DNA from: Patescibacteria group bacterium
GTDB lineage: Bacteria > Patescibacteriota > Minisyncoccia > Phycocordibacterales > Phycocordibacteraceae
Direction of reading: 5' to 3'
NCBI GenBank assembly: GCA_018826905.1
Contig: JAHJYC010000003.1
Coordinates: 36,963-100,962 of the forward strand
Length of the DNA: 64,000 bases
Below, one piece after another: positions 1-64,000 of the stretch. Positions within the stretch are counted from its first letter, which is position 1. Every line of letters begins with the position of its first letter. Below the pieces are notes generated by a model that had not been told where the DNA came from, searched no databases, and worked only from the letters and a program-made list of their open reading frames with translations. A program made the position numbers and the translations under genes.

Positions 1-156
1 ATTTATGAGGTAAGAGTCACTTCGCTAGACTTCACGCCTTCAGATGAATGTGTGGAAATAAGGTTTGTAGACGCTGCCGAAGCACGAGAATTGGATCTAT
101 TTGAGAACGTACATATATTTACTGGATTATTTGATGCCTCCAGGCACAGCACATAG
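1..156 (+). CDS. 3' end of an upstream gene cut by the window edge (last ~51 aa; resembles NUDIX-hydrolase C-termini, unconfirmed)
   Basis: Frame 1 is open from position 1 to TAG at 154-156; the next gene starts 12 nt downstream. Confidence 0.3.
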   Translation: MYEVRVTSLDFTPSDECVEIRFVDAAEARELDLFENVHIFTGLFDASRHST

Positions 157-167
157 CAGTTTCCCCT

Positions 168-515
168 ATGAAGTACTGGATTCGCCGTCTCTCTCACCCG
201 TTTCGTGGACTTCGGTACGCATTTACACACGACAGTGCTATTCGTATAGAAACACTGTTGGCTGCTGTAGGGCTTCCTACTGTTTATTTCGTATTCAACC
301 TCTCAACGAGCGAGTTACTGTTGCTCACGTTCTGTTGGTTTTTTGTTATGGTTGCTGAGCTACAAAACTCTGCAATTGAAGTAGCACTCACTAAAGTGCA
401 TCCAGAACACAGCGAAGAAATCGGACGCAGTAAAGACTTGGCAGCTGCTGCAGTAGTGTGGGCGTCACTCTTTGGAGTCATTTGTCTTGTGTATGTCGTG
501 AGCGGAAAACTGTAG
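168..515 (+). CDS. dgkA: diacylglycerol kinase / undecaprenol kinase (DgkA family)
   Basis: 115 aa, three TM helices, motif ...VAELQNSAIEVALTKVHPEHSEEIGRSKDLAAAAV... matches DgkA core (E. coli ...VEILNSAIEAVVDRIGSEYHELSGRAKDMGSAAV). Confidence 0.8.
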   Translation: MKYWIRRLSHPFRGLRYAFTHDSAIRIETLLAAVGLPTVYFVFNLSTSELLLLTFCWFFVMVAELQNSAIEVALTKVHPEHSEEIGRSKDLAAAAVVWASLFGVICLVYVVSGKL

Positions 516-607
516 TTTTACTTTCTGTACCAAAAAGGCGCATGGTATCGTGTACACAGCACACGCGCTTTGCGCAGTGAAATTGTATTCGTAACAGCAC
601 TTTTTAT

Positions 608-1519
608 ATGAACACTCTTGTTTACAAGCACACGATTGAAATTAGTTTAATAGCGTTTCTCGCTCTTGCAGCAGTACTCCTCTATGCACCAAAGGCAGAG
701 GCAGCAACCTGCGTCTTTAGCACAACAAATCTAGAGATGGGATCTGTCGGAGAAGATGTGCGCTGCTTGCAGAAGTATCTAAACGGAGCCGGGTTCACCG
801 TTTCAACAAGTGGAGTCGGGTCTCCTGGAAGTGAAACGAATCAATTTCAGAGTAAGACACTTGATGCCGTAAAGAGGTGGCAAGTAGCCAACGGCGTCAG
901 TCCTTTCACGGGAACCTGGGGACCGCTTTCTCGTGCTAAGTATCTTTCTTTAACTGCTTCAGTCCCTACGACACCTGTCCCAACAACTCCAACAGTCCCT
1001 ACGACACCTGTAGTGAACACGCAGGAGAAGAGTGCACGCACAGCCCTTCAGAACGTTCGTGACAACTATGAAGATGCTCAAGAAGATTATGAAGACGCGA
1101 AAGATGATGGAGACAGTCTTGGGAAGTCTAAGACATACCTCGCAGAGGCTCTAGAAGACCTCCTAAAGGGACTTTATGCATTTATTGACCAGGATTACGC
1201 AAAGGCAGTAAGTCATGCTAAGAACGCAGAATCTTTGGTTGATGACGCACAGGATGAGCTTGGTGGAAGCAAGGGCGATAAAGAGGATGCAAAGGAAGCA
1301 ATTGAAGACGCAGATGAAGCGTATGACGATGCAAAAGACGAGATCAACGACGCAGACGATGACGGAGACGATGTAGACAAGGCAAGAAATATTCTTGCTG
1401 ACGCTAAGGAAGCATTAAAGGATGCAGAAGATGAATATGACGACGGAGACTACAACAGTGCTCTGGAGTACGCAAAGGACGCAAGTGCACTTATAAAGAA
1501 AGCGTTAAAGGCACTCTAG
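608..1519 (+). CDS. secreted protein: signal peptide, PG_binding_1-like peptidoglycan-binding domain, Pro/Thr linker, D/E/K/A-rich helical repeat tail
   Basis: N-terminal hydrophobic signal ending AEA; CLQKYLNGAGF...DAVKRWQVANGVSPFTGTWGPLS fits the PG-binding fold; PTTPVPTTPTVPTTPVV linker; acidic repeats EDAKDDGD/EDAKEAIEDADEAYDDAKDE. Confidence 0.6.
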   Translation: MNTLVYKHTIEISLIAFLALAAVLLYAPKAEAATCVFSTTNLEMGSVGEDVRCLQKYLNGAGFTVSTSGVGSPGSETNQFQSKTLDAVKRWQVANGVSPFTGTWGPLSRAKYLSLTASVPTTPVPTTPTVPTTPVVNTQEKSARTALQNVRDNYEDAQEDYEDAKDDGDSLGKSKTYLAEALEDLLKGLYAFIDQDYAKAVSHAKNAESLVDDAQDELGGSKGDKEDAKEAIEDADEAYDDAKDEINDADDDGDDVDKARNILADAKEALKDAEDEYDDGDYNSALEYAKDASALIKKALKAL

Positions 1520-1532
1520 AAGAATAGAAAAG

Positions 1533-1564
1533 AAAAAGCCCCGCTCTATGCGGGGCTTTTTCTA
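1533..1564 (+). terminator. rho-independent terminator
   Basis: aaaagccccgctctatgcggggcttttt hairpin plus T-run immediately after the stop at 1519. Confidence 0.7.
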
Positions 1565-1578
1565 TAAGTAACGTTGAA

Positions 1579-1851
1579 TTACTTAACTGCGTCCTTAAGT
1601 GCCTTAGCTGCACGGAACTTAGGAGTGCGTGTAGCAGCGATCTTGATAGTCTCGCCAGTGCGTGGGTTGCGGCCAGTGCGAGCTGGGCGTGCCTTTGCAC
1701 TGAAGATACCAAGTCCAGCGATGGAAACTTCGTCTCCGCTGCTGATACCGGTGCTGATGCTTTCAATAACACACTCAACTGCGCGCTCTGCATCGGCCTT
1801 TGTTCCGCCGAGTACTTCCTGCACCTTTGCTGCGATGTCTGCTTTGTTCAT
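1579..1851 (-). CDS. hup: HU family DNA-binding protein
   Basis: 90 aa; [10 protein letters not shown]...[22 protein letters not shown]...-like core; classic HU/IHF signature. Confidence 0.9.
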   Translation of the reverse strand: [90 protein letters not shown]

Positions 1852-1974
1852 GGTACGTAATGAGGATTAATCCCGTGTAGGGCTTGGTAAAGCCCTAAGA
1901 CAGGGCTACGTGGAAAGTATAGGAAATGCGCCATTTTACGCAATAGGGGTTGAAAAAGCGCGGGGATAATGCAA

Positions 1975-2008
1975 AATCCGCTTCGTCTATTGAACGAAGC
2001 GGATTTTA
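1975..2008 (-). terminator. rho-independent terminator downstream of rny
   Basis: atccgcttcgtctattgaacgaagcggat hairpin flanked by A/T runs. Confidence 0.65.
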
Positions 2009-2018
2009 GTTGCCTAAT

Positions 2019-3548
2019 TTAGCGAGCAAATTCAACGACTCTGTTCTCGCGGATCACATTTACCTTGATTTCTCCTGGGTATTTTAGCTCTGCCTGTACA
2101 CGGTCTGAAATATCGCGAGCAAGTCGGTGCATGGCAAGGTCTGAGACCTTTCCAGGGTTTACGAATATGCGAATCTCGCGTCCTGCTGATATTGCGTATA
2201 CCTTTTCTACGCCAGGGAAGGCAGAAGCGATGCGCTCAAGGTCTCCAAGACGGTCTAGGTACCGCTCTACAGTGTCTCTGCGAGCGCCTGGACGTCCTGC
2301 TGATATTGCGTCTGCCACCTGCACGATTACTGATTCAGGAGTTTCGTACGGATACTCTTCATGGTGCGATTGCATTGCCTGAATCACTGGTTTTGCAACA
2401 CCAAACTTCTCAAGGATCCTGCGCCCGATCTCCACGTGTGTTCCTTCAACTTCATGATCTACCGCTTTTCCAATGTCATGAAGAAGAGCACCTGCCTTAG
2501 CAACATCTATATCTGCACCGAGCTCTGTAGCAAGCATGGTAGCGAGGTGTGCCATTTCAATTGAGTGCTGAAGTACGTTTTGTCCGTAGCTCGTACGGAA
2601 ATGGAGGCGGCCCAGGAGCGCAACCAGGCGAGGATCAAGTCCTACAACGCCAACCTCGTACGCAGCCTCCTCACCCTTTTGTCGCACCATCTCTGTTATC
2701 TCTTCGCGAGCCTTCTCAACACTTTCCTCAATCTTAGCGGGCTGAATACGGCCGTCGCTAATAAGGCGCTCAAGAGCAAGCTTTGCAGTGTGGCGGCGCA
2801 ACGGATCAAAGGAAGAAAGGGTTATTTTGTCCGGAGCGTCGTCAATAATCACATCAACACCAGTAGCGCGTTCAAATGCCTTAATATTTCTTCCTTCCTT
2901 TCCAATAACTTTCCCCTTGATCTCCTCAGACGGAATCTGAACAGAGAGTGTCATCACTTCGTTGTTCACGCTCGCACTCATGCGGTGAATAATAGAAAGA
3001 AGGATGGAGCGGGCCTTCTCCTCAAGCTGTGCTTTTCCGTGTGCCTCAAGCTTCTGAAGACGCACAAGCACACTCTCTTGCTGGCTCTCCTCAAGGTCCT
3101 TCATGAGAAGCGCGCGCGCTTCATTCTCAGAGAGGTGCGCGAGCCGTACGAGCTCTTGTCTGCGTTCGGTAAGCAACTTATCAAATTCACGCTTAAGGTT
3201 AGCCACTTCGTTCTCACGATTCTTTATGTCCTCTGCCTCAATTGAGAGGCCGCGCTCACGATCATCAAGAAATTCCTCACGCTTTGACAGGCGCTCTGCA
3301 TATTTAGCTACTTTTTCCTCACGTTCCCTAATAGGTTCAGAACGCTCGCTCTCCAGCTTTTTTGCGCGGTGCTCAGCGTCTTCAATAAGACGGCTGGCGC
3401 GCTCCTTTGCCTCAAGCATTTTCTGCTTTACCTCAAGCTCAAGCGAGCCACGCTGCCCAAGTGCAATCAAAAGGCGCAGCACATACCCAAGGGCAATGCC
3501 GGCAAGACCCGAAAGGGCCAAAAGGCTCAATACTATTTTTATGGACAT
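2019..3548 (-). CDS. rny: ribonuclease Y
   Basis: 509 aa; N-terminal TM, long coiled coil, KH domain (VIGKEGRNIKAFERATGVDVIID), HD domain (LLHDIGKAVDHE...). Confidence 0.9.
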   Translation of the reverse strand: MSIKIVLSLLALSGLAGIALGYVLRLLIALGQRGSLELEVKQKMLEAKERASRLIEDAEHRAKKLESERSEPIREREEKVAKYAERLSKREEFLDDRERGLSIEAEDIKNRENEVANLKREFDKLLTERRQELVRLAHLSENEARALLMKDLEESQQESVLVRLQKLEAHGKAQLEEKARSILLSIIHRMSASVNNEVMTLSVQIPSEEIKGKVIGKEGRNIKAFERATGVDVIIDDAPDKITLSSFDPLRRHTAKLALERLISDGRIQPAKIEESVEKAREEITEMVRQKGEEAAYEVGVVGLDPRLVALLGRLHFRTSYGQNVLQHSIEMAHLATMLATELGADIDVAKAGALLHDIGKAVDHEVEGTHVEIGRRILEKFGVAKPVIQAMQSHHEEYPYETPESVIVQVADAISAGRPGARRDTVERYLDRLGDLERIASAFPGVEKVYAISAGREIRIFVNPGKVSDLAMHRLARDISDRVQAELKYPGEIKVNVIRENRVVEFAR

Positions 3549-3688
3549 ACAGGGGGAGCTTTTACGCCCTTACGACAGGGAATAAAAGAATATAAACAAA
3601 TGTAAGTGAGGACAGATAAGCAATCAGGTCAGTTGTGCAGATCCTCAGAACATCAGCAAAATAACACGTTTTTTAGGGTTCGTAAAAT

Positions 3689-3721
3689 TAAGAAGGGCTC
3701 CCTTTAGGGGAGCCCTTCTTA
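3689..3721 (-). terminator. rho-independent terminator downstream of clpP
   Basis: aagaagggctccctttaggggagcccttctt perfect hairpin with an A-run on the plus strand (U-run on the transcript). Confidence 0.7.
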
Positions 3722-3733
3722 CCCTCGCGTCCT

Positions 3734-4342
3734 CTATTTTGTCTTGTACACCTGGTCTACAAGCCCATACTTCTTGGCCTCGTCTGCCATCATGAAGTAG
3801 TCGCGGTCCACATCCTTTTCAATTTTAGACAGCTCTTGTCCGGTGGCTTTCGCAAGAATCTTATTCAAGCGATCGCGTGTTGCAAGAATGTGCTTTGCGG
3901 TGATTTCAATGTCAGCTGCCTGTCCCTGCGCGCCTCCCCATGGCTGGTGGATCATCACCTCAGCGTTTGGAAGTGCGTAGCGCTTACCTTTAGCACCAGA
4001 CGCTAAGATAACTGCAGCAGCAGACGCTGCCATACCAACACATACCGTAGATACGTCTGGCTTCACATGATTCATGGTATCCAGAATCGCAAGACCAGCT
4101 GTAACAGAACCGCCAGGAGAGTTTACGTACAAAGAAATATCTTTCTTTGGATCCTCAGACTCAAGAAAGAGGAGCTGGGCGATAATGAGATTGGCCATAT
4201 CATCATCAATACCGCCTCCAAGAAAGACGATGCGGTCTTTTAGAAGACGTGAATAGATATCATACCCACGCTCCCCGAATTGAGATTTCTCAACAACCAT
4301 TGGGACGAGCATGGCGCGAGGATTTTTGTGTTGGTGTTCCAT
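3734..4342 (-). CDS. clpP: ATP-dependent Clp protease proteolytic subunit
   Basis: Start taken at the internal ATG ([16 protein letters not shown]...), giving a 202-aa ClpP; motifs GxSAAAL ([10 protein letters not shown]) and HQP present; the ORF upstream of this ATG has no ClpP similarity. Confidence 0.9.
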
Positions 4343-4424
4343 AGTGAAGAGTATGGTACCAGACGAGAGGAGGGGTACGCAAAAGCGCTCCCTGTAAGGA
4401 GCGCTTTGTGCGAAAGAGGTATCG

Positions 4425-4697
4425 CTATTCTGCAAGCGAGGCCTCAAGCTCTGCAAAGGCTGCGTCAATCTCTTGGTCAAACTGCTCAGGGGATTGAGCT
4501 TCAAGATCTCCCTCAATTGCAGCTTGTTCGGTTGAGTCACTCTGAGTACTGAGTGCCTCAACAACTGAGTCCTCGTTTGCGGGGAACGTATCTCTCAAAT
4601 AAAAGATACCTATTGCAACAAGGAGCATGACGAGAACTGCAATACCGAGTGTGATCCAGGAGATCTTACGAGCTGGAGTTGATGGGGAATATGCCAT
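4425..4697 (-). CDS. small membrane-anchored protein with acidic C-terminus (hypothetical)
   Basis: Start at MAYSPSTP...; one TM helix ([20 protein letters not shown]); 90 aa. Confidence 0.4.
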
Positions 4698-4707
4698 ACA
4701 AGTGAGA

Positions 4708-5520
4708 TTACTGCGCAGGTGTATCCTCGCGCTTTGGTAATGCCGAAACGGTAGCGCGGAGGGCTTCATGTGCGGACCTGAGTGCCTCCTTAGCGCGAGT
4801 AATACTTGGCTGTATTGAACCCAGTAACTCTCTTGGGTTCTCTGAGGCGAGTGCAGATGCAGTTGCGTCTGCTACAGCGGTAATTGCGTCTTCAGCTGCA
4901 GCAATCTTTGTGCGTGCTGTACCTAAGGCGCTTTCAGCAGCACTCGTGTCGGCCCCTCCTTCGCTAAGTTCTGAGATTCTTGCCTCAATGCGATCTGCAA
5001 GACCTGTTAGTCGCAGGCTCATTGCGCTCAATACCTGCATCGCATGATCAAAGCGCTTGCTCACTGCTTCAGTCACGCGCTCCTTAAATAGTTCTTTTCT
5101 CTCAGCAGTACTTGAGGCAAACGCAGCGCGCTTTTCCATAACCTGCTCTTTACGTTCTTCAAGATTTACACGCATGAGTTGCTTGCGCTCCTCTACATGT
5201 ACGCGCACCGCTTCCTTTCGCTCAGCTTGGATTTCTTTTTTTTCCTCAATAGCTGCGGCTCTCTCTTCTTGACGAGCTTCTGGTGTCAGTTGCTCTTTGC
5301 GTAGATCGCGTTCAGCAGCAAGCTCAGCTGCTGTTTTGCGAGCCTCTTGTTGGCGCTCAAGAAGTGCGTCTTTCTTTTCTAAGGCACGTTCTTTCACTTG
5401 AACTGCTCTATCAAGGAAAGTAGGTTCAGGTTTTGGTTCAGTGTTTGTGTCCTGTCCAAATACTGCAGGAGCAGCAAGGAGGAACGTGGCCACAAACATA
5501 ACGAATACAGATATCTTCAT
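4708..5520 (-). CDS. secreted coiled-coil protein (hypothetical)
   Basis: Signal peptide MKISVFVMFVATFLLAAPAVFGQ; E/R/K-rich heptad-like repeats (ERKEAVRVHVEERKQLMRVNLEERKEQ). Confidence 0.5.
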   Translation of the reverse strand: MKISVFVMFVATFLLAAPAVFGQDTNTEPKPEPTFLDRAVQVKERALEKKDALLERQQEARKTAAELAAERDLRKEQLTPEARQEERAAAIEEKKEIQAERKEAVRVHVEERKQLMRVNLEERKEQVMEKRAAFASSTAERKELFKERVTEAVSKRFDHAMQVLSAMSLRLTGLADRIEARISELSEGGADTSAAESALGTARTKIAAAEDAITAVADATASALASENPRELLGSIQPSITRAKEALRSAHEALRATVSALPKREDTPAQ

Positions 5521-5641
5521 GGGGAAATTGTTCTAGTACTAACAGACACTGCTGAAAGGCAATGTATGTGTAGTATACCGCTTCTGTATTACACAAAAGT
5601 ACCCTGCGTGAACAGAGTACTTTGTAGTATCACTTGTGAAG

Positions 5642-5902
5642 TTAGCGAGGCTGCGGCTCCATGTCTCCTGACTCAACGTCAGCAGACCCGTCAACATCAG
5701 GAAGCACTTCTCCGAGAGCTTCATTCTGCGGCATCTCTTCGTTAATACGCTCGCCCCAGACGTAGAACGCACCTGCAACGAGAATAACCACAATAAGAAT
5801 GATACCGAGAATAGCTCCGTATGCAGGTGCCTTCTTAGGTTCTGGTGCAGGAGCAGGCTCAGGGGTGGTCTCAACAGGGTTCATGTTCTCGTCTGGATTC
5901 AT
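5642..5902 (-). CDS. small single-TM membrane protein (hypothetical)
   Basis: 86 aa; Pro/Glu-rich N-terminus, TM ILGIILIVVILVAGAFYVW, acidic tail. Confidence 0.4.
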   Translation of the reverse strand: MNPDENMNPVETTPEPAPAPEPKKAPAYGAILGIILIVVILVAGAFYVWGERINEEMPQNEALGEVLPDVDGSADVESGDMEPQPR

Positions 5903-6015
5903 AGGTACGTGATTAGGCTATGTACTTAAGTATATAAGGAATATCTAGCAGAGGCCTTGTGGTTGGGGATAGAGAAATCCCCGGGTATATTCCCGGGGAT
6001 TTCCTTCTCGCTTCT

Positions 6016-6534
6016 TTATTTCTTCGCCGTATACAACTCACACGCACGCGTGAAAGCTGACTGTGCTGCTTCCTTATCTTGCCACTCTCCCAAAGACACT
6101 TCCTTGTTCTGTATCTTCTTGTACGTCTCAAAGAAATGCGAAATCTCTTTAAGTGTGTGCTTGTTTACATCCGAGAGATCTTTAATGTCTGCAAAGCGTG
6201 GATCGTTTGCTGGCACTGCAAGTACTTTCTCGTCTGGCTCGCCTCCGTCCACCATAGGCAGGACACCGATAGGGCGCGCATGCACGAGAATTCCTGGGAG
6301 TAGAGGCTGCGTTGTAAGAAGAACAACATCAAGCGCATCTCCGTCATCCCAGAGTGTCTGTGGCACAAAGCCATAGTCAAATGGGTACGCCTGAGCAGTG
6401 TGTAACACACGATCAAGCGCAATCATGCCGGTCTCCTTGTCTATCTCGTACTTGTTCCGCGATCCATTTGGAATCTCAATGATGACGTTCATTTCATCTT
6501 TCGTTCCCGGTGCTATGTCGTGAAGAAGATTCAT
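6016..6534 (-). CDS. ppa: inorganic pyrophosphatase (family I)
   Basis: 172 aa; ...IEIPNGSRNKYEIDKETG...DGDALDVVLL...GEPDEK... family I PPase signature. Confidence 0.9.
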   Translation of the reverse strand: MNLLHDIAPGTKDEMNVIIEIPNGSRNKYEIDKETGMIALDRVLHTAQAYPFDYGFVPQTLWDDGDALDVVLLTTQPLLPGILVHARPIGVLPMVDGGEPDEKVLAVPANDPRFADIKDLSDVNKHTLKEISHFFETYKKIQNKEVSLGEWQDKEAAQSAFTRACELYTAKK

Positions 6535-6546
6535 AGATTAAGTAGG

Positions 6547-7926
6547 TTACGCTTCGTCTCTTGCTTCCTCAGCGTCAGACACGCTTTCATTGCCATCATC
6601 TGTCTGTGTTGTCTCCTCTTCCATAGACAGGGTGTTGTTCGCAGGAGCTTCTTCTGTAACTACAGACTCAGATTCTGTTGGGTCAATACCAGCTGCAACA
6701 GCAGGGTCCATATCCTCAGCTGCTTCAGTAGCGGCAACAGATTCGTCAGACGCACCCTCAACTGCAGCGGCATTTCCTGAGTCAGCAACGCTTTCGCCAC
6801 CTACTGCTGCGATATCAATGTTCCAGCCAGTAAGCTTTGCGGCGAGTCGTACATTTTGTCCGCCTCGTCCGATAGCAAGTGACTGCTGATCTTCAGATAC
6901 GGTCACTGTTGCACGGTGTCCTTCCTCGTCTATCTCAACATCAAGCACTGTTGCAGGGGAGAGAGATTCTTTAATAAAGGCTGCCTGGTCTTCAGACCAC
7001 TCAATAATATCAATGCGCTCTCCGCCAAGGGCGGCCATAACGGTAGACACACGAACTCCACGCTGTCCGACGAGTGATCCAACCGGATCAACATGTGGAT
7101 CAAGAGAAGCAATCGCAATCTTTGTACGGCTTCCTGGTTCGCGCGCGAGACCCTTTACTTCAATTGCGCCAGAAGCTAGTTCAGGCACTTCCATCTCAAA
7201 CAGGCGAGTGAGGAAGCGAGGGTGACTGCGTGAAAGACGCAGGTACACACCGCGGAATCCCTCGTCTACTGCATAGAGGTAAGCACTGATGCGCTCTCCG
7301 GTGCGGTAGCGCTCTCCTGGGATCTGCTCCTCGTAGGGAATGATTCCTGTCGCGCGTCCAAGGTCCACAAAGATAGCGCCGCGCTCAGCGCGCTGCACAA
7401 TACCGGTAACGATTTCACCCTTCTTGTGACCGAACTCGTCCAGGATAGAAAGCTTCTCAGCTTCGCGGATCTTTTGAATAACCACCTGCTTTGCTGTCTG
7501 TGCTGCAATACGTCCAAAATCATCCTGTGGCTCAAGAGGGAAGATAAGTTCTTGTCCCACTTCAGCGTCGCGCTTAATACGCTTCGCGTCTTCAATAAGG
7601 ATGTGCTTCTCAGCATCATAACGAGGAAGTTCTCCCTCAGCGACAACCTCCTCTCGTTCGTAGTGAGGGTGTGCTTCAGGAAGCTCCTCTTCTCCCTCTT
7701 CAGGGAAACGCACCATCGTGTCGTCCACAATAGTTTTTACTTGTTCAAATGACACAGTTCCTGTGTCCATATCAAGCATGCCGCGTACTACCTGTCCGCG
7801 CTTCCCGTACTCCTTCTTGTAGGCAGTAGCCATGGCCTGCTCAATAGCATCCACCATAGTTTCCTTGGTGATGCCACGCTCTTCAAATTCTCCGAGCACT
7901 GAGTTGATTGTTTTTAGATCCAACAT
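6547..7926 (-). CDS. nusA: transcription termination/antitermination factor NusA with acidic C-terminal extension
   Basis: 459 aa; N-terminal NusA domain, S1, two KH domains (SLAIGRGGQNVRLAAKLTGWNIDI); D/E-rich tail. Confidence 0.9.
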   Translation of the reverse strand: MLDLKTINSVLGEFEERGITKETMVDAIEQAMATAYKKEYGKRGQVVRGMLDMDTGTVSFEQVKTIVDDTMVRFPEEGEEELPEAHPHYEREEVVAEGELPRYDAEKHILIEDAKRIKRDAEVGQELIFPLEPQDDFGRIAAQTAKQVVIQKIREAEKLSILDEFGHKKGEIVTGIVQRAERGAIFVDLGRATGIIPYEEQIPGERYRTGERISAYLYAVDEGFRGVYLRLSRSHPRFLTRLFEMEVPELASGAIEVKGLAREPGSRTKIAIASLDPHVDPVGSLVGQRGVRVSTVMAALGGERIDIIEWSEDQAAFIKESLSPATVLDVEIDEEGHRATVTVSEDQQSLAIGRGGQNVRLAAKLTGWNIDIAAVGGESVADSGNAAAVEGASDESVAATEAAEDMDPAVAAGIDPTESESVVTEEAPANNTLSMEEETTQTDDGNESVSDAEEARDEA

Positions 7927-8197
7927 ACTTCTCTGTATTTAGTTGTTCGCACTATAGATGATTGTAATCGCACAGGGCTTTCTTAAAAAGAAATGCCCGC
8001 GGGAGCGGACAATTCAGATAGGCAAAAGGTACCATTTTAGGAGGGAAGGGTCAATAAGGGACTTGACACATATATTAATATATGTACTACTGTGTCCAGG
8101 TCCGCGTATATGGAACCTAGTTTCCTTACAACTCACACCAGTGACTTGTAGAGCATTGTTCTTTGCAGTCACATCGCCTCAAGGAGGGGCAAAACAC

Positions 8198-8614
8198 ATG
8201 CGTACCACCGGTTTCAACACCTGGATGCAGAACAAGAAGGTCCAGACGGCCGCCGTGGCCGCCTGTAGCCTGATCCTCGGCGCCGTCGGCCATGCGATCA
8301 TCACGCCCGAGCCGGTCATCGCCGCCCCGCTGCCCGTCGAGTTCCGCGTCGGTCCCGGCGAGAGTCCGGCCAAATACGTCGGGAACATGACGGCCATCGC
8401 CCTGGGCGATGCCTGCAAGCTCCCGATCTATCTGGGTCAACAGCAGATCCGCAACCATGAGATCACGGCGCAGGAGGCCCGTGGCCACATGGCCGTTACT
8501 CGGAACTTCACCGACATCGTCCAGATCACGGTCGGCGTCCATCCGGACGCCAGGTTCCAGATCGTCGGCTCGACCATCACCTGCCCCGACGGCACCGTGG
8601 TCGGCGAAGGCTGA
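8198..8614 (+). CDS. high-GC (~65-70%, GC3 ~90%) small secreted protein, 138 aa, two Cys; no recognisable family
   Basis: ATG at 8198 preceded by aaggagggg SD; signal peptide MRTTGFNTWMQNKKVQTAAVAACSLILGAVGHA; sharp GC jump relative to flanks; own terminator. Confidence 0.6.
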   Translation: MRTTGFNTWMQNKKVQTAAVAACSLILGAVGHAIITPEPVIAAPLPVEFRVGPGESPAKYVGNMTAIALGDACKLPIYLGQQQIRNHEITAQEARGHMAVTRNFTDIVQITVGVHPDARFQIVGSTITCPDGTVVGEG

Positions 8615-8640
8615 TCTGCGACTGACTGCTACAAGAAAAA

Positions 8641-8682
8641 GCGCCCCGCAACTCCGGTTGTGTGGGCGTTTTCCTTTTTCAT
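8641..8682 (+). terminator. rho-independent terminator of the high-GC cassette
   Basis: gcgccccgcaactccggttgtgtgggcgttttcctttttc. Confidence 0.65.
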
Positions 8683-8735
8683 ACACATATATAGGTACGA
8701 GTGAATTGAGGGTGCTGCGTTATACTTTCTAAAGC

Positions 8736-10490
8736 ATGCAGGTATCTGAAAGCGAACTCAAAGAATTCATTCTTGATTCCGGACTTGTTCCTCGGAAGGA
8801 TGTTGAGGCTGCAGACGAGGAGGCAAAGAAGAAGAAACAATCTCTTGGAGATATTCTTATTGCCCAAGGTGCGCTCTCCACTGATTCTTTGCGACGCATT
8901 AAAGCATATGTGCTCGGTATTCCGTTCGTTAATTTGAAGGATAGGAAGATTCCTTTGGAAGTACTCTCTCTTATTCCTGAACCAATTGCTCGCACGCACT
9001 CCATCGTTGCCTTCCGCAAAGGAGAAGGAGAACTTGAGGTGGCAATGCTAGATACAGAAGATTTGCCTGCGATTGATTCCGTGCGTAAGACAACAGGACT
9101 TAAGATTCAGGCGAGGCTTACAGACGAAGACTCTCTGAAGAATGTTCTTTTGCAGTACCAGAAGTCTTTGAAGGAAGAGTTCGGCGACCTCATTTCAACT
9201 GAAGCAGGGAAGATTAACCTTATAAAGGATGCAGTTGAGGGAGACGAGACCTCTGGAGAGGATCTTAAGAAGATGGCTGAGGATCTTCCTATTGTACGTA
9301 TTGTTGATACTTTGCTCCGACACGCCATTATTCAGAAGGCATCTGACATTCATATTGAGCCAATGGAGCACGAGGTGTTGGTGCGGTATCGTATTGACGG
9401 TGTGTTGCATGATGCTATGACCCTGCCACGCACTGCTGCAGCTGGTATTACCGCTCGTATTAAAGTGCTTGCGAACTTGAAGCTAGACGAGAAGCGTCTT
9501 CCACAAGACGGACGATTCAAGATGGAAACGGAGACGGATAAGGTCTCGTTCCGTGTGTCTATGCTCCCTACGTATTTTGGAGAGAAGATCGTTATGCGTT
9601 TGCTTCGCGAAACGGGAGAGGGCTTTACCCTTGATGTGCTCGGGTTTCATGGAGATTCCATGGAGCGTATCCATAAGGCAACAAAAGCATCAACGGGACT
9701 CATTCTTATTTCAGGACCAACAGGATCAGGAAAGACAACAACCCTCTATACCATTCTGGATATTTTAAATACTCCTGATGTGAACATAAGTACCGTTGAG
9801 GATCCAATTGAGTACCAGATGAAGCGAGTAAATCAGACACAGGTGAACCCTGCGATTGGGTTTACCTTCGCAAATGGACTCCGTTCTCTCGTTCGTCAGG
9901 ACCCAGACGTTATTATGGTAGGAGAGATTCGTGACGGTGAGACTGCGTCACTTGCGATTAACGCTGCACTTACGGGACACTTAGTGCTCTCAACCATTCA
10001 CACTAACTCAGCAGCAGGTGCAATCCCTCGTCTTATGGATATGGGGGTTGAGCCCTTTCTTCTCGTGTCTACACTTCGCGTTATTGTGGGTCAACGACTT
10101 GTGCGTAGACTGTGCGATGGAAAGGAGCAGTATTCGCTAGATGCTGAAGAGCGCGCAAAGGTTGCAGGTACTGACAAGTTTGATGCAGTACTCAAGGCAC
10201 TCACAGACGAGAAGCTTGTAAAGGCAGGAAGCGGACTTGATGACGTGCCGTTCTATAAACCAACTCCTTCAGCTCAGTGTGAGGATGGATATTCAGGACG
10301 TATTGGTATTCATGAAGTACTCTCAGTCACTCCAACCATTCGTGATTTGATTTTGCATAATGGAACAACTGACGCTATAGAGGAACAGGCACGCAAAGAG
10401 GGCATGCTTACTATGCTTGAGGATGGAATCTATAAGGCAACAAGAGGAGTTACCTCAATTGAAGAGGTATTGCGTGCTGTTACGGAGTAG
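8736..10490 (+). CDS. pilB: type IV pilus assembly ATPase PilB (GspE family)
   Basis: 584 aa; N-terminal GSPII_E_N domain; Walker A GPTGSGKTTT; Asp and His boxes; ...VGEIRD... Confidence 0.9.
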   Translation: MQVSESELKEFILDSGLVPRKDVEAADEEAKKKKQSLGDILIAQGALSTDSLRRIKAYVLGIPFVNLKDRKIPLEVLSLIPEPIARTHSIVAFRKGEGELEVAMLDTEDLPAIDSVRKTTGLKIQARLTDEDSLKNVLLQYQKSLKEEFGDLISTEAGKINLIKDAVEGDETSGEDLKKMAEDLPIVRIVDTLLRHAIIQKASDIHIEPMEHEVLVRYRIDGVLHDAMTLPRTAAAGITARIKVLANLKLDEKRLPQDGRFKMETETDKVSFRVSMLPTYFGEKIVMRLLRETGEGFTLDVLGFHGDSMERIHKATKASTGLILISGPTGSGKTTTLYTILDILNTPDVNISTVEDPIEYQMKRVNQTQVNPAIGFTFANGLRSLVRQDPDVIMVGEIRDGETASLAINAALTGHLVLSTIHTNSAAGAIPRLMDMGVEPFLLVSTLRVIVGQRLVRRLCDGKEQYSLDAEERAKVAGTDKFDAVLKALTDEKLVKAGSGLDDVPFYKPTPSAQCEDGYSGRIGIHEVLSVTPTIRDLILHNGTTDAIEEQARKEGMLTMLEDGIYKATRGVTSIEEVLRAVTE

Positions 10491-10570
10491 CTAGCCAAGC
10501 TACATTTTCATGCTATTGTGCGCTGGTCGCACGAAAGAAGCACCGGGCTTCTCGCGACAGGGAGGTACCA

Positions 10571-10927
10571 ATGAGTAAGGTGTTTGTTGGAATCCTGGTG
10601 TCCGCGTTTTTGGGCGTCATCGTCTATTCGCTCGGCGCCCACTACTTCGGCACCGCGATCATGCCGGGCGGTGAACAGCCGAGTCTGTTCGCGCCGACGC
10701 TGCAGTGGCTGGTCGCCGCGGTGGGAGCGGTCGCCATCTACATGGCGGCCGACGTGGTCGCTTCGGGCGTGCTCGCCATCATCCTGTTCGTCGTCGCCCT
10801 CGTTGTGGGCGGGACGCTGCAGGTCGGCTGGGAGTCCTGGCTCTGGGCTGCTGTCGCTGCCGCCATCGGCGCCACGCTCGGCAACCTGTTCGTTCCGGTT
10901 CAGCGCGGGACCGTGAGCGCCCAGTAG
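10571..10927 (+). CDS. high-GC small polytopic membrane protein, 118 aa (3-4 TM), unknown family
   Basis: gggaggtacc SD 5 nt before ATG; GC3 nearly all G/C; hydrophobic segments VGILVSAFLGVIVYSL, LVAAVGAVAIYMAADVVASGVLAIILFVVALVVGG, LWAAVAAAIGATLGNLFV. Confidence 0.55.
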   Translation: MSKVFVGILVSAFLGVIVYSLGAHYFGTAIMPGGEQPSLFAPTLQWLVAAVGAVAIYMAADVVASGVLAIILFVVALVVGGTLQVGWESWLWAAVAAAIGATLGNLFVPVQRGTVSAQ

Positions 10928-10971
10928 TCGCGCTTGCACTGCCGCATTTGTGACGGGACGCGGCGCATATC

Positions 10972-11013
10972 GAGCTGAGACTCTTCTTCGGAACGTCTCA
11001 GCTCTTTTCTTTT
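10972..11013 (+). terminator. rho-independent terminator of the cassette
   Basis: gagctgagactcttcttcggaacgtctcagctc hairpin + ttttctttt. Confidence 0.65.
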
Positions 11014-11032
11014 GCATGCTACGATTATGTAC

Positions 11033-12244
11033 ATGAAATTTCGTGTCACCGTTAAGACCGCAGAGGGGAGCGAGGAGAAGCGAGTCGTTGAAGCAGCGTC
11101 TCGCTTTGGTGTGTACTCTGAAATAGAAAAAGAAGGAGCAACAGTGCTCTCTGTTGAAGACGGTGCGGGGACAAAGATGCCGAAGTGGAGTGAGATAACT
11201 ATCGGAACAGGAGTGAAGATGGATGAGCGGATTACGTTTACCAAAAACTTGGCAGCAATGATCTCTGCTGGACTCACACTCTCGCGTGCACTCTCTGTTA
11301 TTGAACGCCAATCAACAAACAAGGCACTGAAGAAAATTGTTATAGACCTTGAGGAGCGAGTGAAGAAGGGAGATGCATTCCATGAAGCACTGGCCGGGCA
11401 CTCAAAGGTCTTCTCTGAACTCTTTATTGCGATGACTAAGGCGGGGGAAGAGTCTGGAACGCTTGCGGAGTCGCTTACGGTTGTGGCTAGTCAGATGGAT
11501 AAGGCCAATTCGCTTCAGAAGAAAGTGAAGGGTGCGATGATTTACCCGTCTATCATTCTGTCTGCCGTGGTGGTGATTGGTATTCTTATGCTTATTTATG
11601 TAGTGCCAACACTTTCAAATACATTTAAGGAACTTGGAGTGGAGTTACCAGCTGCCACGAAAGCAATTGTGAATACCTCAGACTTTATGGCAAACAATGT
11701 TGCCTTGGTGTTCGGACTCCTTATTGGCTTCTTTGGAGGGCTCTATTTCTTCCTTAAATCCAAGGTGGGGGGAAAGACACTTCTGTTCGTGTCTTTACGT
11801 CTTCCTATAATTGGGGAGCTTGTAAGAGAAACTATGAGTGCGCGTGGTGCTCGTGCACTCTCATCCCTCCTTTCTTCAGGGGTAGAAATGTTATCTGCAC
11901 TTAAAATCACAAGTGAGGTAGTGGGAGATAATGTGTTTGGAAAAGTGGTTGATGAAGCATCTGAGCGAGTACGAAAGGGAGAAGCACTTTCCGCTGCGTT
12001 CACCGATCATCCAAAGCTGTATCCTATTTTTGTTGCAGACATGATTGCTGTTGGAGAAGAGACAGGAAAGGTTGCAGACATGTTGGGACAAGTTGCGCAG
12101 TACTACGAGACTGATGTAGAAGATCGTACGAAAGACCTCTCAACAATTATTGAGCCAGTGCTCATGCTTGTTATCGGAACGGTTGTAGGTATCTTTGCGA
12201 TGTCTATGATTTCTCCGATCTACTCTCTCTCGGACAAGATTTAA
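11033..12244 (+). CDS. pilC: type IV pilus assembly platform protein PilC (GspF family)
   Basis: T2SSF-like domains with three TM segments; ATG start chosen at MKFRV... (the ORF track begins at an upstream TTG). Confidence 0.85.
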   Translation: MKFRVTVKTAEGSEEKRVVEAASRFGVYSEIEKEGATVLSVEDGAGTKMPKWSEITIGTGVKMDERITFTKNLAAMISAGLTLSRALSVIERQSTNKALKKIVIDLEERVKKGDAFHEALAGHSKVFSELFIAMTKAGEESGTLAESLTVVASQMDKANSLQKKVKGAMIYPSIILSAVVVIGILMLIYVVPTLSNTFKELGVELPAATKAIVNTSDFMANNVALVFGLLIGFFGGLYFFLKSKVGGKTLLFVSLRLPIIGELVRETMSARGARALSSLLSSGVEMLSALKITSEVVGDNVFGKVVDEASERVRKGEALSAAFTDHPKLYPIFVADMIAVGEETGKVADMLGQVAQYYETDVEDRTKDLSTIIEPVLMLVIGTVVGIFAMSMISPIYSLSDKI

Positions 12245-12279
12245 ATAGAGGTGAGCGAGTGCGTTATCATACGTAGCAT

Positions 12280-13743
12280 ATGACCGTACAGCGTGGCATG
12301 ACGCTTATTGACGTACTCGTGGGATCAGCACTCGTGCTTATTGTATTCCTCACACTCCTTGGACTCTTGCGTGCGTCGTTACTTATTTCCTCTTCTTCAA
12401 AAGCAAAGGCTGGAGCAACTGCTGTTGCAACTACGCAGATGGAGTACTTGCGTTCTCTTCCGTATGCATCTGTAGGAACAGTAGGAGGTATACCTGCAGG
12501 AAATATTCCACAAACTGCGACAACAACTATGAACGGCATTCCCTACACTATTCGCACGTTCGTTGCGTATGTGGACGATGTGAAAGATGGGACAGGGGTG
12601 AGTGATTCAAACGGGATCACCACAGACTATAAAAAGGCGAAGGTTGCGGTGACGTATGTTTTTAGAGAGACCGTGCGGGAGGTTGCACTTATTTCAAATA
12701 TCGCGCCTCCTTCTATTGAAACAACGGCAGGGGGAGGAACTCTTCGTGTGAATGTTGTAGACGCAGTCGGTGTCCCAGTATCTGGTGCTTCAGTGCGTAT
12801 TCAAAATACGTCGCTCGCACCAACAGTTGATGTAACTACTTTCTCTGATGTTTCAGGGGCGGCAACGTTTCCCGGAGCGCCAACATCAACTGAGTATCAG
12901 ATTTCTGTAACAAAGTCTGGCTATTCAAGTGCGGAGACGTATGTACGTGATGCAACAAATCAGAATCCTACTCCGGGGTATCTCACTGTTGTTGGGGACC
13001 AGACAACATCAGGAACATTCAGCATTGATGCGTTAGTACCGTTTACGTTGCGTACTCTGTATCCAATTCGCTCAGCAAGTCAGTCCGACACCTTTTCAGG
13101 GAGTGCAGGGTTGTTGTCTATGACAAACACGCAAGTGTCTGGAGGAGCACTGCAGCTTGCGGGAAGCGTTGGAAGTTATGCTGCATCAGGAAGCGCGCGT
13201 TCCACAACAACTACACCGGCGTACCTTTCTGCGTGGACAAACGTTTCAGGGGCTCTAACTGCTGATACTGGTACTACTGTACGCGTCCATGTCGGAGATG
13301 CTGATGGAGTTCTCATACCAGACGCGGTGCTTTCAGGAAATGCGACTGGGTTTTCTGCGTTTCCCATTTCACTTTCTACAGTCTCAACGTCAACATATCC
13401 GAGTCTTACACTTGTAACAGAACTCACTACAAACAATGCCTCCTCAACGCCAGAAATTCTTGAATGGGGATTTGTATATGATGAAGGACCAATTCCTGTT
13501 CCAGATGTACCCTTCACTCTTACCGGCGCAAAGAAGAAGGGGACAACAGGAGAGGGTGCAGCAATTTATAAAACCATTGTTTCAACAACAACGGATGCAA
13601 CAGGTGCTCGTTACATTCCAATTGAATGGGATGTGTACACTCTCTCGGAGGTAACTGGGTATACGGTCTCAAGTTCTTCGGTCGCGTCACCGTACACGCT
13701 TACACCGGGAGTGCCGTTTGATGTGTCACTTTTCTTAGAATGA
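12280..13743 (+). CDS. large pilin-like protein with prepilin-type N-terminus and Ig/CarboxypepD_reg-like beta domains
   Basis: N-terminus MTVQRG|MTLIDVLVGSALVLIVFLTLLGL resembles a class III signal peptide / N-methylation site (D in place of the usual E at position +5). Confidence 0.55.
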   Translation: MTVQRGMTLIDVLVGSALVLIVFLTLLGLLRASLLISSSSKAKAGATAVATTQMEYLRSLPYASVGTVGGIPAGNIPQTATTTMNGIPYTIRTFVAYVDDVKDGTGVSDSNGITTDYKKAKVAVTYVFRETVREVALISNIAPPSIETTAGGGTLRVNVVDAVGVPVSGASVRIQNTSLAPTVDVTTFSDVSGAATFPGAPTSTEYQISVTKSGYSSAETYVRDATNQNPTPGYLTVVGDQTTSGTFSIDALVPFTLRTLYPIRSASQSDTFSGSAGLLSMTNTQVSGGALQLAGSVGSYAASGSARSTTTTPAYLSAWTNVSGALTADTGTTVRVHVGDADGVLIPDAVLSGNATGFSAFPISLSTVSTSTYPSLTLVTELTTNNASSTPEILEWGFVYDEGPIPVPDVPFTLTGAKKKGTTGEGAAIYKTIVSTTTDATGARYIPIEWDVYTLSEVTGYTVSSSSVASPYTLTPGVPFDVSLFLE

Positions 13744-13744
13744 T

Positions 13745-14326
13745 ATGAAACGCGCGTTCACTCTTGTTGAGACAATTGTAGTGGTGGCCATCCTGGCTAC
13801 TGTTGGAGTCGGGCTTCTGACGATGATTGCGTACTTCTATCGCTCAAATGCCTATGTGCTAGAGCAGACTACTGCTCTAGATTCTGCGCACAGAGGTATT
13901 GATGAAGCGTTTGGAATTTTGCGTGAAGCTTCGTATGGAGAAGACGGTGCGTTTCCTCTTGCTGCCGCTGCTACCTCAAGCATCATGTTTTACAGCGACA
14001 TAGATATTGATACTCCCGTTGAGCGTGTCCATCTGTACCTTTCAAATGGGACGATGTACCAGGGAGTTACAAATGCAGCAGGGAATCCTCCTTCGTATGT
14101 GGGGCAACCTGAGACAACGTATACGATCGCAACGTATGTAAAGAATGCGACATCAACACCAATCTTTAGGTACTACAATACGGTAGGCACTGAGCTTACT
14201 GGGACGATAAACCTTGCTGACGTAGCGTCCGTGAAGTTGCGTCTAGACGTGGACTTAAATCCACTCCGTGCACCAAATATTCTCACGATTGAACAGAGCG
14301 CAACGCTCAGAAACTTGCGATACTAA
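13745..14326 (+). CDS. prepilin-type N-terminal cleavage/methylation domain protein (minor pilin/pseudopilin)
   Basis: MKRAFTLVETIVVVAILATVGVGLL canonical G/A-FTLVE prepilin motif; 193 aa. Confidence 0.7.
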   Translation: MKRAFTLVETIVVVAILATVGVGLLTMIAYFYRSNAYVLEQTTALDSAHRGIDEAFGILREASYGEDGAFPLAAAATSSIMFYSDIDIDTPVERVHLYLSNGTMYQGVTNAAGNPPSYVGQPETTYTIATYVKNATSTPIFRYYNTVGTELTGTINLADVASVKLRLDVDLNPLRAPNILTIEQSATLRNLRY

Positions 14327-14331
14327 TATCT

Positions 14332-15768
14332 ATGAAAGGACACACACCAGTTCGCGGATATCTCATGCTTCTCGCAATTGTATTTGGAGCGGTGTTTATA
14401 ACAGTGCTCGGTGCGTTGTCTGGTTATGTGCTCACACAAAATCGTGCACAGTCTACTGCTACTGCGGGAAGTAGAGGATTTGCAATTGCAGAAGCGGGAC
14501 TAGAGTACTACCGCTGGTTTCTCGCACACTACCCAAACGATCTTACAAACGGAACGGGGGGAGGGGGACCATATACTATTCCTTACAATGATCCAGAAGG
14601 AGGAGAGACTGGGACCATCTCGCTAGATATTTCAGGAAACATTTCCTGTGGGCAAACTACCTCAATTGATATTCGTTCAACTGGAATTCCTACTGAGCAA
14701 GAGAGTGCAGAGCAAACAATTGTTGCGAGGTACGCACGTCCGACAGTTGCACGCTTTTCGTATGTTTTGAATGACAGCGTATGGGCAGGAGACGATCGCA
14801 TAATAAATGGTCCGTATCATAGCAACGGAGGTATCCGCATGGATGGTACTGCAAACGCTCCCGTAACAAGTTCGCTTTCTAGCTGGCTCTGCACTTCTTC
14901 GTTTGGTTGCTCTCCGAATCAAACAAAGACAGGAGTGTGGGGAAGTGGAGGAATACAAAGTTTGTGGGAGTATCCGGTGCCTCAAGTAGATTTTGCTGGT
15001 ATTGCTGCAGACTTCAGTACGCTGAAGAATACTGCGAATACGAGTGGGCTGTATCTTGCCCGGTACAGTTCAGGATCTAACAAAAACAATGCAAATTACT
15101 GGCGCGGGTACCATCTTATTTTTAATGGAAACGGAACAGTTACCATTCGTCGCGTAACGGGAACTACCTCCCTCTCATTTGTTGGAATAAATGCTGAAGA
15201 TACAGTAGATCGTACACTTATCTCATCAGAAAGTTTTTATAGTACGTACACACTTCCTGCGGACTGCGGACTTATTTTTGTTGAAGACAACGTGTGGGTA
15301 GAGGGAGTAGTTGATCGCAAGGTAACACTCGTTGCTGCAAACATCACCACGACAGGTATTGCTCCTAGCGCCGTACTTAAGGAAGACATCACCTATGCAG
15401 CAACTGACGGCTCAGACGGACTTACGCTTATTGCTGAAAACAATGTTCTTATAGCTCCCGACTCTCCACACAACATGACACTGAATGGAATTTTCGTCGC
15501 GCAGGGAGGAGCATTCGGGAGAAACCTCTATTCTTGCCCGGGCTCCTATGAACCCAAAGGAACGCTCACCATTCTTGGAACTACAGTATCTAATTTGCGT
15601 ACAGGAACACAGTGGCAAAATGGCTGTTACTCGTGGTGGAGCGGGTATGGCGATGCAGGGTATCAATCGCGTGTAGATGCGTTTGATAGAAATCTCTCAA
15701 CAGACCCTCCTCCTTTCACTCCAACGACTTCAACAGACTACGAGTTCGTAGACTGGAGAGAGGAATAA
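14332..15768 (+). CDS. pilus-associated protein with PilX_N-like N-terminus (minor pilin / tip component candidate)
   Basis: TM anchor then NRAQSTATAGSRGFAIAEAGLEYYRW motif typical of PilX N-domain; large beta-rich remainder. Confidence 0.5.
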   Translation: MKGHTPVRGYLMLLAIVFGAVFITVLGALSGYVLTQNRAQSTATAGSRGFAIAEAGLEYYRWFLAHYPNDLTNGTGGGGPYTIPYNDPEGGETGTISLDISGNISCGQTTSIDIRSTGIPTEQESAEQTIVARYARPTVARFSYVLNDSVWAGDDRIINGPYHSNGGIRMDGTANAPVTSSLSSWLCTSSFGCSPNQTKTGVWGSGGIQSLWEYPVPQVDFAGIAADFSTLKNTANTSGLYLARYSSGSNKNNANYWRGYHLIFNGNGTVTIRRVTGTTSLSFVGINAEDTVDRTLISSESFYSTYTLPADCGLIFVEDNVWVEGVVDRKVTLVAANITTTGIAPSAVLKEDITYAATDGSDGLTLIAENNVLIAPDSPHNMTLNGIFVAQGGAFGRNLYSCPGSYEPKGTLTILGTTVSNLRTGTQWQNGCYSWWSGYGDAGYQSRVDAFDRNLSTDPPPFTPTTSTDYEFVDWREE

Positions 15769-15791
15769 CAGGCACGTGCTAGGATTCATGT

Positions 15792-16529
15792 ATGCTTATC
15801 ATCGGAAATTGGAAGGCCTACATTGAATCTACAACGAAGGCAAAGGCTCTCTTTGCTTCTGCAAAACGACTTTCTGCAAAGGGAGTACATGAGGTAGTAG
15901 TTGCACCAGCATATCCCTATATAGGTATGGGGGCAGGAATTAAAGGACTTATTCTTGGTGCGCAGGATGTATCGGAAACGACCGGGGGCGCACAAACAGG
16001 CGAAGTTGCGGCTGGGCAGCTGGCTGATCTGGGAGTGTCGTATGTTATTGCAGGACATTCGGAGCGTAGAGCGCGTGGAGAGACTGACGAAGTTGTTACT
16101 GAAAAAGTCCGGCACATATTCGCGCACGGCATGGTCCCTGTACTTTGCGTTGGAGAGCGAGAGCGAGATTCAGATGCGCAGTATTTGAAGGAAGTACGCC
16201 AGCAGATAAGTGTTGTTATGGAGGCGTTGTCTCAAAAGGAGCGTTTACAGGTAGTTCTTGCATATGAGCCGGTCTGGGCAATTGGAAAAACCGGGGCTGA
16301 CGCAATCACTGCAGGAGACCTGGCTGAGATGGTGTTGTATATCAGAAAGATTCTCGGGGACTACATTCCAGGGAGAGCAACTACAAAAGTGAAGATTTTG
16401 TACGGCGGGTCTGTTGATGCAGAAAATATTCGTATGCTCGCGAGTGGGACGGGAGTGGAAGGATTTTTAGTAGGACGAGCCAGTGCAGACGTGGCCGCTT
16501 TTTCTGGATTGGTTAAGGCGCTTTCCTAG
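15792..16529 (+). CDS. tpiA: triosephosphate isomerase
   Basis: IIGNWKAY..., AYEPVWAIGTG, ...ILYGGSV signature motifs. Confidence 0.9.
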   Translation: MLIIGNWKAYIESTTKAKALFASAKRLSAKGVHEVVVAPAYPYIGMGAGIKGLILGAQDVSETTGGAQTGEVAAGQLADLGVSYVIAGHSERRARGETDEVVTEKVRHIFAHGMVPVLCVGERERDSDAQYLKEVRQQISVVMEALSQKERLQVVLAYEPVWAIGKTGADAITAGDLAEMVLYIRKILGDYIPGRATTKVKILYGGSVDAENIRMLASGTGVEGFLVGRASADVAAFSGLVKALS

Positions 16530-16538
16530 TGTATCTTC

Positions 16539-17237
16539 ATGCGTATCTTTTTACTTCTCCTTTTAGCTTTCCTTATAGTACTGATTTGTTACTGGGCAAC
16601 TACTTTTTATCTTACAGTGCAGACATCCAAAAAGATTATTGAGAATACCACTCCGTACACAAAGGAAGGGGAGGGAGACGCAGTTCTCGTGCTCGGAGAC
16701 AGTACTGCAGTTGGTATTGGAGCAGCAGCGCCTGAAGAAAGCGTCGCGGGCCAGGTAGCAAAGGAGATTGAGGTGGGGTCAGTTGAGAACTATGCGAAGT
16801 CTGGTGCTGAAGTTAACGATTTGTCAGGACAGATTGCACAAGCAAAGAAAGGTGACTATCGATTGATACTCATTCAAATTGGAGGGAACGATATCATCAG
16901 ATTCCATAATGCGCAGAAGGTAGGTAAAGAACTTGCTCAAGTATTGAAAACACTTCCCGGAAGCGAAAAGGTAATTGTTATAAGTGCGGGAGACGTGGGG
17001 GGAGCACCGCTCTTCCCGTTTCCTATTCGTCCTTTCTACACGCGGCTCAACAACGAATATCACGAAGTCTTTGAACATGTGGTTAGCGAAGCGGGATATA
17101 CTTACGTAAACTTTGGAAACTCCCCAGCAACGAAGACTATTAATGAAGACCCAAAAACATATTTAGCGGCAGATGGTTTGCATCCTTCTTCAGCGGGGTA
17201 CAAGTTATGGTTTGAAGACATTCGTCCTGAGCTTTAA
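16539..17237 (+). CDS. SGNH/GDSL-family hydrolase with N-terminal TM anchor
   Basis: VLVLGDSTAVG (block I GDS), IQIGGNDI (block III), DGLHPSSAGY (block V DxxH). Confidence 0.7.
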   Translation: MRIFLLLLLAFLIVLICYWATTFYLTVQTSKKIIENTTPYTKEGEGDAVLVLGDSTAVGIGAAAPEESVAGQVAKEIEVGSVENYAKSGAEVNDLSGQIAQAKKGDYRLILIQIGGNDIIRFHNAQKVGKELAQVLKTLPGSEKVIVISAGDVGGAPLFPFPIRPFYTRLNNEYHEVFEHVVSEAGYTYVNFGNSPATKTINEDPKTYLAADGLHPSSAGYKLWFEDIRPEL

Positions 17238-17258
17238 AAATTCGTATACACTAGACGT

Positions 17259-18392
17259 ATGAGAACAGTACGTGGAATAAAAAGACTAGAAGGCCTTCCT
17301 GTACTCGTCCGTGCAGCATTAAATGTTCCTATTGTTGATGGAAAGGTTTCAGGAAGTTTTCGGCTACGGCGTGCACTCCCTACCATTGAATACCTGCGAG
17401 AGCGTCATGCGAAAGTGATACTTCTCGGACACATTGGAGACCGAGGAACAGAATCTTTGCAACCTGTGTATGAAACTATGAAGACCATGGTGCCAGGACT
17501 TAAGTTCTGTCCGGTAACAACAGGACCAGTAGCACGAGCGGCGGTGCGCGCACTCGCGCCAGGAGAGGTGCTCATGCTTGAGAACGTCCGAAGAGATGTG
17601 GGGGAGAAGAAAAACACAAAGGCATTTGCAGCAGCACTCGCTGATTTGGCAGACGTGTTTGTTCAGGACTCTTTTGATGTATGTCATCGTCCACACGCAT
17701 CAGTTGTTGGTGTACCAGAGTTCCTCCCTTCGTATGCGGGACTTCTTGTTGAAGAAGAAGTGCGAGAACTTAAGAAGGCATTGAAGCCAAAGAATCCTTC
17801 TCTCGCTGTAATTGGAGGAGCGAAGTTTGCAACAAAGCAACCAGTCTTAAAGAAGCTTCTTGCTGTCTATGAGCGGGTGTACGTAGGAGGGGCACTCGCA
17901 AATGATTTTGCAGTTGCTGAAGGGTTGCCTGTAGGAAAGTCACTTGTTGGGGGAGCAAGCAAAGCTGAGATACGAGTGCTACTTGGGAATCGCAGATTAA
18001 GTTTGCCGCTTGATTATGTCGTTGCGCCACATGGGGGGAAGCGTGAACAAGGGAGAGTAGCTACTGTCCGCGATGTAAAGGATAGCGAGGCAATCCTAGA
18101 TAATGGACCGAAGACAATTGCCATGCTTGCGGAGCGAGTTGAGAAGGCAAAGACCATCGTATGGAACGGTCCTTTGGGGAACTATGAGAACGGATTCACA
18201 ACGGCAACTGAAGATTTGGCAAGGCTTATTGCAAATTCTCGCGCACATTCAATTGTTGGGGGTGGGGACACTGTTGCGGCAATTGAAAAGGTTGGCGTCT
18301 CAGGAAAGTTTTCTTTTATTTCTACGGGTGGCGGGGCGATGTTGGACTTTCTTTCCAAAGGCACCCTTCCAGGAATTGAAGCACTTCGTTAG
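17259..18392 (+). CDS. pgk: phosphoglycerate kinase
   Basis: 377 aa; RxDxNVP motif (RAALNVPIVDG), hinge and C-domain GGGA/GGGD motifs. Confidence 0.9.
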   Translation: MRTVRGIKRLEGLPVLVRAALNVPIVDGKVSGSFRLRRALPTIEYLRERHAKVILLGHIGDRGTESLQPVYETMKTMVPGLKFCPVTTGPVARAAVRALAPGEVLMLENVRRDVGEKKNTKAFAAALADLADVFVQDSFDVCHRPHASVVGVPEFLPSYAGLLVEEEVRELKKALKPKNPSLAVIGGAKFATKQPVLKKLLAVYERVYVGGALANDFAVAEGLPVGKSLVGGASKAEIRVLLGNRRLSLPLDYVVAPHGGKREQGRVATVRDVKDSEAILDNGPKTIAMLAERVEKAKTIVWNGPLGNYENGFTTATEDLARLIANSRAHSIVGGGDTVAAIEKVGVSGKFSFISTGGGAMLDFLSKGTLPGIEALR

Positions 18393-18799
18393 GCGATTTC
18401 TTTACGGATACGGGAAGCAATTTCACTCGCTTCAACAGGGTCATGGGGGAGCTTCGGCCAGAATGCGTAGGTACCTCTTTCTACACGGGGGATGATATGG
18501 ACGTGTAGATGGAATACCGTTTGCCCGGCCTCGGCCTCATGGTTTGAGTTTATGTGTACTCCCTTAGCGTTAACGCTATCGCGGACGGCAGGACTTATTT
18601 TTCGCACCGTACGCATTACTGCAGCGAGCGTTTCATCGTCTATATCAAAGATGTTGCGGAAGGGTTTCTTTGGGATAACAAGAGTATGTCCTGGAGTAAC
18701 CGGTTCAATGTTCATGAATGCGAGCGTTTCATCGTCTTCGTATACGATTTCCGCAGGCAACTCTCTCCGTATGATTTTCCCAAATACTGTGTCTTCCAT
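18389..18799 (-). CDS. HIT family (histidine triad) protein
   Basis: Start at MEDTVFGKIIRRELPAEIVYEDD...; HIT motif HLHVHIIPR. Confidence 0.8.
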   Translation of the reverse strand: MEDTVFGKIIRRELPAEIVYEDDETLAFMNIEPVTPGHTLVIPKKPFRNIFDIDDETLAAVMRTVRKISPAVRDSVNAKGVHINSNHEAEAGQTVFHLHVHIIPRVERGTYAFWPKLPHDPVEASEIASRIRKEIA

Positions 18800-18828
18800 A
18801 TAAGGAAACGATACCGTAGAAGGGCTAT

Positions 18829-20577
18829 TTGGTACAATGCGCTCACATGTTCCCACTCTCCAAAGAACTAGACGAAGGCATACGCAAGGAACTCAGTGCG
18901 TACGATGATTTCACGGCGTCACTGCTTGCCCGCAGAGGACTTATAACAAAAGAAGCAGCAGAAGCGTTTCTCAGTCCTTCCTATGATGAGCATATCCACG
19001 ACCCTATGCTCATGAAGGATATGCCGAAGGCTGCAGCAAGACTGGCGGATGCAATAGCAAAGAAAGAAAAGATTGCAGTTTGGAGTGATTACGATTGCGA
19101 CGGTATTCCGGGAGGAGTGTTGCTCCATGACTTTCTTAAAAAGGCAGGGGCAAACTTTGTGAATTACATTCCTCACAGACATAACGAGGGGTACGGGGTG
19201 AATATCCCTGGGCTAGAATCGCTCGCTCGTGATGGCGTTACTCTTGTGGTGACTGTTGACTCGGGAATCGTAGACAATATCCCTGTAGCGCACGCACGTA
19301 CGTTAGGTATGGATGTCATCGTGACAGATCACCACCTTCCTCAAGAAGGTTTGCCTGAAGCTTATGCAGTATTGAATCCGAATGCACACCCTGATGAAAC
19401 GTATCCGTACAAGAGTTTGTGTGGGGCAGGGGTAGCGTGGAAACTCGTGTGCGCCACGCTTGCCATTGGATTCCCTGGAAGAGAAGAAATTCCAGAGGGA
19501 TGGGAGAAGTGGCTTCTAGACATGGCAGGTCTTTCAACAATTGCAGATATGGTTCCCCTTACAGGAGAGAACAGGGTTATCGCTTCTTACGGACTCTTGG
19601 TTATGCGAAAATCCCCGCGTATTGGATTACAGAAACTGTGTAAGATAGCGAGAGTACAGCAATCAAAAATAACCGAGGATGATGTTGGGTTTATGATTGG
19701 TCCGCGCATCAATGCAGCGTCACGCATGGGAGACCCCCGAGATGCATTTCTTTTGCTCTCAACAACGGATGAGTCTGAAGCAGATCTTCTTGCAAAGAAA
19801 CTGGAGTCTTTGAATCGCTCACGTAGAGCAACTGCTGGAGCTATTACTCGTGCAGTGCATGAGCGGTTGGAAGAACGAAAAGTTCTCGGCACGCTTCCTG
19901 CAGTTATTGCGCTTGGTGACCCGGACTGGAGACCGGGACTCCTTGGTCTTGTTGCGAATGGCATTGCAGAGGAATATGGGAGACCAACCTTCCTCTGGGG
20001 AAGAGAGGGAAACGATACTATAAAAGGATCATGTAGGAGCGGTCCGGGAAAAGTACATTTGCTTTCGCTTATGACAGAAGCAAAAGACGCTTTCATTGAA
20101 TTTGGAGGACATGCGGCGTCTGGGGGATTTTCAGTCGCAGCAGAATCAGTGTTCACACTTGAGGAGCAGTTGTCTGCGGCGCTTGCCTCGCTCCCTGAAA
20201 AAGAAATTGAAGCAGAAGACGCAGACAAACATATTGCTCCAGAAGATGCTACGCATAAACTATTGAAATCTTTAGAGCGGTTTGCGCCTTTCGGCATGGG
20301 TAACCCAAAACCAACTTTTGCACTGCATGATGTTCGTGTTGAATCAGTGTCTTGGTTTGGAAAGGCAGAGGAGCATTTACGTTTACATATTGGAAGAGGG
20401 CACGAAGAGTTCCCGGATACCCCACTTGAGGCAATTACATTTTATGCGAGAAGGGAATTTGGAGAGAAATGCGATACGTTAACCGCAGGGGCAAGCGTGC
20501 ATCTTTTAGCGCATCTTGAGAAAGACCAGTTTAAGCGAGGGCAACCGGTACGGCTTCGCATTATTTCACTGCGCTAG
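18829..20577 (+). CDS. recJ: single-stranded-DNA-specific exonuclease RecJ
   Basis: DHH motifs (WSDYDCDGI, VIVTDHHLPQ), DHHA1 region, C-terminal OB-like region; 582 aa. Confidence 0.85.
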   Translation: MVQCAHMFPLSKELDEGIRKELSAYDDFTASLLARRGLITKEAAEAFLSPSYDEHIHDPMLMKDMPKAAARLADAIAKKEKIAVWSDYDCDGIPGGVLLHDFLKKAGANFVNYIPHRHNEGYGVNIPGLESLARDGVTLVVTVDSGIVDNIPVAHARTLGMDVIVTDHHLPQEGLPEAYAVLNPNAHPDETYPYKSLCGAGVAWKLVCATLAIGFPGREEIPEGWEKWLLDMAGLSTIADMVPLTGENRVIASYGLLVMRKSPRIGLQKLCKIARVQQSKITEDDVGFMIGPRINAASRMGDPRDAFLLLSTTDESEADLLAKKLESLNRSRRATAGAITRAVHERLEERKVLGTLPAVIALGDPDWRPGLLGLVANGIAEEYGRPTFLWGREGNDTIKGSCRSGPGKVHLLSLMTEAKDAFIEFGGHAASGGFSVAAESVFTLEEQLSAALASLPEKEIEAEDADKHIAPEDATHKLLKSLERFAPFGMGNPKPTFALHDVRVESVSWFGKAEEHLRLHIGRGHEEFPDTPLEAITFYARREFGEKCDTLTAGASVHLLAHLEKDQFKRGQPVRLRIISLR

Positions 20578-20615
20578 TCGCTGTTTCCTTTATCGCTATT
20601 GCTATACTGACTTGC

Positions 20616-21032
20616 ATGCAATTTACTCTTTACGCAGACGGGGGCTCCAGAGGAAATCCAGGACCTGCCGGCGCCGGCGCAATTGTAAGAGATGAGACAG
20701 GAGAGACTGTTGTTGAAGTCTCTGAGTTTTTAGGACATGCAACGAACAATATTGCTGAGTACACTGCAGTACTTCGTGCTCTTGAAGTACTTTCTGAAAA
20801 ACTTGGACCAGAGGCCGTAAAGGCAACAGTCCATGTTCGCTTGGACAGCATGCTCGTTGTGCGTCAGATGATGAAGCAATGGAAGTTAAAAAACGAAGGG
20901 CTAAAGCCGCTTGCTGCACGAGTAGAGGAGCTTATGCAGAATTTTAATTCTGTCTCTTTTGAGCATGTATACAGAGAAGACAACACTGACGCAGACAGGC
21001 TCGCAAATAGAGCGATGGATCGGGGGAGGTAA
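20616..21032 (+). CDS. rnhA: ribonuclease HI
   Basis: LYADGGSRGNPGPAGAGAIV...NNIAEYTAVLRALE...TDADRLAN: DEDD catalytic residues of RNase H1. Confidence 0.85.
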   Translation: MQFTLYADGGSRGNPGPAGAGAIVRDETGETVVEVSEFLGHATNNIAEYTAVLRALEVLSEKLGPEAVKATVHVRLDSMLVVRQMMKQWKLKNEGLKPLAARVEELMQNFNSVSFEHVYREDNTDADRLANRAMDRGR

Positions 21033-21040
21033 TTGTTTTC

Positions 21041-22501
21041 ATGGACAAGACACTTCTTCTTGCAGTGTTTCTAGGTTTTGTAAGTGGCATCATTTGCCGC
21101 TCTTTTTATGATATTCCCTCTGAAATATTCGTATTAGGGTTGCTTCTTGTAAGTATTTTTATTTTTGCGTGGGTAGTTAATCGTGGGGCAGCATACGCGT
21201 TCTGCGGAATATTTTTATGTATGGCATTGCTTGGGGCATATAGAACCGATCTCGCAACACAAGGCATGGCGGATGCATTTAAGGAACAGATAGGGCAACG
21301 GACAGCATACGAAGGGAAGGTAATAACCGATCCAGATATACGAGAAACAACTCAGCGCGTAACAGTTGCGGTGGAAGGAGGAAAGATACTTGTTGTCGCA
21401 CCCTTGTATCCAAAAGTTATGTATGGAGAAACGGTCCGTATTGAGGGTGTGCTCGTAGAGCCCGAGCCGTTTGATACTACCGGAGGAAGAACATTTCAGT
21501 ACGACAAGTTTTTGCAAAAAGACGAGATATTTGTGCTTATGCAGAGGGCTCACATAAGTAGAGTGCACGAAGCTGAGGGCTTAGACGCAGGAATGGCCTT
21601 TCTGTTTGGGCTGAGACATTCTTTTCTCTCCGCACTTTCGTACGCACTTCCAGAACCGCATTCTGCACTTGCTGGAGGGCTGATTGCAGGCGGTAAGCAG
21701 GGTTTGGGTACTACGTTACTCGCTGCATTCGTATTGTCAGGATTAGTGCACATAGTTGTGCTGTCGGGCTATAACGTAATGATTGTTGCTGAGGCAGTGC
21801 TCAGGTTCTTTGCGTTCCTTCCAAAGCGCACGGGTGCAGTACTGGCCTTAATTGTTATCGGGGCGTTTGTCCTTGCTGCTGGCGCTGGCGCCGCCAGTAT
21901 CCGTGCGGGCATTATGGCGGGGCTTGCACTCGTAGCCCGCGCCACAGGAAGAACGTACGCAGTTATACGAGCACTGCTTGTCGCTGCTTTTTTGATGCTT
22001 CTTCTAAACCCGCACCTCCTTATGCTTGATCCAGGTTTCCAGCTTTCATTTGTTGCTACGTTTGGGCTTATTGTCGGAGCGCCATTATTGTCTGAAAAAC
22101 TTAGAATGATCAAGAATACCTTTGTGAAAGAATTGCTTGCATCTACGCTCGCAGCGCAAATAGCAGTTCTCCCTCTACTTTTGTATCAAACAGGGGTTCT
22201 CTCTCTTGTATCCCTTCCGGCAAACTTAGCAGTTCTCCCTGCAGTTCCGTTGGCGATGTTGCTCTCTGCTGTTGCTGGGGTTGCGGGTCTATTAAGTACC
22301 ACACTTGCTCCAATATTTGGATTACCTGCCTTCGCAGTACTTTCTTACATTATTGCCGTAACAGAAAAAACAGCTAGCCTGCCATTTGCAGGGGTGTCAC
22401 TCCCAGTGTTTCCATTCTGGATAGTTCTAATCGCGTATGGGGCTCTCGGTATTGGCGCGCACTTTCTCTCAAAGAAGAGTCTTATAGCAAGGCCTTGTTA
22501 A
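21041..22501 (+). CDS. comEC: ComEC/Rec2 membrane channel portion (DUF4131 + Competence domain), lacking the C-terminal MBL domain
   Basis: Polytopic membrane protein with an N-terminal OB-like region and the ComEC competence-domain helices; 486 aa. Confidence 0.75.
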   Translation: MDKTLLLAVFLGFVSGIICRSFYDIPSEIFVLGLLLVSIFIFAWVVNRGAAYAFCGIFLCMALLGAYRTDLATQGMADAFKEQIGQRTAYEGKVITDPDIRETTQRVTVAVEGGKILVVAPLYPKVMYGETVRIEGVLVEPEPFDTTGGRTFQYDKFLQKDEIFVLMQRAHISRVHEAEGLDAGMAFLFGLRHSFLSALSYALPEPHSALAGGLIAGGKQGLGTTLLAAFVLSGLVHIVVLSGYNVMIVAEAVLRFFAFLPKRTGAVLALIVIGAFVLAAGAGAASIRAGIMAGLALVARATGRTYAVIRALLVAAFLMLLLNPHLLMLDPGFQLSFVATFGLIVGAPLLSEKLRMIKNTFVKELLASTLAAQIAVLPLLLYQTGVLSLVSLPANLAVLPAVPLAMLLSAVAGVAGLLSTTLAPIFGLPAFAVLSYIIAVTEKTASLPFAGVSLPVFPFWIVLIAYGALGIGAHFLSKKSLIARPC

Positions 22502-23078
22502 TGCGTGCTTCTGCAACAGACCAATTAACGTTCTCTAGAAACGCCTCAACGTATGTTTTCTTTTCTGCAGGAACGTAATCAACCATAAAAGCATGCTCCC
22601 AAAGATCTATGGCGAGGACGATAGGCAGTCCTGAAAGTTGCCCGATCTCATGGTCATTCACAAATGCTGTATGAAGCGTTTCTGCAACAGCATCAAAGTA
22701 CACAACCACCCAGCCGATGCCACGAGTCCCCGCAACCTCTTTCATGTGTGCAATAAACTCGCCCCACCCTCCATATTTCTCCGTCGCTACTTTTAGGAGG
22801 TTTCCTTCGCTATTTGCTGCCTGGGGCCCTCCAACGAATTGGTCAAAATAATACTCGTGCATACGCATGCCATCAAATTCAAATCCAAGACGGCGACGGA
22901 GCTCTGCAATGACGAATGCATTTGATTCAGCATTCTCAGATCGAAGCCGTTGGATAGTTTCAAGAATAAGATTCACGTGCTTTACGTACCCTTCGTATAG
23001 TGCGAGGTGTACATCAATTTGTTTCTTGGAAAGTCCCTTTAGCTCAGGGAGGTCAAAAGTGCGGGTACTGTAAATCAT
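22482..23078 (-). CDS. sod: Fe/Mn superoxide dismutase
   Basis: 198 aa; HxxxHH-like N-domain (VHLALYEGY), DLWEHAFMVDY C-terminal signature. Confidence 0.9.
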   Translation of the reverse strand: MIYSTRTFDLPELKGLSKKQIDVHLALYEGYVKHVNLILETIQRLRSENAESNAFVIAELRRRLGFEFDGMRMHEYYFDQFVGGPQAANSEGNLLKVATEKYGGWGEFIAHMKEVAGTRGIGWVVVYFDAVAETLHTAFVNDHEIGQLSGLPIVLAIDLWEHAFMVDYVPAEKKTYVEAFLENVNWSVAEARINKALL

Positions 23079-23148
23079 AGATATATATCGTTAAGTAGTA
23101 CTAGTATACCGTCTCGGCCAATGAGCGTTCTATGAGTATTCTTAGATC

Positions 23149-24033
23149 ATGCAACGACGCGCAATTCTGTGGCTTCTTCTGATTGTAGTGTGTTCCATTA
23201 ATCTACTTGTCTTTGTTGCTACTCGCTTACCCGCGCCTTCGGGGACAATGGAGGTTTCTTTTCTTGACGTAGGCCAAGGAGACGCAATTCTCATAACAGG
23301 ACCAACAGGGATCCAGTTGCTTGTAGATGGAGGGAGAGATAGGTCTGCGGTGCGCGAGCTCCCGAAGGTAATGAATCTTTTAGATAGGCGTATTGAGATG
23401 GTCTTAGCAACGCATCCAGATGCAGACCATATTGGCGGACTCCCAGATGTTCTGAGCCGGTATCGTGTGTCCTATGTTCTTACTCCGGGCCGCGAGGGAG
23501 AGAGTGAAGTATTCAGTTCGTTTGAAGAGAGCATAAAAAATGAAAGCGGAGCAAAAGAGCTGGTTGCCCGGGCAGGAATGAGAATCAATTTAGGTGGGGG
23601 ATCGTACGCTGACGTCCTGTATCCAGGAGACAATGTTGCGCAACTGCGAGAACCAAATGATGCGTCTGTGATACTACGTGTCGTGTATGGTGATACAGAA
23701 TTTCTTCTTACAGGAGATGCTCCTTCGTGGGTGGAGGAGCGGCTTGTCTCCCAGTATGGAGCTAGTCTCCAAAGCGATGTTCTTAAAGCAGGACATCATG
23801 GGTCGCGCTCATCAACAAGTAAGCTCTGGCTTGCCATAGTGCAGCCTGAGGTGGTCGTTGTTTCTGCTGGAGAAAATAATAGTTATGGACACCCGCACCC
23901 TGAAGTCTTGGAGAATGTAGAGAAGAGTGGTGCCACTCTTCTCTCTACGGTTTCCGAAGGAACTATTACGTATGTGTCGGATGGAATCACGTATGAGCGT
24001 AAAAGATTGACAGGGGTAGGTTGGTGGCGTTAA
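23149..24033 (+). CDS. ComEC C-terminal-type metallo-beta-lactamase domain protein (separate gene with its own N-terminal TM)
   Basis: SFLDVGQGDAILI, HPDADHIGG, LTGDAPSWVEERL, KAGHHGSRSS, VVSAGENNSYGHPHPEVL: ComEC Lactamase_B-domain motifs. Confidence 0.8.
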   Translation: MQRRAILWLLLIVVCSINLLVFVATRLPAPSGTMEVSFLDVGQGDAILITGPTGIQLLVDGGRDRSAVRELPKVMNLLDRRIEMVLATHPDADHIGGLPDVLSRYRVSYVLTPGREGESEVFSSFEESIKNESGAKELVARAGMRINLGGGSYADVLYPGDNVAQLREPNDASVILRVVYGDTEFLLTGDAPSWVEERLVSQYGASLQSDVLKAGHHGSRSSTSKLWLAIVQPEVVVVSAGENNSYGHPHPEVLENVEKSGATLLSTVSEGTITYVSDGITYERKRLTGVGWWR

Positions 24034-24064
24034 GTAGCTACACAGTTCATTGGGAGAGAAGGCC

Positions 24065-24337
24065 ATGCGAGAGAATCAAGAAGTCCCCGCTAGGGGCGGA
24101 CTTCGGAAAGGTGCCGGGAGGTACAAGGAGAAGCGGTGGTACCGCATCATCTTCCACGGCAAGCCGAAACAGCGCGTCAAGGCAGAGGACGACGAGGAAG
24201 CGCGGACTCTGGTGGCTTTCAAGCTGCACTTGCCACATCCGCTCACCGAAGAAGACTTCGTGCGCGTGCACGGCAAGAAGATCCTGGACGACAACAACGT
24301 CCAGATTTTCCCACCGAAAAAAGACACTCGGCACTAA
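24065..24337 (+). CDS. high-GC small basic protein, 90 aa, unknown family
   Basis: gggagagaagg SD then ATG at 24065 (MRENQEVPARGG...RWYRIIFHGKPKQRVK...); GC3 biased; nested between the comEC C-terminal gene and the rpmB 3' end. Confidence 0.5.
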   Translation: MRENQEVPARGGLRKGAGRYKEKRWYRIIFHGKPKQRVKAEDDEEARTLVAFKLHLPHPLTEEDFVRVHGKKILDDNNVQIFPPKKDTRH

Positions 24338-24341
24338 GAAC

Positions 24342-24366
24342 AAAACCGCCAGCGGCGGTTTTTCCT
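24342..24366. terminator. bidirectional rho-independent terminator between the high-GC ORF and rpmB
   Basis: aaaaccgccagcggcggtttttcc. Confidence 0.65.
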
Positions 24367-24609
24367 TTATATAACTCCTGCTTTCTTGAGAGTGGCGTGT
24401 GCGCCGTTCTTCTTGATGTGACGCATGCCCTTGGCGCTTATGTCCACAAGGACTGCTTTCCCAAGTTCAAGAACAAAGATACGACGCTTCTGAAGATTCG
24501 CCTTACGACGGACCTTTCCTGTTGGGTTGAATTGAGTCGCACGGGTGCGGTTTGAATACCGTCCGCCAATTTGCGTACTCTTTCCGGTTACTGCGCATTC
24601 GCGTGCCAT
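24367..24609 (-). CDS. rpmB: 50S ribosomal protein L28
   Basis: MARECAVTGKSTQIGG...RRKANLQKRRIFV... L28 signature. Confidence 0.85.
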   Translation of the reverse strand: MARECAVTGKSTQIGGRYSNRTRATQFNPTGKVRRKANLQKRRIFVLELGKAVLVDISAKGMRHIKKNGAHATLKKAGVI

Positions 24610-24656
24610 AGTTCACGCATGCTAGCATACAGAGACGTATTTGAGCAACCTGACCC

Positions 24657-25286
24657 ATGTCCATGATTTTCCTTACAATCGCAATCCTTATTATTTCCGT
24701 GATTATTCACGAGGTGGCTCATGGGTGGGCGGCGAACGCCCTTGGAGACCCAACAGCCAAATTGCAGGGCCGTTTGTCGCTTAATCCTGTCCGTCACATA
24801 GATCCAATAGGATCTATCCTCATTCCAGCTGTACTAGTTATTACGCAATCAAGCTTTCTGTTTGGTTGGGCGAAGCCAGTTCCGTACAATCCGTATAACC
24901 TAAAGAATCAGCGCTGGGGCGAAGCAATTGTTGGGTCTGCTGGAGTTCTTACAAACCTGCTTTTAGCAGTTATTTTTGCGGTGATTACACGGGCTGCGGC
25001 AGGAGCCGGAATGATTGAGTTCGCACTTTTGGCAGCCATCGTTGTTTCAGTGAATCTTTCGCTCGGTATCTTTAACTTGCTCCCTATTCCTCCGCTTGAT
25101 GGCTACACGGTACTGCGCGGACTTCTTCCCTATAAAATGTCTATGGCATTTCGTGAATTTGAGGAGCGAATTCTTCAAGGGGGCATCTTTTCGCTCATAC
25201 TTATATTGTTCCTGTTTTCCTATTTCCTTTCCGCACCATTCGGAGCCTTGATAAGAACGGTATTCAAATTCTTGGTGGGAGCCTAG
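24657..25286 (+). CDS. site-2 protease (peptidase M50) family membrane metalloprotease
   Basis: HEVAHGWAA HExxH inside a TM helix; polytopic; 209 aa. Confidence 0.65.
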   Translation: MSMIFLTIAILIISVIIHEVAHGWAANALGDPTAKLQGRLSLNPVRHIDPIGSILIPAVLVITQSSFLFGWAKPVPYNPYNLKNQRWGEAIVGSAGVLTNLLLAVIFAVITRAAAGAGMIEFALLAAIVVSVNLSLGIFNLLPIPPLDGYTVLRGLLPYKMSMAFREFEERILQGGIFSLILILFLFSYFLSAPFGALIRTVFKFLVGA

Positions 25287-25310
25287 TATATAGAACAATT
25301 GTTCTATATA
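25287..25310. promoter_or_regulatory. LexA operator (Cheo-type SOS box GAAC-N4-GTTC) within a 24-bp perfect palindrome
   Basis: tatatagaacaattgttctatata ends 8 nt before the lexA ATG. Confidence 0.6.
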
Positions 25311-25318
25311 CTGTGTGA

Positions 25319-25885
25319 ATGACACAGGATCGTAAAAGGAAGGTACTTGCGTTCTATCGCGCCCAGAAGCGCATGCCTTCTATAACGGAGCTTATGAAGC
25401 TTTTTAGTTTAGAGTCCCGCAGCGCTGCCTTCTATGCGGCAAATAAACTAATTGAGGAGGGAATTCTTGAAAAGGATTCCTCTGGGAAGCTACTCCCTGC
25501 TGCAGGACTTTTTTCAGTCCCACTTGTGGGACATATACGTGCGGGTTTCGCGGCGCCCGCAGAAGAAGAATTAGCCGATACTATTTCAATAGGAGATTTT
25601 CTTTTGGACAATCCAAATGCAAGTTACTTACTGCAGGTCTCTGGGGACTCTATGGAAGACGCAGGAATTCGCGAGGGAGACATGGTTGTCTTTGAGCGTA
25701 CACAGAATGTGAAGCCGGGAGATATTGTCGTTGCCTTAACGGAAGACGGGTACACGCTTAAATATTTACGAAAGAAAGGAAAGGTCTTTTATCTTGAAGC
25801 AGCAAACAGCGCGTACCCTGATATTCACCCAAGAGAAGGGGAGATTGTGGGGAGAGTTACCTCTACCTTTAGGAAGTACACATAA
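25319..25885 (+). CDS. lexA: LexA repressor (S24 peptidase)
   Basis: wHTH N-domain; cleavage site AG in VGHIRAGFAAP; catalytic S (SGDSM) and K (LKYLRKKGK). Confidence 0.85.
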   Translation: MTQDRKRKVLAFYRAQKRMPSITELMKLFSLESRSAAFYAANKLIEEGILEKDSSGKLLPAAGLFSVPLVGHIRAGFAAPAEEELADTISIGDFLLDNPNASYLLQVSGDSMEDAGIREGDMVVFERTQNVKPGDIVVALTEDGYTLKYLRKKGKVFYLEAANSAYPDIHPREGEIVGRVTSTFRKYT

Positions 25886-25888
25886 CGT

Positions 25889-27157
25889 ATGGAGCGCTCT
25901 TACCCACGAGCGATACTGCATTTTGATGGTGATGCATTTTTTGCATCAGTTGAGCAAGCGAAAGACTGGCGACTAAGAGGAAAGCCTGTTGTTACAGGAG
26001 GCGAACGAGGCGCTGCCACGTCGCTTTCGTACGAGGCGAAGGCTCGCGGTATTCACCGAAGTATGCCGATGCACGAGATCAGGAGAATCTGCCCGGACGT
26101 AGTTATCGTGTCTTCTGACTACACTTCGTACTCGCTTTTTGCGCGACGGATGTATGCCATTGTGCGGGAGTATACCGATGCAGTTGAGGAGTACAGCATT
26201 GATGAATGTTTTGCTGACATAACGGGACTTGAGCAGAGTCTCGACATGTCTTACGAAGAAATCGGCAAAACAATTAAAGCGAAGTTAGAAACGAGTCTCG
26301 GTATTACGTTTGGTGTGGGACTTTCCGTTACAAAGACACTTGCAAAAGTAGCATCTAAGCACAGAAAACCTGCAGGCTTTACAACAATCCCGGTGGAGAA
26401 AATTGAGGAGTATTTAGGGCAGACTGAAATTTATGATATTTGGGGATTGGGTGGCGCCTCTGGAGGGCACCTAAGAAAGTCTGGAGTTAGTACGGCGCTT
26501 GAATATATTCAGAAGGATGAAGGATGGCTTAAAGATCACGGCATCGTAAAGCCGCAGCGAGCTACTTGGCTTGAGTTGCAAGGACACTCAGTGCTTTCGC
26601 TGGGGAGCGGTGTTCGTGCACTCCCGCACTCAGTTATGAAGACACGCACGTTCTCTCCGCCATCTATGGATAGGGAGTATGTCTTTTCTCAACTCTCAAA
26701 GAATGTGGAAGCTGCGTGTGTGAAGTTGCGGAAGGAGGGGCTCAGAGCACATGCGTTAAGTTTTTATTTAAAGACTCAGGAGTTTACATACCATGGTGTG
26801 CAGATAGATTTTCCTGTTGCCTTGTCTGAACCTTCGCAGCTACTCGCGCATATAGAGAAGAGATTTAATGAAGTATACGCAACAGAGATTTTGTATCGGG
26901 CGAGCGGGGTAACGCTGCGCTCGCTCGTACCATCTGTTGCTGTTACGCCTGATTTGTTTGGAGAGTTTAAACAGATCTCTGAAAAGCAGGAAACATTTTC
27001 AACTCTTGATGCGCTCAACAAAAAGTTTGGAAGACATACGGTTTTTCTTGCGTCTAGCATGCGCGCCCTTGGAGTTGAGGCCAGAGACACTTTTCTTCGT
27101 GCAGGACCGCAGCACAAGAAGCGGATAAATATTCCGTATCTGGGGGAAGTTACATAA
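25889..27157 (+). CDS. dinB: Y-family DNA polymerase IV
   Basis: ILHFDGDAFFASVE (catalytic D/F motif), SIDECFADITG, little-finger domain; 422 aa; 3 nt after the lexA stop. Confidence 0.85.
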   Translation: MERSYPRAILHFDGDAFFASVEQAKDWRLRGKPVVTGGERGAATSLSYEAKARGIHRSMPMHEIRRICPDVVIVSSDYTSYSLFARRMYAIVREYTDAVEEYSIDECFADITGLEQSLDMSYEEIGKTIKAKLETSLGITFGVGLSVTKTLAKVASKHRKPAGFTTIPVEKIEEYLGQTEIYDIWGLGGASGGHLRKSGVSTALEYIQKDEGWLKDHGIVKPQRATWLELQGHSVLSLGSGVRALPHSVMKTRTFSPPSMDREYVFSQLSKNVEAACVKLRKEGLRAHALSFYLKTQEFTYHGVQIDFPVALSEPSQLLAHIEKRFNEVYATEILYRASGVTLRSLVPSVAVTPDLFGEFKQISEKQETFSTLDALNKKFGRHTVFLASSMRALGVEARDTFLRAGPQHKKRINIPYLGEVT

Positions 27158-27166
27158 AAAACACCC

Positions 27167-27436
27167 CTATCGTTGCGGGGTGCGTGATGGATGGCGCTCA
27201 TCATATTCAAGCATAAGGGCTCGTTCCAGGATTCTCCTCCCCTCAGGCGAATCGTGTGCAAAGGGAAGATCTAGCTCCTTGTATTTGGTGTGAGCGACTT
27301 TTTGAGCCTCTCTGCTGCTGAAAGAGCCTCCTTCCGCAAGTGTGAGCAGCAGGTCTGCCTGATGCTCATACAGACGGCTCAGCTTTTTGACGAGATTTTT
27401 TACGAGGGATTCCTCGTGTGGCGAAAGTGGTGCCAT
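27167..27436 (-). CDS. hypothetical small cytoplasmic protein (89 aa) with strong SD
   Basis: aaggagg SD 8 nt upstream of ATG; terminator hairpin caccccgcaacgataggggtg downstream. Confidence 0.4.
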   Translation of the reverse strand: MAPLSPHEESLVKNLVKKLSRLYEHQADLLLTLAEGGSFSSREAQKVAHTKYKELDLPFAHDSPEGRRILERALMLEYDERHPSRTPQR

Positions 27437-27520
27437 AAGTTGTGCCTCCTTTCAGGAAGTAGACTTATTGCGTCTGGCGCCCTTATGGGTCTGAGTAAAT
27501 TATGTTATAAATCTTGATAT

Positions 27521-28381
27521 ATGCAAGAGGATCGTATACGGCGGCTCATTTCCTACGCCCCGGCTGGTTTTGGGGCCGTAGTGCTTGTTGCTGCACTGCT
27601 GGCCATTGCAACTGCTCCACAGCTTCCTGTGGGCGGGCTTCCTGCTGCTGTAGTTTCAGGATCAGTGTTCTCCCTTACGAATCAAGAGCGCGCGAGCGAA
27701 GGAGTACAGGCTTTAATTCGGAATACTAAGCTTGATCGGGCTGCGCAGATGAAAGCTGAGGACATGGCGAACAAGTCGTACTATGCACATGTTTCTCCAG
27801 AGGGTCTTACGCCAATGCATTTTGTGGATCGGGCAGGGTACAGCTATTTGATGGTGGGAGAGAACCTGGTTGTAAACCGAGATTCTGCGCAAGAAGTGAT
27901 TAGTGCATTTATGGGGTCTCCCGGACACCGTACAAATATACTCCGTTCTGAGTTTACAGATATTGGGGTGGGGGTTGCGAATGGTACCTATAAAGGAAAG
28001 GAGGCGGTGTTTGTTGTGCAGATTTTTGCTGCTCCGAGGGCAGAGGCACCTAAGTCAGTACCGAAGAAAATTGTTTCCATAGAAGAAAAGATAGCTACTC
28101 CTAAAAAGGAAGAAGTAAAACCTGCACCGCTTCCCGCACTTGCTGAAAAAGTAGAGGATGCTCTGTCTCCGATTTTAGTCCCTATAGCTGAAGCAACGAG
28201 TACTGCTGTTGTGGCGTCTTCAACTGAAGAGACTGTACTCGTTCCTGCATTCTCTATCTCTTCTACGAATGCGATTGAGCTATACGCAGTTGAAGAAAGG
28301 AAACCAATTAGTGCGAGAGAAAGAGTTCAGCAATCTTTGCGATCTTGGCTAAAACAATTTCAGGCACGCTTTGTGTTCTAA
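27521..28381 (+). CDS. CAP/SCP/YkwD-domain protein with N-terminal TM anchor and Ser/Thr-rich C-terminus
   Basis: GYSYLMVGENLV...SAFMGSPGHRTNILRSEFTDIGVGVA CAP-domain core. Confidence 0.7.
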   Translation: MQEDRIRRLISYAPAGFGAVVLVAALLAIATAPQLPVGGLPAAVVSGSVFSLTNQERASEGVQALIRNTKLDRAAQMKAEDMANKSYYAHVSPEGLTPMHFVDRAGYSYLMVGENLVVNRDSAQEVISAFMGSPGHRTNILRSEFTDIGVGVANGTYKGKEAVFVVQIFAAPRAEAPKSVPKKIVSIEEKIATPKKEEVKPAPLPALAEKVEDALSPILVPIAEATSTAVVASSTEETVLVPAFSISSTNAIELYAVEERKPISARERVQQSLRSWLKQFQARFVF

Positions 28382-28842
28382 GTTCTCCGATACCGGCCAA
28401 TTAGTTCTACGCGTTCAAGCACGTGTCCGTCTAATGCATCTTCAACGTGCTCTCTTGAGGAGCCGGGGGGCAGATCAAGCATCGTATCTAGAGCGAAAAG
28501 TTTAAAGAAGTACCGATGTTCTGCCGGATCGTATTCAGGAGGCGGACATGGCCCTGTGTACTGTGCGTCTCCTCTCGTGTTCATACCAAGGTGTCCTGGA
28601 TGCGTGCCCTCGGGAATCTCTTCAGTGTCGGCGGGAATATTAAAAAGTACCCAGTGCGTAAAAAGCTTGTCGGGGAGTATCTCAGCAGGCACATCTGGAT
28701 CGTCTGCAATAAGCACAAAGGATTTGGTATCCTCGGGAGCATCTTCTATATATAGAGGAGGGGACAAAAACCTATCTCCATCGCAAGTGTACTTAGTTGG
28801 GATGAGTTCTCCGTCTTCAAATGCAGGACTGGTTAGTTTCAT
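28378..28842 (-). CDS. YbhB/YbcL-family PEBP (Raf-kinase-inhibitor-like) protein
   Basis: FVLIADDPDVP...THWVLFNIPADT...GPCPPPEYDPAEHRYFFKLFALD UPF0098 signature. Confidence 0.8.
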   Translation of the reverse strand: MKLTSPAFEDGELIPTKYTCDGDRFLSPPLYIEDAPEDTKSFVLIADDPDVPAEILPDKLFTHWVLFNIPADTEEIPEGTHPGHLGMNTRGDAQYTGPCPPPEYDPAEHRYFFKLFALDTMLDLPPGSSREHVEDALDGHVLERVELIGRYRRT

Positions 28843-29009
28843 TTTAGCAGTGTACTAGAGGCGGAGTGAATGCTTGATGAGTTAATCCTACTTTAATAAT
28901 GCCCACGCAACTAAATTGGATTTGGAACATGATCTAGATTTGTATTTGCATGGTTCGCTTTACACAATAAGATTTACAAATCTGGGCTTAGCATCGCACA
29001 TTGAAGTGA

Positions 29010-30041
29010 GTGTATAATTATCCGAATGGGAACACTCGGTCCGAAACGAGCACCAAAGACATGATAACGAATGATCTGTACTCCAAAATTCTCCTAGAAC
29101 CCGCCGAAAGGGGAGGCGATGAATTGTTTATTGTCAGCGGATATGCGTCTGCCACATTTGCAAGACGTCACTTAAAAGATTTGTCTGAACGCAAAGAAGA
29201 CACAAAAATAAACCTAATTATTGGGATGCCAAAGAATACGGTGGACCATAATGCCTATTTACAACTGCACACTGAATTTGGCAACAGGTTTCGTGGCTAC
29301 TACCTGAAGTCAACGCCACCAGTCCATAGTAAAGTGTTCACTTGGTTTAATTCAGGCAAACCTCAAGAGGCATACAGCGGTTCTGCCAACTATAGTCAGT
29401 ATGGCTTTTTTGAGGACAAGCAAAGAAACCAGATGGTTAGTGACAACTCTATAGAAATAAAAAATTTCTTTGATGATCTGCTGAGTTCATCCATATTTAT
29501 GCCGCATGCTGAGATAGATAACTCAGCAGTCTTCTACAGGGTACAGAAAGTTCATGGAAGTGTACCGGCAGGAGGCGTAGAGTGGATAGAGTTAGGGAAA
29601 ACAGTGAGAATTAGTTTCCTAGATAAAAAGGGTATGTTGCCTCCAGTTTCAGGACTGAACTGGGGACAGAGGAAAGAGAAGAGAATAAACAAAGGAACGG
29701 GTGAAGTAAAATATGTGCTACGAGAAAAGAACCAAGCGTACTTGAGTTTAAAGGGTGATGTTAGAGAAGAAGGTTTCCTTCCTAAGATGGCATATAACTT
29801 CACTTTACTAACCGATGACAACGCTTCCTTTGATTGCGTAGTTGCACAGGAGGGCAGGAAAGCAATTCATTCTACAAATGACAACAGTGAACTAGGTAGG
29901 TATTTTCGTAAAAGACTAGGGCTTGAGCCAGGAGCTTTTGTTACAGTTGAAGACTTGGAGCGATACGGAAGAACCGACTATACTTTGTCTAAAATTGACG
30001 ATGAGAACTTCCTATTGGATTTTTCCGTAAAGCCAAATTAA
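29010..30041 (+). CDS. Type II restriction endonuclease, phospholipase-D (HKD) superfamily, BfiI/NgoFVII-like, with C-terminal DNA-binding region
   Basis: DELFIVSGYAS... and HSKVFTWFNS...GSANYS correspond to BfiI TLYLISGFSN... / HAKLYG...SSGNFT (HxK...GSxN); more likely start is ATG 29060 (MITNDLY) downstream of a TGTATAAT -10 at 29011-29018; 3' end overlaps the convergent MTase by 4 nt. Confidence 0.65.
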   Translation: MYNYPNGNTRSETSTKDMITNDLYSKILLEPAERGGDELFIVSGYASATFARRHLKDLSERKEDTKINLIIGMPKNTVDHNAYLQLHTEFGNRFRGYYLKSTPPVHSKVFTWFNSGKPQEAYSGSANYSQYGFFEDKQRNQMVSDNSIEIKNFFDDLLSSSIFMPHAEIDNSAVFYRVQKVHGSVPAGGVEWIELGKTVRISFLDKKGMLPPVSGLNWGQRKEKRINKGTGEVKYVLREKNQAYLSLKGDVREEGFLPKMAYNFTLLTDDNASFDCVVAQEGRKAIHSTNDNSELGRYFRKRLGLEPGAFVTVEDLERYGRTDYTLSKIDDENFLLDFSVKPN

Positions 30042-31135
30042 AAAATATCGTTTTTAATTTCTTCAATAGAGAATTTAGAATCTACCGACGGGTAAGGGAT
30101 CCCTGCAAAAGTCTTAAGAACAGCTTCTACAATTATTTTTGCACCAAGCGGAGGTACCGCCATGCCTATTTGCTTTCTTACACTCTCCTTTGGGCCTTTA
30201 AAAATAAAATTGTCAGGGAAGCTCTGTATTCGGGCCCTTTCGCGGTTTGTAAGTGCACGTGGTTCTATCCAGTGATACACATGTGTGCCACCACCTCCGC
30301 TTCCTGTGATTGTGTAAGATGGCTTATTGGGATCAAGACGCTTATAAATTTGGCTCATCTTAGCTCCTTTGACATTAAGTCGAAGATGTTTAGGGAGACC
30401 TTCATACCACGCGTTTTCGCCGGCAGGAATATGCAAAAGACGTTCAATTACGTGAGTAGCTTGCTTAGTGTGTTCATTATTGGACACTTCTTTGGGTATT
30501 GGCGGCTTCTCAAGGGCCATCTTTGCTGTGACAGGTTTATTCTTTGTGGTTGGAGCAGGAATTCTGAACTCAAGTCCTTGGTCTTTTCTTATCCCAATAA
30601 TTACAACGCGGTGCCTTTGTTGAGGAACGCCATATTCCTCGAATTTATATAGATGAGGGTATAGATTGTATCCCTTACCTGCAGCCTGAAGATCGGTAAG
30701 AATTTTCTTAAAGGCCTCACCTCCGTTTGCGCTCTGTAGACCGCCAACATTTTCAGCAAAAAACCATAGAGGGTTATGTTCATTTATTGCTTTTACACCA
30801 TATGTATAAAGGGGACCATATTTGCCGTTAAATCCTTTCTGCTTGCCAACTAAACTGAAATCGTTGCATGGAAAACCAAAAGCCAAGGCATCAAATTTAG
30901 GGATTTTTTTGAAATCAACTTTTTCAACAGGGCCACAGAAGACTCTTTTCTGGTTACCATGATGTATGTTTAACGCGTATGTTTGGCAGGTGTCCTCATC
31001 AATATCATTGGCCCAAACTGGAACTACCTTATACACAGCATTGCCTTTTTTCACCTCTGCCATGGAGGCGCCAAGACTTAGACCGCCTGGGCCACAGAAC
31101 AGCTCGGCAAAACGGAATTCTACCTTCTTTTTCAT
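30038..31135 (-). CDS. DNA (cytosine-5)-methyltransferase
   Basis: Motif I FCGPGG, motif IV PCNDFS, motif VI ENV, C-terminal motifs; start taken at MKKKVEF. Confidence 0.9.
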   Translation of the reverse strand: MKKKVEFRFAELFCGPGGLSLGASMAEVKKGNAVYKVVPVWANDIDEDTCQTYALNIHHGNQKRVFCGPVEKVDFKKIPKFDALAFGFPCNDFSLVGKQKGFNGKYGPLYTYGVKAINEHNPLWFFAENVGGLQSANGGEAFKKILTDLQAAGKGYNLYPHLYKFEEYGVPQQRHRVVIIGIRKDQGLEFRIPAPTTKNKPVTAKMALEKPPIPKEVSNNEHTKQATHVIERLLHIPAGENAWYEGLPKHLRLNVKGAKMSQIYKRLDPNKPSYTITGSGGGGTHVYHWIEPRALTNRERARIQSFPDNFIFKGPKESVRKQIGMAVPPLGAKIIVEAVLKTFAGIPYPSVDSKFSIEEIKNDIF

Positions 31136-31185
31136 AATAAGAATCCTAGCACTATAGTAATAATTTTGCAGCAACGAAATTTAAG

Positions 31186-31213
31186 TACCCTAACTTATAA
31201 GCTAGGGTACTGC
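31186..31213. promoter_or_regulatory. 14-bp near-perfect inverted repeat upstream of the methyltransferase gene (possible operator)
   Basis: agtaccctaacttataagctagggtact, about 50 nt upstream of the M-gene ATG. Confidence 0.3.
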
Positions 31214-31351
31214 CTCAGTTGCCCGGCACTAGCGATTGATAGGATTCACTCCATGATAGGCGCTATACCCCATGTGTAGGAAATGGTTGCATTTCCAGAG
31301 CAGCTCTTATATAGTGCTTTTAGCTCCCACGGGGGAGTTTTCATTTGCTGC

Positions 31352-31762
31352 ATGGCTACAATAAATCAACTCACCAAGAAAGCTCGTAAGAATACAACCA
31401 AGAAAACTAAGGTTGTGGCTCTTGGTCGTGGATTTAATGCACTTAAGAACCGTCCTACGTTTTACCCTGCTCCGTTTAAGCGCGGTGTATGTGTAAAAGT
31501 AACGACAAAAACCCCTCGTAAGCCTAACTCTGCTATTCGTAAGATCGCTCGTGTGCGCCTTACAAACGGTATGGAAGTAACGGCATATATCCCTGGAGAG
31601 GGACACAACCTCCAAGAGCACTCAGTAGTTATGCTTCGCGGTGGACGCGTGAAGGACATTGGTGTTCAGTACACTATCGTTCGCGGACGCCTTGATACTG
31701 CTGGTCTTGATAAGCGCCGCCGTGGTCGCTCTAAGTACGGAGCTAAAAAGCCTAAGGCATAG
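31352..31762 (+). CDS. rpsL: 30S ribosomal protein S12
   Basis: [13 protein letters not shown]...; start moved to the internal ATG. Confidence 0.9.
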
Positions 31763-31774
31763 TTTTAAAACATC

Positions 31775-32239
31775 ATGCGACACCCAGTAAAGAACAAGTA
31801 CCCACGCCGTCCGGACCTCGTATACCAGTCCGAAGCTATTTCACGTTTCATTAACACTGTTATGTGGGACGGAAAGAAAGATACAGCCACTAAGCTCGTA
31901 TACGACGCACTAGACCTCATCAAGGCACAGGAGATGGACCCCCTAGAGACATTTGAGACTGCTATCCGCAACGTCTCTCCGCTCATGGAAGTTCGTTCAC
32001 GACGCGTCGGAGGTGCAAACTACCAGGTTCCTCGTGAAGTACCTCAGCAGCGCCGCGTATCTCTCGCATACCGCTGGCTCATTAACGCAGCGCGCTCTCA
32101 GAAGGGAAAGCCAATGGCACAGAAGCTTGCAAATGAGATTCTCCTTGCCGTTAAGAACGAGGGAACTGCAATTAAAAAGAAGGACGACATGCACCGCATG
32201 GCAGATGCCAACAAGGCCTTCGCACACTTCGCCTGGTAA
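31775..32239 (+). CDS. rpsG: 30S ribosomal protein S7
   Basis: 154 aa, S7 family. Confidence 0.9.
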   Translation: MRHPVKNKYPRRPDLVYQSEAISRFINTVMWDGKKDTATKLVYDALDLIKAQEMDPLETFETAIRNVSPLMEVRSRRVGGANYQVPREVPQQRRVSLAYRWLINAARSQKGKPMAQKLANEILLAVKNEGTAIKKKDDMHRMADANKAFAHFAW

Positions 32240-32251
32240 CAAACTAACAAG

Positions 32252-32277
32252 AGACCGCCCAACGAGGCGGTTTTTTG
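32252..32277 (+). terminator. rho-independent terminator after rpsG
   Basis: gaccgcccaacgaggcggttttttg. Confidence 0.7.
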
Positions 32278-32292
32278 ATGCCCTATGTACTA

Positions 32293-32321
32293 TTGACAAA
32301 TATGGTGTATTGTGCTATGTT
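32293..32321 (+). promoter_or_regulatory. sigma70-like promoter (TTGACA-N17-TATGTT) driving the first gene of the two-gene high-GC cassette
   Basis: tattgacaaatatggtgtattgtgctatgttgg. Confidence 0.45.
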
Positions 32322-32380
32322 GGTAAGGAAGTGCTTGCTGTTTCCATTCGTTCAACAAAGTCCTGAGGAGGGACACGACA

Positions 32381-32632
32381 ATGACCAAGACACAGACCAA
32401 AGAAGAGGTCTTCAACTTCATGAACCGTCTGGGCCTGATCATCGCCATCACGGGTGTTCTGGTGATGGTGCCCGGCGCCTATCTGACCCTCCACGTCGCC
32501 TTCTTCGGCGTCGCGGACCCGGCCGTCACCGGCGCCCTCATCTTCGGTTCCTACCTGGGTGGCGGCGCTACGCTGGCCGTCGGGCTGGCCCTCAAGGGCA
32601 TCGCCTGGGTCACCCGCTTCGGCTGGCACTGA
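32381..32632 (+). CDS. high-GC small 2-TM membrane protein (83 aa)
   Basis: gaggaggg SD; MTKTQTKEEVFNFMNRLGLIIAITGVLVMVPGAYL...; GC3 biased. Confidence 0.5.
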   Translation: MTKTQTKEEVFNFMNRLGLIIAITGVLVMVPGAYLTLHVAFFGVADPAVTGALIFGSYLGGGATLAVGLALKGIAWVTRFGWH

Positions 32633-32770
32633 CCACGTGTCTTTCTTCAAAGACACAGAACTCGGAAGAGCTCTGGACATCCTCGGCGCCGTGATCATCA
32701 TCGCCGTGGTGTCGCACCCTCTGTTCCAGGGATGGTTGGTTTCAGTCGTGAGCTGAACGAACACAAAAGG

Positions 32771-32815
32771 GCTCGGACCGCAGCGATATGCGTGGTCCGG
32801 GCTCTTTCTCTTTAC
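32771..32815 (+). terminator. internal terminator between the two cassette genes
   Basis: gctcggaccgcagcgatatgcgtggtccgggc 9-bp stem + tctttctcttt. Confidence 0.5.
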
Positions 32816-32889
32816 ATATATGGGTTCTGGGAGTACTTTTTCAGTTCAACTGAAGTCCTTTCAGTTGGAAGTTCAAGGAGGGAAGAGAG

Positions 32890-33099
32890 ATGTCGCTTAA
32901 GAAGATGCTTGGTGTTCCGGTGCTGATTTCGGCCGGGCTCGCGCTCATCATCGCTGCCACCAATACGATCGCACATGCAGGTGGCGCGAAGACGCCCGAA
33001 GACCAGCTGGTGATCGCCTTCGGTCTCGGCGTCGGGATCTGTATCCTTTTCGGTGCTGGTTTTCTGGCCGCCTGGCCGAAGAATCCTCAGCAGCCCTGA
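32890..33099 (+). CDS. high-GC small 2-TM membrane / secreted protein (69 aa)
   Basis: aaggagggaagagag SD; MSLKKMLGVPVLISAGLALIIAATNTIAHAGG... Confidence 0.5.
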   Translation: MSLKKMLGVPVLISAGLALIIAATNTIAHAGGAKTPEDQLVIAFGLGVGICILFGAGFLAAWPKNPQQP

Positions 33100-33117
33100 C
33101 CAACACAGAACATTCAA

Positions 33118-33150
33118 GCCCGAGCGCAAAGCGCCCGGGCCTTTTTCTTG
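33118..33150 (+). terminator. rho-independent terminator of the cassette
   Basis: gcccgagcgcaaagcgcccgggcctttttctt. Confidence 0.65.
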
Positions 33151-33218
33151 CCTTTTCCTGCTCCTAAACGTATCTTATAGCTAACGCCCTGGCGGCTTTT
33201 ATTTTATTTATACCTACT

Positions 33219-35366
33219 ATGAATCGCGATTATCCCCTAGAGAAAGTGCGCAACTTCGGAATTGTGGCCCACGTGGACGCAGGAAAGACGACTACGTCTG
33301 AACGCGTGCTCTACTACACAGGTTCCCAGCACAAAATTGGTGAGGTGCACGAAGGAGAGACCACCACTGACTGGATGGAACAAGAGCGTGAGCGCGGAAT
33401 CACTATTACCGCAGCGGCTATTACCTGTTTCTGGACTCGTACAAATGAACCAGACAAGAAGGACCTTGCTAAGAAGTACCGTTTCAATGTGATTGATACG
33501 CCAGGACACATTGACTTCACTGCTGAGGTAAAGCGCTCTATGCGCGTGCTTGATGGAGCTATTGTGGTGTTTGACGGCGTGGCTGGTGTTGAGCCACAGT
33601 CTGAGACTAACTGGCGCTACGCTGACGAAGCGGGAGTACCTCGTGTTTGTTTCATCAACAAGCTAGACCGCACCGGAGCGTCTTTTGAAGACTCATACAA
33701 GTCTATTCTTGATCGTCTTTCAAAGAAGGCTGTGCGTGCTCAGATCCCTATGGGAGCTGAGGGAGACTTTGAGGGAGTAGTGGACCTTCTTTCTATGAAG
33801 GCCTTCACGTTCTCTGGAAACATGGGAGAGGAGGTTACTGAAGGAGAGGTGCCAGAGAAGTACGTAGAGGAGGCAAAGAAGTATCGCGCTGAGTTTATTG
33901 AGCGCATCGTTGAGCACGACGAAGAGCAAATGAATGCCTTTTTTGAAGGAAACGAGCCATCTCTAGAAGATCTTAAGAAAACGCTTCGCAAGGCAGTTAT
34001 CGCAAACGAGATTTTCCCTGTGTACACCGGGTCTGCCCTTAAGAACAAGGGAGTACAGCTCGTACTTGATGCAGTTGTTGATTATCTTCCAAGCCCGCTA
34101 GACCTTCCTCCTGTTAAGGGATTGAACCCAAAGACAGGTGAAGAGATTGAACGAAAGGCAGATGACGCTGAACCGTTTACAGCGCTTGCGTTCAAGCTTC
34201 AGACTGACCCATTCGTGGGAGCACTCACGTTCTTCCGTGTGTATGCGGGAACAGTAGCTGCAGGCTCCTATGTATACAACTCAAGCACAGGAACAAAGGA
34301 GCGTGTTGGACGTATTGTACGTCTGCAGGCAGACAAGCGTGAGGAAGTAGATAAGGTGTTCACCGGAGAGATTGCCGCTATGGTGGGTCTTAAGGACACA
34401 AAGACGTCACACACTCTCTGCGATGAAGCAAATCCAATTGTGCTTGAAGAGATTAAGTTCCCTGAGCCAGTGGTATCCCTTCGTATTGAGCCAAAGACAA
34501 AGGCGGACCAGGAGAAGATGGGTATGGCGCTTCGCAAGCTTGCTGATGAAGATCCTACCTTCAAGGTAACGACTGATGACGAGACTGCTGAGACAATTAT
34601 GGCAGGTATGGGTGAGCTGCATCTTGAGATTCTCGTTGATCGTATGAAGCGCGAGTTTAATGTGGAAGCGAATGTCGGTAAGCCACAGGTGGCATACCGC
34701 GAAACCATCCTTGGTGCTGCTGACGTGGACAACAAGTACATCAAGCAGACGGGAGGTAAGGGTCAGTACGGACACGTGAAGATTAAGATCAAGCATCTTG
34801 AGCCAGTTGATCCTGAAGCAAAGGTTGCGAAGAACGTTACTCGTGAAGATCACTTTGAGTTCATCAACAACATCAAGGGAGGTGTTATTCCTCAGGAGTA
34901 CATCAACCCTATTGAAAAGGGTATTCGCGAAGCAATGAATCGCGGAGTGCTTGCGGGGTATCAGATGGTAGATGTGTCTGTTGATCTCTATGACGGATCA
35001 TTCCACGAAGTGGACTCGTCTGAAATCGCTTTCAAGATTGCCGCTTCTCAGGCATTCCAGGAAGCAGCACAGAAAGCAAAGCCAGTTATCCTTGAGCCAA
35101 TTATGAATGTTGAAGTGGTTATCCCTGAGCAGTTCATGGGTGACATCACGGGCTCACTTTCAGGAAAGCGCGGGGCTATTGAGGGTATGGAGGATCGTGG
35201 AATGAATAAAGCTGTACACGCGAAGGTGCCGCTTTCAGAAATGTTCGGATATACCACAACCCTTCGCTCAATGACTGAAGGACGTGGATCTATGACTATG
35301 GAGTTTGATCACTACGAAGTAGTGCCAAGCAACGTAGCGCAGGATATTATCGCGAGCCGCAAGTAA
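33219..35366 (+). CDS. fusA: elongation factor G
   Basis: 715 aa; AHVDAGKTT, DTPGHIDF, NKLD G-motifs; domains II-V. Confidence 0.95.
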   Translation: MNRDYPLEKVRNFGIVAHVDAGKTTTSERVLYYTGSQHKIGEVHEGETTTDWMEQERERGITITAAAITCFWTRTNEPDKKDLAKKYRFNVIDTPGHIDFTAEVKRSMRVLDGAIVVFDGVAGVEPQSETNWRYADEAGVPRVCFINKLDRTGASFEDSYKSILDRLSKKAVRAQIPMGAEGDFEGVVDLLSMKAFTFSGNMGEEVTEGEVPEKYVEEAKKYRAEFIERIVEHDEEQMNAFFEGNEPSLEDLKKTLRKAVIANEIFPVYTGSALKNKGVQLVLDAVVDYLPSPLDLPPVKGLNPKTGEEIERKADDAEPFTALAFKLQTDPFVGALTFFRVYAGTVAAGSYVYNSSTGTKERVGRIVRLQADKREEVDKVFTGEIAAMVGLKDTKTSHTLCDEANPIVLEEIKFPEPVVSLRIEPKTKADQEKMGMALRKLADEDPTFKVTTDDETAETIMAGMGELHLEILVDRMKREFNVEANVGKPQVAYRETILGAADVDNKYIKQTGGKGQYGHVKIKIKHLEPVDPEAKVAKNVTREDHFEFINNIKGGVIPQEYINPIEKGIREAMNRGVLAGYQMVDVSVDLYDGSFHEVDSSEIAFKIAASQAFQEAAQKAKPVILEPIMNVEVVIPEQFMGDITGSLSGKRGAIEGMEDRGMNKAVHAKVPLSEMFGYTTTLRSMTEGRGSMTMEFDHYEVVPSNVAQDIIASRK

Positions 35367-35385
35367 AAAGATAAAGGTTTGTACA

Positions 35386-35415
35386 CAAAACCGCCTCAGT
35401 AAGGGGCGGTTTTGT
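35386..35415 (+). terminator. rho-independent terminator after fusA
   Basis: aaaaccgcctcagtaaggggcggttttg. Confidence 0.65.
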
Positions 35416-36058
35416 GCTACGGTGTACCTATATGACCAAACGAACTAAAGCTTTCCTTGCTGTTTTTGTAGTAGTTGCCCTTGGTGCGTACGGATATTTG
35501 TATTGGTGGGCAAATACTCCAGAGCACGGAGTCTTTGATTCTATCCCTATCGTGCGTGAGGTGTCGGACTCTCTTTCAAAGGGAGTAGTGCGTACTCCAG
35601 TTGTTGAGGAAGAGGCAGTAGTAGAAGAAGAGGAGAGTGTTCCTGTTGATACACAGACCTATAAGACATATGAGAACACTACGCAGAAGTTCAGCTTGGA
35701 CTATCCGGACACTTGGATTCCAACCGTTACGAACATAGACGGTGTTATGACGCTCTGTATCACTGATACTGAAGCAACGGGCCCTTGCATGCTTACCGTT
35801 GAGAGCGAAGCAGAGGGTGTGAATGTGAGCGAGGAGAAGACTTATATTGCGCTTAAGGCTGAGTACCGCGCTGGCAAGCTTACTGAGCTTGAGCGCGCTG
35901 TTGGCGGAGAGATGGGACGATTGCTCCGTATTTCAGGAGAACCAACAGTGAGTCGTGTGGTGGTATTCAGTCACGAAGGACGTGTCTACACTGTTTCAGC
36001 CCTTGAAGGACAGGAAACTGTATTTGATCGGGCAACTGAGTCCTTTAGATTCCAGTAA
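35414..36058 (+). CDS. hypothetical membrane-anchored protein (likely start ATG 35432, MTKRTKAFLAVF...)
   Basis: Single N-terminal TM, acidic linker EEEAVVEEEE, beta-rich C-domain; unusual position between fusA and tuf. Confidence 0.5.
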   Translation: MLRCTYMTKRTKAFLAVFVVVALGAYGYLYWWANTPEHGVFDSIPIVREVSDSLSKGVVRTPVVEEEAVVEEEESVPVDTQTYKTYENTTQKFSLDYPDTWIPTVTNIDGVMTLCITDTEATGPCMLTVESEAEGVNVSEEKTYIALKAEYRAGKLTELERAVGGEMGRLLRISGEPTVSRVVVFSHEGRVYTVSALEGQETVFDRATESFRFQ

Positions 36059-36314
36059 ACCCAACATTTCGGAACAGGCAGGCAGCAGTGCCTGCCTGTT
36101 CCCATTTTAGGCAGATATTTTCTTGACCTTTGTTACTCGCTCCGGTACCTTAAGAAGTAACGCGAAATACGGCGCTCTTTTCAATATTCCTCTCCATACG
36201 GAGCCTGGGATGGCTGAAAGACGTTGCGCGGGTTATGCCCAACGCCTTGGTCGCCTGGTTTCAGGCAGGCGCGGCAGCATGTTATTCAACTAGCTACCAG
36301 TAATTTTAGAACGT

Positions 36315-37517
36315 ATGGCAGATGTATTTGATCGCAGCAAGCCGCACATGAACGTGGGTACTATTGGCCACGTTGACCACGGCAAGACGACCCTAACGGC
36401 GTCAATCCTTAATGTGCTTAACCTAAACGCTGACAAGGGCTACAAGGCTCGTGCAGAGAAGGTTGAGAACATCGACAACGCTCCTGAAGAGAAGGCGCGT
36501 GGTATTACCATTGCTCTTCACCACTCGGAGTACGAGAGCCCAAACCGTCACTACGCACACATTGACGCTCCAGGCCACGCCGACTACATCAAGAACATGA
36601 TCACAGGAGCCGCTCAGATGGACGGCGCTGTGCTCGTAGTCGCCGCGACCGACGGCGCGATGCCGCAGACCCGCGAGCACATTCTCCTAGCTAAGCAGGT
36701 TGGTGTGCCTCGTCTCATCATCTTCCTCAACAAGGTTGATATGGTTGATGATGCAGACATGCTAGACCTCGTGGAGGAAGAGATCCGTGAACTTCTTACG
36801 AAGCAGGGATACGACGGTGCAGAGACTCCAATTATCCGCGGTTCTGGACTCAAGGCTCTTGAGGCAACCAGCGCAGATGATGAGTACGCACTCAAAGTGA
36901 AGGAGCTTGTTGACACTATGGACAGCTACTTCCCGCAGCCAGAGCGCGAGCTTGATAAGCCATTCCTTATGCCAATTGAGGACATCTTCTCAATTGAAGG
37001 ACGTGGAACCGTTATCACTGGTCGCATTGAGCGCGGTGTGGTTAAGGTTGGTGAGGAAATTGAGATCGTTGGTCTCAAGGACACCGTTAAGACCACCGTT
37101 ACCGGTATTGAGATGTTCAACAAGCAGCTCCAGGAGGGACAGGCTGGCGACAACGCTGGTATCCTTCTTCGCGGAACTAAGAAGGAGGACGTACATCGCG
37201 GACAGGTTCTTGCGAAGGTAGGTTCTGTAAAGCCGCACACTGAGTTTGAGGCTGAGGTATACGTTCTTTCTAAGGACGAGGGTGGACGTCATACTCCATT
37301 CTTCTCAGGCTACAAGCCTCAGTTCTATGTTCGTACAACGGACGTAACTGGAGAGGTAACCCTTCCAGACGGAAAGGAGATGGTTATGCCGGGTGACACT
37401 GTTACCTTCAAGGTAAAGCTCACTGCACCAATCGCACTTGAGGACAACTTCCGTTTCTCAGTACGTGAGGGAGGACGCACTGTAGGTGCTGGCGTGGTCA
37501 CGAAGATCATCGCGTAA
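36315..37517 (+). CDS. tuf: elongation factor Tu
   Basis: [21 protein letters not shown]; 400 aa. Confidence 0.95.
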
Positions 37518-37540
37518 GTTTCCTGGATTATCTTACTCGT

Positions 37541-37897
37541 ATGGCAACCACCACAAAGAAGACCGTAAAGAAAGAGGCTGCGCCAGCAGGCGAGCCAAAG
37601 CTCCGGATCCGGGTACGTGCCTACGAGCACAAAATCCTGGATCTCTCAGTGAAGCAGATCATGGACACAGCAGCTCGCTTTGAAGCGAAGACTGTTGGAC
37701 CAGTTCCGCTTCCAACTGAAATTAAGCGTTGGACCGTTAACCGCTCAACCTTCGTGCATAAGGATGCACGTGAGCAGTTTGAAATGCGCATCCACAAGCG
37801 TCTTATAGACATCCTTTCGCCAAACCCAAAGGTTATTGAGGCTCTCACGAATCTCACCCTTCCTTCTGGAGTGACGATTGATGTAAAGATGGTCTAG
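37541..37897 (+). CDS. rpsJ: 30S ribosomal protein S10 with ~15-aa N-terminal extension
   Basis: ...KLRIRVRAYEHKILD... S10 core. Confidence 0.9.
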   Translation: MATTTKKTVKKEAAPAGEPKLRIRVRAYEHKILDLSVKQIMDTAARFEAKTVGPVPLPTEIKRWTVNRSTFVHKDAREQFEMRIHKRLIDILSPNPKVIEALTNLTLPSGVTIDVKMV

Positions 37898-37914
37898 TCC
37901 CGAGAGGGATAGAA

Positions 37915-37945
37915 GCAAAACCGCCCGAGAGGGCGGTTTTGTGTT
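37915..37945 (+). terminator. rho-independent terminator after rpsJ
   Basis: aaaaccgcccgagagggcggttttgtg. Confidence 0.65.
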
Positions 37946-38013
37946 GTGCTAGCACCTGCAAGAATTGCTTTTTTCTTCTGCTATTATGACGGACATACTC
38001 CTATGATGTCTTC

Positions 38014-39120
38014 ATGAATCCATTCCAAGCACAGTTCCCGTTGAGCCCTAGGAAGTTCTGGAAAAAATTTCTTCCGGTCATAATTCCCAGCATTCTTTTC
38101 AGTGCGTTTGTGGGCGTATTTTTCGCATTCTTTTTGCCATTCTTTCATGGAAATCTAGAGCTCTCTGCTGAAAGCATGATTAGGACGAGTATACTTCTTA
38201 CCGTCGGGCTCTCTATTTTAGTGTTGGCCCTCTATGCTTGGTACTTTAAGGTGTACATTCGCACTTATTCGTATGAAGGAGGAGATAACTTCATTCGAAT
38301 AAAGAAGGGCGTATTCGCACCACGTGAAATCCATGTGCAGTACCAAAAGATTCAGGACGTCTATGTGGATCAGGATATTCTAGATCGTATTTTGGGTATT
38401 TATGACGTACATATCTCAAGTGCGACTATGTCTTCAGGAATGGAAGCGCACATTGATGGTGTGAATAAAGATGTAGCGGACGGACTACGGGAGTTCTTTC
38501 TCAATAAGGTCCAACGTGCAACCGTGGGCTATGTAGACCCTGCAGCGCCAGCTATGGCGGAGCAGAATCAGGCCGCTGCCCCAGTTCAGCTCTCTGAAGA
38601 GATATCAAGCGCGGCGTATCCAATCCGTCCTATGTGGATGGTGGTAAGCGTGCTCGGTACAATATTTATGAGTTTGATCATAGGTCTCTTTACGGCAGGC
38701 TACGCAGTAGCGAAGACGTCGGATGATGGCGATGGCCTTCCGTTCCTCGGCACATTTCTCGTTTTTACCGCAGGATACTTCGTGTTCCACTTCATCGGGA
38801 TACTTCTTTGGAAGAGTAACTATAGTTTCCAGCTTACTCCTGACTATGTGCTCTACCGCACCGGTATACTTAGTAAGTCAGAGCGCCATCTTCCATACCG
38901 CACAATCCAGGACGTAAGTATCTCCCAGTCGTTCTTTGATCGCATATTTGGTCTCTATAATGTCGTAATTGAGAACGCAGCGCAGGTCGCCATGACTAAA
39001 GGCCGCCTTTCTAATGCGAACATAAAGCTTGTTGGTCTTGCTAAGGATCAAGCGACCCACATAACTGAGACACTGAAACCGATCATACTCTCTAAGACGA
39101 GTATCCAGACCGGCATATAA
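38014..39120 (+). CDS. membrane protein with two bacterial PH (YdbS/YdbT-like, DUF304) repeats
   Basis: Two repeats each with TM hairpin + DRILGIYDVHISSATMSSG / DRIFGLYNVVIENAAQ motifs. Confidence 0.55.
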   Translation: MNPFQAQFPLSPRKFWKKFLPVIIPSILFSAFVGVFFAFFLPFFHGNLELSAESMIRTSILLTVGLSILVLALYAWYFKVYIRTYSYEGGDNFIRIKKGVFAPREIHVQYQKIQDVYVDQDILDRILGIYDVHISSATMSSGMEAHIDGVNKDVADGLREFFLNKVQRATVGYVDPAAPAMAEQNQAAAPVQLSEEISSAAYPIRPMWMVVSVLGTIFMSLIIGLFTAGYAVAKTSDDGDGLPFLGTFLVFTAGYFVFHFIGILLWKSNYSFQLTPDYVLYRTGILSKSERHLPYRTIQDVSISQSFFDRIFGLYNVVIENAAQVAMTKGRLSNANIKLVGLAKDQATHITETLKPIILSKTSIQTGI

Positions 39121-39129
39121 TTAGACTGT

Positions 39130-39507
39130 ATGCAGGACTCCCTCAATTCTCTCTGGAACACCGTGGGTGAATGGGGCACATCATCTGAAGGGTTTGCAAT
39201 CATAATTGGCTGTACTGTTCTTCTCGTTGCGTATGCGCATTTTAAGAACGCACGTACATGGAAGGCCCAGAACTCCGGAGTGCGCGCGCGCTTCTCAAAG
39301 AGAAACGCCTTCAAGTTACTCATGTCAGGAATAGTCTTATTTGTATCAAGTATTGGGGGGTTGCTGTTCGTCCAACGTCTACATTCAGTTCTCAACTCAA
39401 ATACTCCAGTTCCGCTATCCGGACATGTGTTGCTTTTAGGAGGGCTCGGCTTTGTCGGTTTAATGTTGGTCGGTTTCAGCCTCTGGCTTTTGGCGCGATC
39501 TGAATAG
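39130..39507 (+). CDS. small 3-TM membrane protein (hypothetical)
   Basis: 125 aa with hydrophobic helices. Confidence 0.4.
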   Translation: MQDSLNSLWNTVGEWGTSSEGFAIIIGCTVLLVAYAHFKNARTWKAQNSGVRARFSKRNAFKLLMSGIVLFVSSIGGLLFVQRLHSVLNSNTPVPLSGHVLLLGGLGFVGLMLVGFSLWLLARSE

Positions 39508-39570
39508 TGCCTGCCCAAAGGGTAGTTTTATTATTTCTTTAGAGGTTAGTTCAGTCGTATACTTACTTGT

Positions 39571-40251
39571 ATGAAAACGATTTTTATCTCCGGGGGGAAC
39601 CAAGGTCTCGGAAGAGCTCTGGCAGAGAAATTCGCAGGAGAGCACAATGTAGTTATTCTTGCGCGTAACGAAGACAAGGGCAGACAAGCAGCTGAAGAGG
39701 TGGGGTGTGACTTAGTCGTTGCTGATGTTTCAGATTACACTCAAATTCAGGCTGCAGTTGATTCTGTTATTCAGAAATACGGCGCAATAGACTGCTTGAT
39801 AAACAATGCTGGTCTCTGGATACAAGGGGCTCTGGAAGACAATGACCCAGAACAGGTAAGCGCTGCTATGAATGTGAATGCAACAGCGACCATTCTTTTG
39901 ACCCGTGCGTGTCTGCCGTACATGAAAAAGGCGCAGAAGGGAAGAATAATTAACGTAATTTCTCAATCAGGGTTTTATGGAAAAGGGGAGCGAAGTGTGT
40001 ACACCGCTTCAAAATGGGCGATTGCTGGCTTTACTAAGTCTCTTCAAATGGAACTAACGGGTACCGCAGTCACGGTTTGTGGGTTTTATCCAGGCTCTAT
40101 GAAGACGGAGTTTTTTGCTAACGCTGGAGTGGAGAAGGACAGTTCCAAGTTCATGGAGTTATCGGAAGTTGTCCGGGCAGTTGAGTTTATAGTAGATACA
40201 CCAGACCATCTTTCTATCCCTGAATTAGGAATCAAGCCCGCCTATTACTAA
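39571..40251 (+). CDS. SDR-family oxidoreductase
   Basis: TGGNQGLG Rossmann motif, NNAG, YTASKWA (YxxxK). Confidence 0.8.
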   Translation: MKTIFISGGNQGLGRALAEKFAGEHNVVILARNEDKGRQAAEEVGCDLVVADVSDYTQIQAAVDSVIQKYGAIDCLINNAGLWIQGALEDNDPEQVSAAMNVNATATILLTRACLPYMKKAQKGRIINVISQSGFYGKGERSVYTASKWAIAGFTKSLQMELTGTAVTVCGFYPGSMKTEFFANAGVEKDSSKFMELSEVVRAVEFIVDTPDHLSIPELGIKPAYY

Positions 40252-40374
40252 GTTGCATTCCCCGGCCATACCCTGTATAGTCCCTAAGTCGCAAGAACAA
40301 CCCTCGGGTTGGTCCAATGGACGGGAAGCCCGAAAGGGCCTAACGCGCTATTGGTAGCGCGCTTTATTTTTTCT

Positions 40375-40989
40375 ATGAAATTCATCCTTGCCCGAAAAGG
40401 CCGCATGACTCAAGTCTTTAACGAGGCTGGAGAAGTATTTGCAGGTACGAAAGTAACTGCAGGTCCTGTTGTGGTTACGCAGGTAAAGGATGAAAAAGGC
40501 GCAGACGGATATTCAGCAGTGCAGGTAGCTTTTGGAGAGCAGAAGGTTCAGCGCCTTGGAAAGTCCATTCTCGGACACACTAAGGGTGTTGGATACAAGG
40601 TTCTTAAGGAGTTCCGTACAGATGCTGGAGACCTTACGGTTGGAAGCCAGATAACTGCAGACACCTTCGCAGAGGGTGATATCGTGGTGGTAACTTCAAC
40701 CTCTAAGGGACACGGGTTTGCTGGTGTGGTGAAGCGCCATGGATTCCATGGAGGACGACGCTCACACGGACAGAAGCACTCAGAGCGCGAGCCGGGCTCC
40801 ATTGGTGGAGGAGGTCGTGCTGGAGGCCGTGTTATCAAGGGAATGCGCATGGGTGGACGCATGGGAAATGATCGCGTCACTGTTAAGAACCTTAAGGTTC
40901 TTAAGGTAGATGCAGCTACTGGAGAAATGATTATCTCTGGAGCACTTCCTGGCGCCCCTGGCGCACTCGTTGAGATCCGCTCAATGTAA
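40375..40989 (+). CDS. rplC: 50S ribosomal protein L3
   Basis: MKFILARKGRMTQVFNEAGE...; start moved to the internal ATG. Confidence 0.9.
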   Translation: MKFILARKGRMTQVFNEAGEVFAGTKVTAGPVVVTQVKDEKGADGYSAVQVAFGEQKVQRLGKSILGHTKGVGYKVLKEFRTDAGDLTVGSQITADTFAEGDIVVVTSTSKGHGFAGVVKRHGFHGGRRSHGQKHSEREPGSIGGGGRAGGRVIKGMRMGGRMGNDRVTVKNLKVLKVDAATGEMIISGALPGAPGALVEIRSM

Positions 40990-40999
40990 TTTACGTACT

Positions 41000-41740
41000 A
41001 TGGCTACTCCTACAAAGAAAACCGTCGCCAAGAAGGCACCAGCAAAGAAGACTGCTTCTGCAGTATCTATGGAGGCGACTATTTGGAACACAAAGGGAAC
41101 AAAGGCAGGTTCAGTTACTCTTCCTGAGGAATTGTTCGGTCTTTCTTGGAACTCAGATTTGGTACATCAGGTAGTTGTTGGTATGCAGGCAAACGCTCGC
41201 GCAATAACTGCACACACTAAGTTCCGTGGAGAAGTATCAGGAGGAGGAAAGAAACCATGGAAGCAGAAGGGAACAGGACGTGCTCGTCATGGGTCTAACC
41301 GCTCTCCAATATGGCGTGGCGGAGGTGTGACACATGGTCCACGCGCTGAGAAGGATTACTCTGTAAAGATTAATCGCAAAATGCGTGCAGCAGCACTTGC
41401 AACTGTGCTCTCTCGCAAGCACCGTGATGGCCAGGTTATCTTCGTTGATTCCTTTGGACTCACTACTCCTTCAACAAAGGATGCAAAGGCAATGCTCGTT
41501 GCTATTGCAAACGGATCTGGAGTAACTGAGCTTGCAACTAAGCGCAAGAATGCAGCGGTCGTCGCATTCGCTAAGAAGGATAGTGCAAGCGAGAAGTCCT
41601 TCCGTAACATTGGCAGCCTTACCCTAGAGGAGGTTCGCAATCTAAATCCGGTGGATTTGGTAAACAAGAAGTATCTTGTTATTGAGAACCCAACTGATGC
41701 ACTTCCTGTGCTTTCAGCGCGCCTCAACAAGAAGGGCTAA
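41000..41740 (+). CDS. rplD: 50S ribosomal protein L4 with N-terminal K/A-rich extension
   Basis: ...GGGKKPWKQKGTGRARHGS... L4 core. Confidence 0.9.
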   Translation: MATPTKKTVAKKAPAKKTASAVSMEATIWNTKGTKAGSVTLPEELFGLSWNSDLVHQVVVGMQANARAITAHTKFRGEVSGGGKKPWKQKGTGRARHGSNRSPIWRGGGVTHGPRAEKDYSVKINRKMRAAALATVLSRKHRDGQVIFVDSFGLTTPSTKDAKAMLVAIANGSGVTELATKRKNAAVVAFAKKDSASEKSFRNIGSLTLEEVRNLNPVDLVNKKYLVIENPTDALPVLSARLNKKG

Positions 41741-41750
41741 TACAGTATTT

Positions 41751-42128
41751 ATGGCACTCTTTTCATCTGACAAAAAGGAAACAAAGGCAAAAAAGACGAA
41801 GTCTGGAACTCGTCTCTGGGGTCGCGGCATGCTCGCCGTTGACGACTCTCGTCTTGCAAACGTACTCAAGCGCCCCTGGTTCTCTGAGAAGGCCCTTATT
41901 GGTACTGAGTCAGGCGTGTACGTCTTTGAAGTTCCTCAGGCTGCAACAAAGGAGGATGTTGCACAGGCCATTATTAAATTCTATGGCGTTACACCAATGA
42001 AGGTGCGCATGGTGAACCTTCCAGCAAAAAAGGTGTCACTTCGCACACGCAGGGGAGTCGGTACCCGCGCACGTCGCCACAAGGCATACGTCTATCTTAA
42101 GAAGGGTGAGAGCATCACCTTCGCATAA
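41751..42128 (+). CDS. rplW: 50S ribosomal protein L23
   Basis: ...VLKRPWFSEKA...YVFEV... L23 core. Confidence 0.85.
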   Translation: MALFSSDKKETKAKKTKSGTRLWGRGMLAVDDSRLANVLKRPWFSEKALIGTESGVYVFEVPQAATKEDVAQAIIKFYGVTPMKVRMVNLPAKKVSLRTRRGVGTRARRHKAYVYLKKGESITFA

Positions 42129-42139
42129 CTTAGAGTCCT

Positions 42140-42982
42140 ATGAAGTCTTTTAAACCAACATCAGCAAGTCGCCGAAGCATGACCGTTGTCACGTACCGTG
42201 GCGTGCTTTCAGGTGACAAGCCACACAAGCCACTTCTTTCGTACAAGAAGCGTCAGGGAGGTCGCAACAATGCAGGACGCATTACAACTCGTCATCAGGG
42301 AGGCGGACATAAGCGCATGCTTCGCGATGTTGACTTTAAGTACAACAAGCACGACATTCCTGCTCGTATTGAGACTATTGAGTACGATCCATATCGCACC
42401 GCATTCATTGCACGTACCGTCTTTGCTGATGGAGAGCGTCGCTATGTAACGGTCCCTAAGGACATGAAGGTGGGCGACACATTCATCGTATCTGAGAAAG
42501 CACCTATCAAGACTGGAAACCGTCTTCCGCTTGGAAAGATTCCTTCAGGAACATTTATCTACAACGTAGAGCTTCGTCCAGGAGCTGGTGCGCGCATCGC
42601 TCGCTCTGCTGGAAACTACGCTGAGATTGTTGCGCATGATGCTGGCTACGCACAGATCAAGATGCCTTCAAGTGAGGTACGTAAGGTTATTGAGTCTGCA
42701 TGGGCTTCAGTTGGAGCAGTAGGCAACGAAGAGCAGCGTCTTCAGAATTACGGAAAGGCAGGAAAGAGTCGCTGGAAAGGTATTCGCCCAACAGTGCGTG
42801 GTACTGCGATGAACCCAGTTGATCACCCACACGGAGGTGGTGAAGGAAAGCAGGGACGTGGACTTCGTCGTGCCAAGAGCATGTGGGGCAAGCCAACAGG
42901 TAAGGGACAGAAGACCCGTACTCCAAAGAAGTACTCAAACAAGTTTATTGTTTCTCGCCGAAAGGTTGGAAAGAAGCGATAA
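42140..42982 (+). CDS. rplB: 50S ribosomal protein L2
   Basis: 280 aa; ...GRNNAGRITTRHQGGGHKR..., ...HPHGGGEGK... Confidence 0.95.
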   Translation: MKSFKPTSASRRSMTVVTYRGVLSGDKPHKPLLSYKKRQGGRNNAGRITTRHQGGGHKRMLRDVDFKYNKHDIPARIETIEYDPYRTAFIARTVFADGERRYVTVPKDMKVGDTFIVSEKAPIKTGNRLPLGKIPSGTFIYNVELRPGAGARIARSAGNYAEIVAHDAGYAQIKMPSSEVRKVIESAWASVGAVGNEEQRLQNYGKAGKSRWKGIRPTVRGTAMNPVDHPHGGGEGKQGRGLRRAKSMWGKPTGKGQKTRTPKKYSNKFIVSRRKVGKKR

Positions 42983-42992
42983 GACACAAAGA

Positions 42993-43025
42993 AAAGCCCC
43001 GCCAGAGTGCGGGGCTTTTCTTTTA
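42993..43025 (+). terminator. rho-independent terminator after rplB
   Basis: aaagccccgccagagtgcggggcttttctttt. Confidence 0.7.
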
Positions 43026-43073
43026 TGTATAGAGAGAGTAGGGTGATGCAGAAGACACGCCAGGAGGTAAGTG

Positions 43074-43307
43074 ATGCACATTTTTCGTTCGCTCCGCCTG
43101 AGAAAGTGGCGAGAACAACAACGGTTGAGGCGAGAGCTCAGGAAGACAGTAAGCTATCTGAAACATCTCGCCTCTATGTATGAGGAAACTAAAGGAAACG
43201 ACGATCAATCAAAGATCCTCCTTTGGGTAATTAAGGCCTGGTACGCACGAAAATGGGAATTGATGAGAAAGATCAAGCCCCCTTTGCGTTCCAGGTACAA
43301 GACTTAA
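43074..43307 (+). CDS. hypothetical small basic protein (77 aa) with perfect SD
   Basis: caggaggtaagtgATG; R/K-rich (pI high); followed by hairpin gccagctatagtacgctggttcttttt. Confidence 0.35.
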   Translation: MHIFRSLRLRKWREQQRLRRELRKTVSYLKHLASMYEETKGNDDQSKILLWVIKAWYARKWELMRKIKPPLRSRYKT

Positions 43308-43332
43308 GCCAGCTATAGTACGCTGGTTCTTT

Positions 43333-44172
43333 TTATGGAACGTACTTCTCGTTCAGAACTTCTGAAAGCTGTGCGAGCGGAATAGATACACTTTGTGGCC
43401 CAAGCGCATAGGGACCAACTTGGTAGGGAGGGAACAGGAAGACTAGAGTGTTTCCTTCAACAACAAAGGTCTGAAAGTTAGCGGTCTCTGGGGCTGTGCC
43501 TTGCTGCATGTAGGAGACATCTGCATCTTCTCCAAGTTTCTTTTGAAGCTCAAAGCGTGCAATCTCAGAGATGCGCTTTAGATAGTCTGTGCGGGGCTTG
43601 AATAAAGAGGCGAGTGAAAGCTCTGCGCCAGTTTCTGCATCAAAAACGAAGGTCCTATAGAAAGAGTTCGGGTGTGCACCAAACGTGTCTGTATAGAGCG
43701 TATAGGCGTATGAGACGGTATGTGGAGCGAGTACTTCGTTGTATTCAATAGCGAGCGCCTGCTTCCTCCCGTCCTCGTATCCCATCATTTGAATATCCTC
43801 TTTTGTGAGGCTTGCGAAGTTACCTTCACGCTTGAACTGTTGAATGGTGTCTTCAACAAAGCTCTTCATAGTGTCTATAGCCTCTACGTCTGCAGTGGTT
43901 CCTGCAGAGACTGAGAGGGGTGTCTCAGACGGGTACGCAGCCTCAATATCGTAATACTGCGCATGTTCACGAATAGTCTGTGGTTCTGTAGGAGGAACAG
44001 GTACCGTCTCTTCTACGAGAGGACTATAAGGCTCTGGTGCCTGATGGGTGGCCATGTACCAAAGAGAAAGTCCAAGGACTACCGCTATGAGAGCACCAGC
44101 ACCGAGAAGTTCCAGCTTCTGAACACGAGTGAGAGAGTGAATGTTCCACATATAGGAAGAAGTATAGCCCAT
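43333..44172 (-). CDS. membrane-anchored DUF3298/DUF4163 (RsiV/PdaC-like) domain protein
   Basis: N-terminal TM; ...YAYTLYTDTFGAHPNSFYRTFVFD... characteristic of DUF3298. Confidence 0.55.
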   Translation of the reverse strand: MGYTSSYMWNIHSLTRVQKLELLGAGALIAVVLGLSLWYMATHQAPEPYSPLVEETVPVPPTEPQTIREHAQYYDIEAAYPSETPLSVSAGTTADVEAIDTMKSFVEDTIQQFKREGNFASLTKEDIQMMGYEDGRKQALAIEYNEVLAPHTVSYAYTLYTDTFGAHPNSFYRTFVFDAETGAELSLASLFKPRTDYLKRISEIARFELQKKLGEDADVSYMQQGTAPETANFQTFVVEGNTLVFLFPPYQVGPYALGPQSVSIPLAQLSEVLNEKYVP

Positions 44173-44181
44173 AAATGAAAA

Positions 44182-44207
44182 GGGCCGGATGCGTGTGCGT
44201 CCGGCCC
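44182..44207 (-). terminator. terminator hairpin immediately upstream of (abutting) the DUF3298 gene start, terminating the small acidic peptide gene
   Basis: gggccggatgcgtgtgcgtccggccc with U-run on the minus transcript. Confidence 0.55.
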
Positions 44208-44225
44208 CTGGAAAGATCTGGTGCT

Positions 44226-44372
44226 TTACCAGAAGATACTGTCAGGATCGTAGCCGGGGTCAGAGTTCCAACTCATCATTGAATCAATGGCCCCATCATC
44301 AATCTCGGGGTCTTCCCCAAGATCCTGACTGTCAGAATCGGTGGCTGGAAAGCCACCCAGCGTAGTTGTCAT
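44226..44372 (-). CDS. high-GC small acidic peptide (48 aa)
   Basis: Not in the ORF track (<60 aa); found by translating the minus strand: gagggaggaatagcATG then MTTTLGGFPATDSDSQDLGEDPEIDDGAIDSMMSWNSDPGYDPDSIFW*. Confidence 0.4.
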   Translation of the reverse strand: MTTTLGGFPATDSDSQDLGEDPEIDDGAIDSMMSWNSDPGYDPDSIFW

Positions 44373-44413
44373 GCTATTCCTCCCTCTCAACTACTTTTTC
44401 ACCCTATCATGAA

Positions 44414-44440
44414 AAAAGCTATGCGCGAGCATAGCTTGTG
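44414..44440 (-). terminator. terminator between the two small acidic peptide genes
   Basis: agctatgcgcgagcatagct perfect hairpin + U-run on the minus transcript. Confidence 0.55.
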
Positions 44441-44449
44441 TTGGCTATT

Positions 44450-44620
44450 CTAGCCAAAAGAGCCCACCAGCCGGCGCACCATAGCATCAGCGTCCTGAAA
44501 GAGGCCTCCATAGATGGCGAGCGCGCCTTCACCGAATTCTTCAGTGATTTCAGCGATTGCAGACGTTACATCTGCGTGCGGGACGGGCTCCTCGGCCTGT
44601 CCACGGGTATCTGTAGTCAT
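44450..44620 (-). CDS. high-GC small acidic protein (56 aa)
   Basis: gagggaggaagtATG SD; MTTDTRGQAEEPVPHADVTSAIAEITEEFGEGALAIYGGLFQDADAMVRRLVGSFG. Confidence 0.45.
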   Translation of the reverse strand: MTTDTRGQAEEPVPHADVTSAIAEITEEFGEGALAIYGGLFQDADAMVRRLVGSFG

Positions 44621-44737
44621 ACTTCCTCCCTCGTTGAGCACCAAAGTACCCTATCATGGAGCCCGGTAGTTTGACACTTCTCTCTGTTTCATATAGATTC
44701 TATCTATCCCGCCTGGCGGGCTTTCCATTGTCTATCT

Positions 44738-45085
44738 ATGTCCCGATCCCTTAAAAAAGGCCCATACATTGACCTGAACCTTATGAAGAAAGTTCAGGAC
44801 AAGAAGCCGTCTGCGACCGGTACTATTAAGACATGGGCACGCAACAGCCAGATTGCTCCTGAGTTCGTTGGATTCACTTTTGGAGTCCATAACGGCAAGC
44901 AACACGTAGACGTACTCGTTTCTGAGGAAATGGTCGGACACCGTCTCGGCGAGTTCTCTCCAACGAAGAAATTCCTTCGTCACGGAGGAAAGATGCAGAA
45001 GCAGCTTGAGGAGAAGCGAAAGGTTGCTGAAATTGCAGCAGCAAAGGCCGCTAAAGCAGCCCCATCACCTGCTAAGAAGAAATAA
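44738..45085 (+). CDS. rpsS: 30S ribosomal protein S19 with K/A-rich C-terminal extension
   Basis: [12 protein letters not shown]... S19 core. Confidence 0.9.
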
Positions 45086-45087
45086 TC

Positions 45088-45483
45088 ATGGCATCTACTG
45101 GAACACACAAGCAGCCTGCGCAACTGCGTAAGGACGAAGACAAGAAGGCTATTCGTGCTTCTCTTGCTACGTACAACCAGTCACCTCGCAAGGTGCGATT
45201 GGTAACTGATCTCGTAAAGGGTAAGAAGGTAACAGAGGCAGTAAAGGCACTTGCGTTCCTTCCTAAGCGCGCAGCTCTTCCAGTACAGAAGCTTATTGAA
45301 TCTGCTGCAGCTACTGCTAAGAGTCGTGGAGAGGACATTGACACACTTCGTATTGCTGACGTTCGTGTTGACAGTGCTGGTATGTTCACTCGCTTCATGC
45401 CTCGCGCTATGGGACGTGCAGCTCCAATCCGCAAGCGTCGTAGCCGTATCACTCTTCGTCTGACTTCAGATACCACTAAATAA
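45088..45483 (+). CDS. rplV: 50S ribosomal protein L22
   Basis: L22 family, 131 aa. Confidence 0.9.
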   Translation: MASTGTHKQPAQLRKDEDKKAIRASLATYNQSPRKVRLVTDLVKGKKVTEAVKALAFLPKRAALPVQKLIESAAATAKSRGEDIDTLRIADVRVDSAGMFTRFMPRAMGRAAPIRKRRSRITLRLTSDTTK

Positions 45484-45485
45484 CC

Positions 45486-46181
45486 ATGACACACACCGTC
45501 CATCCGTACGCACACCGCCTAGGCATCATCCGTGATTGGAAGAGCCGCTGGTTCGCTACAGACAAGCAATCATTCCGCGAGAATATCGCTGTAGATGCTG
45601 CTATCCGTGGCTACTTCAAAAAGCGTGGACGCGGGATGTACATTGCTGATCTTGAGATTGAGCGCACTGCCGCTGAGATCCGCATTCTTTTGCATACTGC
45701 TCGTCCTGGTGTGGTTATTGGTCGCAGCGGAGACAATGCTACAAAGCTCCGCAACGAACTCACTCGTTTGGTGAATTCAAAGGCAACTGGCACAAAGCGT
45801 GCAGTGAAGCTAGATATCATTGAAGTGCGTCAGCCAGAGACCTCTGCTGCTGTTGTTGGCCTTATGGTTGCTGAAGGTCTTGAGAAGCGAATGCCATTCC
45901 GACGTGTGCTTAAGCAGACTGTTGAGAAGGTTATGGCAGTACGCGAGGTAGTGGGAGTACGTATCGTAGTATCTGGTCGTCTTGGAGGAGCTGATATGTC
46001 GCGCACTGAGCAGATCAAGCGTGGGCGTATTCCACTTCAGACCTTCCGTGCAAACATTGACTACGCACACCAAGAGGCACTTCTTCCATACGGAGTGATT
46101 GGTATTAAGGTATGGATCTACCTAGGAGAGACATTTACCGATCAGGCTGCTAGCGGCCGCATCGGAGCCCCTAAACACTAG
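45486..46181 (+). CDS. rpsC: 30S ribosomal protein S3
   Basis: KH + S3_C domains, 231 aa. Confidence 0.9.
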   Translation: MTHTVHPYAHRLGIIRDWKSRWFATDKQSFRENIAVDAAIRGYFKKRGRGMYIADLEIERTAAEIRILLHTARPGVVIGRSGDNATKLRNELTRLVNSKATGTKRAVKLDIIEVRQPETSAAVVGLMVAEGLEKRMPFRRVLKQTVEKVMAVREVVGVRIVVSGRLGGADMSRTEQIKRGRIPLQTFRANIDYAHQEALLPYGVIGIKVWIYLGETFTDQAASGRIGAPKH

Positions 46182-46185
46182 ACCT

Positions 46186-46605
46186 ATGTTGTTTCCTAAG
46201 AAAGTAAAGCACCGCAAGTGGCAGACTGCTCGCAAGAGTCCTGAGAAACTCGCACGCCCTGATACTCGTGGTATTACCGTTGCGTTTGGTTCCTATGGTC
46301 TTCGTGCAACAACGCCATCTCGCATCACTTCAAACCAGATTGAGGCCGCACGTAAAGTGCTTACTCGCGTTACTGGAAAGGGTGGTAAGCTTTGGATTCG
46401 CATCTTCCCTGATCGTCCGATCACTAATAAGCCAGCTGAGGTGGGCATGGGTAAGGGAAAGGGAGACCCGAAGCACTTTGTGTTTGAGGTACGTCCAGGC
46501 CGCATTCTTTTTGAACTTGATGGTGTTGATGATGCTAAGGCGCGCGACGCACTTCGTCGTGCTGGGGCAAAGCTTCCTCTTAAGACAACCGTAATTACCC
46601 GATAA
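46186..46605 (+). CDS. rplP: 50S ribosomal protein L16
   Basis: L16 family, 139 aa. Confidence 0.9.
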   Translation: MLFPKKVKHRKWQTARKSPEKLARPDTRGITVAFGSYGLRATTPSRITSNQIEAARKVLTRVTGKGGKLWIRIFPDRPITNKPAEVGMGKGKGDPKHFVFEVRPGRILFELDGVDDAKARDALRRAGAKLPLKTTVITR

Positions 46606-46606
46606 C

Positions 46607-46801
46607 ATGGCAAAGAAACTTTCATTCAAGGACATGAAGCCAGAGGAGATTCAGAAGCTCCTCGTTGAGAAGCGTGCAGAGCTCCGTACACTCCGTTTCG
46701 CAGCTGCTGGCGCCCGTCCAAAGGACGCTTCTGCTCCCGCTAAGGTCCGCAAGGACATCGCTCGTCTTCTTACTGAAGAGACTGCGCAGAAGAACGCATA
46801 A
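46607..46801 (+). CDS. rpmC: 50S ribosomal protein L29
   Basis: 64 aa L29. Confidence 0.85.
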   Translation: MAKKLSFKDMKPEEIQKLLVEKRAELRTLRFAAAGARPKDASAPAKVRKDIARLLTEETAQKNA

Positions 46802-46806
46802 CTACT

Positions 46807-47049
46807 ATGGAACACACACCCGCAAAACCACAGTCATTCAAAGGAACCGTTGTTAAGACGGCGATGAAGGATACTGCTACCGTTGCCGTTTCTCGCTACG
46901 TGAAGCACCCTAAGTACAAGAAGTATCAGACTCGCACGAAGAAGTTTCTTGTTCATGACGAAGGAAACACTGTTTCTGTTGGAGACGAGGTAACAATTGT
47001 TGCATGCGCACCAATTTCAAAGTTGAAGTCATTCAAGATCGCTAAGTAA
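46807..47049 (+). CDS. rpsQ: 30S ribosomal protein S17
   Basis: 80 aa S17. Confidence 0.9.
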   Translation: MEHTPAKPQSFKGTVVKTAMKDTATVAVSRYVKHPKYKKYQTRTKKFLVHDEGNTVSVGDEVTIVACAPISKLKSFKIAK

Positions 47050-47056
47050 CTAATTT

Positions 47057-47434
47057 ATGGTACAGCCCCAATCAATCGTTAAAGTTGCAGACAATTCAGG
47101 CGCCAAGATCGCTCGTGTCTTCAAAGTGCTTGGGGGTTCAAAGCGTCGCTATGCAGAAATCGGAGACGTCGTTGTGGTGTCTGTGCAGACTGCAGAGCCT
47201 CGCAAGTCCGTAAAGAAGAAGGATATCTACAAGGCAGTCGTTGTGCGTCAGCGTAAGGCATTCCGCCGTGCATCTGGTATTTATGTACGTTTTGATGACA
47301 ATGCTGTTGTTCTTATTGAAAAGCAGGGTAAGGAGATGGGTCCAAAGGGGAACCGTGTATTTGGTCCTGTGCCTCGCGACTTGGTTGAGCGCGGATGGCA
47401 GAATATTGCTTCTATAGCCCCTGAAGTGGTCTAA
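47057..47434 (+). CDS. rplN: 50S ribosomal protein L14
   Basis: L14, 125 aa. Confidence 0.9.
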   Translation: MVQPQSIVKVADNSGAKIARVFKVLGGSKRRYAEIGDVVVVSVQTAEPRKSVKKKDIYKAVVVRQRKAFRRASGIYVRFDDNAVVLIEKQGKEMGPKGNRVFGPVPRDLVERGWQNIASIAPEVV

Positions 47435-47445
47435 CCTCTCTGTAT

Positions 47446-47787
47446 ATGTCAAAAGCAACTCAAGGAAAGCAAACCGCAAAGTTTAAAATAAAGAAAGGCG
47501 ACACAGTCGTGGTTATTTCAGGCAAGGACAAGGGTAAGACCGGCGCTGTTGAGCGTGTACTCCGCGAAGAGGCGAAGGTAGTAGTTGAGGGTATTGCACT
47601 CGTAAAGCGACACAATCGTGGAACTCGCGGACAGACAGGGCGAATTGTAGAGAAGCCTCGCGCAATCTCAATCTCAAACGTTATGATTCAGGACCCTAAG
47701 GAAAAGAAGGGAACTCGTGTAAAGCGTGAGATGAAGGATGGAAAGCGCGTTCGTGTGTCAGTTAAGAGTGGCACGACACTCTCCTAA
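47446..47787 (+). CDS. rplX: 50S ribosomal protein L24
   Basis: KOW motif, 113 aa. Confidence 0.9.
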   Translation: MSKATQGKQTAKFKIKKGDTVVVISGKDKGKTGAVERVLREEAKVVVEGIALVKRHNRGTRGQTGRIVEKPRAISISNVMIQDPKEKKGTRVKREMKDGKRVRVSVKSGTTLS

Positions 47788-48335
47788 TGAATTTGAGTAT
47801 GATGATGACTAAAGAAAAACAAGCAAAGGCGTATGAGGCTCTCAAAGAGAAGTTCGGATACACGAACCTCTTTGCAAGTCCTCGTCTTCAGAAGATCGTT
47901 GTATCTTCAGGAGTTGGTAAGGCAGACAAGGCGCGTAAGGCATTTGTTGAGAAGCGTCTTGCAACTATCACTGGCCAGAAGGCATCTCCTCGTGCATCTA
48001 AGCAGTCTATTGCACAGTTTAAGATGCGTCAGGGCGAGATTGTCGGGTATCAGGTAACGATGCGTGGAGCTCGCATGAATGACTTCCTAGACAAGCTCAT
48101 TCACATTACGCTTCCTCGTACTCGTGACTTCCGTGGACTCTCAGCTACTGCTATTGATGAGATGGGGAACCTTACGATTGGTATTAAGGACCACACTATC
48201 TTCCCAGAGACTGCAGACGAAGATCTCAAGGATGTGTTTGGTGTTGCTGTTACGCTCGTAACAACAGCAAAGACTAAAGAAGAGGCAGAAGCCTTCTTCC
48301 GCTACCTCGGTATTCCGTTTACGGCTGCTGTATAA
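47787..48335 (+). CDS. rplE: 50S ribosomal protein L5
   Basis: L5 family, 182 aa. Confidence 0.9.
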   Translation: MNLSMMMTKEKQAKAYEALKEKFGYTNLFASPRLQKIVVSSGVGKADKARKAFVEKRLATITGQKASPRASKQSIAQFKMRQGEIVGYQVTMRGARMNDFLDKLIHITLPRTRDFRGLSATAIDEMGNLTIGIKDHTIFPETADEDLKDVFGVAVTLVTTAKTKEEAEAFFRYLGIPFTAAV

Positions 48336-48354
48336 AGAAGAGGATGTTGCAAAA

Positions 48355-48377
48355 GAGCCCGGAAACGGGCTCTTTTG
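48355..48377 (+). terminator. rho-independent terminator after rplE
   Basis: gagcccggaaacgggctcttttg. Confidence 0.6.
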
Positions 48378-48402
48378 ACATATAGAAACAGGGTTGTAGT
48401 AT
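48375..48402 (+). promoter_or_regulatory. sigma70-like promoter TTGACA-N16-TAGTAT driving the high-GC lipoprotein cassette
   Basis: ttgacatatagaaacagggttgtagtat. Confidence 0.4.
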
Positions 48403-48452
48403 CAAAATACTAAGTTTGGTAGTTGTATCAGGCTTTTAAGAAGGAGGATGAA

Positions 48453-48944
48453 GTGAGAAAGATGTTCTTTGCGGGGGCTCTTGTCCTTGCACTTTCCGCC
48501 TGCGACAGGAACACGGACAACAATCTGCGGTACGAAGTTTCCGTGGACTACCGTGAGCCTGTGGGCGCCGTGGTCAGGGAGCTCGGCCTTAACACGGAGG
48601 AAGTGCCTGTGTACGAGGTCATGAACCGCAGCAGGCATGGAGTCGGCGAAGAGCTTCGCTGGATGCGCGTGGTTCGGCATCGGGAGCTGAAGGACACCTA
48701 CAGCCCCAAAAACGGGTTTCACCCGGCCGATACGCGCGAAATGCTGGCGTTCTACGCCACGCACCCCCAGGCAGTGCCTTTCAAAGGGCTCTGCGCTCCG
48801 GGCGAGCAACTGCCGCTTGGGGAAGGGGTGATCGGCGTGCCGGTTATCACGCGCGCAGGCAATCTCGGCATTTCCGCCCATGGCTGCAAGAAGCCGGGCC
48901 GTCGCGTGCTCGTGGTGCGAGATTTCGGCCGCACGCAGCCCTGA
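48453..48944 (+). CDS. high-GC lipoprotein (~163 aa), unknown family
   Basis: aaggagg SD 5 nt before GTG 48453 (alternative ATG 48462); lipobox LVLALSAC; GC3 nearly all G/C; own terminator. Confidence 0.55.
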   Translation: MRKMFFAGALVLALSACDRNTDNNLRYEVSVDYREPVGAVVRELGLNTEEVPVYEVMNRSRHGVGEELRWMRVVRHRELKDTYSPKNGFHPADTREMLAFYATHPQAVPFKGLCAPGEQLPLGEGVIGVPVITRAGNLGISAHGCKKPGRRVLVVRDFGRTQP

Positions 48945-48950
48945 ATATAC

Positions 48951-48990
48951 GGTCCCCATGTCTTCATTGGCGCGGGGACCATTTTCTTTG
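48951..48990 (+). terminator. terminator of the lipoprotein cassette
   Basis: ggtccccatgtcttcattggcgcggggacc + attttcttt. Confidence 0.55.
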
Positions 48991-49061
48991 GGGTCAATGT
49001 TTGACAGCCTATATCCTTACTGATAGATTACATGAACGGCTCCCCGGAGCTATTTTTTCTT

Positions 49062-49331
49062 ATGGCCAAAGCCTCACAAATCGCCCGCAACAACAAGAGA
49101 ATTAAACTTGTTGAGAAGTACGCAGAAAAGCGTGCTGCTCTTAAGGCTGCTGGTGATTGGGAAGGGCTTCAGAAGCTCCCTAAGAATTCATCTCCTGTTC
49201 GTGTAAAGAATCGCTGTGCAGTTACTGGTCGTCAGCGTGGATTTATGCGCCACTTCGGTCTTTCTCGTATCACCTTCCGCGAGCTCGCTCGTGAGGGAAA
49301 GATTCCGGGAGTTAAGAAAGCCTCTTGGTAA
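49062..49331 (+). CDS. rpsN: 30S ribosomal protein S14
   Basis: [13 protein letters not shown]...; start at the internal ATG; possible TTGACA-N17-TAGATT promoter at 49001-49029. Confidence 0.85.
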
Positions 49332-49341
49332 TATTTTTTGT

Positions 49342-49731
49342 ATGGTAACTGACCGCGTAGGAGATTTCATCATCCGCCTCAAGAATGCTGGCGCTATTGG
49401 CAAGGAAAAGATTTCCATGCCGTACTCAAAGCACGTTGAGGAAATTGCTAATAAGCTCAAGTCTTTGGGCTATGTTGGTGAAGTAACAAAGGGGAAGGCC
49501 CCGTACACTTTTGAGGTCACTCTTGCGTACGATGAGCGTGGACAGCACAAGATTCGTGGCGTGAAGCGTATTTCAAAGCCAGGACGTCGCCTCTACACTC
49601 CTGCTGCTGAGGCGCACAGTGTAAAGAACGGTATTGGTGCTCGTTTGATCTCAACTCCACGTGGAGTACTTACAGATCGCGAGGCTCGTAAAGTACGTTC
49701 TGGAGGGGAAGATCTCTTTGAGATTTGGTAA
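49342..49731 (+). CDS. rpsH: 30S ribosomal protein S8
   Basis: MVTDRVGDFIIRLKNA...; start at the internal ATG. Confidence 0.9.
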   Translation: MVTDRVGDFIIRLKNAGAIGKEKISMPYSKHVEEIANKLKSLGYVGEVTKGKAPYTFEVTLAYDERGQHKIRGVKRISKPGRRLYTPAAEAHSVKNGIGARLISTPRGVLTDREARKVRSGGEDLFEIW

Positions 49732-49740
49732 TACATCTAT

Positions 49741-50274
49741 ATGTCACGTCTTGCTAAAAAACCAATCGCCATTCCTTCAAAGGTTACCGTTTCAACAACT
49801 AACGGAATGCTTTCGGTGAAGGGTCCTTCAGCAACACTTGAGCGCCCTATTCACGCAGCAGTTTCAATTGAGGTTACCCCAGAAGGAGTAATGGTTGGTC
49901 CTGCAAACGATACAAAGCTTGCTCGTGCATTGACTGGTACATTTGCCGCACACGCTCGTGCCATGATCTCTGGAGTTGAGACTCCATTCAAGCGTGTCCT
50001 TGTTATTAAGGGAGTAGGGTACAAAGTAGAGCTTCGTGGACGTGATCTTGTCTTCAACGTAGGCTTTTCACACCAGGTGACTCTTACTGTTCCTGAGGGA
50101 CTTGAGGCAAAGGTTGAGAAGCTCACTATCACTATTGAAGGAGCTGACAAGCAGAAGGTCGGACAGTTCGCTGCAGAGATCCGCGCCATCAAGCCACCGG
50201 AGCCATACCTTGGAAAGGGTATTGCATACGATGATGAAGTTATTCGCCGCAAGCAAGGAAAGAAAGCCGTATAG
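49741..50274 (+). CDS. rplF: 50S ribosomal protein L6
   Basis: 177 aa L6. Confidence 0.9.
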   Translation: MSRLAKKPIAIPSKVTVSTTNGMLSVKGPSATLERPIHAAVSIEVTPEGVMVGPANDTKLARALTGTFAAHARAMISGVETPFKRVLVIKGVGYKVELRGRDLVFNVGFSHQVTLTVPEGLEAKVEKLTITIEGADKQKVGQFAAEIRAIKPPEPYLGKGIAYDDEVIRRKQGKKAV

Positions 50275-50277
50275 CCT

Positions 50278-50628
50278 ATGCCATCTACACTTCTTAACAA
50301 AAAGGAACTTCGCGACCGTCGCCACAAGCGTGTTCGCGCGCGTATTTCAGGAACTGCTGAGCGTCCTCGCCTTGCAGTCTATAAGTCAAACAAGTTTATT
50401 TCAGTACAGCTTATTGACGACGCTGCCGAGAAGACACTTGCAGCATCACACGGACGCGCGTTTCCTGGATCTCTTTCAGTACAAGCTGCAGCTGTAGGAA
50501 AAGCAATTGCAGAGAGCGCTAAGAAGGCGGGTATTTCAACAGTAGTATTTGATCGTGGAGGCTATATGTATGCGGGACAGGTTAAGGCCGTTGCAGAGGC
50601 TGCGCGCGAGGCAGGACTTACGTTTTAA
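50278..50628 (+). CDS. rplR: 50S ribosomal protein L18
   Basis: 116 aa L18. Confidence 0.9.
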   Translation: MPSTLLNKKELRDRRHKRVRARISGTAERPRLAVYKSNKFISVQLIDDAAEKTLAASHGRAFPGSLSVQAAAVGKAIAESAKKAGISTVVFDRGGYMYAGQVKAVAEAAREAGLTF

Positions 50629-50631
50629 ATC

Positions 50632-51231
50632 ATGACTGACACACCAACACCAACCATGGATACTGAGAAGAAGGCACCGGAGACCACTCCAGAGACTGCA
50701 ACTACAGCAGCACCTACTCGCGACGACCGTCGTGGCGGAGGACGTCGCCCAGGTGGCCGTGATTCACGTGGACGCGGACCCCGTGCTCCTCGTGAGCGCT
50801 CAGAGTTTGAGCAGGCAACAATTGAAGTGCGCCGTGTTGCTCGTGTGATGGCTGGAGGACGTCGTTTCTCCTTCTCTGTAACAGTAGTTATTGGAGACAA
50901 GAAGGGACGCGTGGGTGTTGGCCTTGGAAAGGGAGCTGATACTGCACTCGCTATTGATAAGGCAGTACGAGATGCTAAGAAGCACCTCATCACCGTTGCT
51001 CGCACTGCAGACGGTTCTATCGCGCATGATGTCTCTGTAAAGAACTCATCTTCAATAGTTACTATCGTTCCGAGTCCTGGTCGCGGTATCGTTGCAGGGT
51101 CTGCGATGCGTGTCGTGCTTGAACATGCAGGCGTAACGAACGTCGTTGCGAAAATCCTTACTCGCACTAAGAACAAGCTTACTATTGCTCGTGCAACCGT
51201 AGATGCACTTGCAAGCGCAGGCGCTCGCTAA
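50632..51231 (+). CDS. rpsE: 30S ribosomal protein S5 with low-complexity N-terminal extension
   Basis: S5 dsRBD + C-domain; followed directly by L15 (no L30 gene). Confidence 0.9.
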   Translation: MTDTPTPTMDTEKKAPETTPETATTAAPTRDDRRGGGRRPGGRDSRGRGPRAPRERSEFEQATIEVRRVARVMAGGRRFSFSVTVVIGDKKGRVGVGLGKGADTALAIDKAVRDAKKHLITVARTADGSIAHDVSVKNSSSIVTIVPSPGRGIVAGSAMRVVLEHAGVTNVVAKILTRTKNKLTIARATVDALASAGAR

Positions 51232-51242
51232 CCGTATTTTTT

Positions 51243-51695
51243 ATGCAGTCCAACACTCTCGCACCAAAGACAGCTCGCATCACAACGCCTCGCGTAGGTC
51301 GTGGGGGGAAGCGTGGAAAGACTTCAGGTCGTGGGACTAAAGGTCAGAACGCACGTGCAGGACACCGCAAGCGTCCTGAGATGCGTGACATCCTCAAGAA
51401 GCTTCCAAAGCTTCGTGGACACGGACAGAACCGCTCACACACTGTTCGCTCTAATCGTCTGATCTACGCCCCAGTTAACCTCACTCTTCTAGAGGCCGCA
51501 TTTAATGCGGGAGACACTGTTACTCCAGAGACTCTTTACAAGAAGGGGTTGATATCAGCACGTGGAGGAAAGATTGCGTACGTAAAGATCCTAGGGACTG
51601 GATCACTCACGAAAGCACTTACTGTTTCAGACTGCGCGGCGTCGGGCGCAGCAAAGACTGCAATTGAAGCAGCAGGCGGTTCGCTTGTCTCCTAA
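51243..51695 (+). CDS. rplO: 50S ribosomal protein L15
   Basis: 150 aa L15. Confidence 0.9.
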   Translation: MQSNTLAPKTARITTPRVGRGGKRGKTSGRGTKGQNARAGHRKRPEMRDILKKLPKLRGHGQNRSHTVRSNRLIYAPVNLTLLEAAFNAGDTVTPETLYKKGLISARGGKIAYVKILGTGSLTKALTVSDCAASGAAKTAIEAAGGSLVS

Positions 51696-51701
51696 TCCGC
51701 C

Positions 51702-52967
51702 ATGGCAAGCCAGGCGATACACAAACTAAAGATTATCTTCTCAGACGCGACTATTCGTAATCGCGTGCTGTTTATCCTTGCGGCATTTGCTGCATTCCGT
51801 GTACTCGCTGCGGTGCCGATCCCAGGTGTAAACCGTGTCGCACTTGAGCAGTTTTTCAATAACAATCAGTTCCTCGGACTCCTCAATATCTTCTCCGGAG
51901 GAGGCCTTTCAAGTCTTTCAATAGTTATGCTCGGTGTGGGCCCGTACATTACGGCGTCTATCATCATGCAGCTTGCTACCGTTATCTTCCCGAAGGTAAA
52001 GGCAATGTACACAGAAGAGGGAGAAGCAGGGCGCACCAAGTTCATCTCACTGTCCCGTGTCATTACGGTGCCATTTGCGATTCTACAGTCTGTAGCGTTC
52101 CTCTCTCTTCTTGAGAATCAGGGCATTGTTGTGGCGCTCACACCGTTCGCGTTTGCACTAAACGTGTTCCTTGTGGCCGCTGGATCCATGCTTCTTATGT
52201 GGGTTGGTGAGCTTATTACTGAGTTTGGTATCGGAAACGGTGTTTCACTCATCATCTTTGCTGGTATTGTTGCAGGGCTCCCCGCAGGTATCAGCCAGCT
52301 TCTCTTTACTGCGTCTGCAGCAAATATCCCTGCGTATGTAGGATTTACTTTCCTTGCGCTTCTGGTTGTCTTTGCCGTGGTTCTGGTGTCTGAAGCAGAG
52401 CGATCTATTCCTATTCACTATGCCCGCGCAACGCGTGGTATTTCTGGATCTCCAACGTACCTTCCAATTCGCTTGCTTCAGGCAGGAGTTATGCCGATTA
52501 TCTTCGCGCTTTCACTTCTCCTTCTTCCGCAGATGGTACTTACGGGACTTTCTGCAGTTGGTATTGCAGGGTCTGCCGGACTACTCGCTGCATTCACTGA
52601 GTTTGCTGCAAATCCATTTGCGTATGGAGCCTTCTACTTTGTACTCGTTGTTATGTTCACTTATTTCTACACTTCAATTACCTTTGAACCACATCGTGTT
52701 GCGGAGAACCTTCAGAAGTCAGGTGCGTTCATTCCTGGAGTTCGCCCAGGGCGCGAGACTGAGAACTACATTGCAAACGTTGTTAATCGCGTGACTCTTC
52801 CGGGCGCAACCTTCCTCGGACTTGTTGCAGTTATTCCGTTCATTATCCAGGGTATCACTGGTATCACCGCTATCCTCATTGGCGGTACAGCACTCCTCAT
52901 CGTTGTGAACGTAGTACTTGATCTTATCCGTAAGATTGATGCGCAGGCATCTCTCGGAGAGTATTAA
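51702..52967 (+). CDS. secY: preprotein translocase subunit SecY
   Basis: 10-TM, 421 aa, SecY signature. Confidence 0.95.
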   Translation: MASQAIHKLKIIFSDATIRNRVLFILAAFAAFRVLAAVPIPGVNRVALEQFFNNNQFLGLLNIFSGGGLSSLSIVMLGVGPYITASIIMQLATVIFPKVKAMYTEEGEAGRTKFISLSRVITVPFAILQSVAFLSLLENQGIVVALTPFAFALNVFLVAAGSMLLMWVGELITEFGIGNGVSLIIFAGIVAGLPAGISQLLFTASAANIPAYVGFTFLALLVVFAVVLVSEAERSIPIHYARATRGISGSPTYLPIRLLQAGVMPIIFALSLLLLPQMVLTGLSAVGIAGSAGLLAAFTEFAANPFAYGAFYFVLVVMFTYFYTSITFEPHRVAENLQKSGAFIPGVRPGRETENYIANVVNRVTLPGATFLGLVAVIPFIIQGITGITAILIGGTALLIVVNVVLDLIRKIDAQASLGEY

Positions 52968-53001
52968 ACGCGCGTAGCGGTGCGCGTGCTAGAGTCTCTA
53001 T

Positions 53002-53589
53002 ATGAATACACGAGGTATCTTAGTTCCCGTCGTAGCTCCCACTGGAAGCGGGAAGGATACGCTCATTACGTACGCGAAGTCTCTGTATCCTGAAATTGTG
53101 TTGTCCATATCGTGCACGACTCGTGCTCCTCGCGAAGGGGAGGTTGATGGTGTTGATTACTACTTCCTTACGCGAGAAGCGTTTGAGGCGCGTATCGCAG
53201 AGGGCGGGTTACTTGAGTGGGCAGAGTATGGAGGCAACTACTATGGCACGCCAAAGGCAGAGATAGAACAGGCTCTTTCAGAAGGGAAGCTTATTATGGG
53301 AGATATTGAAGTGCAGGGAGTGCGCCTCATTAGCGAACTCCTCCCAAAGGAAGAATTTAGCACCATATACATTGATGCAGGGTCTTGGGAGGTATTGTCT
53401 GCGCGCGCTCTCTCTCGCGCTCCTATGAGCGAGCAGGAGCTTCTGAAGAGAAAGTCACGATACGAGGATGAGGCATCATACAAAGCTGAAGCAACCTATG
53501 TTGTTCATAATCCAGACGGGCACCTTGAGGTGGCAAAAGAGGAAATGAAGCAGGTTGTGGAGGAGCTTCTTGCACGAATCGCTCGCTAA
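53002..53589 (+). CDS. gmk: guanylate kinase
   Basis: P-loop APTGSGKDT; TTRAPREGEVDGVDYYF guanylate-kinase signature. Confidence 0.8.
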   Translation: MNTRGILVPVVAPTGSGKDTLITYAKSLYPEIVLSISCTTRAPREGEVDGVDYYFLTREAFEARIAEGGLLEWAEYGGNYYGTPKAEIEQALSEGKLIMGDIEVQGVRLISELLPKEEFSTIYIDAGSWEVLSARALSRAPMSEQELLKRKSRYEDEASYKAEATYVVHNPDGHLEVAKEEMKQVVEELLARIAR

Positions 53590-53612
53590 TACTTATTTGG
53601 TACTATTATCTT

Positions 53613-54194
53613 ATGGAACAACTTTCGTACAGCAACGTACTTCTTATGGGCCGTCCTGGGTCTGGGAAGGGGACACAAGCAAAGCGTCTTGCAGAGAAGT
53701 TTGGATGGGAACACTTTTCTACGGGAGATCGGTTTAAGATACTTCGCGACGAGGACAGCGAGATCGGAAGAAGCGTACGTGAAGCGTATGACGCAGGGAA
53801 ACTGCTTCCTGATTGGTTTGCAACGTATCTTTTTGAAAGCGTTGTTTTGTCTATGAGTCCTGAGAAGGGACTTGTATCTGAAGGGTACCCTCGTTCCCTA
53901 GGACAGGCAGAGATATTTGATGAGATTCTTTCATGGCTAACCCGCCCATATAAGGTCTTGGATCTTGCTGTTTCTGATGAGCTTGTAACAGAGCGCATGC
54001 TTCTTCGCGCAGAGACGGAACACCGTCCTGACAGCGCAACAAAGGAGCAGATTATGGCTCGCCTTGCGACCTACGAAGAGCACACTGCTCCTGTGCTTGA
54101 TTTCTTTAGAGAGAGAGGGCTCCTTGTTTCAATAGACGGAGCTCTTTCTCCTGACCAGGTTACCGAAGCAATTCTAAGAGAGCTCTCTGCATGA
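53613..54194 (+). CDS. adk: adenylate kinase
   Basis: GRPGSGKGTQ P-loop, NMP-binding and LID regions. Confidence 0.9.
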   Translation: MEQLSYSNVLLMGRPGSGKGTQAKRLAEKFGWEHFSTGDRFKILRDEDSEIGRSVREAYDAGKLLPDWFATYLFESVVLSMSPEKGLVSEGYPRSLGQAEIFDEILSWLTRPYKVLDLAVSDELVTERMLLRAETEHRPDSATKEQIMARLATYEEHTAPVLDFFRERGLLVSIDGALSPDQVTEAILRELSA

Positions 54195-54973
54195 TTGTAC
54201 GTACAAGCGAGGAGCGAGAAGGAATTTTGGAATCAGGGAGGCGACTTGCCGCAGTCCTCTCAAAACTTGAGAACATGGTAGCGCCAGGTGTGTCTGTTGA
54301 AGACTTGGACACTGAAGCAGAGCGTCTTATTCGTGAGACGGGAGATACTCCTGCCTTTCTTCACTACACCCCAGAAGGGGCCAGAAGGCCCTATCCTGCG
54401 TCGTTGTGTGTCTCAGTGAATGAGGAAGTAGTGCATGGACTTCCGAATGAGGCACCAAGAATACTTAAACAAGGAGATGTAGTGTCCCTAGACCTAGGTC
54501 TTACTCACAAAGGATTTATAACTGATTCTGCGATTACGGTCCCTGTTGGGAAGATCGCTAAGAACATTCAATCGTTGCTGGATACTACTCGCGCTTCTCT
54601 TGAGGCGGGTATTCTCGCAGCACGTCCGGGCAACCGCATTGGAGATATTTCATACGCAACCGGAAGTGCATTCAAAGGAACAGGTTTTTCTGTTGTAAAG
54701 ATGCTTGGCGGACACGCAGTGGGACGCGCGGTGCACGAGGAGCCATTTATAGCTAATGACGGGCACCCAGGAACAGGTCCAGAAATTGTTGCGGGTATGG
54801 TGCTCGCTATTGAGCCCATCGCAAACATAGGCAAGGCCGCCGTTATTATTGCTCCAGACGGGTATACATACAGAACAAAGGACGGATCTGTATCTGCACA
54901 CTTTGAGCACACTATTTTAGTTGAAGAGAATGAGACGGTGGTGGTAACGAGGAGAGAGGGAGAAGTGTACTAA
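54191..54973 (+). CDS. map: type I methionine aminopeptidase
   Basis: 260 aa; metal ligands D/D/H/E/E in the pita-bread fold (VSLDLG..., GHAVG...). Confidence 0.9.
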   Translation: MIVRTSEEREGILESGRRLAAVLSKLENMVAPGVSVEDLDTEAERLIRETGDTPAFLHYTPEGARRPYPASLCVSVNEEVVHGLPNEAPRILKQGDVVSLDLGLTHKGFITDSAITVPVGKIAKNIQSLLDTTRASLEAGILAARPGNRIGDISYATGSAFKGTGFSVVKMLGGHAVGRAVHEEPFIANDGHPGTGPEIVAGMVLAIEPIANIGKAAVIIAPDGYTYRTKDGSVSAHFEHTILVEENETVVVTRREGEVY

Positions 54974-54974
54974 T

Positions 54975-55508
54975 ATGCAGCCACAGATCCCACACCCGTA
55001 CGGTTTGAATGAAGGGTACATGTGGCTCCCTACACCTGTTGAGTGGTTTGCTGATATTCCAGAGCATGTTTTTGTGGATGGGATTGAACTTGAGCGAAAG
55101 ACGAGTTTCCATGTGAGTTTGTTTGAGCTCCCGCATCTTGTTGCATTCATTGCTGAAAGGACAGGTGTTTCTCCTGACGAGGTTGAGAAGAAGGTACTCG
55201 CACATTTCTTGTCGTATGTAGCTGAGAAACCCATCACGTTCAAAGCATTTTTGGATGATTTCAGATGTGTGGAAAAGGAAGAAAGAAAGAGCGTTGTTGT
55301 CCGTTGCGAGATTCATAACCTGAACGGGTTCTTTGAAGTCCTGGAGAACGAGTTTGGAATCAGTGTATACAGACAACCAGCACATGTAACGATATACACG
55401 CTCGGTCTTAACAAGGGAATAGGACTTCACACGCTTGAAGAAATGGAGTCACTCCCTAAGGTAGATCTTCCGGAAGTATTCATCTCTATTTACGATATAA
55501 TTACGTAA
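54975..55508 (+). CDS. 2H-phosphoesterase superfamily protein (LigT-like), putative
   Basis: Two H-x-T/S-x motifs (FHVSLF and HVTIYT) spaced as in 2H family. Confidence 0.45.
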   Translation: MQPQIPHPYGLNEGYMWLPTPVEWFADIPEHVFVDGIELERKTSFHVSLFELPHLVAFIAERTGVSPDEVEKKVLAHFLSYVAEKPITFKAFLDDFRCVEKEERKSVVVRCEIHNLNGFFEVLENEFGISVYRQPAHVTIYTLGLNKGIGLHTLEEMESLPKVDLPEVFISIYDIIT

Positions 55509-55810
55509 TGAGTCATTACCGAAAATTGGTTCGGGACAATATACCGCAGATCTTAGATGAAAAGGGTGTTTCATATACTCAAACTATTGCGGACGATACG
55601 GAGTACAAGAAGGAGCTCATAAAGAAATTGCTTGAGGAAGCAACTGAGTTTGCGGAACAGAGTTCTGTAGAAGAACTCGCAGATGTGCTTGAGGTGGTGG
55701 CTGCCTTAAAGAAGCTAGAGGAATATGCTGACGTTGAGGCAGTCTGCTTAGACAAGCGAGAGGAACGGGGAGGATTTGAGAAGAGGATTATCCTTGAGGG
55801 GGAGAAATAA
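55508..55810 (+). CDS. MazG-like all-alpha NTP pyrophosphohydrolase domain protein
   Basis: 100 aa; EExxEFAEQ...EELADVLEVVAAL EExx(E/D) motifs. Confidence 0.5.
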   Translation: MSHYRKLVRDNIPQILDEKGVSYTQTIADDTEYKKELIKKLLEEATEFAEQSSVEELADVLEVVAALKKLEEYADVEAVCLDKREERGGFEKRIILEGEK

Positions 55811-55896
55811 GACCCACTGACAGCAACAGGGCAATGTAGTATAGTGCGGTTATACACGCCCTCGGGCGATTTTTAGTAACAATTACCTACGTACTC

Positions 55897-56505
55897 ATGC
55901 CTATTCCACATCCAAAGTTAGAGCGCACCTTCGTTATTGTTAAACCTGATGGTGTTCAGCGTTCTCTCATCGGAGAAATTATTAAACGCTTTGAGCGAAC
56001 TGGTCTTAAGCTTATTGGTCTTAAGCTCACCGTTCTTGATGCAGACCGTATCTGGAAGCACTACAGCAAGGATGATGCTTGGTTCATAAAGAAAGGAACT
56101 AAGATTGCTGAAGACCGCGCTGCAGCTGGGCTTTCGGCTGAGAAGGAGCCTATTGAGTACGGAAAGGACATCATTAGAGCTCTAGAGAAGTTCATGACTT
56201 CTGGGCCGGTGGTGATGATGGCATGGGAAGGAAACTCTGCAGTAAGTGTTGTTACAAAACTCGTAGGAGACACAGAGCCGACAAGCTCTGATGTGGGTAC
56301 TATTCGTGGAGATTTCACAATTGATTCGTACAACATCGCAGCAGTTGATGATCGCGCAGTGCGCAACCTCATTCACTGCTCAGATACTCCTGAGAATGGA
56401 GAGAACGAGATTAACCTCTGGTTCACTCCTGAGGAATTGATTACGTATCGCCTGGTTGGAGACCAGATCATTTACGACGTGAATCTAGACGGGATTTTGG
56501 AATAG
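55897..56505 (+). CDS. ndk: nucleoside diphosphate kinase (long form with insertions)
   Basis: ERTFVIVKPDGVQR, NLIHCSD (active-site His). Confidence 0.8.
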   Translation: MPIPHPKLERTFVIVKPDGVQRSLIGEIIKRFERTGLKLIGLKLTVLDADRIWKHYSKDDAWFIKKGTKIAEDRAAAGLSAEKEPIEYGKDIIRALEKFMTSGPVVMMAWEGNSAVSVVTKLVGDTEPTSSDVGTIRGDFTIDSYNIAAVDDRAVRNLIHCSDTPENGENEINLWFTPEELITYRLVGDQIIYDVNLDGILE

Positions 56506-56715
56506 TATTTCCCAAAGGTATACTTTTCCCGGAGCCGTCCCTAAAACGCAACTTGCTTAATTTTCGGGAGTCTTATATTCACGTGTCGGGGTGCTCCTTT
56601 AAGGACTAACCGGTGCGATGCGGGCACCCACGTGGCATCAAAAAGTTGCCACATGGGGACGGTTCCGACGAAAGCTCGCCATTATGGCGGGCTTTCGTCG
56701 TGCTACCATACCTCC

Positions 56716-57075
56716 ATGCGTCTCCCGTGGCTCATTTCTGCACTCATACTTGCAGCAGTGCTTGCGCTCCTACAGCATGTAGCACTCGCTGACTATTTGT
56801 ACTGGAGGTATCCTTGGTTTGATACACTCATGCACTTTTTGGGAGGACTTACGGTTGCTTGTTTTGCTGTGGGATTGCTACGGAAACACCGTGCACAATT
56901 ATTTCTAGTTGGAATGGTCGCTATCGCTGTTGGATGGGAAGTGTTTGAATTTGCTATAGGAACTCAAAGAGAGGCTAATTTTGTATTTGATACATCACTT
57001 GATTTGCTTATGGACACATTGGGAATGGTAACGGTGTACTTAGTCGCTAGATATACGCTATGGCGCTCCGCGTAA
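56716..57075 (+). CDS. VanZ-like small membrane protein (ORF extends upstream to 56632, but that part is probably a structured leader)
   Basis: 4 TM; VGWEVFEF...DTSLDLLMDTLG typical VanZ acidic residues. Confidence 0.45.
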   Translation: MRLPWLISALILAAVLALLQHVALADYLYWRYPWFDTLMHFLGGLTVACFAVGLLRKHRAQLFLVGMVAIAVGWEVFEFAIGTQREANFVFDTSLDLLMDTLGMVTVYLVARYTLWRSA

Positions 57076-58457
57076 CATTTCATGGTGGAGCCGGGTCTGT
57101 GACAGGCTCTAATTTCCTTGTTGAGGGCTCTAAAGGAAGACTGCTTGTTGATTGCGGACTAGAGCAAGGACAGGATTTTTGTATGCAGTGTATGTATGCA
57201 CCATTTCCCTATGACGTATCTTCAATTGATGCGCTCGTTATAACGCACGCGCACCTAGATCATATTGGGAGGGGCCCTAAGCTGATTAAGGAGGGCTTTA
57301 GGGGAACTGTTTATATGACACCTCCTACTCGTGATTTAACAGCACTTATGCTCAAGGATAGCGTAGGGCTTTTGGCGCGAGAAGCGAAGCGTCTCGGGCA
57401 AGACCCTTTGTATTCAGAACAGGATGCCACGAGTTTCATGGAGAGCGTGGTAACTGTTGGATATCATGAAGAGAAGGAGGTCGCCCCTGGTCTCTCTGTG
57501 TACTTAAGAGACACTGGACACATTCTCGGCGCCGCAAGCGTCCGCATTAAGGACACAGAGGATGGTACGAGTCTTTTGTGCACTGGAGACATTGGAAACA
57601 CACCGAACCCCTACCTTGCAGACTTTGAGCTCGCCCCTGATGCTGACGCAGTTATTATGGAGGCCGTATATGGAGACCGGCAACACGAGCACGTTGCTGA
57701 GCGAGTCCCACGTCTCCGGGACGCGATGAAGCGGGCTATTGAGCGTGGCGGAGCTATTCTGATGCCTGCCTTCTCTATGGAACGCACACAGCTCATGCTA
57801 TACGAGCTTTCTAACTTAATGGAGGCAGGGGAGATTCCACAGATTCCAGTGTTCTTGGATTCTCCGCTCGCCATATCTGTAACAGATGTGTATGAGAAAT
57901 GGGCTGGGGAATACTTTAATAAGGAGGCAAGAGAAGAGATGAAAAAGGAGCACAGTATCTTTAGATTCCCGTTTCTTTCCATGACACCCTCTAGAGAAGA
58001 CTCAGAAACAATTGCGAGCGCACCAAACCCAAAGCTTATTATTGCGGGTGCCGGTATGAGTCACGGAGGAAGAATTGGAAAGTGGGAGACAAAGTATCTT
58101 CCTGATCCTAAAACCACACTCTTTATTGTAGGGTACCAAGCACCGGGAAGTCCTGGGAGATTGCTTCAGGACGGAGCACCAAAGGTAAAACTTGATGGGA
58201 GGGAGGTGAAAGTAAAGGCAAAGATTGAAACCCTTACCAGCTGGTCAGCACATGCAGATAGAGATGGACTCCTAAAGTTTGCTGAAGGCACTCTTCCACG
58301 CGCTAAAGCGATCTTTGTCTCTATTGGAGAGCCAACAAGCCAGAGATTCTTAGCACAGCGTATTCACGACTACTTGGGAGCTAAAGCTATCGTACCCTCT
58401 CAGGGAGAGGTGTGGAATATAACAAAAGAAGGAGCGCAAAAAGAAAAGGCCCTATAG
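57060..58457 (+). CDS. beta-CASP family MBL-fold ribonuclease (RNase J / CPSF-like)
   Basis: ITHAHLDHIG (HxHxDH), beta-CASP motifs A-C, 465 aa. Confidence 0.75.
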   Translation: MALRVTFHGGAGSVTGSNFLVEGSKGRLLVDCGLEQGQDFCMQCMYAPFPYDVSSIDALVITHAHLDHIGRGPKLIKEGFRGTVYMTPPTRDLTALMLKDSVGLLAREAKRLGQDPLYSEQDATSFMESVVTVGYHEEKEVAPGLSVYLRDTGHILGAASVRIKDTEDGTSLLCTGDIGNTPNPYLADFELAPDADAVIMEAVYGDRQHEHVAERVPRLRDAMKRAIERGGAILMPAFSMERTQLMLYELSNLMEAGEIPQIPVFLDSPLAISVTDVYEKWAGEYFNKEAREEMKKEHSIFRFPFLSMTPSREDSETIASAPNPKLIIAGAGMSHGGRIGKWETKYLPDPKTTLFIVGYQAPGSPGRLLQDGAPKVKLDGREVKVKAKIETLTSWSAHADRDGLLKFAEGTLPRAKAIFVSIGEPTSQRFLAQRIHDYLGAKAIVPSQGEVWNITKEGAQKEKAL

Positions 58458-58475
58458 GGCCTTTTCTCATTTGTT
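58442..58475. terminator. bidirectional terminator
   Basis: aaaagaaaaggccctatagggccttttctcatttg. Confidence 0.65.
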
Positions 58476-58481
58476 GGATGG

Positions 58482-58829
58482 TTACCCAACCTTCTTAACG
58501 ATGCGTGTGAACACCTCTGGCTCAGTTGCAGCGAGTGTGGCGAGTACTTTTCGGTCTAGACCGATCTCAGCCTTCTTAAGGGCGTTGATGAAAGTACTGT
58601 ATGACTTAAAGCCATTCTCACGAACTGCAGCATTGAGTCGTACAATCCAAAGCTGACGGAAGTCAGTCTTCTTGTCGCGACGGTGGTTGAACGCATTCTT
58701 ACCTGCGTGTACCAAAGATTCCTTTGCGAGGCGTACCTTAGTTGATCGTCCATGACGATACCCCTTAGCACGCAAGAGAATATTCTTGCGACGCTTTGCT
58801 GATGCTACTCCTCCTTTTACTCGTGCCAT
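58482..58829 (-). CDS. rplT: 50S ribosomal protein L20
   Basis: [18 protein letters not shown]... L20. Confidence 0.9.
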
Positions 58830-58848
58830 ACAATAGTAATTACTGAAA

Positions 58849-59043
58849 TTATTTGGTTGTCGTCTTGCTCAAGAACTGGCGAACAATGCGCTTAGGAACT
58901 GAGATGATGTTCGCGCGTCTCTTCACGGTCTTTGTGCGTCCGCGCTCTTTTGCATTGAAATGGTCCTGACCAGGCTTGCGTGCAACAAGCTTCCCGTTTC
59001 GGGTCACCTTAATGCGCTTTGTGTATGACTTATTCGTTTTCAT
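58849..59043 (-). CDS. rpmI: 50S ribosomal protein L35
   Basis: [25 protein letters not shown]...; start at the internal ATG; overlaps the infC 3' end by 14 nt. Confidence 0.85.
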
Positions 59044-59620
59044 GGGTAGGTGATTCGGGTGGTGTCTGTTGCGGTTTTTTAGCGGCCTCCGCAATGGCCT
59101 TGCTGTCGCGTTCAATAATTCCTGCGAACCCTTTCGGAGCGCGAGCGATTGGCTCAGCTATCTTGTAGGGGTAGGGAATAAGGAGCACAAACTTCTCCAG
59201 CCGGGTCTTGAGGAATGTCTCCTCCATACCCTTGTATCGGCCTTTGAGGAAGAGCTCAACGCGTACTCGGTGCCCGTCAGCGAGCCACTCGGCTGCTTTC
59301 TTGGCTTTGAGACGCATATCGTTCTCTCCAGTGCCCACTTTGATCTGGACCTCCTTCGTCTCGGAGACCTTTACCTTGGCCCTGGCAGCACTCTCTCGCT
59401 TGCTTCTCTCGTACTCGAATTTACCATAATCCATTATTTTAGCAACGGGAGGAATGGCATTTGGAGAGATTTCAATAAGGTCCAGGGTGAGGTCCTGGGC
59501 GCGCTTGAGGGCTTCTTCCGTAGAGATAACACCCAGGTTTTCTCCCTGAGCGCCAATAACACGCAATTCGCGTGCTTTGATCTCTTTATTTATGCGTATG
59601 CGGTCGGAATTAGTACTCAA
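59030..59620 (-). CDS. infC: translation initiation factor IF-3 with C-terminal extension; TTG start codon
   Basis: IF3 N- and C-domains; the first codon reads TTG on the minus strand, as expected for autoregulated infC. Confidence 0.85.
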   Translation of the reverse strand: MSTNSDRIRINKEIKARELRVIGAQGENLGVISTEEALKRAQDLTLDLIEISPNAIPPVAKIMDYGKFEYERSKRESAARAKVKVSETKEVQIKVGTGENDMRLKAKKAAEWLADGHRVRVELFLKGRYKGMEETFLKTRLEKFVLLIPYPYKIAEPIARAPKGFAGIIERDSKAIAEAAKKPQQTPPESPTHENE

Positions 59621-59692
59621 AGCTGTTTAGTGTATATATTTTAGCACGCAAATCCTCAATAAACAAGGTACTGTAAGGATATTTTACAAATA

Positions 59693-59727
59693 ACACCCGC
59701 CTGCACAGATGCAGGCGGGTGTTATGA
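59693..59727. terminator. bidirectional terminator
   Basis: acacccgcctgcacagatgcaggcgggtgttatg. Confidence 0.6.
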
Positions 59728-59735
59728 AAGGGGTC

Positions 59736-60023
59736 CTATTGAGCTGCTGAGCTGGTAGCAGAATTAATGTCGTTGCTGAAGTCGCGAAGAAGCTGAGAGA
59801 GGACCTCTAGTTCGTCCTGACAGTCTGATTTGCTTCCTGCATTCGGGCCAGAACAGACCTCAGCAATACGTGCTCGCTGAGCTGTTATGTCTTCTTTGCC
59901 TTCCTGGAGCACGGTACCCAAATCCTTCTTCGGATTCATGATAACGAAGAGAGCTATGATGAGAAGAACGGCAAGAATTCCTGCAACGGACCAAGCGAGA
60001 GTAAGCTGTTTTTTAGTGTTCAT
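59736..60023 (-). CDS. small membrane-anchored protein (hypothetical)
   Basis: 95 aa, N-terminal TM, two Cys. Confidence 0.4.
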   Translation of the reverse strand: MNTKKQLTLAWSVAGILAVLLIIALFVIMNPKKDLGTVLQEGKEDITAQRARIAEVCSGPNAGSKSDCQDELEVLSQLLRDFSNDINSATSSAAQ

Positions 60024-60124
60024 GTCTGAATTGAGGTTATGTGTGCATTGTACACCTTTTGGCTGAATGGTTCATGAAATACAAAAGCCCTGGATATCCA
60101 GGGCTTTTGTGCAAAGAGGGAGTG

Positions 60125-60769
60125 TTAGGCTCCAGACTCTTCCGTAGGCATTTCCTCCTCAGGGGACACAATAGCGTCTACCTCTATAGTAGCGTCCATT
60201 GCTCCTTCCGTCGTTTCCTCAGTAGCTGGAACAGAGTTCTCTTCTGTCACTTGCTCTTCTTCCACAGAAGCCTCGGTTTCAGCAGAGAGATCGTATCCAG
60301 CGTCCTCTAGAAGTGCTGCGAGGTCTTCATCTGAGACGTTTAGAGCAAGCTCAGCGTCTTCTGAAATCATTGCATCGTCTTCTGCAACAACGGCAGTGTC
60401 ACTCTCTTCAGAGAATGAGCCATCACCATCATCTACAACGATAGCTGCTGAAATAGTTCCGCCTGCAACGATTGCTCCATTTCGGTGCTTCACGTGCACA
60501 TTGCGGTGTTCACCAGCTGACATGAGCTCACTTGAGCCAACAACACTCTTGTTTCCGGCTGCGTCAGTTGAGTACACAACAACATAGCCAGACTGTGCGA
60601 GTTTGGCATACGTAACAACAGTCTCGTCAGATGGTTGCTGGTCAGAGACGAGCACTGCGTTTTCATCAGTAATAAGCGATGCCTCAGCTTGCTGAGAGTT
60701 ATTCCAGTACCAGGCAAAAGCGCCAAGCAATATAACTACAACCGCAATAATCAATACCTTACTTTTCAT
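60125..60769 (-). CDS. secreted/anchored protein with acidic low-complexity C-terminus (hypothetical)
   Basis: N-terminal signal/anchor MKSKVLIIAVVVILLGAFAWYW; E/D/T-rich tail. Confidence 0.45.
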   Translation of the reverse strand: MKSKVLIIAVVVILLGAFAWYWNNSQQAEASLITDENAVLVSDQQPSDETVVTYAKLAQSGYVVVYSTDAAGNKSVVGSSELMSAGEHRNVHVKHRNGAIVAGGTISAAIVVDDGDGSFSEESDTAVVAEDDAMISEDAELALNVSDEDLAALLEDAGYDLSAETEASVEEEQVTEENSVPATEETTEGAMDATIEVDAIVSPEEEMPTEESGA

Positions 60770-60856
60770 ATGAGTAGGAACGTTTACTAAGTAATACCCT
60801 TTAAAGATAGCACTTGAGAAGTTCGTTCATGAACGCTTCAGGGGAGGAGGAGTACT

Positions 60857-61102
60857 GTGGAGCATATTACTTTTAATCCAATTCAAGACATGGCAACAAT
60901 TGTGAACAACCCAAATCCAGAATCATCAGGAGGCGCAGGAGGATGGATTATCGCAGGCGTACTTATTATCGCTGTTGTGCTGATTGCCATATTTGTGTGG
61001 CCAGGCTTCGGCAATCAGGGGAGCGTCCCCACCCCTACGCAAGTAAATGTTGAAATCCCCACCCCTGACCTAGGAGGAGGGGAAGGAGCGCCCGCTCAAT
61101 AG
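60857..61102 (+). CDS. small single-TM membrane protein (GTG start, strong SD)
   Basis: ggggaggagg then GTG; TM WIIAGVLIIAVVLIAIFVW. Confidence 0.4.
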   Translation: MEHITFNPIQDMATIVNNPNPESSGGAGGWIIAGVLIIAVVLIAIFVWPGFGNQGSVPTPTQVNVEIPTPDLGGGEGAPAQ

Positions 61103-61134
61103 TCTTATTCATTCCTTAACGTAACTAAATTCTT

Positions 61135-61386
61135 ATGGCATTTCTTATCTGGATTATTTTTGGAGCTCTCGCAGGATGGATCGCATCAATGATTATGAAG
61201 ACAAATGGACAGCAGGGACTTCTGCTAGACATTATCGTCGGTATCGTTGGAGCTGTTCTTGGAGGATGGATTATGAACTTCTTCGGAGAGGGAGGAGTGG
61301 ATGGGTTCAACCTCTACAGCTTCCTCGTTGCAATCCTTGGAGCAGTTGTATTGCTCGCAATCGTGAAGATGGTGCGTCGCGCATAA
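61135..61386 (+). CDS. GlsB/YeaQ/YmgE-family transglycosylase-associated membrane protein
   Basis: GALAGWIASMIM...GIVGAVLGGWIMNFFG...AILGAVVLLAIV repeated GxxxG-type motifs. Confidence 0.75.
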   Translation: MAFLIWIIFGALAGWIASMIMKTNGQQGLLLDIIVGIVGAVLGGWIMNFFGEGGVDGFNLYSFLVAILGAVVLLAIVKMVRRA

Positions 61387-61408
61387 AACCTCTTCGCAGG
61401 ATACACAA

Positions 61409-61437
61409 AGAGCCGCATGATGCGGCTCTTTGTGTAT
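61409..61437. terminator. bidirectional terminator
   Basis: aaagagccgcatgatgcggctctttgtgt. Confidence 0.6.
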
Positions 61438-61458
61438 AGAAAAACTCCTGCCGATTGC

Positions 61459-61833
61459 TCAGCAGGAGGGGTGGATTGAAAGAACCTTTGTGACGTTAAG
61501 TCGTCCGTGTTTGGAGTTGTATAGCGTCTCGCAGGAGACAACGTCTCCTATGTTCAGGGAGACATGCCGTACATTTTGAAACTTTCGGAGTGTGCACAGC
61601 CAGAGAAAGATCCCTTCACCGTCCGCAGTTTCAAGAATGGCGTAACCCTTGTGGAAGGCTATTCTTGAAACCCTTCCTTCAACAGGGAAGAGTGCTCCGA
61701 TATCAGGCTCAGTCTCCCTTGCAAGTTGCTTCTTCTTGTATCTGGACATTTTCGGAGCGTTTCCGGAATGTCTTTTCTTCTTTCCTCTTTTCACCGTATC
61801 CTCCCAGGTGTCTACTAGTCTGTAGTACCGCAT
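61459..61833 (-). CDS. stand-alone OB-fold protein resembling the N-terminal domain of ribosome-biogenesis GTPase RsgA (no GTPase domain follows)
   Basis: MSRYKKKQLARETEPD...GRVSRIAFHKGYAILETADGEGIFLWLCTLRKF...NIGDVV parallels RsgA N-term ([27 protein letters not shown]...TGDRVV); likely start at the internal ATG 61749. Confidence 0.4.
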   Translation of the reverse strand: MRYYRLVDTWEDTVKRGKKKRHSGNAPKMSRYKKKQLARETEPDIGALFPVEGRVSRIAFHKGYAILETADGEGIFLWLCTLRKFQNVRHVSLNIGDVVSCETLYNSKHGRLNVTKVLSIHPSC

Positions 61834-61882
61834 AGAGGTATCCAGGTCAATTCTCTCTGGAAGGGGGTATACTTTTGAGAAT

Positions 61883-62542
61883 ATGAATGAATTCTGGGGG
61901 GCAGTCGGTTTTTATCTAATTGATAATCTACTCGGCATTGTCACGCTAATCCTCGCGTACTTTGCAGGACACGCAGCCGCAAAGATTAACCGCAAGAATA
62001 AGATTGCCGATGTCGTGATGCACTGTATTGATAGGTACGATGCTATTGCAAGAGATAAAGCGCTAATTGAAAACAAGTACCAAGCACATGGATACTATCG
62101 TCGGTACTTTGGTCTTAAAAGCGACCAGTTTGATTATTGGCTCTCAGGGCTCATTGATGCAGAGAATATTTCCAGTTGGCTGTATTCATTGCTTAACTCA
62201 TTTGAACAAGGAAAGCGCGTGCACTATGTAGAGAATGGAGAAGAAAAGTGGATGACGTTCCATGAGGGATGGGAGAAGAGTAAGACTTCGCATGATGCAC
62301 CGAACATTGTGTTTGTGAGAGTTATTGAACGTATTCAGGAACTTTCTCGGGCACCCATGGATACGAGAAGCAAATACTACGAACTCATTTCGCTTTTGTG
62401 CACCGTTGAGAAGGCAGAGCGAGATGTTATTAAATTTGCGGATATAAGTTTTATTAACCGGCGTATTCGCGGAGGAGATATGCGTGCGTTTCAGAAGATG
62501 GAGCGTAAGCATCACACGCGTGCAGGGAAGGTTGAGCAGTAG
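61883..62542 (+). CDS. hypothetical protein with N-terminal TM and cytoplasmic alpha-helical domain
   Basis: 219 aa; no confident family. Confidence 0.35.
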   Translation: MNEFWGAVGFYLIDNLLGIVTLILAYFAGHAAAKINRKNKIADVVMHCIDRYDAIARDKALIENKYQAHGYYRRYFGLKSDQFDYWLSGLIDAENISSWLYSLLNSFEQGKRVHYVENGEEKWMTFHEGWEKSKTSHDAPNIVFVRVIERIQELSRAPMDTRSKYYELISLLCTVEKAERDVIKFADISFINRRIRGGDMRAFQKMERKHHTRAGKVEQ

Positions 62543-62597
62543 AGCTCTTGCCGATTTGGTAAACTAGAAACTACTTACCCGTAAACATATACATATT

Positions 62598-62963
62598 ATG
62601 GCCACATACGTAGATGGATTTGTGCTCTCAATCCCAAAAGCAAAGAAAGCAGAGTATAAGAAGCTTGCACGAGAGGCGGCACTTGTATGGAAGAAGTTCG
62701 GAGCTCTGGAGTATAAGGAGTGCCGCGCGAATGATATGAGTCCGAAGGGAGTTACGTTTACATTCCCTAAGATGGCAAAGACAAAAGAAGATGAGGAAGT
62801 ATGGTTCTCCTATATTGTATTTAACTCTCGCGCAGAGCGGAATGCGATTAACAAGAAGGTAATGGCGTACTTTGATGAGAAGTATGCAGGCAAGGAAATG
62901 GCAATGCCGTTTGATATGAAGCGGTTTGCGTATGGTGGGTTTGTTACGGAAGTAGAAGCATAG
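62598..62963 (+). CDS. DUF1428 (YbaA-like) family protein
   Basis: MATYVDGFVLSIPKAKKAEYKKLAREAALVWKKFGALEYKEC...VFNSRAERNAINKKVM...MPFDMKRFAYGGF matches DUF1428 almost motif-for-motif. Confidence 0.75.
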   Translation: MATYVDGFVLSIPKAKKAEYKKLAREAALVWKKFGALEYKECRANDMSPKGVTFTFPKMAKTKEDEEVWFSYIVFNSRAERNAINKKVMAYFDEKYAGKEMAMPFDMKRFAYGGFVTEVEA

Positions 62964-62981
62964 TCTGCAGATACGCCCGAC

Positions 62982-63911
62982 ATGTCAGAAGGTCTAACAT
63001 TCACTCCAGAGAAGCCTCTTAGCGAACATGAGAAGCTTGTTCGGTCCTGGAAGAAGGGACCAGTTATACTGGCGTCTGGTTCTTCTTTTAAACTTGAGAG
63101 TTTGCGCGCACTTGGTATGCCACAGGCAGTGGGGGTGTCAGTGCCTGAAATTGTAGAGGAGGATCTCTTTGAAAAGGTTGGTGACCGATCAATGCACATG
63201 CATGAAATGGTTGCGGCTATGGTGGCGAGAGAAAAGGTACGGCATGTCCTAAAAGACGGTGCTCCTGAAGATGCGCTCGTGTGCGCGTTTGATACCGTTG
63301 TTATGGAGACAACAGGTTCGCTCCAGAACAAGAAGCGTCGCTATCTTCAGAAGCCTGAAACAAGAGAGCAAGCGACTGCAGATCTCACTACGTACTTTAC
63401 AAATCTTGTAGAAGGAAAGGAGTGGAAGGATGTGGTTACGAAAGGTCTAGTTGAAGAAGCGAGGAGGTTAGGACGTGAAGACTCTCTTGAATCACTGCTT
63501 TCCGTTGGGTACCCTCAATCTCTCATACACATAACAACCGGTATGGCAGTACGGGTGCCGAATGCAGGGGATGATGTAGATATGATTTTCTCTGTCATGC
63601 GGCTTACCCCTACAGTCCTGCAGGATCTCGTACCTCTCTCAGCTGAAAAGCGACGAGCTCGTATAGAAGAAATTGTAGAGAAGGCACTTTCTATAATGGA
63701 TGATAATGAGCGATGGCGTTCTATAACAACAGGGATTGATTATTCTGATCCACGGATTAAAGAGCTCCTCGGGTTAACTGAAGCCAAGATATTTTCAGAT
63801 ATGGATGAGAGCGAAGAGGGAATAATGAAGGGGATGCCCAAAGAAGCCTTTGAAAAGTATCTGAGTGCGCTTGCCGAGGAGCAAGTAGAGCCGAGCTCTG
63901 ATGCAGTATGA
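62982..63911 (+). CDS. Maf-like nucleotide pyrophosphatase domain protein with long C-terminal extension
   Basis: VILASGSSFKLESLRALG...DALVCAFDTVV matches the Maf N-terminal motifs. Confidence 0.5.
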   Translation: MSEGLTFTPEKPLSEHEKLVRSWKKGPVILASGSSFKLESLRALGMPQAVGVSVPEIVEEDLFEKVGDRSMHMHEMVAAMVAREKVRHVLKDGAPEDALVCAFDTVVMETTGSLQNKKRRYLQKPETREQATADLTTYFTNLVEGKEWKDVVTKGLVEEARRLGREDSLESLLSVGYPQSLIHITTGMAVRVPNAGDDVDMIFSVMRLTPTVLQDLVPLSAEKRRARIEEIVEKALSIMDDNERWRSITTGIDYSDPRIKELLGLTEAKIFSDMDESEEGIMKGMPKEAFEKYLSALAEEQVEPSSDAV

Positions 63912-64000
63912 TGTGGGTATTCAAGTGAGCTGAAATATAACTAACACTGCACTATGCACGAAATTGAGATAAAGGCGGCAGTGCGAAATAAGGAGGGGCT

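Follow-up and report, generated by a model that had tools for sequence, protein, structure and literature searches.

The window, the whole 64,000-nt stretch of patescibacterial DNA analysed here, preserves the gene order rpsL-rpsG-fusA-tuf, with rpsG ending at 32239 and fusA starting at 33219. The resulting gap of 979 nt bears out the large spacer described by an earlier sequence-only reading of this DNA, and extra genes also lie between fusA and tuf (35414–36058). Pfam Ribosomal_S7 and the EF-G domains were found on genes identical to rpsG (on L001) and to fusA, respectively. The gap holds a cassette of three small genes for hydrophobic proteins together with putative control elements (Table 1), and the same cassette was recovered on at least 11 independent contigs (NCBI, JGI, ENA and Logan), which rejects an assembly artefact. 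As the sequence-only reading had proposed, the gap contains a near-consensus promoter, strong hairpins and two hydrophobic ORFs (83 and 69 aa), each led by an SD, and the description of a self-contained unit with its own strong promoter, flanking terminators and deviant composition holds; its count of two genes has to be raised to three. The promoters, the terminators and the coupling element described below are predictions from consensus matches or folding energies.

Table 1. Features of the rpsG–fusA interval in window coordinates; control elements are as predicted.
Feature	Position	Strand	Remarks
rpsG (ribosomal protein S7)	31775–32239	+	154-aa ORF; left conserved flank
Predicted rpsL-rpsG intrinsic terminator	32248–32280	+	GC stem 32254–32271, then U run
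Putative promoter P1, TTGACA-N17-TATGTT	32293–32321	+	TG extended −10; 10/12 consensus match
Unit 1 5' UTR	32322–32380	+	SD GAGGAGGG at 32365–32372
ORF1, 83-aa membrane protein (predicted)	32381–32632	+	behind SD GAGGAGGG; stop codon 32630–32632
8-bp hairpin	32637–32656	+	holds ORF3 start codon; 4 nt past ORF1 stop
ORF3, 39-aa single-pass membrane peptide (predicted)	32637–32756	+	GTG start; ATG in relatives; unannotated
Predicted terminator T2 of unit 1	32766–32807	+	~18 pairs; U-rich tail to ~32815
Candidate promoter P2, TTTACA-N17-TACTTT	32811–32839	+	8/12 match; hypothetical
Apparent recombination tract, ORF2 5' end	32868–32982	+	115 nt; 11 SNPs and a 2-nt indel
ORF2, 69-aa membrane or secreted peptide (predicted)	32890–33099	+	SD AAGGAGGG at 32875–32882
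Predicted terminator T3 of ORF2	33118–33149	+	stem 33118–33140, U tail; abuts fusA −35 box
Predicted fusA promoter, TTGCCT-N17-TATCTT	33148–33176	+	native, clade-conserved
fusA 5' leader (..AACGCCCTGGCGGCTTTTATTTTATTTAT..)	33177–33218	+	clade-conserved sequence; without obvious SD
fusA (EF-G)	33219–35366	+	715-aa ORF; right conserved flank

The cassette probably consists of two transcription units. The first would run from P1 through a strong SD, ORF1 and ORF3 to the terminator T2. In a consensus scan, P1 is the top-scoring promoter site of the region 31000–36500 and belongs to just six sites with at least 10/12 matches in the window, both strands counted; its sequence is invariant across the three lineages that carry the cassette (see below). 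The 5' UTR shows no significant fold, and P1 and the UTR together differ from the relatives at 3 of 88 nt. ORF1 (GRAVY 0.87, two hydrophobic segments) is predicted to form a helical hairpin with 2 TM, oriented N-in/C-in by the positive-inside rule, and its AF2 model contains helices at residues 3–42 and 47–80 (pLDDT 80). Its GC by codon position (0.61/0.45/0.87) follows the pattern GC3 > GC1 > GC2, which marks the frame as coding. A 149-aa ORF, open on the other strand and called as a gene by some pipelines, has values of 0.68/0.49/0.60 that are not coding-like and appears to be low-complexity shadow sequence. The gene callers disagree here: L006–L009 have an antisense call, whereas in L001 a fused gene of 121 aa was called.

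The hairpin behind ORF1 (−10 kcal/mol, z −1.8) had been proposed as a terminator; it has no U tail and encloses the ORF3 start codon, and is thus no terminator but a probable translational-coupling element. Since the start of ORF3 stands 4 nt past the ORF1 stop and inside this small hairpin, ORF3 is probably translated by termination-reinitiation. The peptide (GRAVY 1.15) is left unannotated by every gene caller in all public assemblies. It is 100% identical in the three lineages and under purifying selection: in the UBA6241 lineage its four internal nucleotide changes are all synonymous (4 synonymous/0 non-synonymous) and the start codon has changed from GTG to ATG. The sequence-only reading had listed it as a possible GTG-initiated peptide, one base away from its actual position, and given its invariance and exclusively synonymous changes it is very probably a real gene. 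A resemblance of ORF3 to the TM protein of the relative L013 (the string LDILG) is not significant, and a 25-nt similarity between ORF1 and ORF3 (80%) does not exceed chance and lies out of frame. The hairpin of T2, earlier described as a 9-bp stem at 32771–32815, is real and considerably longer (−30 kcal/mol, z −5.5). Its pairing is retained among the three lineages (paired cells 94%), two of the pairs having undergone compensatory double changes (CC..GG to UU..AA); the UBA6241 lineage has a weaker tail.

Unit 2 would comprise the candidate promoter P2, a strong SD, ORF2 and the terminator T3. P2 scores under the threshold of the promoter scan; its −35 box is invariant and its −10 box reads TATTTT in the UBA6241 lineage. 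The motif TTKACAHATAT occurs in the window at 8063, 32293 and 32811 only, with 0.12 occurrences expected. Since P2 matches the consensus at only 8/12 positions and the U tail of T2 is poor in one lineage, a single P1 transcript might extend through ORF2. In ORF2 (GRAVY 0.83, two hydrophobic segments), a signal-peptide-like N-terminus is followed by a short polar loop and a single TM. The n-h-c pattern of this N-terminus (MSLKK / hydrophobic core / TIAHA-GG), recognised by eye, is conserved; cleavage between AHA and GG is suggested by it, although the protein might equally well stay uncleaved as a 2-TM hairpin. The mature peptide would have a net charge of about 0. ORF2 is under purifying selection (dN/dS 0.11–0.26 on 10–43 changes, with dS up to 0.585), and the word-indexed homology search found two homologues (97% and 75% identity), only at the same locus. 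T3 folds at −16.9 kcal/mol (z −2.6) and is invariant except for one loop base.

The control elements of the flanking genes appear to be native. The predicted rpsG terminator folds at −18.1 kcal/mol (z −5.4), with 0/200 shuffles equally good. The fusA promoter matches the consensus at 8/12 positions only and hence was not listed by the promoter scan; nearly every one of the 22 inspected relatives nevertheless has the motif TTGCYT...N17...TATCTT at a constant distance from fusA, and it is kept even in the 152-nt 'empty' site of L016 and the 86-nt spacer of L036. The expectation of the sequence-only reading that fusA would need a promoter of its own is thus supported by conservation in the clade and not by the consensus match. 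The fusA leader matched no Rfam family, and Rfam searches over 31000–36500 returned nothing relevant. A second terminator had been suggested at 33183–33205; this segment lies within the conserved fusA leader and folds at −3.5 kcal/mol, with 167/200 shuffles folding as well.

The rpsG–fusA gap was compared across 68 related Paceibacteria/Kaiserbacteria-like species, where it varies between 39 and 3560 nt (median 480) and measures 100 nt or less in only 10 of the 68; the premise that it is usually shorter than 100 nt fails in this clade. A terminator-like hairpin with a T-run stands right after rpsG in most close relatives inspected. Because the relatives share the rpsG terminator and the fusA promoter and leader, the operon appears to have been split already, with the cassette sitting in a pre-existing terminator–promoter gap and not, as had been proposed, splitting an intact str operon. 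The cargo of this slot is unrelated from one relative to another and includes NlpC/P60 (three times), Peptidase_M15_4 (three times), KGG stress proteins (twice) and small membrane proteins, as well as GcpE, PBP, PIN, SocA_Panacea, GIY-YIG, a LamG pilin-like protein and others. In L013 and L027, a cell-wall hydrolase lies next to a small TM protein, and L016 represents an apparently empty site with the terminator and the promoter alone. Small ORFs in the same slot of the 68 relatives show no homology to the cassette ORFs. The cassette at this locus is confined to three species-level lineages, whose flanks are 89–96% identical to the window (about 91% at the nucleotide level for the two further lineages); relatives with 88–92% S7 identity are without ORF1, ORF2 and ORF3. 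Homologues do exist in CPR genomes at this very locus, in two further species-level lineages, a finding that the sequence-only reading itself had named as counting against it. The gap is a variable slot, with shared flanks, differing or no content, and content limited to a shallow clade.

The three ORFs deviate in composition. Their GC content is 0.64 (ORF1), 0.55 (ORF3) and 0.60 (ORF2) against 0.485 for the window, and GC3 reaches 0.87, 0.70 and 0.69 in the cassette ORFs compared with 0.35–0.57 in 12 native genes of the window. High GC is limited to the ORFs, P1 with the 5' UTR having 0.43 and the inter-unit spacer 0.48. The codon composition of the ORFs is thus outside the native range and foreign-like, as expected of horizontally acquired genes. 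On the phylogenetic side, no homologue was found outside the three lineages, and a donor search by way of the 160-aa lipoprotein of a sister cassette returned only homologues in Patescibacteria, at the lipoprotein's own locus. With no donor for any ORF and the sister lipoprotein restricted to Patescibacteria, the argument for a foreign origin is a compositional one. The ORFs may have come from a higher-GC donor and been joined to promoters and UTRs that look native; the GC excess, which ends at the start codons, could also be a gene-specific codon or mRNA property. Similar high-GC cassettes occur elsewhere in the window between conserved genes (~8063–8680, 10508–11011 and 48340–49020), and neither the cassette nor its proteins have paralogues in the window.

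The divergence of the cassette forms a mosaic. ORF1 has a dS of 0.03–0.056 against 0.43–0.59 in rpsG and fusA, with differing synonymous sites of 6/96 versus 187/479 (Fisher p = 1.5e-11), and the whole P1-ORF1-ORF3 module shows about tenfold lower synonymous divergence than the flanking genes. This low-divergence block spans ~32300 to ~32700. The dS of ORF2 (0.585 versus L011) equals that of the flanks, and its protein is 75% identical compared with 98–99% for S7 and EF-G; rpsG (dN/dS 0.01 versus relatives) and fusA (dS 0.58–0.59, dN/dS 0.03) are strongly conserved at the amino acid level. The dN/dS of ORF1 is 0.7–0.85 from 6–12 changes and does not by itself demonstrate purifying selection. 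Low divergence as a general trait of high-GC cassettes was rejected by the counterexample of the rplE–rpsN cassette, which is as diverged as its own flanks, or more. Within the species, the tract at the 5' end of ORF2 contains the sole differences between the window and five same-species contigs in ~1.2 kb of cassette and junctions, and for four of these five contigs it accounts for the entire difference count over 2.8–4.3 kb. Its SNPs (7.5 synonymous, 2.5 non-synonymous) are mostly synonymous transitions and not adenine-specific, and DGR-like hypervariation in ORF2 was rejected on this basis. Patescibacteria possess competence and homologous-recombination genes (PMC12455944). The mosaic suggests that the three sister species inherited the unit and passed it among themselves by homologous recombination via the conserved flanks, the latest exchange possibly being that of the P1-ORF1-ORF3 module.

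Searches of Pfam, PHROGs, NCBIfam and PADLOC with ORF1, ORF2 and ORF3 returned sub-threshold noise only, and the PADLOC defence models gave 0 families for all three proteins. Pfam at E ≤ 1 yielded no holin family (the sole sub-threshold hits were P9_TM and SdpI, below their own cut-offs). For ORF1, no PHROG was matched, the word-indexed homology search found only the protein itself, and an exhaustive HMMER search of 1.84 billion representatives added one spurious match, a 456-aa soluble repeat protein. A Foldseek search with its AF2 model gave generic helical hairpins only, none at E ≤ 0.001. Metagenome scans (peptide pattern and exact DNA) and viral-contig scans found nothing, and tblastn and blastn searches of phages and plasmids gave no match to the cassette. 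No meaningful flanking direct or inverted repeats, target duplication or tRNA gene were seen, no integrase or recombinase ORF is present in 31000–36500, and a consensus scan detected no minus-strand promoter of at least 9/12 inside the cassette. The holin-like and toxin/immunity readings that had been suggested for the cassette proteins found no support in Pfam, PHROGs, NCBIfam, PADLOC, homology or fold searches and are guesses.

Taken together, the cassette is probably a lineage-specific accessory islet of ~860 nt (~32281–33147) that encodes three small membrane proteins in the variable slot between the rpsG terminator and the fusA promoter; it is real but fairly ordinary. Because it lies between a terminator and a promoter, such an islet could be expressed, and gained or lost, without disturbing rpsG or fusA. 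An alternative, implied by the sequence-only reading, is the recent arrival of foreign mobile DNA (an integron-like cassette, the remnant of a phage or the footprint of a transposon) that broke an intact rpsL-rpsG-fusA operon in this strain. It would explain the GC3 far above that of native genes, the self-contained promoter and terminators, and the several similar high-GC cassettes between conserved genes of the window. It is nonetheless very improbable and largely refuted by the occupation of the same site in three species-level lineages with an ORF2 dS equal to that of the flanks; moreover, the operon is split clade-wide with a native fusA promoter even at gaps of 86–152 nt, terminal repeats, target duplication, attC-like site, integrase and tRNA gene are all missing, and the viral, phage and plasmid collections gave no match. 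That the ORFs are not genes at all and represent chance open frames in GC-rich non-coding or decaying sequence is extremely improbable. The restriction of homologues to three close lineages, the disagreement of the gene callers and the ORF1 dN/dS near 1 would fit such a reading, whereas consensus SDs precede ORF1 and ORF2 at the correct spacing, ORF1 has coding-type codon-position GC, ORF2 and ORF3 carry the constraint described above (ORF3 even keeping its start through the change from GTG to ATG), three lineages keep every frame intact even though the flank dS is ~0.5, and the three products are coherent TM proteins.

Within the islet reading, the low divergence of P1-ORF1-ORF3 might reflect constraint at the nucleotide level (an RNA that is structured or has a dual function, or overlapping information carried by the other strand) instead of recent exchange. 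The limits of the conserved block coincide with functional ones (the −35 box and the ORF3 stop), its non-coding 5' UTR is conserved as strongly as the ORFs, the unit 1 mRNA folds beyond shuffles (z −4.6 for the + strand with T2 included, −2.6 for the − strand), and the antisense frame of 149 aa is called by some pipelines. However, the T2 hairpin contributes much of this z-score, Rfam has no matching family, the antisense ORF has no coding signature in its GC by position and reads as shadow sequence, recombination is directly seen in the cassette, and non-synonymous changes are still accumulating in ORF1, so that constraint seems unlikely as the explanation. Regarding function, a killing or lysis module has been considered, with ORF1 as a pore protein of the class II holin or pinholin type, ORF3 as a type I toxin, or ORF2 as a bacteriocin-like peptide exported via Sec, and the remaining small membrane proteins serving as antiholin, antitoxin or immunity proteins. 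The proteins have suitable sizes and topologies (ORF1 a 2-TM hairpin of 83 aa, ORF3 a hydrophobic peptide of 39 aa, ORF2 a peptide of 69 aa with a signal-like N-terminus), the genes appear strongly promoted and insulated, the fast evolution of ORF2 (75% aa) and its recombination tract are typical of antagonism or immunity genes, and elsewhere the slot holds cell-wall hydrolases and TA parts (PIN, SocA_Panacea). This module is still quite unlikely given that Pfam, PHROGs, NCBIfam and PADLOC contain no significant holin, toxin, bacteriocin or immunity match and the phage, viral and plasmid collections no homologue, that the cassette is without a lysin or transporter gene and without an antisense promoter at 9/12, that the near-zero charge of mature ORF2 is unlike cationic bacteriocins, and that the fold search retrieved nothing but generic helical hairpins and had no hit at E ≤ 0.001. 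A tentative guess for the islet proteins is that they are abundant small envelope proteins which form membrane oligomers via Gly/Ala-rich small-xxx-small helices and take part in envelope or host-contact physiology. A bolder proposal, decidedly improbable, concerns P1-ORF1-ORF3 and perhaps all the cassettes of this genome in which high-GC genes for secreted and membrane mini-proteins are combined with a promoter and a terminator: they would make up a class of their own, accessory units spread by transformation. After capture from a partner or host of high GC, such units would have received native promoters and been placed in terminator–promoter gaps within essential operons; natural competence together with homologous recombination would then sweep them from one CPR species to another, and their products would act at the episymbiont–host interface.

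The cassette reveals no new mechanism. Its significance is that the str cluster in this CPR clade is not one operon and that the conserved gap before fusA appears to be a docking site for accessory genes, so that annotators should expect real small genes in long rpsG–fusA spacers and not errors. It adds three orphan mini-membrane proteins to the CPR envelope proteins that lack an assigned function, and offers a 1-kb islet with a tenfold dS contrast between neighbouring modules, which fits interspecies recombination in organisms thought to be naturally competent.

Among known systems, class II holins and pinholins resemble ORF1 in length (~80 aa), 2 TM, Gly-rich helices and a strong promoter; the 2-TM feature is generic and not diagnostic, and ORF1 differs in having no profile match, adjacent endolysin, dual-start motif or phage context. 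ORF3 is like the type I toxins (Hok, Fst, TisB, Ldr) as a 39-aa single-TM hydrophobic peptide, within their size range (<~60 aa), with a start codon in a hairpin; unlike them, it shows no detected antisense promoter or family match and is co-oriented and apparently coupled with ORF1. Sec-dependent class II bacteriocins share with ORF2 a signal-like N-terminus, an AxA motif, a putative product of ~38 aa and small membrane neighbours, whereas the ORF2 product would keep a TM, is uncharged and shows no homology, and the putative immunity genes here would lie in a separate upstream unit.

The canonical str operon of E. coli and most bacteria is rpsL-rpsG-fusA-tufA. Its gene order is common to this clade, which adds the rpsG terminator, the fusA promoter and extra genes. 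Among the protein families enriched in CPR, the majority are membrane proteins without annotation, a class proposed to relate to the envelope and to cell–cell interaction (Meheust et al., 2019, PMC6744442). The cassette proteins are likewise small, unannotated CPR proteins with predicted TM segments; those families are widespread, whereas the cassette ORFs occur in three sister lineages only and have deviant codons. Compared with flexible genomic islets and integration hot spots located between core genes, the slot is very small (0–3.5 kb), lies inside the str cluster in a terminator–promoter gap, is without tRNA gene, integrase or repeats, and here carries three orphan mini-proteins as cargo. 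As in those islets, the cassette is bracketed by conserved flanks with species-variable content between them, and its turnover and the exchange of alleles fit homologous recombination via these flanks.

The 979 nt between rpsG and fusA hold a well-delimited, lineage-specific accessory islet (~32281–33147) encoding three orphan mini-membrane proteins, which lies in a clade-wide variable slot before an independently promoted fusA (see the table). Its genes follow each other as ORF1, ORF3 and ORF2, probably in two transcription units: unit 1 runs from promoter P1 through ORF1 and ORF3 to terminator T2, and unit 2 from candidate promoter P2 through ORF2 to terminator T3. The sequence-only reading of this DNA had the anatomy largely right, since the TTGACA-N17-TATGTT promoter it described is present (sites of at least its 10/12 quality number six in the 64-kb window, both strands counted, by consensus scan), as are the hydrophobic ORFs of 83 and 69 aa. 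The two-gene unit it proposed exists but has three genes, the 39-aa GTG ORF being very probably a real gene and lying one base away from the 32636–32755 first assigned to it. Similarly, a terminator hairpin was correctly seen where a 9-bp stem was described, although T2 has ~18 pairs, whereas the hairpin after ORF1 is not a terminator; it has no U tail and contains the ORF3 start codon.

Features of the rpsG–fusA gap and of three further cassettes (window positions)
Feature	Position	Strand	Remarks
rpsL	31352-31762	+	
rpsG	31775-32239	+	
rpsG terminator	32248-32280	+	strong hairpin and U run; -18.1 kcal/mol, z -5.4
Promoter P1	32293-32321	+	TTGACA-N17-TATGTT, TG extended -10; 10/12 consensus positions
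ORF1 5' UTR	59 nt	+	ends in SD GAGGAGGG
ORF1	32381-32632	+	83 aa
Junction hairpin	32637-32656	+	8 bp, without U tail; four bases past ORF1 stop; holds ORF3 start codon
ORF3	32637-32756	+	39 aa
T2 hairpin	32766-32807	+	~18 pairs, U-rich tail; -30 kcal/mol, z -5.5
Candidate promoter P2	32811-32839	+	TTTACA-N17-TACTTT; 8/12, weaker match than P1
ORF2	32890-33099	+	69 aa; SD AAGGAGGG ahead
T3 terminator	33118-33140 and U tail	+	-16.9 kcal/mol, z -2.6
fusA promoter and leader	directly 3' of T3; TTGCCT 33148-33153, TATCTT 33171-33176	+	8/12 to consensus, unlisted by promoter scan
fusA	33219-35366	+	
Cassette before pilB	~8063-8680		after nusA (minus strand, ends 7926); pilB at 8736; 138-aa secreted protein
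pilB–pilC cassette	~10508-11011		118-aa protein, ~4 TM segments, 10571-10927; GC up to 0.70, GC3 0.86
rplE–rpsN cassette	~48340-49062 (cassette to ~49020)		160-aa lipoprotein, lipobox LSAC, 48462-48944; GC3 0.75

The rpsG locus was fetched from 80 species-representative genomes labelled Paceibacterota, Kaiserbacteria, Parcubacteria or Patescibacteria, with S7 proteins 61–99% identical to that of the window. The gap had been supposed to be normally short; in 68 related species (cassette lineages excluded) it spans 39–3560 nt with a median of 480 nt, being at most 100 nt in only 10 of them and at least 400 nt in 41. Most close relatives inspected show a GC hairpin plus T run straight after rpsG, and nearly all of 22 relatives inspected show, before fusA, the element TTGCYT, 17 nt, TATCTT, followed by a leader ..GTAGNTAACGCC...GGCGGCTTTTATTTTATTTAT.. 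and the ATG. One locus (L016), whose gap of 152 nt contains only the terminator and the conserved fusA promoter, looks like an empty site. Judging from these loci, the rpsG–fusA operon was already split in the clade before the cassette. The downstream promoter of its own that fusA had been expected to need is supported in the window by this conservation. Promoter and leader together take up 33148–33218 in the window (counterparts in L013–L036). The leader is U-rich, carries AACGCC..GGCGGCTTTTATTTTATTTAT without an obvious SD, and matches no Rfam family; nearly all relatives inspected keep both elements whatever the gap length. The pair could serve to enhance translation or to regulate how much EF-G is made. 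What had been read as a second terminator-like hairpin at 33183–33205 is actually part of this leader, and folds at -3.5 kcal/mol, no better than shuffles.

Cargo of the slot in relatives varies by species. NlpC/P60 and Peptidase_M15_4 each occur in three species and KGG stress proteins in two, whereas GcpE, PBP, DUF1993, PIN, SocA_Panacea, GIY-YIG, APH, a nucleotidyl transferase, a PaaX-like protein and a pilin-like protein with LamG were each seen once; several small TM proteins without annotation complete the list. None is related to ORF1, ORF2 or ORF3. At four loci (L013, L014, L017, L027) the slot is occupied by cell-wall hydrolase genes, NlpC/P60 (with SH3) and/or Peptidase_M15_4, which in L013 and L027 come after a small TM protein, an arrangement that resembles a module for lysis or wall remodelling.

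The exact ORF1 protein is found on eight public contigs (one of 376 kb, GCA_018826595.1, labelled 'Patescibacteria group bacterium'), all with the order R-M pair, rpsL, rpsG, cassette, fusA, 208-aa gene, tuf, rpsJ. A search of 5.8 billion clusters returned only two ORF2 homologues, with 97% and 75% identity (the latter in L011), both at the same rpsG–fusA locus in two other lineages: UBA6241 (loci L006–L009 and L012, from JGI, ENA, NCBI and Logan) and L011, a Logan contig. These lineages are ~91% identical to the window over the locus and differ in the genes upstream of rpsL. The cassette is real and conserved, not strain-specific. Relatives of its proteins at the same site in other CPR genomes, which the sequence-only reading had itself named as a finding against it, therefore exist in these two lineages.

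All three products are hydrophobic. Hydropathy gives two TM segments for ORF1, one for ORF3 and, for ORF2, a signal-peptide-like segment (..TIAHA/GG..) plus one TM; the AlphaFold model of ORF1 is a helical hairpin (helices 3–42 and 47–80, pLDDT 80). The GC of ORF1 by codon position (0.61/0.45/0.87) has a coding-frame pattern that is absent from the antisense ORF called by some pipelines (0.68/0.49/0.60); its dN/dS of 0.7–0.85 comes from just 6–12 changes. For ORF2, dN/dS is 0.11–0.26, on differences numbering at most 22 synonymous and 21 non-synonymous. ORF3 is called as a gene in no public annotation; its peptide is identical across all three lineages, starting with GTG in the window and ATG in the other two, and in UBA6241 all four internal nucleotide changes are synonymous (~0.005 by chance on our own calculation, given ~26% synonymous sites). 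T2 pairing is kept among the lineages (94% of cells paired, two compensatory double changes), which for three sequences is supportive rather than conclusive. Public gene calls across the cassette are mutually inconsistent. At 6352–6717 of locus L001 (window 32732–33099), a 2-nt deletion 5' of ORF2 in sister contigs joins an upstream frame onto ORF2 as a 121-aa call, and in UBA6241 (L006–L009, 5427–5792) the call falls on a 107/121-aa antisense shadow ORF in place of ORF1.

Against the two other lineages, dS is 0.43–0.59 for rpsG and fusA, 0.16–0.21 for rpsL and just 0.03–0.056 for ORF1. The low-divergence block extends from the P1 -35 box to the ORF3 stop, with 1–4 differences per 100 nt (one bin 9, vs L011) compared with ~10 in the flanks; differing synonymous sites are 6/96 in ORF1 and ORF3 vs 187/479 in rpsG and fusA (Fisher p = 1.5e-11). 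The dS of ORF2 is 0.585 vs L011, equal to the flanks, and 0.13 vs UBA6241. On the simplest reading, ORF2 would have been resident since before the lineages split, and P1–ORF1–ORF3 would have arrived or been homogenised much later. Nucleotide-level constraint on P1–ORF1–ORF3 is the alternative, though unlikely, source of its low divergence. Folding of the unit-1 mRNA is indeed stronger than that of shuffles (z -4.6), but T2 supplies much of that score. The low divergence is specific to ORF1–ORF3, because the lipoprotein cassette between rplE and rpsN is not less diverged than its own flanks. On the same simplest reading, homologous recombination through the conserved flanks would shift alleles among lineages; genes for competence and recombination are present in Patescibacteria (PMC12455944). 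In ~1.2 kb of alignment covering cassette and junctions, the window differs from five conspecific contigs by 11 SNPs and a 2-nt indel, all in 32868–32982 at the 5' end of ORF2 (7.5 synonymous, 2.5 non-synonymous); with four of these contigs, BLAST over 2.8–4.3 kb likewise counts no differences beyond these 11 mismatches and one gap. In this tract the window allele is nearer the UBA6241 allele.

GC3 reaches 0.87 in ORF1, 0.70 in ORF3 and 0.69 in ORF2 (0.83 in its L011 allele); twelve native window genes lie at 0.35–0.57. The excess is restricted to the ORFs, promoter and UTR having 0.43 GC and the inter-unit spacer 0.48, and the islet has the look of foreign coding sequence joined to expression signals of native type. 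Of the operon-splitting foreign cassette once proposed, the foreign-like composition stands, but no intact operon was being split, slot and fusA promoter being clade-wide. A search of 1.84 billion representatives brought up no relative of ORF1 (the lone extra match, a soluble repeat protein, is spurious), and metagenome, viral, phage and plasmid scans gave nothing for the cassette and no donor. Clade relatives span 37–63% GC at the fetched loci, which makes a donor of higher GC from within the CPR and an unrelated donor equally plausible. Marks of a self-mobile element (repeats, target duplication, tRNA gene, recombinase) are absent at the cassette.

At least three further GC-rich cassettes in the window share the layout of upstream terminator, TTGACA promoter, strong SD, GC3-rich secreted- or membrane-protein ORF and terminator. 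The one before pilB has promoter TTGACACATAT.., SD GGAGGGG, an ORF from 8198 (GC ~0.66) with a signal-peptide-like N-terminus and a terminator near 8640–8680; a longer 218-aa reading has no Pfam match. The pilB–pilC cassette has an SD and a terminator at ~10973–11010, and its protein no significant Pfam match. The third splits the spc cluster with the rplE terminator, TTGACA-N16-TAGTAT (48375), the lipoprotein and a terminator, a second promoter (TTGACA-N17-TAGATT, 49001) preceding rpsN, whose true start is probably 49062. In related Patescibacteria this lipoprotein cassette is kept at its locus (73–90% aa identity), and the lipoprotein has no homologues outside it. The motif TTKACAHATAT occurs in the window only at 8063, 32293 and 32811 (expected 0.12). 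The str cluster is interrupted a second time, since a gene at 35414–36058 lies between fusA and tuf; its product (~209–214 aa, N-terminal TM anchor, no Pfam domain) is present in all three lineages at 208–215 aa. Directly 5' of rpsL, the window carries an R-M pair (29010–31174, GC 0.41–0.42; plus-strand NgoFVII-like endonuclease, minus-strand C5 DNA methyltransferase), UBA6241 a 1001-aa LCAT-domain protein and L011 an SDH_protease-domain protein; this position is a second variable site.

The genetic logic of the islet, although inferred, is clear. Since it lies between a terminator and a promoter, rpsG read-through would not enter it and fusA would not be deprived of transcription, and its gain, loss or exchange would cost little. 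Unit 1 would be expected to yield abundant ORF1. Termination-reinitiation would then produce ORF3, whose start codon, 4 nt beyond the stop of ORF1, has no SD of its own and sits inside a small hairpin, which the ribosome terminating at ORF1 would open. ORF2 would be expressed separately from P2 or via T2 read-through. The TM helices of the products are rich in Gly/Ala and show small-xxx-small spacing, a pattern suggestive of oligomerisation within the membrane. CPR-enriched families are dominated by unannotated membrane proteins thought to act at the envelope or cell–cell interface (PMC6744442), and an envelope or host-contact role is our tentative working guess. The holin-like or toxin/immunity idea of the sequence-only reading is unsupported. 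Taken as a holin, as a type I toxin or as a bacteriocin with its immunity factor, such a module is a fair rival but an improbable one, every test run having come out against it: Pfam, PHROGs, NCBIfam and PADLOC gave no family match, no lysin adjoins, a consensus scan of the cassette found no antisense promoter, there is no phage context, and a fold search gave only generic helical hairpins.

Most noteworthy are the conserved fusA promoter and leader and the slot as an accessory-gene docking site, together with the tenfold dS contrast inside 1 kb and the high-GC cassette family. No new mechanism is involved; accessory genes of small size, lodged in an intergenic site prone to recombination, are of an already known kind.

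Follow-up and report, generated by a model that had tools for sequence, protein, structure and literature searches.

Few gene orders in bacteria are as conserved as that of the S10 ribosomal operon. In the window, the whole 64-kb stretch of Patescibacteria DNA analysed here, two short open reading frames (ORFs) lie on the minus strand between rplB and rpsS, next to a gene for a DUF3298 protein. The question that this locus raises is whether these ORFs are genes, how they would be expressed and what kind of protein they would encode. The original prediction described them as a duplicated expression module for two small, acidic, high-GC peptides, each with a repeated upstream box. When the minus strand was read again and its ORFs were listed, the coordinates of both ORFs, the Shine-Dalgarno (SD) sequences, the terminators, the boxes and the flanking genes were all reproduced (Table 1). 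At NCBI, both ORFs are entered as hypothetical proteins (GCA_018826595.1, contig JAHJYZ010000001.1), and both proteins start with MTT. The high-GC label suits the 56-aa ORF (58%) and hardly applies to the 48-aa ORF (51%), the neighbours being at about 49-51%.

Table 1. Features of the interval from rplB to rpsS, in window coordinates.
Feature	Position	Strand	Remark
rplB	42140-42982	+	Flanking gene
Bidirectional terminator, 15 bp	42988..43023	.	Directly after rplB; -26.4 kcal/mol; ends the upstream half of the S10 operon
Possible third module	43039..43328	+	TAGGGT 43039-43044, SD AGGAGG, ATG 43074, candidate 77-aa ORF (43074-43307), terminator 43307-43328
DUF3298 / MPT64-RsiV-like membrane-anchored protein gene	43333..44151	-	Antisense at the rplB|rpsS junction, conserved in the clade
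TATACT, -10 element of the DUF3298 gene	44166-44161	-	9 nt upstream of ATG 44151; leaderless mRNA predicted
Terminator 2, 48-aa gene	44209-44180, U-run 44179-44173	-	-22.3 kcal/mol, z = -5.8
48-aa orphan protein gene	44372..44226	-	MTTTLGG...SIFW; NCBI locus tag KJ819_01275
Shine-Dalgarno GAGGGAGGA, 48-aa gene	44386-44378	-	Sister version GAGGAGGAGGA
Box 2 CATGATAGGGT	44411-44401	-	Putative extended -10 promoter of the 48-aa gene, immediately after terminator 1
Terminator 1, 56-aa gene	44437-44416	-	9-bp perfect stem, 4-nt loop, U-run; -12.3 kcal/mol, z = -3.9
56-aa orphan protein gene	44620..44450	-	MTTDTRGQ...; NCBI locus tag KJ819_01280
Shine-Dalgarno GAGGGAGGA, 56-aa gene	44632-44624	-	Sister version GAGGGAGG
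Box 1 CATGATAGGGT	44658-44648	-	Extended -10 TGATAGGGT at 44656-44648; putative promoter of the 56-aa gene, back-to-back with the rpsS promoter
rpsS promoter TTGACA-17-TAGATT	44671-44699	+	Divergent from the 56-aa gene promoter
5'-proximal rpsS hairpin	44708-44720	+	Downstream of the rpsS promoter
rpsS	44738-45085	+	Flanking gene, without SD

The evidence that the ORFs are genes comes from a sister Patescibacteria species (GCA_018826405.1 plus two more MAGs; loci L001-L004), where the cassette is found at the same position with both ORFs in frame. The 56-aa protein is 59-63% identical to a 60-aa sister orthologue and the 48-aa protein is 47% identical to one of 48 aa, as against 94-99% for the neighbouring ribosomal proteins. 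In nucleotide alignments of the sister pair, substitutions at codon positions 1/2/3 number 17/14/32 in the 56-aa gene and 16/12/30 in the 48-aa gene (third-position bias of both genes combined, chi-square p = 1.2e-4). All indels are in frame, namely one of 12 nt in the 56-aa gene and two of 3 nt in the 48-aa gene, and the start codon, SD, stop and terminator of both genes are kept. The Nei-Gojobori method puts dN/dS of the 56-aa gene at about 0.21; for the 48-aa gene, whose synonymous sites are saturated, it yields a pN/pS of 0.41. The neighbouring ribosomal proteins have a dN/dS of 0.01-0.06 and DUF3298 one of 0.12. The selection statistics of the two small genes describe one species pair, with about 50 codons per gene and synonymous sites near saturation. 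Because of the third-position bias, the in-frame indels and the conserved start, SD, stop and terminator, we judge that both ORFs, on the basis of this one species pair, are real, fast-evolving protein genes under purifying selection. An antisense ORF of 78 aa (44438-44674, plus strand) is also open in both species; its substitutions fall mostly at its own first codon position, and this wrong codon-position bias rules it out as a coding frame.

The main competing interpretation is that these are non-functional or very young ORFs in recently acquired DNA, or that the transcripts are sRNAs. Such an interpretation would agree with the orphan status of both ORFs (see below), with their fast evolution relative to the ribosomal neighbours and with structure predictions that are disordered or of low confidence. 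However, the third-position bias, the in-frame indels and the kept SD, start and stop have persisted despite saturated synonymous divergence, and an Rfam scan of 42900-44800 at E <= 1 gave sub-threshold matches only, nearly all over the rplB terminator and far below the gathering scores, that is, terminator-driven noise. We consider this interpretation improbable.

The expression signals of the two genes are of the same type. The box CATGATAGGGT occurs in the 64 kb at these two places alone, even with one mismatch permitted, and its 3' end lies 28 and 29 nt from the A of the respective ATG, the TGATAGGGT part ending 27-28 nt before each ATG. The exact 11/11 identity of the two copies is weak on its own, because at least two matches at up to one mismatch were found in 14/100 shuffles and because the sister copies differ (TATGCTAGGGT for the 56-aa gene and CATGGTAGGGT for the 48-aa gene), the conserved part being TGnTAGGGT alone. 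This conserved part, on the other hand, has the form of an extended -10 element, and the original suggestion of a -10-type promoter (TAnnnT) in the box is borne out in that it matches TGnTAnnnT and is conserved in the sister. At the position of box 1, 12-13 nt after GTCAAA, TGnTAGGGT is also present in the sister (L003) and in two further loci, L013 and L014, where it precedes unrelated genes.

Extended -10 (TGn-TAnnnT) sigma-70 promoters and leaderless mRNAs have been described in Actinobacteria and Deinococcus. As in those groups, TGnTAnnnT is found here at both boxes and 6-8 nt before many start codons of the window. In total, the window contains 72 TGnTAnnnT sites. When their spacing to the ATGs of ORFs of at least 100 aa is tabulated, 10 sites lie at 6-8 nt and 3 at 1 nt, with 0-1 nearly everywhere else; the genes preceded at 6-8 nt include those starting at 11033, 15792, 18847, 20616, 31135 (minus strand), 35432, 53002, 53613 and 56716. 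From this spacing peak, leaderless mRNAs are predicted, which suggests that both they and extended -10 promoters are in wide use in this genome. Another likeness to the known extended -10/leaderless systems is that the promoters here directly follow upstream terminators. Several of the TGnTAnnnT sites elsewhere in the window do so as well, in the same manner as box 2. Unlike in leaderless systems, the two small genes are leadered and have an SD, whereas many neighbours, including DUF3298, appear to be leaderless. Compared with the usual extended -10 element, the hexamer is the G-rich TAGGGT.

The box thus combines TGn with TAnnnT at a suitable distance from the gene, is conserved in orthologous positions and belongs to a motif reused at other genes. 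Judged by these features, it is probably the ordinary sigma-70-type extended -10 element of the lineage and not a dedicated operator. The repeated upstream box of the original prediction remains as two copies that are the only ones in the window, and it is an instance of a general promoter motif, not a special regulatory site. Note that the ordinary-promoter reading leaves one point unexplained: the island's three candidate small genes (the third is the 77-aa ORF of Table 1) all have the hexamer TAGGGT, which occurs in none of the approximately ten listed leaderless promoters.

The proposal of a duplicated expression module fared less well. The sequence between the -10 element and the SD is unrelated in the two modules, and no sequence duplication is inferred because they agree only in the consensus elements TGnTAGGGT, GGAGG and ATGAC. 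By sequence, the two modules look like two instances of the same promoter and SD type, with no segment duplication. Searches of the window for paralogous DNA elsewhere, using blastn and tblastx, were also empty.

Both ORFs are followed by intrinsic terminators, that is, a GC-rich hairpin and a U-run just after the stop, with the structure conserved in the sister. The stem of terminator 1 is kept there through a compensatory change; terminator 2 has a different stem sequence in the sister and an equal energy of -22.4 kcal/mol. Each ORF had been credited with a perfect hairpin, a description that is correct for terminator 1; the stem of terminator 2 is interrupted by one C/A mismatch. Each unit would thus consist of the extended -10 element TGATAGGGT, a predicted leader of about 21 nt that contains a strong SD, a short ORF and an intrinsic terminator.

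The proteins that the two units encode differ. The 48-aa protein is very acidic, with a net charge of about -12.4 to -12.5 in both species, whereas the 56-aa protein carries -7.4 in the window and -2.3 in its sister orthologue; the label "acidic" therefore stands for the 48-aa protein, and for the 56-aa protein acidity is not conserved. Both proteins lack a signal peptide and a hydrophobic segment, and cysteine is absent from them in either species. In the sister alignments, conservation is spread over the whole length of both proteins, and in the 48-aa protein it includes the motifs LGGFPA, IDSxMxW and GYDP. AlphaFold2 predicts two helices in the 56-aa protein (residues 16-29 and 44-53; pLDDT 61) and mostly coil, predicted as disordered, in the 48-aa protein (pLDDT 59); the descriptions "helical" and "disordered" are weak because both models are of low confidence. 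Both products are probably small cytoplasmic proteins whose role would be to bind a partner. In the 48-aa protein, the aromatic and hydrophobic residues of the conserved motifs might make this contact from within a disordered, acidic chain.

Homology searches returned the sister orthologues and little else. A word-indexed search of 5.8e9 proteins found, for both proteins, the sister orthologues alone. A HMMER profile of the 56-aa family, run against 1.84e9 representatives, recovered its own cluster and two false matches (P0005, 7311 aa, and P0006, 838 aa), which are repetitive proteins whose short repeat units match 15-26 times. In a GTDB scan with one genome per species, the only true match was the sister MAG; a Rhodococcus match, to a segment inside a short-chain dehydrogenase, was judged to be due to chance, and the 56-aa protein has no significant similarity to the window's own SDR or to Pfam adh_short. 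Neither protein has a match in Pfam, PHROGs, NCBIfam, PADLOC or the PDB sequences. The IMG/VR viral contigs contain no relative of either peptide, and a viral origin was rejected on this ground. A match to a known family would have replaced novelty with an identity, but no homologue was detected outside the two sister species, in the family libraries or among solved structures. As far as these comparisons reach, both proteins are orphans restricted to one narrow Patescibacteria lineage, namely this species and one sister. The exhaustive HMMER search covered the 56-aa family, and very remote relatives of the 48-aa protein could exist.

The genomic context provides a further line of evidence, beginning with the DUF3298 neighbour. 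Its product matches PF11738 (E = 5.5e-16; 59.7 bits against a gathering cut-off of 24.1 bits) and, in the PDB, MPT64 (2hhi, 3.6e-10) and RsiV (5jen, 2.1e-5). Like the extracytoplasmic proteins MPT64 and RsiV, it has PF11738 and an N-terminal transmembrane segment. Unlike RsiV, it has no cytoplasmic anti-sigma domain, and the small proteins show no sequence link to anti-sigma or sigma modules. Judging from the signals upstream, the start of the gene is most likely ATG 44151 (272 aa, the choice of PGAP) and not 44172. TAYACT-N7-9-ATG recurs upstream of DUF3298 across related loci, and in the loci that bear an insert the gene keeps TATACT-N7-9-ATG directly after the terminator of the cargo. The original prediction had terminator 2 abutting the DUF3298 ATG and separating that gene from any upstream promoter. 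Neither statement survives: with the start most likely at 44151, the conserved TATACT-N9-ATG lies between the terminator and the gene. DUF3298 is not cut off from transcription because it has its own putative TATACT promoter downstream of terminator 2.

A metagenome scan with the DUF3298 protein yielded 17 loci at 39-59% identity. In 15 of them, rpsS is divergent upstream, and in 12, rplB is convergent downstream, in each case all those with that flank present. Since DUF3298 is flanked by rpsS and rplB in all informative loci, the antisense gene splits the S10 operon clade-wide, and it would represent an insertion at the rplB|rpsS junction. In 11 loci, the gap from the rpsS ATG to DUF3298 measures at most about 125 nt and the slot is empty; in these short-gap loci TGnTAYACT lies 7-9 nt before the DUF3298 ATG, and a leaderless DUF3298 mRNA is predicted. 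Inserts of 690-870 nt in this gap were found only in the window, the sister, L013, L014 and L012/L027. The cargo of L013 and L014 consists of unrelated ORFs of 169 aa and 198 aa downstream of TGnTAGGGT, and that of L012 and L027 is a 248-aa ORF on the other strand. These cargo ORFs show no likeness to the small proteins, to one another or to any Pfam family. That the small proteins are fragments of the L013 or L014 ORFs was rejected, both hhalign and BLASTP being empty. Among the related loci, the two small genes occupy the slot here and in the sister only.

The rpsS side of the slot is strongly conserved. Over approximately 95 nt at the rpsS promoter and hairpin (the 44671..44720 area), identity with the sister sequence reaches 100%. 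Neither the -35 element nor the stem core of the hairpin varies among 14 clade members; covariation of the hairpin is uninformative because of this invariance. The rplB side of DUF3298 is also variable. It is a 350-nt gap in the window, it holds a gene for a 2OG-Fe(II) oxygenase in the sister, and L016 and L025 have other inserts. The gap in the window contains the candidate 77-aa ORF, which is very basic (pI 11, charge +14.7), is marked by gene callers on Logan contigs and not by PGAP, and is absent in the sister. A 78-aa ORF in this gap was considered as a remnant of the sister oxygenase and rejected, as the two have no similarity.

In its architecture, the locus resembles flank-conserved hypervariable islets: the left flank (the rpsS promoter and TGnTAGGGT) and the right flank (the terminator, TATACT and DUF3298) are kept while the cargo is unrelated. 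It differs from the usual hypervariable islets in being very small, 0-0.9 kb, and the locus showed neither mobility genes nor an integrase nor attC-like sites. Integron gene cassettes have attC sites of 57-141 nt. The hairpins here, by inspection of the locus, are short GC stems with U-runs, which is the anatomy of terminators and not of 57-141-nt attC sites, and the genes have their own promoters.

Taken as a whole, the locus is likely to consist of two lineage-restricted single-gene units, each with an ordinary extended -10 promoter and a terminator, that are the cargo of a variable islet beside DUF3298. Both ORFs would be translated, selected and fast-evolving, and confined to one narrow lineage. 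The first unit would produce the 56-aa protein with its two predicted helices, and the second the very acidic, mostly predicted-disordered 48-aa protein. Their place in the slot would be between the divergent rpsS promoter with TGnTAGGGT on one side and the terminator, TATACT and leaderless DUF3298 on the other.

A further step would be to regard the rplB|rpsS junction as a landing pad for expression, in which the conserved TGnTAGGGT promoter, back-to-back with the strong rpsS promoter, and the conserved downstream terminator frame a slot. Unrelated lineage-specific genes would enter it time after time, by capture or by birth, and be expressed at once. The two small proteins would be its current occupants, and the TAGGGT class would mark cargo, including the basic 77-aa ORF. 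We put this forward as a possible but rather doubtful extension.

Other readings assign a specific function to the small proteins. Their position inside the S10/spc cluster, back-to-back with the rpsS promoter, together with the conserved strong acidity of the 48-aa protein, might suggest a ribosome-related role, such as that of an acidic chaperone or assembly factor of neighbouring basic ribosomal proteins. However, the 56-aa protein does not keep its acidity in the sister, and the slot is empty in 11 related loci and filled by unrelated ORFs in four, while S19 (67-90%) and L2 (71-87%) are conserved. A ribosomal role is very unlikely because a factor on which conserved ribosomal proteins depend would not be limited to so narrow a lineage. 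Nothing supports the chaperone-like role that had been suggested for the peptides.

A toxin-antitoxin or inhibitor pair is less probable still. Here, the acidic proteins would neutralise a basic partner such as the 77-aa ORF, given the opposite charges (-7.4 and -12.5 vs +14.7) and the fact that the three ORFs, within 1.7 kb, share a TAGGGT -10 element about 27-29 nt before an SD-led ATG. This basic ORF is, however, only a candidate gene, which PGAP did not call, and the sister has both acidic genes without it. Typical toxin-antitoxin operons are autoregulated and bicistronic. By contrast, each gene here has its own promoter and terminator and forms no bicistronic pair with a toxin; no toxin family adjoins, no toxin-antitoxin or defence family was matched in Pfam or PADLOC, and no antitoxin family (RHH, HTH, AbrB, Phd and similar) was found in Pfam, PADLOC or the PDB sequences. 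The earlier idea of an antitoxin or adaptor likewise finds no footing in monocistronic genes without a family match.

The least probable of these readings is that of RiPP-type precursors matured by a tailoring enzyme. The genes are small, stand alone and have strong expression signals by sequence, and the sister does have a 294-aa PF03171 2OG-Fe(II) oxygenase gene between DUF3298 and rplB. Yet this oxygenase is absent here, where both peptides are kept under purifying selection; in the sister it is on the opposite strand and is generic, its structure matches being an iron/ascorbate-family oxidoreductase and AdaV only, both weak. Neither peptide has a cysteine in either species or a match to a precursor family in NCBIfam or Pfam, and the conserved residues run over the whole length, with no conserved leader and variable core. 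It had been noted that no modification enzyme is nearby, and this is confirmed: the neighbours are ribosomal-protein genes and DUF3298, the other genes within several kb are all ribosomal, and there is no protease, exporter or RiPP recognition element protein. The description as RiPP-precursor-like is thus not upheld, and the peptides are probably not precursors of modified peptides.

In the AGNOSTOS catalogue, Cand. Patescibacteria have 45,788 species-level and 6,987 genus-level lineage-specific unknown clusters (PMC9132574). The small genes resemble these in being species- or genus-restricted, small and without family assignment (PMC9132574). Since such clusters are very abundant in Patescibacteria (PMC9132574), the peptides as such are ordinary, typical CPR orphans. 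They differ from the catalogued unknowns (PMC9132574) in having fully delineated expression signals and an orthologue pair under purifying selection, and in lying inside an otherwise highly conserved S10 ribosomal operon. The unusual part is the context, that is, the split S10 operon, the antisense leaderless gene, the variable slots and the pervasive TGnTAnnnT/leaderless architecture. In a few literature searches, no paper was found on leaderless mRNAs in CPR, on DUF3298 in Patescibacteria or on the S10 operon in Patescibacteria. If confirmed, this context would be of use for predicting gene starts and modelling operons in Patescibacteria, and the locus would be a tractable place to study the entry of new genes into an essential operon. 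In addition, the two small genes provide a clean, fully delimited example for small-protein annotation, where some gene calls miss such ORFs. On two of the sister contigs (L001 and L002), the 48-aa gene was missed by gene calling.

The S10 operon, which is normally invariant, is interrupted here by an antisense gene encoding a DUF3298 (MPT64/RsiV-like) protein, and this gene lies between rplB and rpsS in all of the related metagenomic loci with sufficient flank. At the split, rpsS has its own promoter. Approximately 95 nt upstream of rpsS are 100% identical between the window and the related Patescibacteria species that shares its 56-aa and 48-aa small-protein genes (the sister species); in the coding DNA on either side, divergence is 20-35%. 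In all, 14 clade members keep the TTGAC, the -10 element and a 5'-proximal hairpin, in which CCCGC-loop-GCGGG precedes CUUUUCAUU. rpsS lacks a Shine-Dalgarno (SD) site. The leader may have an mRNA-stabilising or autoregulatory role.

Beside rplB lies a further small module, the 77-aa ORF, which has an AGGAGG SD, its own terminator and, 29 nt upstream of its ATG, TAGGGT, the -10 hexamer of the 56-aa and 48-aa gene promoters. The ORF is called by gene callers on Logan contigs but not by PGAP, and its call is ambiguous because a 58-aa ORF overlaps it in a different frame. The sister species lacks it and carries a 2OG-Fe(II) oxygenase gene at that site. The str/S10/spc cluster is punctuated by further non-ribosomal inserts (see table); at the rpsJ-rplC junction, the sister species has different cargo, one ORF of 166 aa and another of 56 aa that runs antisense (locus L001, 10228-11069).

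Features of the window and their positions
Feature	Position	Strand	Remarks
rplB-rpsS junction with antisense DUF3298	42983-44737		also related metagenomic loci L012-L028
Strong 15-bp bidirectional terminator	42988-43023		serves rplB
77-aa ORF module	43039-43328	+	very basic, pI 11
rpsS upstream region	44660-44737	+	alignment A5
208-aa uncharacterised protein	35414-36058		between fusA and tuf
bPH_2, 125-aa ORF and SDR	38014-40251		between rpsJ and rplC
173/185-aa uncharacterised protein	48402-48959		between rplE and rpsN
TGnTAnnnT and ATG	11017-11035, 15777-15794, 18830-18849, 20600-20618, 35415-35434, 52987-53004, 53598-53615, 56701-56718		examples
TGnTAnnnT and ATG	31151-31133	-	example
Near-perfect palindrome GTACCCTAACTTATAAGCTAGGGTAC	31180-31215		divergent intergenic region

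Throughout the window, many genes without an SD site have the extended -10 motif TGnTAnnnT 6-8 nt upstream of the ATG, often immediately downstream of the preceding gene's terminator. This spacing, together with the absence of an SD site, suggests that leaderless mRNAs transcribed from extended -10 promoters are widespread in this genome; if so, several annotated gene starts would shift.

The divergent genes on either side of the palindrome have their starts at 31135 (-) and near 31283 (+). The palindrome resembles an operator, and 2 of the 15 TAGGGT hexamers in the window fall inside it.

Follow-up and report, generated by a model that had tools for sequence, protein, structure and literature searches.

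Organization of the rplE-rpsN interval

In the window (i.e. the whole 64-kb stretch of Patescibacteria DNA analysed in this work), the ribosomal protein genes rplE and rpsN of the spc operon are separated by a gene predicted to code for a lipoprotein. The following features were delineated in this slot and at its borders:

47799..48335, + strand: rplE (uL5), upstream border of the slot, taken from the open reading frame (ORF) list and supported by Pfam Ribosomal_L5 on orthologs
48350..48377, + strand: predicted intrinsic terminator of rplE, with a 12-bp A/U-flanked stem and a GAAA loop, whose 3' T-run overlaps the next -35 box
48375..48402, + strand: predicted lipoprotein-gene promoter TTGACA-N16-TAGTAT (-35 at 48375-48380, -10 at 48397-48402)
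48441..48447, + strand: Shine-Dalgarno (SD) sequence AAGGAGG, 5 nt ahead of the GTG start, read directly from the sequence
48453..48944, + strand: lipoprotein CDS of 163 aa with a GTG start at 48453; codons 1-17 form the predicted signal peptide with lipobox LSAC
48951..48989, + strand: predicted intrinsic terminator of the lipoprotein gene, with a hairpin at 48951-48980 followed by the T-run ATTTTCTTT
49000..49029, + strand: predicted rpsN promoter (T)TTGACA-N17-TGATAGATT, with an extended -10, ancestral and internal to the operon
49038..49061, + strand: rpsN 5' leader, with the short hairpin GGCTCCCCGGAGCT followed by a U-rich tract up to the ATG
49062..49331, + strand: rpsN (uS14) in its long 89-aa form, downstream border of the slot, taken from the ORF list and supported by Pfam Ribosomal_S14 on orthologs

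An alternative ATG of rplE lies at 47787, and the RplE protein is 96-97% identical in lineages L001 and L004. As the same rplE-lipoprotein-rpsN arrangement recurs in at least seven independent assemblies, the unit is no assembly artefact. The original prediction had described a self-contained promoter-SD-lipoprotein-terminator unit, and each of its elements was recovered, including the AAGGAGG sequence, the GTG start, the lipobox and the high-GC ORF of about 163 aa. One detail had to be corrected: three Cys had been announced in addition to that of the lipobox, and the protein contains three in total (17, 114 and 145), i.e. two beyond the lipobox Cys.

Coding status and export signal of the lipoprotein gene

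The N-terminus of the protein, MRKMFFAGALVLALSAC, is charged and then hydrophobic (M-R-K-MFFAGALVLAL-S-A-C17), and its positions 7-17, read from the sequence, satisfy PROSITE PS51257. The lipobox Cys17, encoded at 48501-48503, is invariant in all ten aligned family members (26-90% identical), and the Pfam LPAM_1 profile gave a sub-threshold score (11.7 bits, for a cut-off of 20). The lipoprotein is thus probably anchored by a lipid at Cys17 on the cell surface, the mature domain being about 146 aa long. A crude motif scan of the 64-kb window for Lgt and LspA signatures returned none that was convincing. Sequence searches against Pfam, NCBIfam, PHROGs and the PDB gave no match for the lipoprotein family, nor for family A4 (described below).

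The lipoprotein gene is a true CDS under purifying selection. Pairwise differences are in excess at the third codon positions of the plus strand (10/11/33 and 32/27/81 by codon position) and the dN/dS ratio is 0.18-0.19. We considered that the ORF might be spurious, or the GC-rich spacer structured and non-coding, long ORFs on both strands being by-products of high GC; an antisense ORF of 185 aa (48402-48959, minus strand) does overlap the gene, and the lack of Pfam, NCBIfam and PHROGs matches would agree with such a view. This reading is hardly tenable against the frame-specific substitution pattern and the low dN/dS on the plus strand, the conservation of the SD and start codon (L001 has ATG at the position of the GTG and keeps the GGAGG of the SD), the confident AF2 model (pLDDT 83 and pTM 0.78, with 10 homologs) and a protein family whose Cys, His and Pro residues are invariant down to 26% identity. 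Since the substitutions fit the plus-strand frame, we discarded the antisense ORF, regarded as a consequence of high GC.

Transcription signals

Two intrinsic (Rho-independent) terminators are predicted to bound the rplE and lipoprotein transcripts. The hairpin of the first (dG -23.4 kcal/mol, z -6.9, no shuffle folding as well) is identical in the window, L004 and L001, and an analogous hairpin was found in 51 of the 62 related species whose spacer exceeds 100 bp. For the second, dG values of -20.9 (window, no shuffle being as stable), -21.9 (L004) and -30 kcal/mol (L001) were obtained, and compensatory changes keep the stem in these three lineages (GGTCCCC/GGGGACC, GGTCTCCATG/CATGGAGGCC and GGTCCCCATGCC/GGCATGGGGACC, respectively).

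Two promoters of the sigma-70 type are likewise predicted, one for the lipoprotein gene and one restarting transcription at rpsN. The former matches 10 of the 12 consensus positions, and both its hexamers are invariant in three lineages while nearby spacer bases vary. The latter (TTGACA at 49001-49006, N17, TAGATT at 49024-49029, with TG upstream) also matches 10 of 12 positions and is nearly invariant across lineages, in agreement with the separate rpsN promoter that had been proposed at first; together with the leader, it forms a module that recurs in 36 of the 40 related species with a long S14, insert-free loci included. Since the number of consensus-matching sites in the region is no higher than in shuffled sequences (8 found for 8.0 expected), the case for these promoters rests on conservation. 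Synonymous sites have diverged (dS 0.3-1.2) while promoters and terminators remained invariant or, for the lipoprotein terminator, had their stem preserved by paired changes.

The hairpin of the rpsN leader lies very close to the 5' end predicted for the transcript. Its sequence is conserved across 27 lineages, with CCCG, CTCG, TCCG or TTCG as the loop. The fold is weak by itself (dG -5.7, z -1.2) and shows almost no covariation, as expected from an invariant stem, so that the structure is predicted and unproven. A search of Rfam over 48300-49120, i.e. leader and terminators, yielded sub-threshold chance matches (best 18.7 bits, for a gathering score of 47).

Distribution of the family and content of the slot in relatives

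An exhaustive HMM search among 1.84 billion representatives returned 10 matches at E <= 0.001, with about eight convincing members of 154-188 aa, and lipoprotein homologs were found in Patescibacteria only. A word-indexed search for further members gave nothing new, and a metagenome scan added one locus (L099), the full alignment of 10 sequences being too divergent to serve as scan query. In all nine lineages with recoverable context, the gene adjoins rplE and/or rpsN, down to 26% identity, several of these contigs being short and showing one flank only.

The slot itself is far more widespread than this family. Between rplE and rpsN, the spacer is longer than 400 bp in 54 of 67 related species representatives and is at most 100 bp in five. 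In most species it holds 0.5-3.6 kb of lineage-specific cargo, mostly a single gene and usually behind a strong rplE terminator, and the cargo belongs to at least 12 mutually unrelated families. By eye, the families of L016, L023 and L026 seemed to share motifs with the lipoprotein; the idea of a common origin of the cargo was dropped because hhalign probabilities were below 5% for all 14 families tested.

The distribution of the lipoprotein is patchy, with a homolog in the distant L089 and other cargo in intermediate lineages. This pattern is compatible both with ancient residence followed by repeated replacement and with lateral spread.

Boundaries of the unit and the hypothesis of a recent insertion

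The original prediction saw in this interval a cassette, and a recent mobile insertion was therefore weighed, i.e. a discrete 626-bp unit whose arrival between the two genes would have duplicated the target TTTGACA. Several observations speak for it: the compact and self-contained nature of the unit, a GC content (0.63) that departs from that of the host (0.48), the occurrence of TTTGACA on both sides (at 48374 and 49000, 626 bp apart), and the empty rplE-rpsN junction of a few relatives (L031, L039, L050 and L059, where tblastn gaps measure 64-72 bp). Relative to these few adjacent pairs the unit can rightly be called inserted, and the heptamer is present at both boundaries as announced. The notion of a discrete cassette with duplicated junctions did not hold.

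TTTGACA occurs six times in the window, fewer than the 11.5 expected, and three of these occurrences correspond to -35 boxes within the ribosomal cluster. The pair flanking the unit is no chance match, yet no junction duplication either. The downstream copy is the -35 box of the ancestral rpsN promoter and is present at insert-free loci; the upstream copy consists of the T-tail of the terminator fused to a -35 box, and it is absent in L008/L090, the nearest sister lineage with a homologous gene, where the sequence reads ctcttttgcttttt. Moreover, empty junctions lack the rplE terminator, so that deleting the unit and one repeat recreates no observed ancestral state, at variance with the single terminator-promoter-rpsN arrangement expected from such a deletion. 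In sister lineages the slot is filled by homologs at 26-40% identity, with a host-like composition there, an observation that the original prediction had itself named as refuting the cassette. Among the genes called in the flanking loci, none was identified as a recombinase, and the boundary sequences common to the five GC-rich or inserted units of the window were short chance matches, none with E <0.01. A recent mobile insertion is thus very improbable and already contradicted by these data. We consider instead that the lipoprotein gene is, as its relatives indicate, a long-standing and fast-evolving occupant of the slot.

Composition and proposed exchange history

The composition of the gene proved, as claimed, to be foreign to the host that now carries it: the ORF has a GC content of 0.63 and a GC3 of 0.75, against 0.47-0.50 and 0.44-0.47 for flanking genes. 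In the window clade, L087 and L089, the GC content of the gene exceeds that of the host. In GC-rich sister lineages the composition is host-like, gene and ribosomal GC3 being 0.67 and 0.65-0.77 (L090), 0.75 and 0.83 (L093), and 0.70 and 0.68-0.75 (L094). Other GC-rich units of the window lie at 8198-8614, 10571-10927, 32381-32632 and 32890-33099.

Synonymous divergence was compared between the gene and its flanks in the window, L004 and L001. For the flanks, dS is 0.56 (0.49-0.63) between window and L004, 0.61 between window and L001, and 0.43 (0.38-0.48) between L004 and L001; for the gene, the corresponding values are 0.33 (0.21-0.47), 1.19 (0.82-2.1) and 1.01 (0.71-1.5). The genealogies of gene and flanks are thus incongruent, which indicates allele exchange by recombination. 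Transfer from a GC-rich donor can only be inferred, since no sampled GC-rich allele is closer than 40% identity.

Strictly vertical inheritance would alternatively have kept the gene in the slot since a GC-rich ancestor, its GC content being retained while the genome drifted AT-ward and its divergence reflecting relaxed or variable rates. The slot is the same in all lineages, the window clade (~48-49% GC) appears, judged by protein identity, within a group of 54-63% GC, and codon bias may lower the synonymous rates of ribosomal genes. This scenario is unlikely, as GC3 is held at 0.66-0.76 against 0.44-0.50, when rapid evolution should have eroded it no more slowly in this gene than in its neighbours; in addition, the gene dS is below that of the flanks between window and L004 and about twice the flank values in the comparisons with L001. 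This pattern reverses the sister relationship of the flanks, and rate variation alone cannot yield it.

Relationship with variable proteins of diversity-generating retroelements

Profile comparisons related the lipoprotein family (A3) to family A4 (hhalign probability 96.9%, E 1.6e-10, 127 columns). A profile search reached the protein P0012 at E 5.8e-4 among 1.84 billion proteins, and of all six-frame ORFs in the window, that of the lipoprotein is ranked first by the A4 HMM. Family A4 comprises unannotated proteins of ~200 aa from CPR and soil bacteria (motif VTVDY...RGLRPA.IEELLALGA..PELQREFPIVALGS...RFAAVRK), some of which are targets of diversity-generating retroelements (DGR). One member, P0122, has a 134-bp VR/TR pair in which 20 of 20 mismatches lie at TR adenines, and adjoins bAvd and RVT_1 genes; a DGR was linked to one of the four A4 contexts examined. 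The mature domain of the lipoprotein is thus homologous to a family holding a verified DGR target. The homologous ~127 columns cover the core strand VxVDY, the helix RPAxxxELLAF..HP and the C-terminal strands. The two families differ at the N-terminus, where A4 has a cytoplasmic-looking helical extension and no signal peptide whereas the window family has a lipoprotein signal, and A4 lacks the two Cys (114 and 145) conserved in the window family.

With the AF2 model as query, the best Foldseek matches had E > 0.5, lectin domains being weak matches (TM <=0.31). On the basis of the homology with A4, the lipoprotein is most likely a surface ligand- or cell-binding protein.

TvpA of Treponema denticola is a lipoprotein. 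Like this DGR target and LdtA of Legionella pneumophila, the window protein is small and would combine a lipoprotein signal with a ligand-binding domain of the DGR-variable type (PMC5758913). It differs from them in that the searched DNA holds no template repeat, RT or Avd and in that its C-terminus is conserved and not hypervariable; it has no sequence match to a solved structure, and a C-type-lectin fold is weakly suggested.

These relationships raise the question of an active DGR target, whose C-terminal region would be diversified, as in LdtA, by an RT and a template repeat located elsewhere in the genome. Besides the homology with P0122, lipoproteins are known among DGR targets, and CPR DGRs with ribosomal protein genes between the DGR genes were noted in the same survey (PMC5758913). 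Against this, (i) blastn of the gene against the 64-kb window revealed no further copy, even partial (best extra match 17 nt); (ii) RT or Avd was found neither in the window (tblastn with the RT and Avd of L096, E > 2) nor in loci L001-L094; (iii) the C-terminal 50 residues are among the best-conserved parts of the protein in the window, L004 and L001, as are residues 114-158 in the window, P0001 and P0003; and (iv) independent assemblies of the window lineage lack strain-level variation, the 786 nt compared being the same in L005 and the window. Active diversification is therefore most improbable, and we infer that the lipoprotein is fixed in this genome.

Proposed model and its implications

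Taken together, these data lead us to propose, with a probability of roughly 0.6, that the interval holds a monocistronic unit for a Sec/SPII-type lipoprotein in a clade-wide accessory slot of the spc operon of Paceibacteria-type Patescibacteria, the gene being long resident, swapped by recombination, and coding for a probable surface binder related to DGR variable proteins. In these bacteria, an ancestral internal promoter and leader lie directly upstream of rpsN, so that DNA inserted between the rplE stop and this promoter would leave rpsN and downstream genes expressed. The cargo would be expressed from its own sigma-70-type promoter and halted by its own terminator, as sequence and conservation suggest. 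The lipoprotein family, known from this slot alone, with homologs at 26-40% identity in that of sister lineages, evolves ~10x faster than the flanking ribosomal genes while remaining under purifying selection. Related lineages have probably swapped the gene by homologous recombination via the conserved flanks. Most relatives being GC-rich (54-63%), exchange of this kind, perhaps with a contribution of GC-biased gene conversion, would best account for the gene forming a GC-rich island in a host of 48.5% GC. The globular domain, which shares homology with a family counting genuine DGR variable proteins (i.e. ligand-binding scaffolds) among its members, would ensure binding to ligands or cells.

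A broader and more speculative extension, which we regard as doubtful at this stage, is that the rplE-rpsN gap of Paceibacteria-type CPR is devoted to the exchange of surface proteins. A terminator would insulate it on one side and the ancestral rpsN restart promoter on the other, and its near-invariant flanks would act as recombination arms by which fast-evolving envelope genes pass between related lineages. The lipoprotein would then be a recognition adhesin (for a host or a ligand) descended from DGR variable proteins, its diversity arising through allele exchange and not retro-mutagenesis, and the other GC-rich one-gene units of the window (nusA/pilB, pilB/pilC and rpsG/fusA) would stem from the same gene flow.

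The S10-spc-alpha cluster is among the most stable gene arrangements of bacteria and a backbone for the phylogeny of uncultured CPR lineages. In one large CPR group it is routinely interrupted at a fixed point, rplE|rpsN, where an internal restart promoter is predicted and the cargo is lineage-specific and often fast-evolving, with consequences for operon prediction, marker-gene binning and recombination estimates in these organisms. The analysis also draws attention to lipoproteins that are very rare, bound to this slot and related to DGR variable proteins; this family is a candidate for surface recognition in bacteria presumed to live attached to hosts. The GC-rich islands also offer a tractable case for asking whether the composition of reduced genomes is shaped by gene flow from GC-rich relatives or by GC-biased gene conversion.

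Comparison with known exchange sites

Chromosomal integration hotspots are variable regions bounded by conserved core genes. The slot resembles them in that its accessory content is highly variable between two constant core genes, and its flanks bear signs of exchange by homologous recombination; it differs by its tiny size (0.5-3.6 kb, mostly one gene), its location inside an essential operon and the absence of integrase, tRNA or prophage signatures. Insertions in the ribosomal clusters of Gammaproteobacteria and Bacilli (tusDCB, bfd-bfr, nrdHEF and ilv-leu) lie mostly between operons and involve the same genes clade-wide, nrdHEF being inside the rpoBC operon, whereas the present slot lies inside the spc operon, would be served by an internal restart promoter and carries cargo that differs by lineage.

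The rplE-rpsN-rpsH segment is a documented recombination site in an otherwise very stable operon cluster (PMC8046335). Replacement and horizontal transfer of rpsN within the spc operon, exemplified by the long rpsN2 that recombined into that of Streptococcus pneumoniae, offer a parallel. In such cases of rpsN replacement the ribosomal gene itself is exchanged, whereas here an extra non-ribosomal gene with its own predicted promoter and terminator lies beside rpsN, in a slot occupied in most species of the clade. Similarity to the window reaches 84-86% for rpsN in L064, L065 and L085, against 62-63% for L5 and 53-56% for S8.

Organization of the rplE-rpsN gap

The locus is best read, from sequence comparison, as a lipoprotein gene with predicted independent transcription, lodged in a spc-operon gap that is variable throughout the lineage; the gene appears to have been exchanged by recombination, and its product is related to the variable proteins of diversity-generating retroelements (DGRs). 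The gap (hereafter the slot) comprises 726 bases, between the rplE end (48335) and the rpsN start (49062), and contains the following features:

48350-48377, hairpin after rplE: perfect 12-bp stem, GAAA loop, dG -23.4 kcal/mol, equalled by 0 of 200 shuffles
48375-48402, predicted lipoprotein promoter TTGACA-N16-TAGTAT (10/12 consensus positions)
48441-48447, Shine-Dalgarno sequence AAGGAGG
48453-48944 (+), lipoprotein ORF, GTG start, 163 aa
48951-48989, second hairpin and T-run (lipoprotein terminator), dG -20.9
49001-49029, predicted rpsN promoter TTGACA-N17-TAGATT with TG upstream (consensus scan)
49038-49061, rpsN leader: short hairpin and U-tract reaching the rpsN ATG

The ORF has a GC content of 62.6 % (GC3 0.75), against 47-50 % (GC3 0.44-0.47) for the flanking ribosomal genes and a window mean of 48.5 %. 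Its product begins MRK-MFFAGALVLAL-SAC, which satisfies the lipoprotein signal rule, and TTTGACA occurs at 48374 and 49000. The original prediction, read from the sequence, had described the terminator, promoters, Shine-Dalgarno sequence, GTG start, lipobox, 163-aa GC-rich ORF and terminal TTTGACA copies accurately; its count of three further cysteines has to be corrected to two beyond that of the lipobox, the protein having three in total (positions 17, 114 and 145).

Evidence for a real gene

Only three close protein clusters matched the ORF (99, 90 and 73 % identity), each from Patescibacteria; all three sit in the rplE-rpsN gap, and their contigs come from seven or more independent assemblies. 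Across three lineages, differences by plus-strand codon position numbered 10/11/33 and 32/27/81, third positions dominating, and dN/dS was 0.18-0.19. The GTG start was confirmed by the closely related locus L001, which has ATG at the identical position. The rplE terminator, both pairs of -35/-10 hexamers and about 75 nt of rpsN promoter and leader were near-invariant in these lineages, a conservation far above that of synonymous sites, and the stem of the lipoprotein terminator was kept through changes in both arms (GGTCCCC/GGGGACC, GGTCTCCATG/CATGGAGGCC and GGTCCCCATGCC/GGCATGGGGACC). The ORF is thus a real gene under selection, no artefact. A 185-aa antisense ORF (48402-48959, minus strand) spans the whole gene and is open in relatives too; it was rejected as a high-GC by-product, the codon-position pattern of substitutions fitting the plus strand.

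Origin of the TTTGACA repeat

The original prediction took the unit for an inserted cassette with TTTGACA duplicated at its junctions. The rplE neighbourhood was retrieved from the species-representative genomes of 80 relatives of the window, and the sequence upstream of rpsN, TTTGACAGCCTA..CTGATA(G/C)ATT..ACGGCTCCCCGGAGCTATTTTTTCTTATG, proved conserved across the group, the pattern for its promoter part being present in 36 of the 40 species with a long S14. As this module is also found where rplE and rpsN adjoin (related loci L031, L039, L050 and L059), starting 9 nt past the rplE stop codon in L031 and with its -35 box overlapping the rplE end in the other three, the downstream TTTGACA belongs to an ancestral promoter internal to the operon, serving rpsN, as its predicted -35 box. 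In the upstream copy, the final T of the rplE terminator T-run joins directly onto the predicted -35 box for the lipoprotein gene; this copy is missing at the corresponding junction (ctcttttgcttttt) in L008 and L090, the closest sister lineage to carry a slot homolog. The two copies are therefore better assigned to two promoters than to a duplicated junction. Deleting the unit with one repeat, proposed to recreate a single terminator-promoter-rpsN arrangement, yields no observed state, because empty rplE-rpsN sites are without the rplE terminator. No recombinase could be identified among genes called in the flanking loci, and this unit has no boundary motif in common with the window's other inserted units. 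Inspection of the rplE-rpsN spacers of relatives thus left the cassette reading as a whole unsupported.

The rpsN leader (49038-49061; L008-L094) consists of GGCUCCCCGGAGCU, a U-tract and AUG, and is conserved in 27 lineages, where the loop alone varies (CCCG, CUCG, UCCG, UUCG); an invariant GGAG lies 12 nt before the AUG, within the 3' arm of the predicted hairpin, for which covariation is too scarce to prove the structure. No Rfam family matched this leader, which might act by stabilising the 5' end or by masking a ribosome-binding element. In three loci the module is displaced upstream, to about 50 nt (L054) or 95 nt (L009, L027) before the ATG, with extra sequence lodged between leader hairpin and start codon.

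A variable gap in the spc operon

In the 67 species representatives for which rplE and rpsN could both be located, the spacer was at most 100 bp in 5, 101-400 bp in 8 and more than 400 bp in 54, with a maximum of about 3.6 kb. Of the 62 species whose spacer exceeds 100 bp, 51 have a hairpin and T-run within 110 nt after rplE. The cargo varies by lineage, with at least 12 families each conserved in 2-5 species: one is presumably a YbiA/NADAR-type protein and another presumably a helix-turn-helix protein, both judged by sequence similarity, several belong to no known family, and two larger ones apparently carry signal peptides. No kinship of the other cargo families to the lipoprotein was detectable (hhalign < 5 %). 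This makes the slot a clade-wide feature. In the simplest reading, the promoter of rpsN itself would allow DNA to be accepted between the rplE stop and that promoter without starving rpsN and the downstream genes, and terminators would then insulate the genes inserted; the conservation pattern is observed, and an absence of polar effects would follow from it.

A second break in the ribosomal cluster, between rplB and rpsS (42983-44737), has an arrangement conserved in L001-L005. Its contents are a terminator behind rplB, a small ORF (~43074-43308, +), a DUF3298 gene (43333-44172, -) and two small acidic ORFs (-); a predicted restart promoter, TTTGACA-N17-TAGATT (44670-44699), comes next, then a GC hairpin (44708-44720), a T-rich leader and rpsS. 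This promoter and leader hairpin share the design found upstream of rpsN.

Distribution, composition and probable exchange of the lipoprotein gene

A profile search over 1.84 billion representative proteins gave 10 matches at E <= 0.001, about 8 of them convincing (154-188 aa, with lipobox). In every member with a readable contig (P0004, P0005, P0007, P0009, P0011, L008 and L099) the gene adjoins rplE and/or rpsN, several of these contigs being short with one flank visible. The family therefore seems rare and confined to the slot. Its distribution is patchy, since the comparatively distant L089 (S8 67 % identical) carries the gene and intermediate lineages (S8 82-84 %) hold other cargo. As the slot homologs share 26-40 % identity with the window protein despite 89-95 % for L5 and 82-92 % for S14, the gene evolves roughly 10 times faster than its neighbours; dN was 0.06-0.21, against about 0.02 in these. 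A mildly GC-rich stretch elsewhere in the window (24050-24337) contains a 95-aa ORF that matched the profile weakly (E 0.029 among window ORFs), through a motif like EEARTLVAF..HLPHP, probably by chance.

The original prediction named native carriage of the gene with host-like composition in related genomes as evidence that would count against it. GC-rich carriers show such a composition, the gene matching its host: gene GC3 is 0.67 against 0.65-0.77 for ribosomal genes in L090, 0.75 against 0.83 in L093 and 0.70 against 0.68-0.75 in L094, and the L099 contig has 60 % GC. In lower-GC hosts the gene remains GC-richer than its neighbours (GC3 0.66-0.76 against 0.44-0.50 in the window clade, 0.71 against 0.49-0.60 in L087, 0.49 against 0.39 in L089).

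Synonymous divergence was compared between 11 flanking genes (1,532 codons) and the lipoprotein gene.

Pairwise dS between the window and two close relatives (95 % intervals in brackets)
Window-L004: flanks 0.56 (0.49-0.63); lipoprotein gene 0.33 (0.21-0.47)
Window-L001: flanks 0.61 (0.54-0.68); lipoprotein gene 1.19 (0.82-2.1)
L004-L001: flanks 0.43 (0.38-0.48); lipoprotein gene 1.01 (0.71-1.5)

Because flanks and gene are incongruent, designating different sister pairs, and because window-L004 dS is lower in the slot-adjacent rplX, rplE and rpsN (0.37-0.42) than in distal genes (0.56-0.86), these values indicate that lineages have traded the slot region by homologous recombination. The GC content of most relatives is 54-63 %, and the GC island would best be explained by alleles imported from GC-rich relatives, possibly along with GC-biased gene conversion, the sampled data containing no close donor allele.

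Four more GC-rich one-gene units (8198-8614, 10571-10927, 32381-32632 and 32890-33099) sit between conserved genes (nusA and a pilB-like ATPase gene, pilB-like and pilC-like genes, rpsG and fusA) and code for small proteins of membrane or secreted type. GC is 0.64-0.66 in three and about 0.60 in the fourth, GC3 reaches 0.87 (two units read in frame), and each shows by eye its own promoter-like site, Shine-Dalgarno sequence and terminator. No sequence is common to the four, or to them and the lipoprotein unit; they suggest the same process as for the lipoprotein gene. Another local GC peak is accounted for by a low-complexity, GC-rich, Thr/Pro/Arg/Gly-rich N-terminal extension of about 55-60 residues in rpsE (uS5; 50632-50800).

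Relationship to DGR variable proteins

The lipobox Cys is invariant in all 10 family members, and Y33, E96, F100, H104, P105, C114, A115 and C145 are invariant or nearly so. The lipoprotein matched nothing in Pfam, NCBIfam, PHROG or PDB sequences. AlphaFold gave a confident alpha/beta model from the ten-sequence alignment (pLDDT 83, pTM 0.78), for which Foldseek returned no significant neighbour, C-type-lectin domains being weak matches. Following up P0012, the weakest profile-search match, revealed a large family (A4) of unannotated proteins, about 200 aa long, from CPR and soil bacteria. The mature lipoprotein domain aligned with the A4 C-terminal domain in profile-profile comparison (96.9 % probability, E 1.6e-10, 127 columns), and the lipoprotein ORF was the top match of the A4 HMM among all six-frame window ORFs.

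One A4 member, P0122, is encoded about 0.5 kb upstream of bAvd (DGR accessory) and reverse transcriptase (RT) genes; a further copy of its final 134 coding nucleotides occurs downstream, with 20 of 20 mismatches at repeat adenines (A to T 11, A to G 8, A to C 1), which is a DGR signature. A complete DGR is recorded for L096 (2395-6499, Rokubacteria contig JACQFL010000018) and L097, with three paralogous A4-family target genes (2395-2880, 2986-3561, 4001-4612), a 134-bp template repeat (4963-5096), bAvd on the minus strand and RVT_1 (RT) beside it; all 20 mismatches between variable and template repeats (VR/TR) are at template adenines. Three other A4 members examined had no RT within 4-6 kb. 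Some CPR A4 members lie beside ribosomal protein genes, after rplU and before rpsU (L100/L101 6001-6609; L102 335-946), with no RT within 6 kb; a survey noted CPR DGRs with ribosomal protein genes between the DGR genes (PMC5758913).

Homology to A4 is clear, yet neither a template repeat nor RT or Avd genes were found in the window, and lineages agree in a conserved C-terminal region. The lipoprotein is therefore best described as a putative lipid-anchored, non-diversified relative of DGR variable proteins, its fold class being predicted. Known DGR targets include surface lipoproteins, Legionella LdtA among them, whose C-terminal domains bind ligands (PMC5758913). Most plausibly, the lipoprotein would function as a surface binding protein.

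Comparison with known ribosomal-operon variation

Published reconstructions of the ribosomal operon cluster report rare insertions, most of them between operons, as well as cases in which recombination replaced rpsN inside the spc operon (PMC8046335). The present locus has the site in common with the latter and differs from published cases by an extra gene inside the operon, a conserved restart promoter after it and a cargo that differs across most species of the clade. No earlier description of the slot was found in the literature, within an incomplete coverage.

In three loci of the Patescibacteria UBA2103 group (L064, L065 and L085), identity to the window proteins reaches 84-86 % for S14, against 51-63 % for L24, L5 and S8. 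S14 similarity is thus out of step with the neighbours, which suggests a horizontal replacement of rpsN, possibly promoter included.
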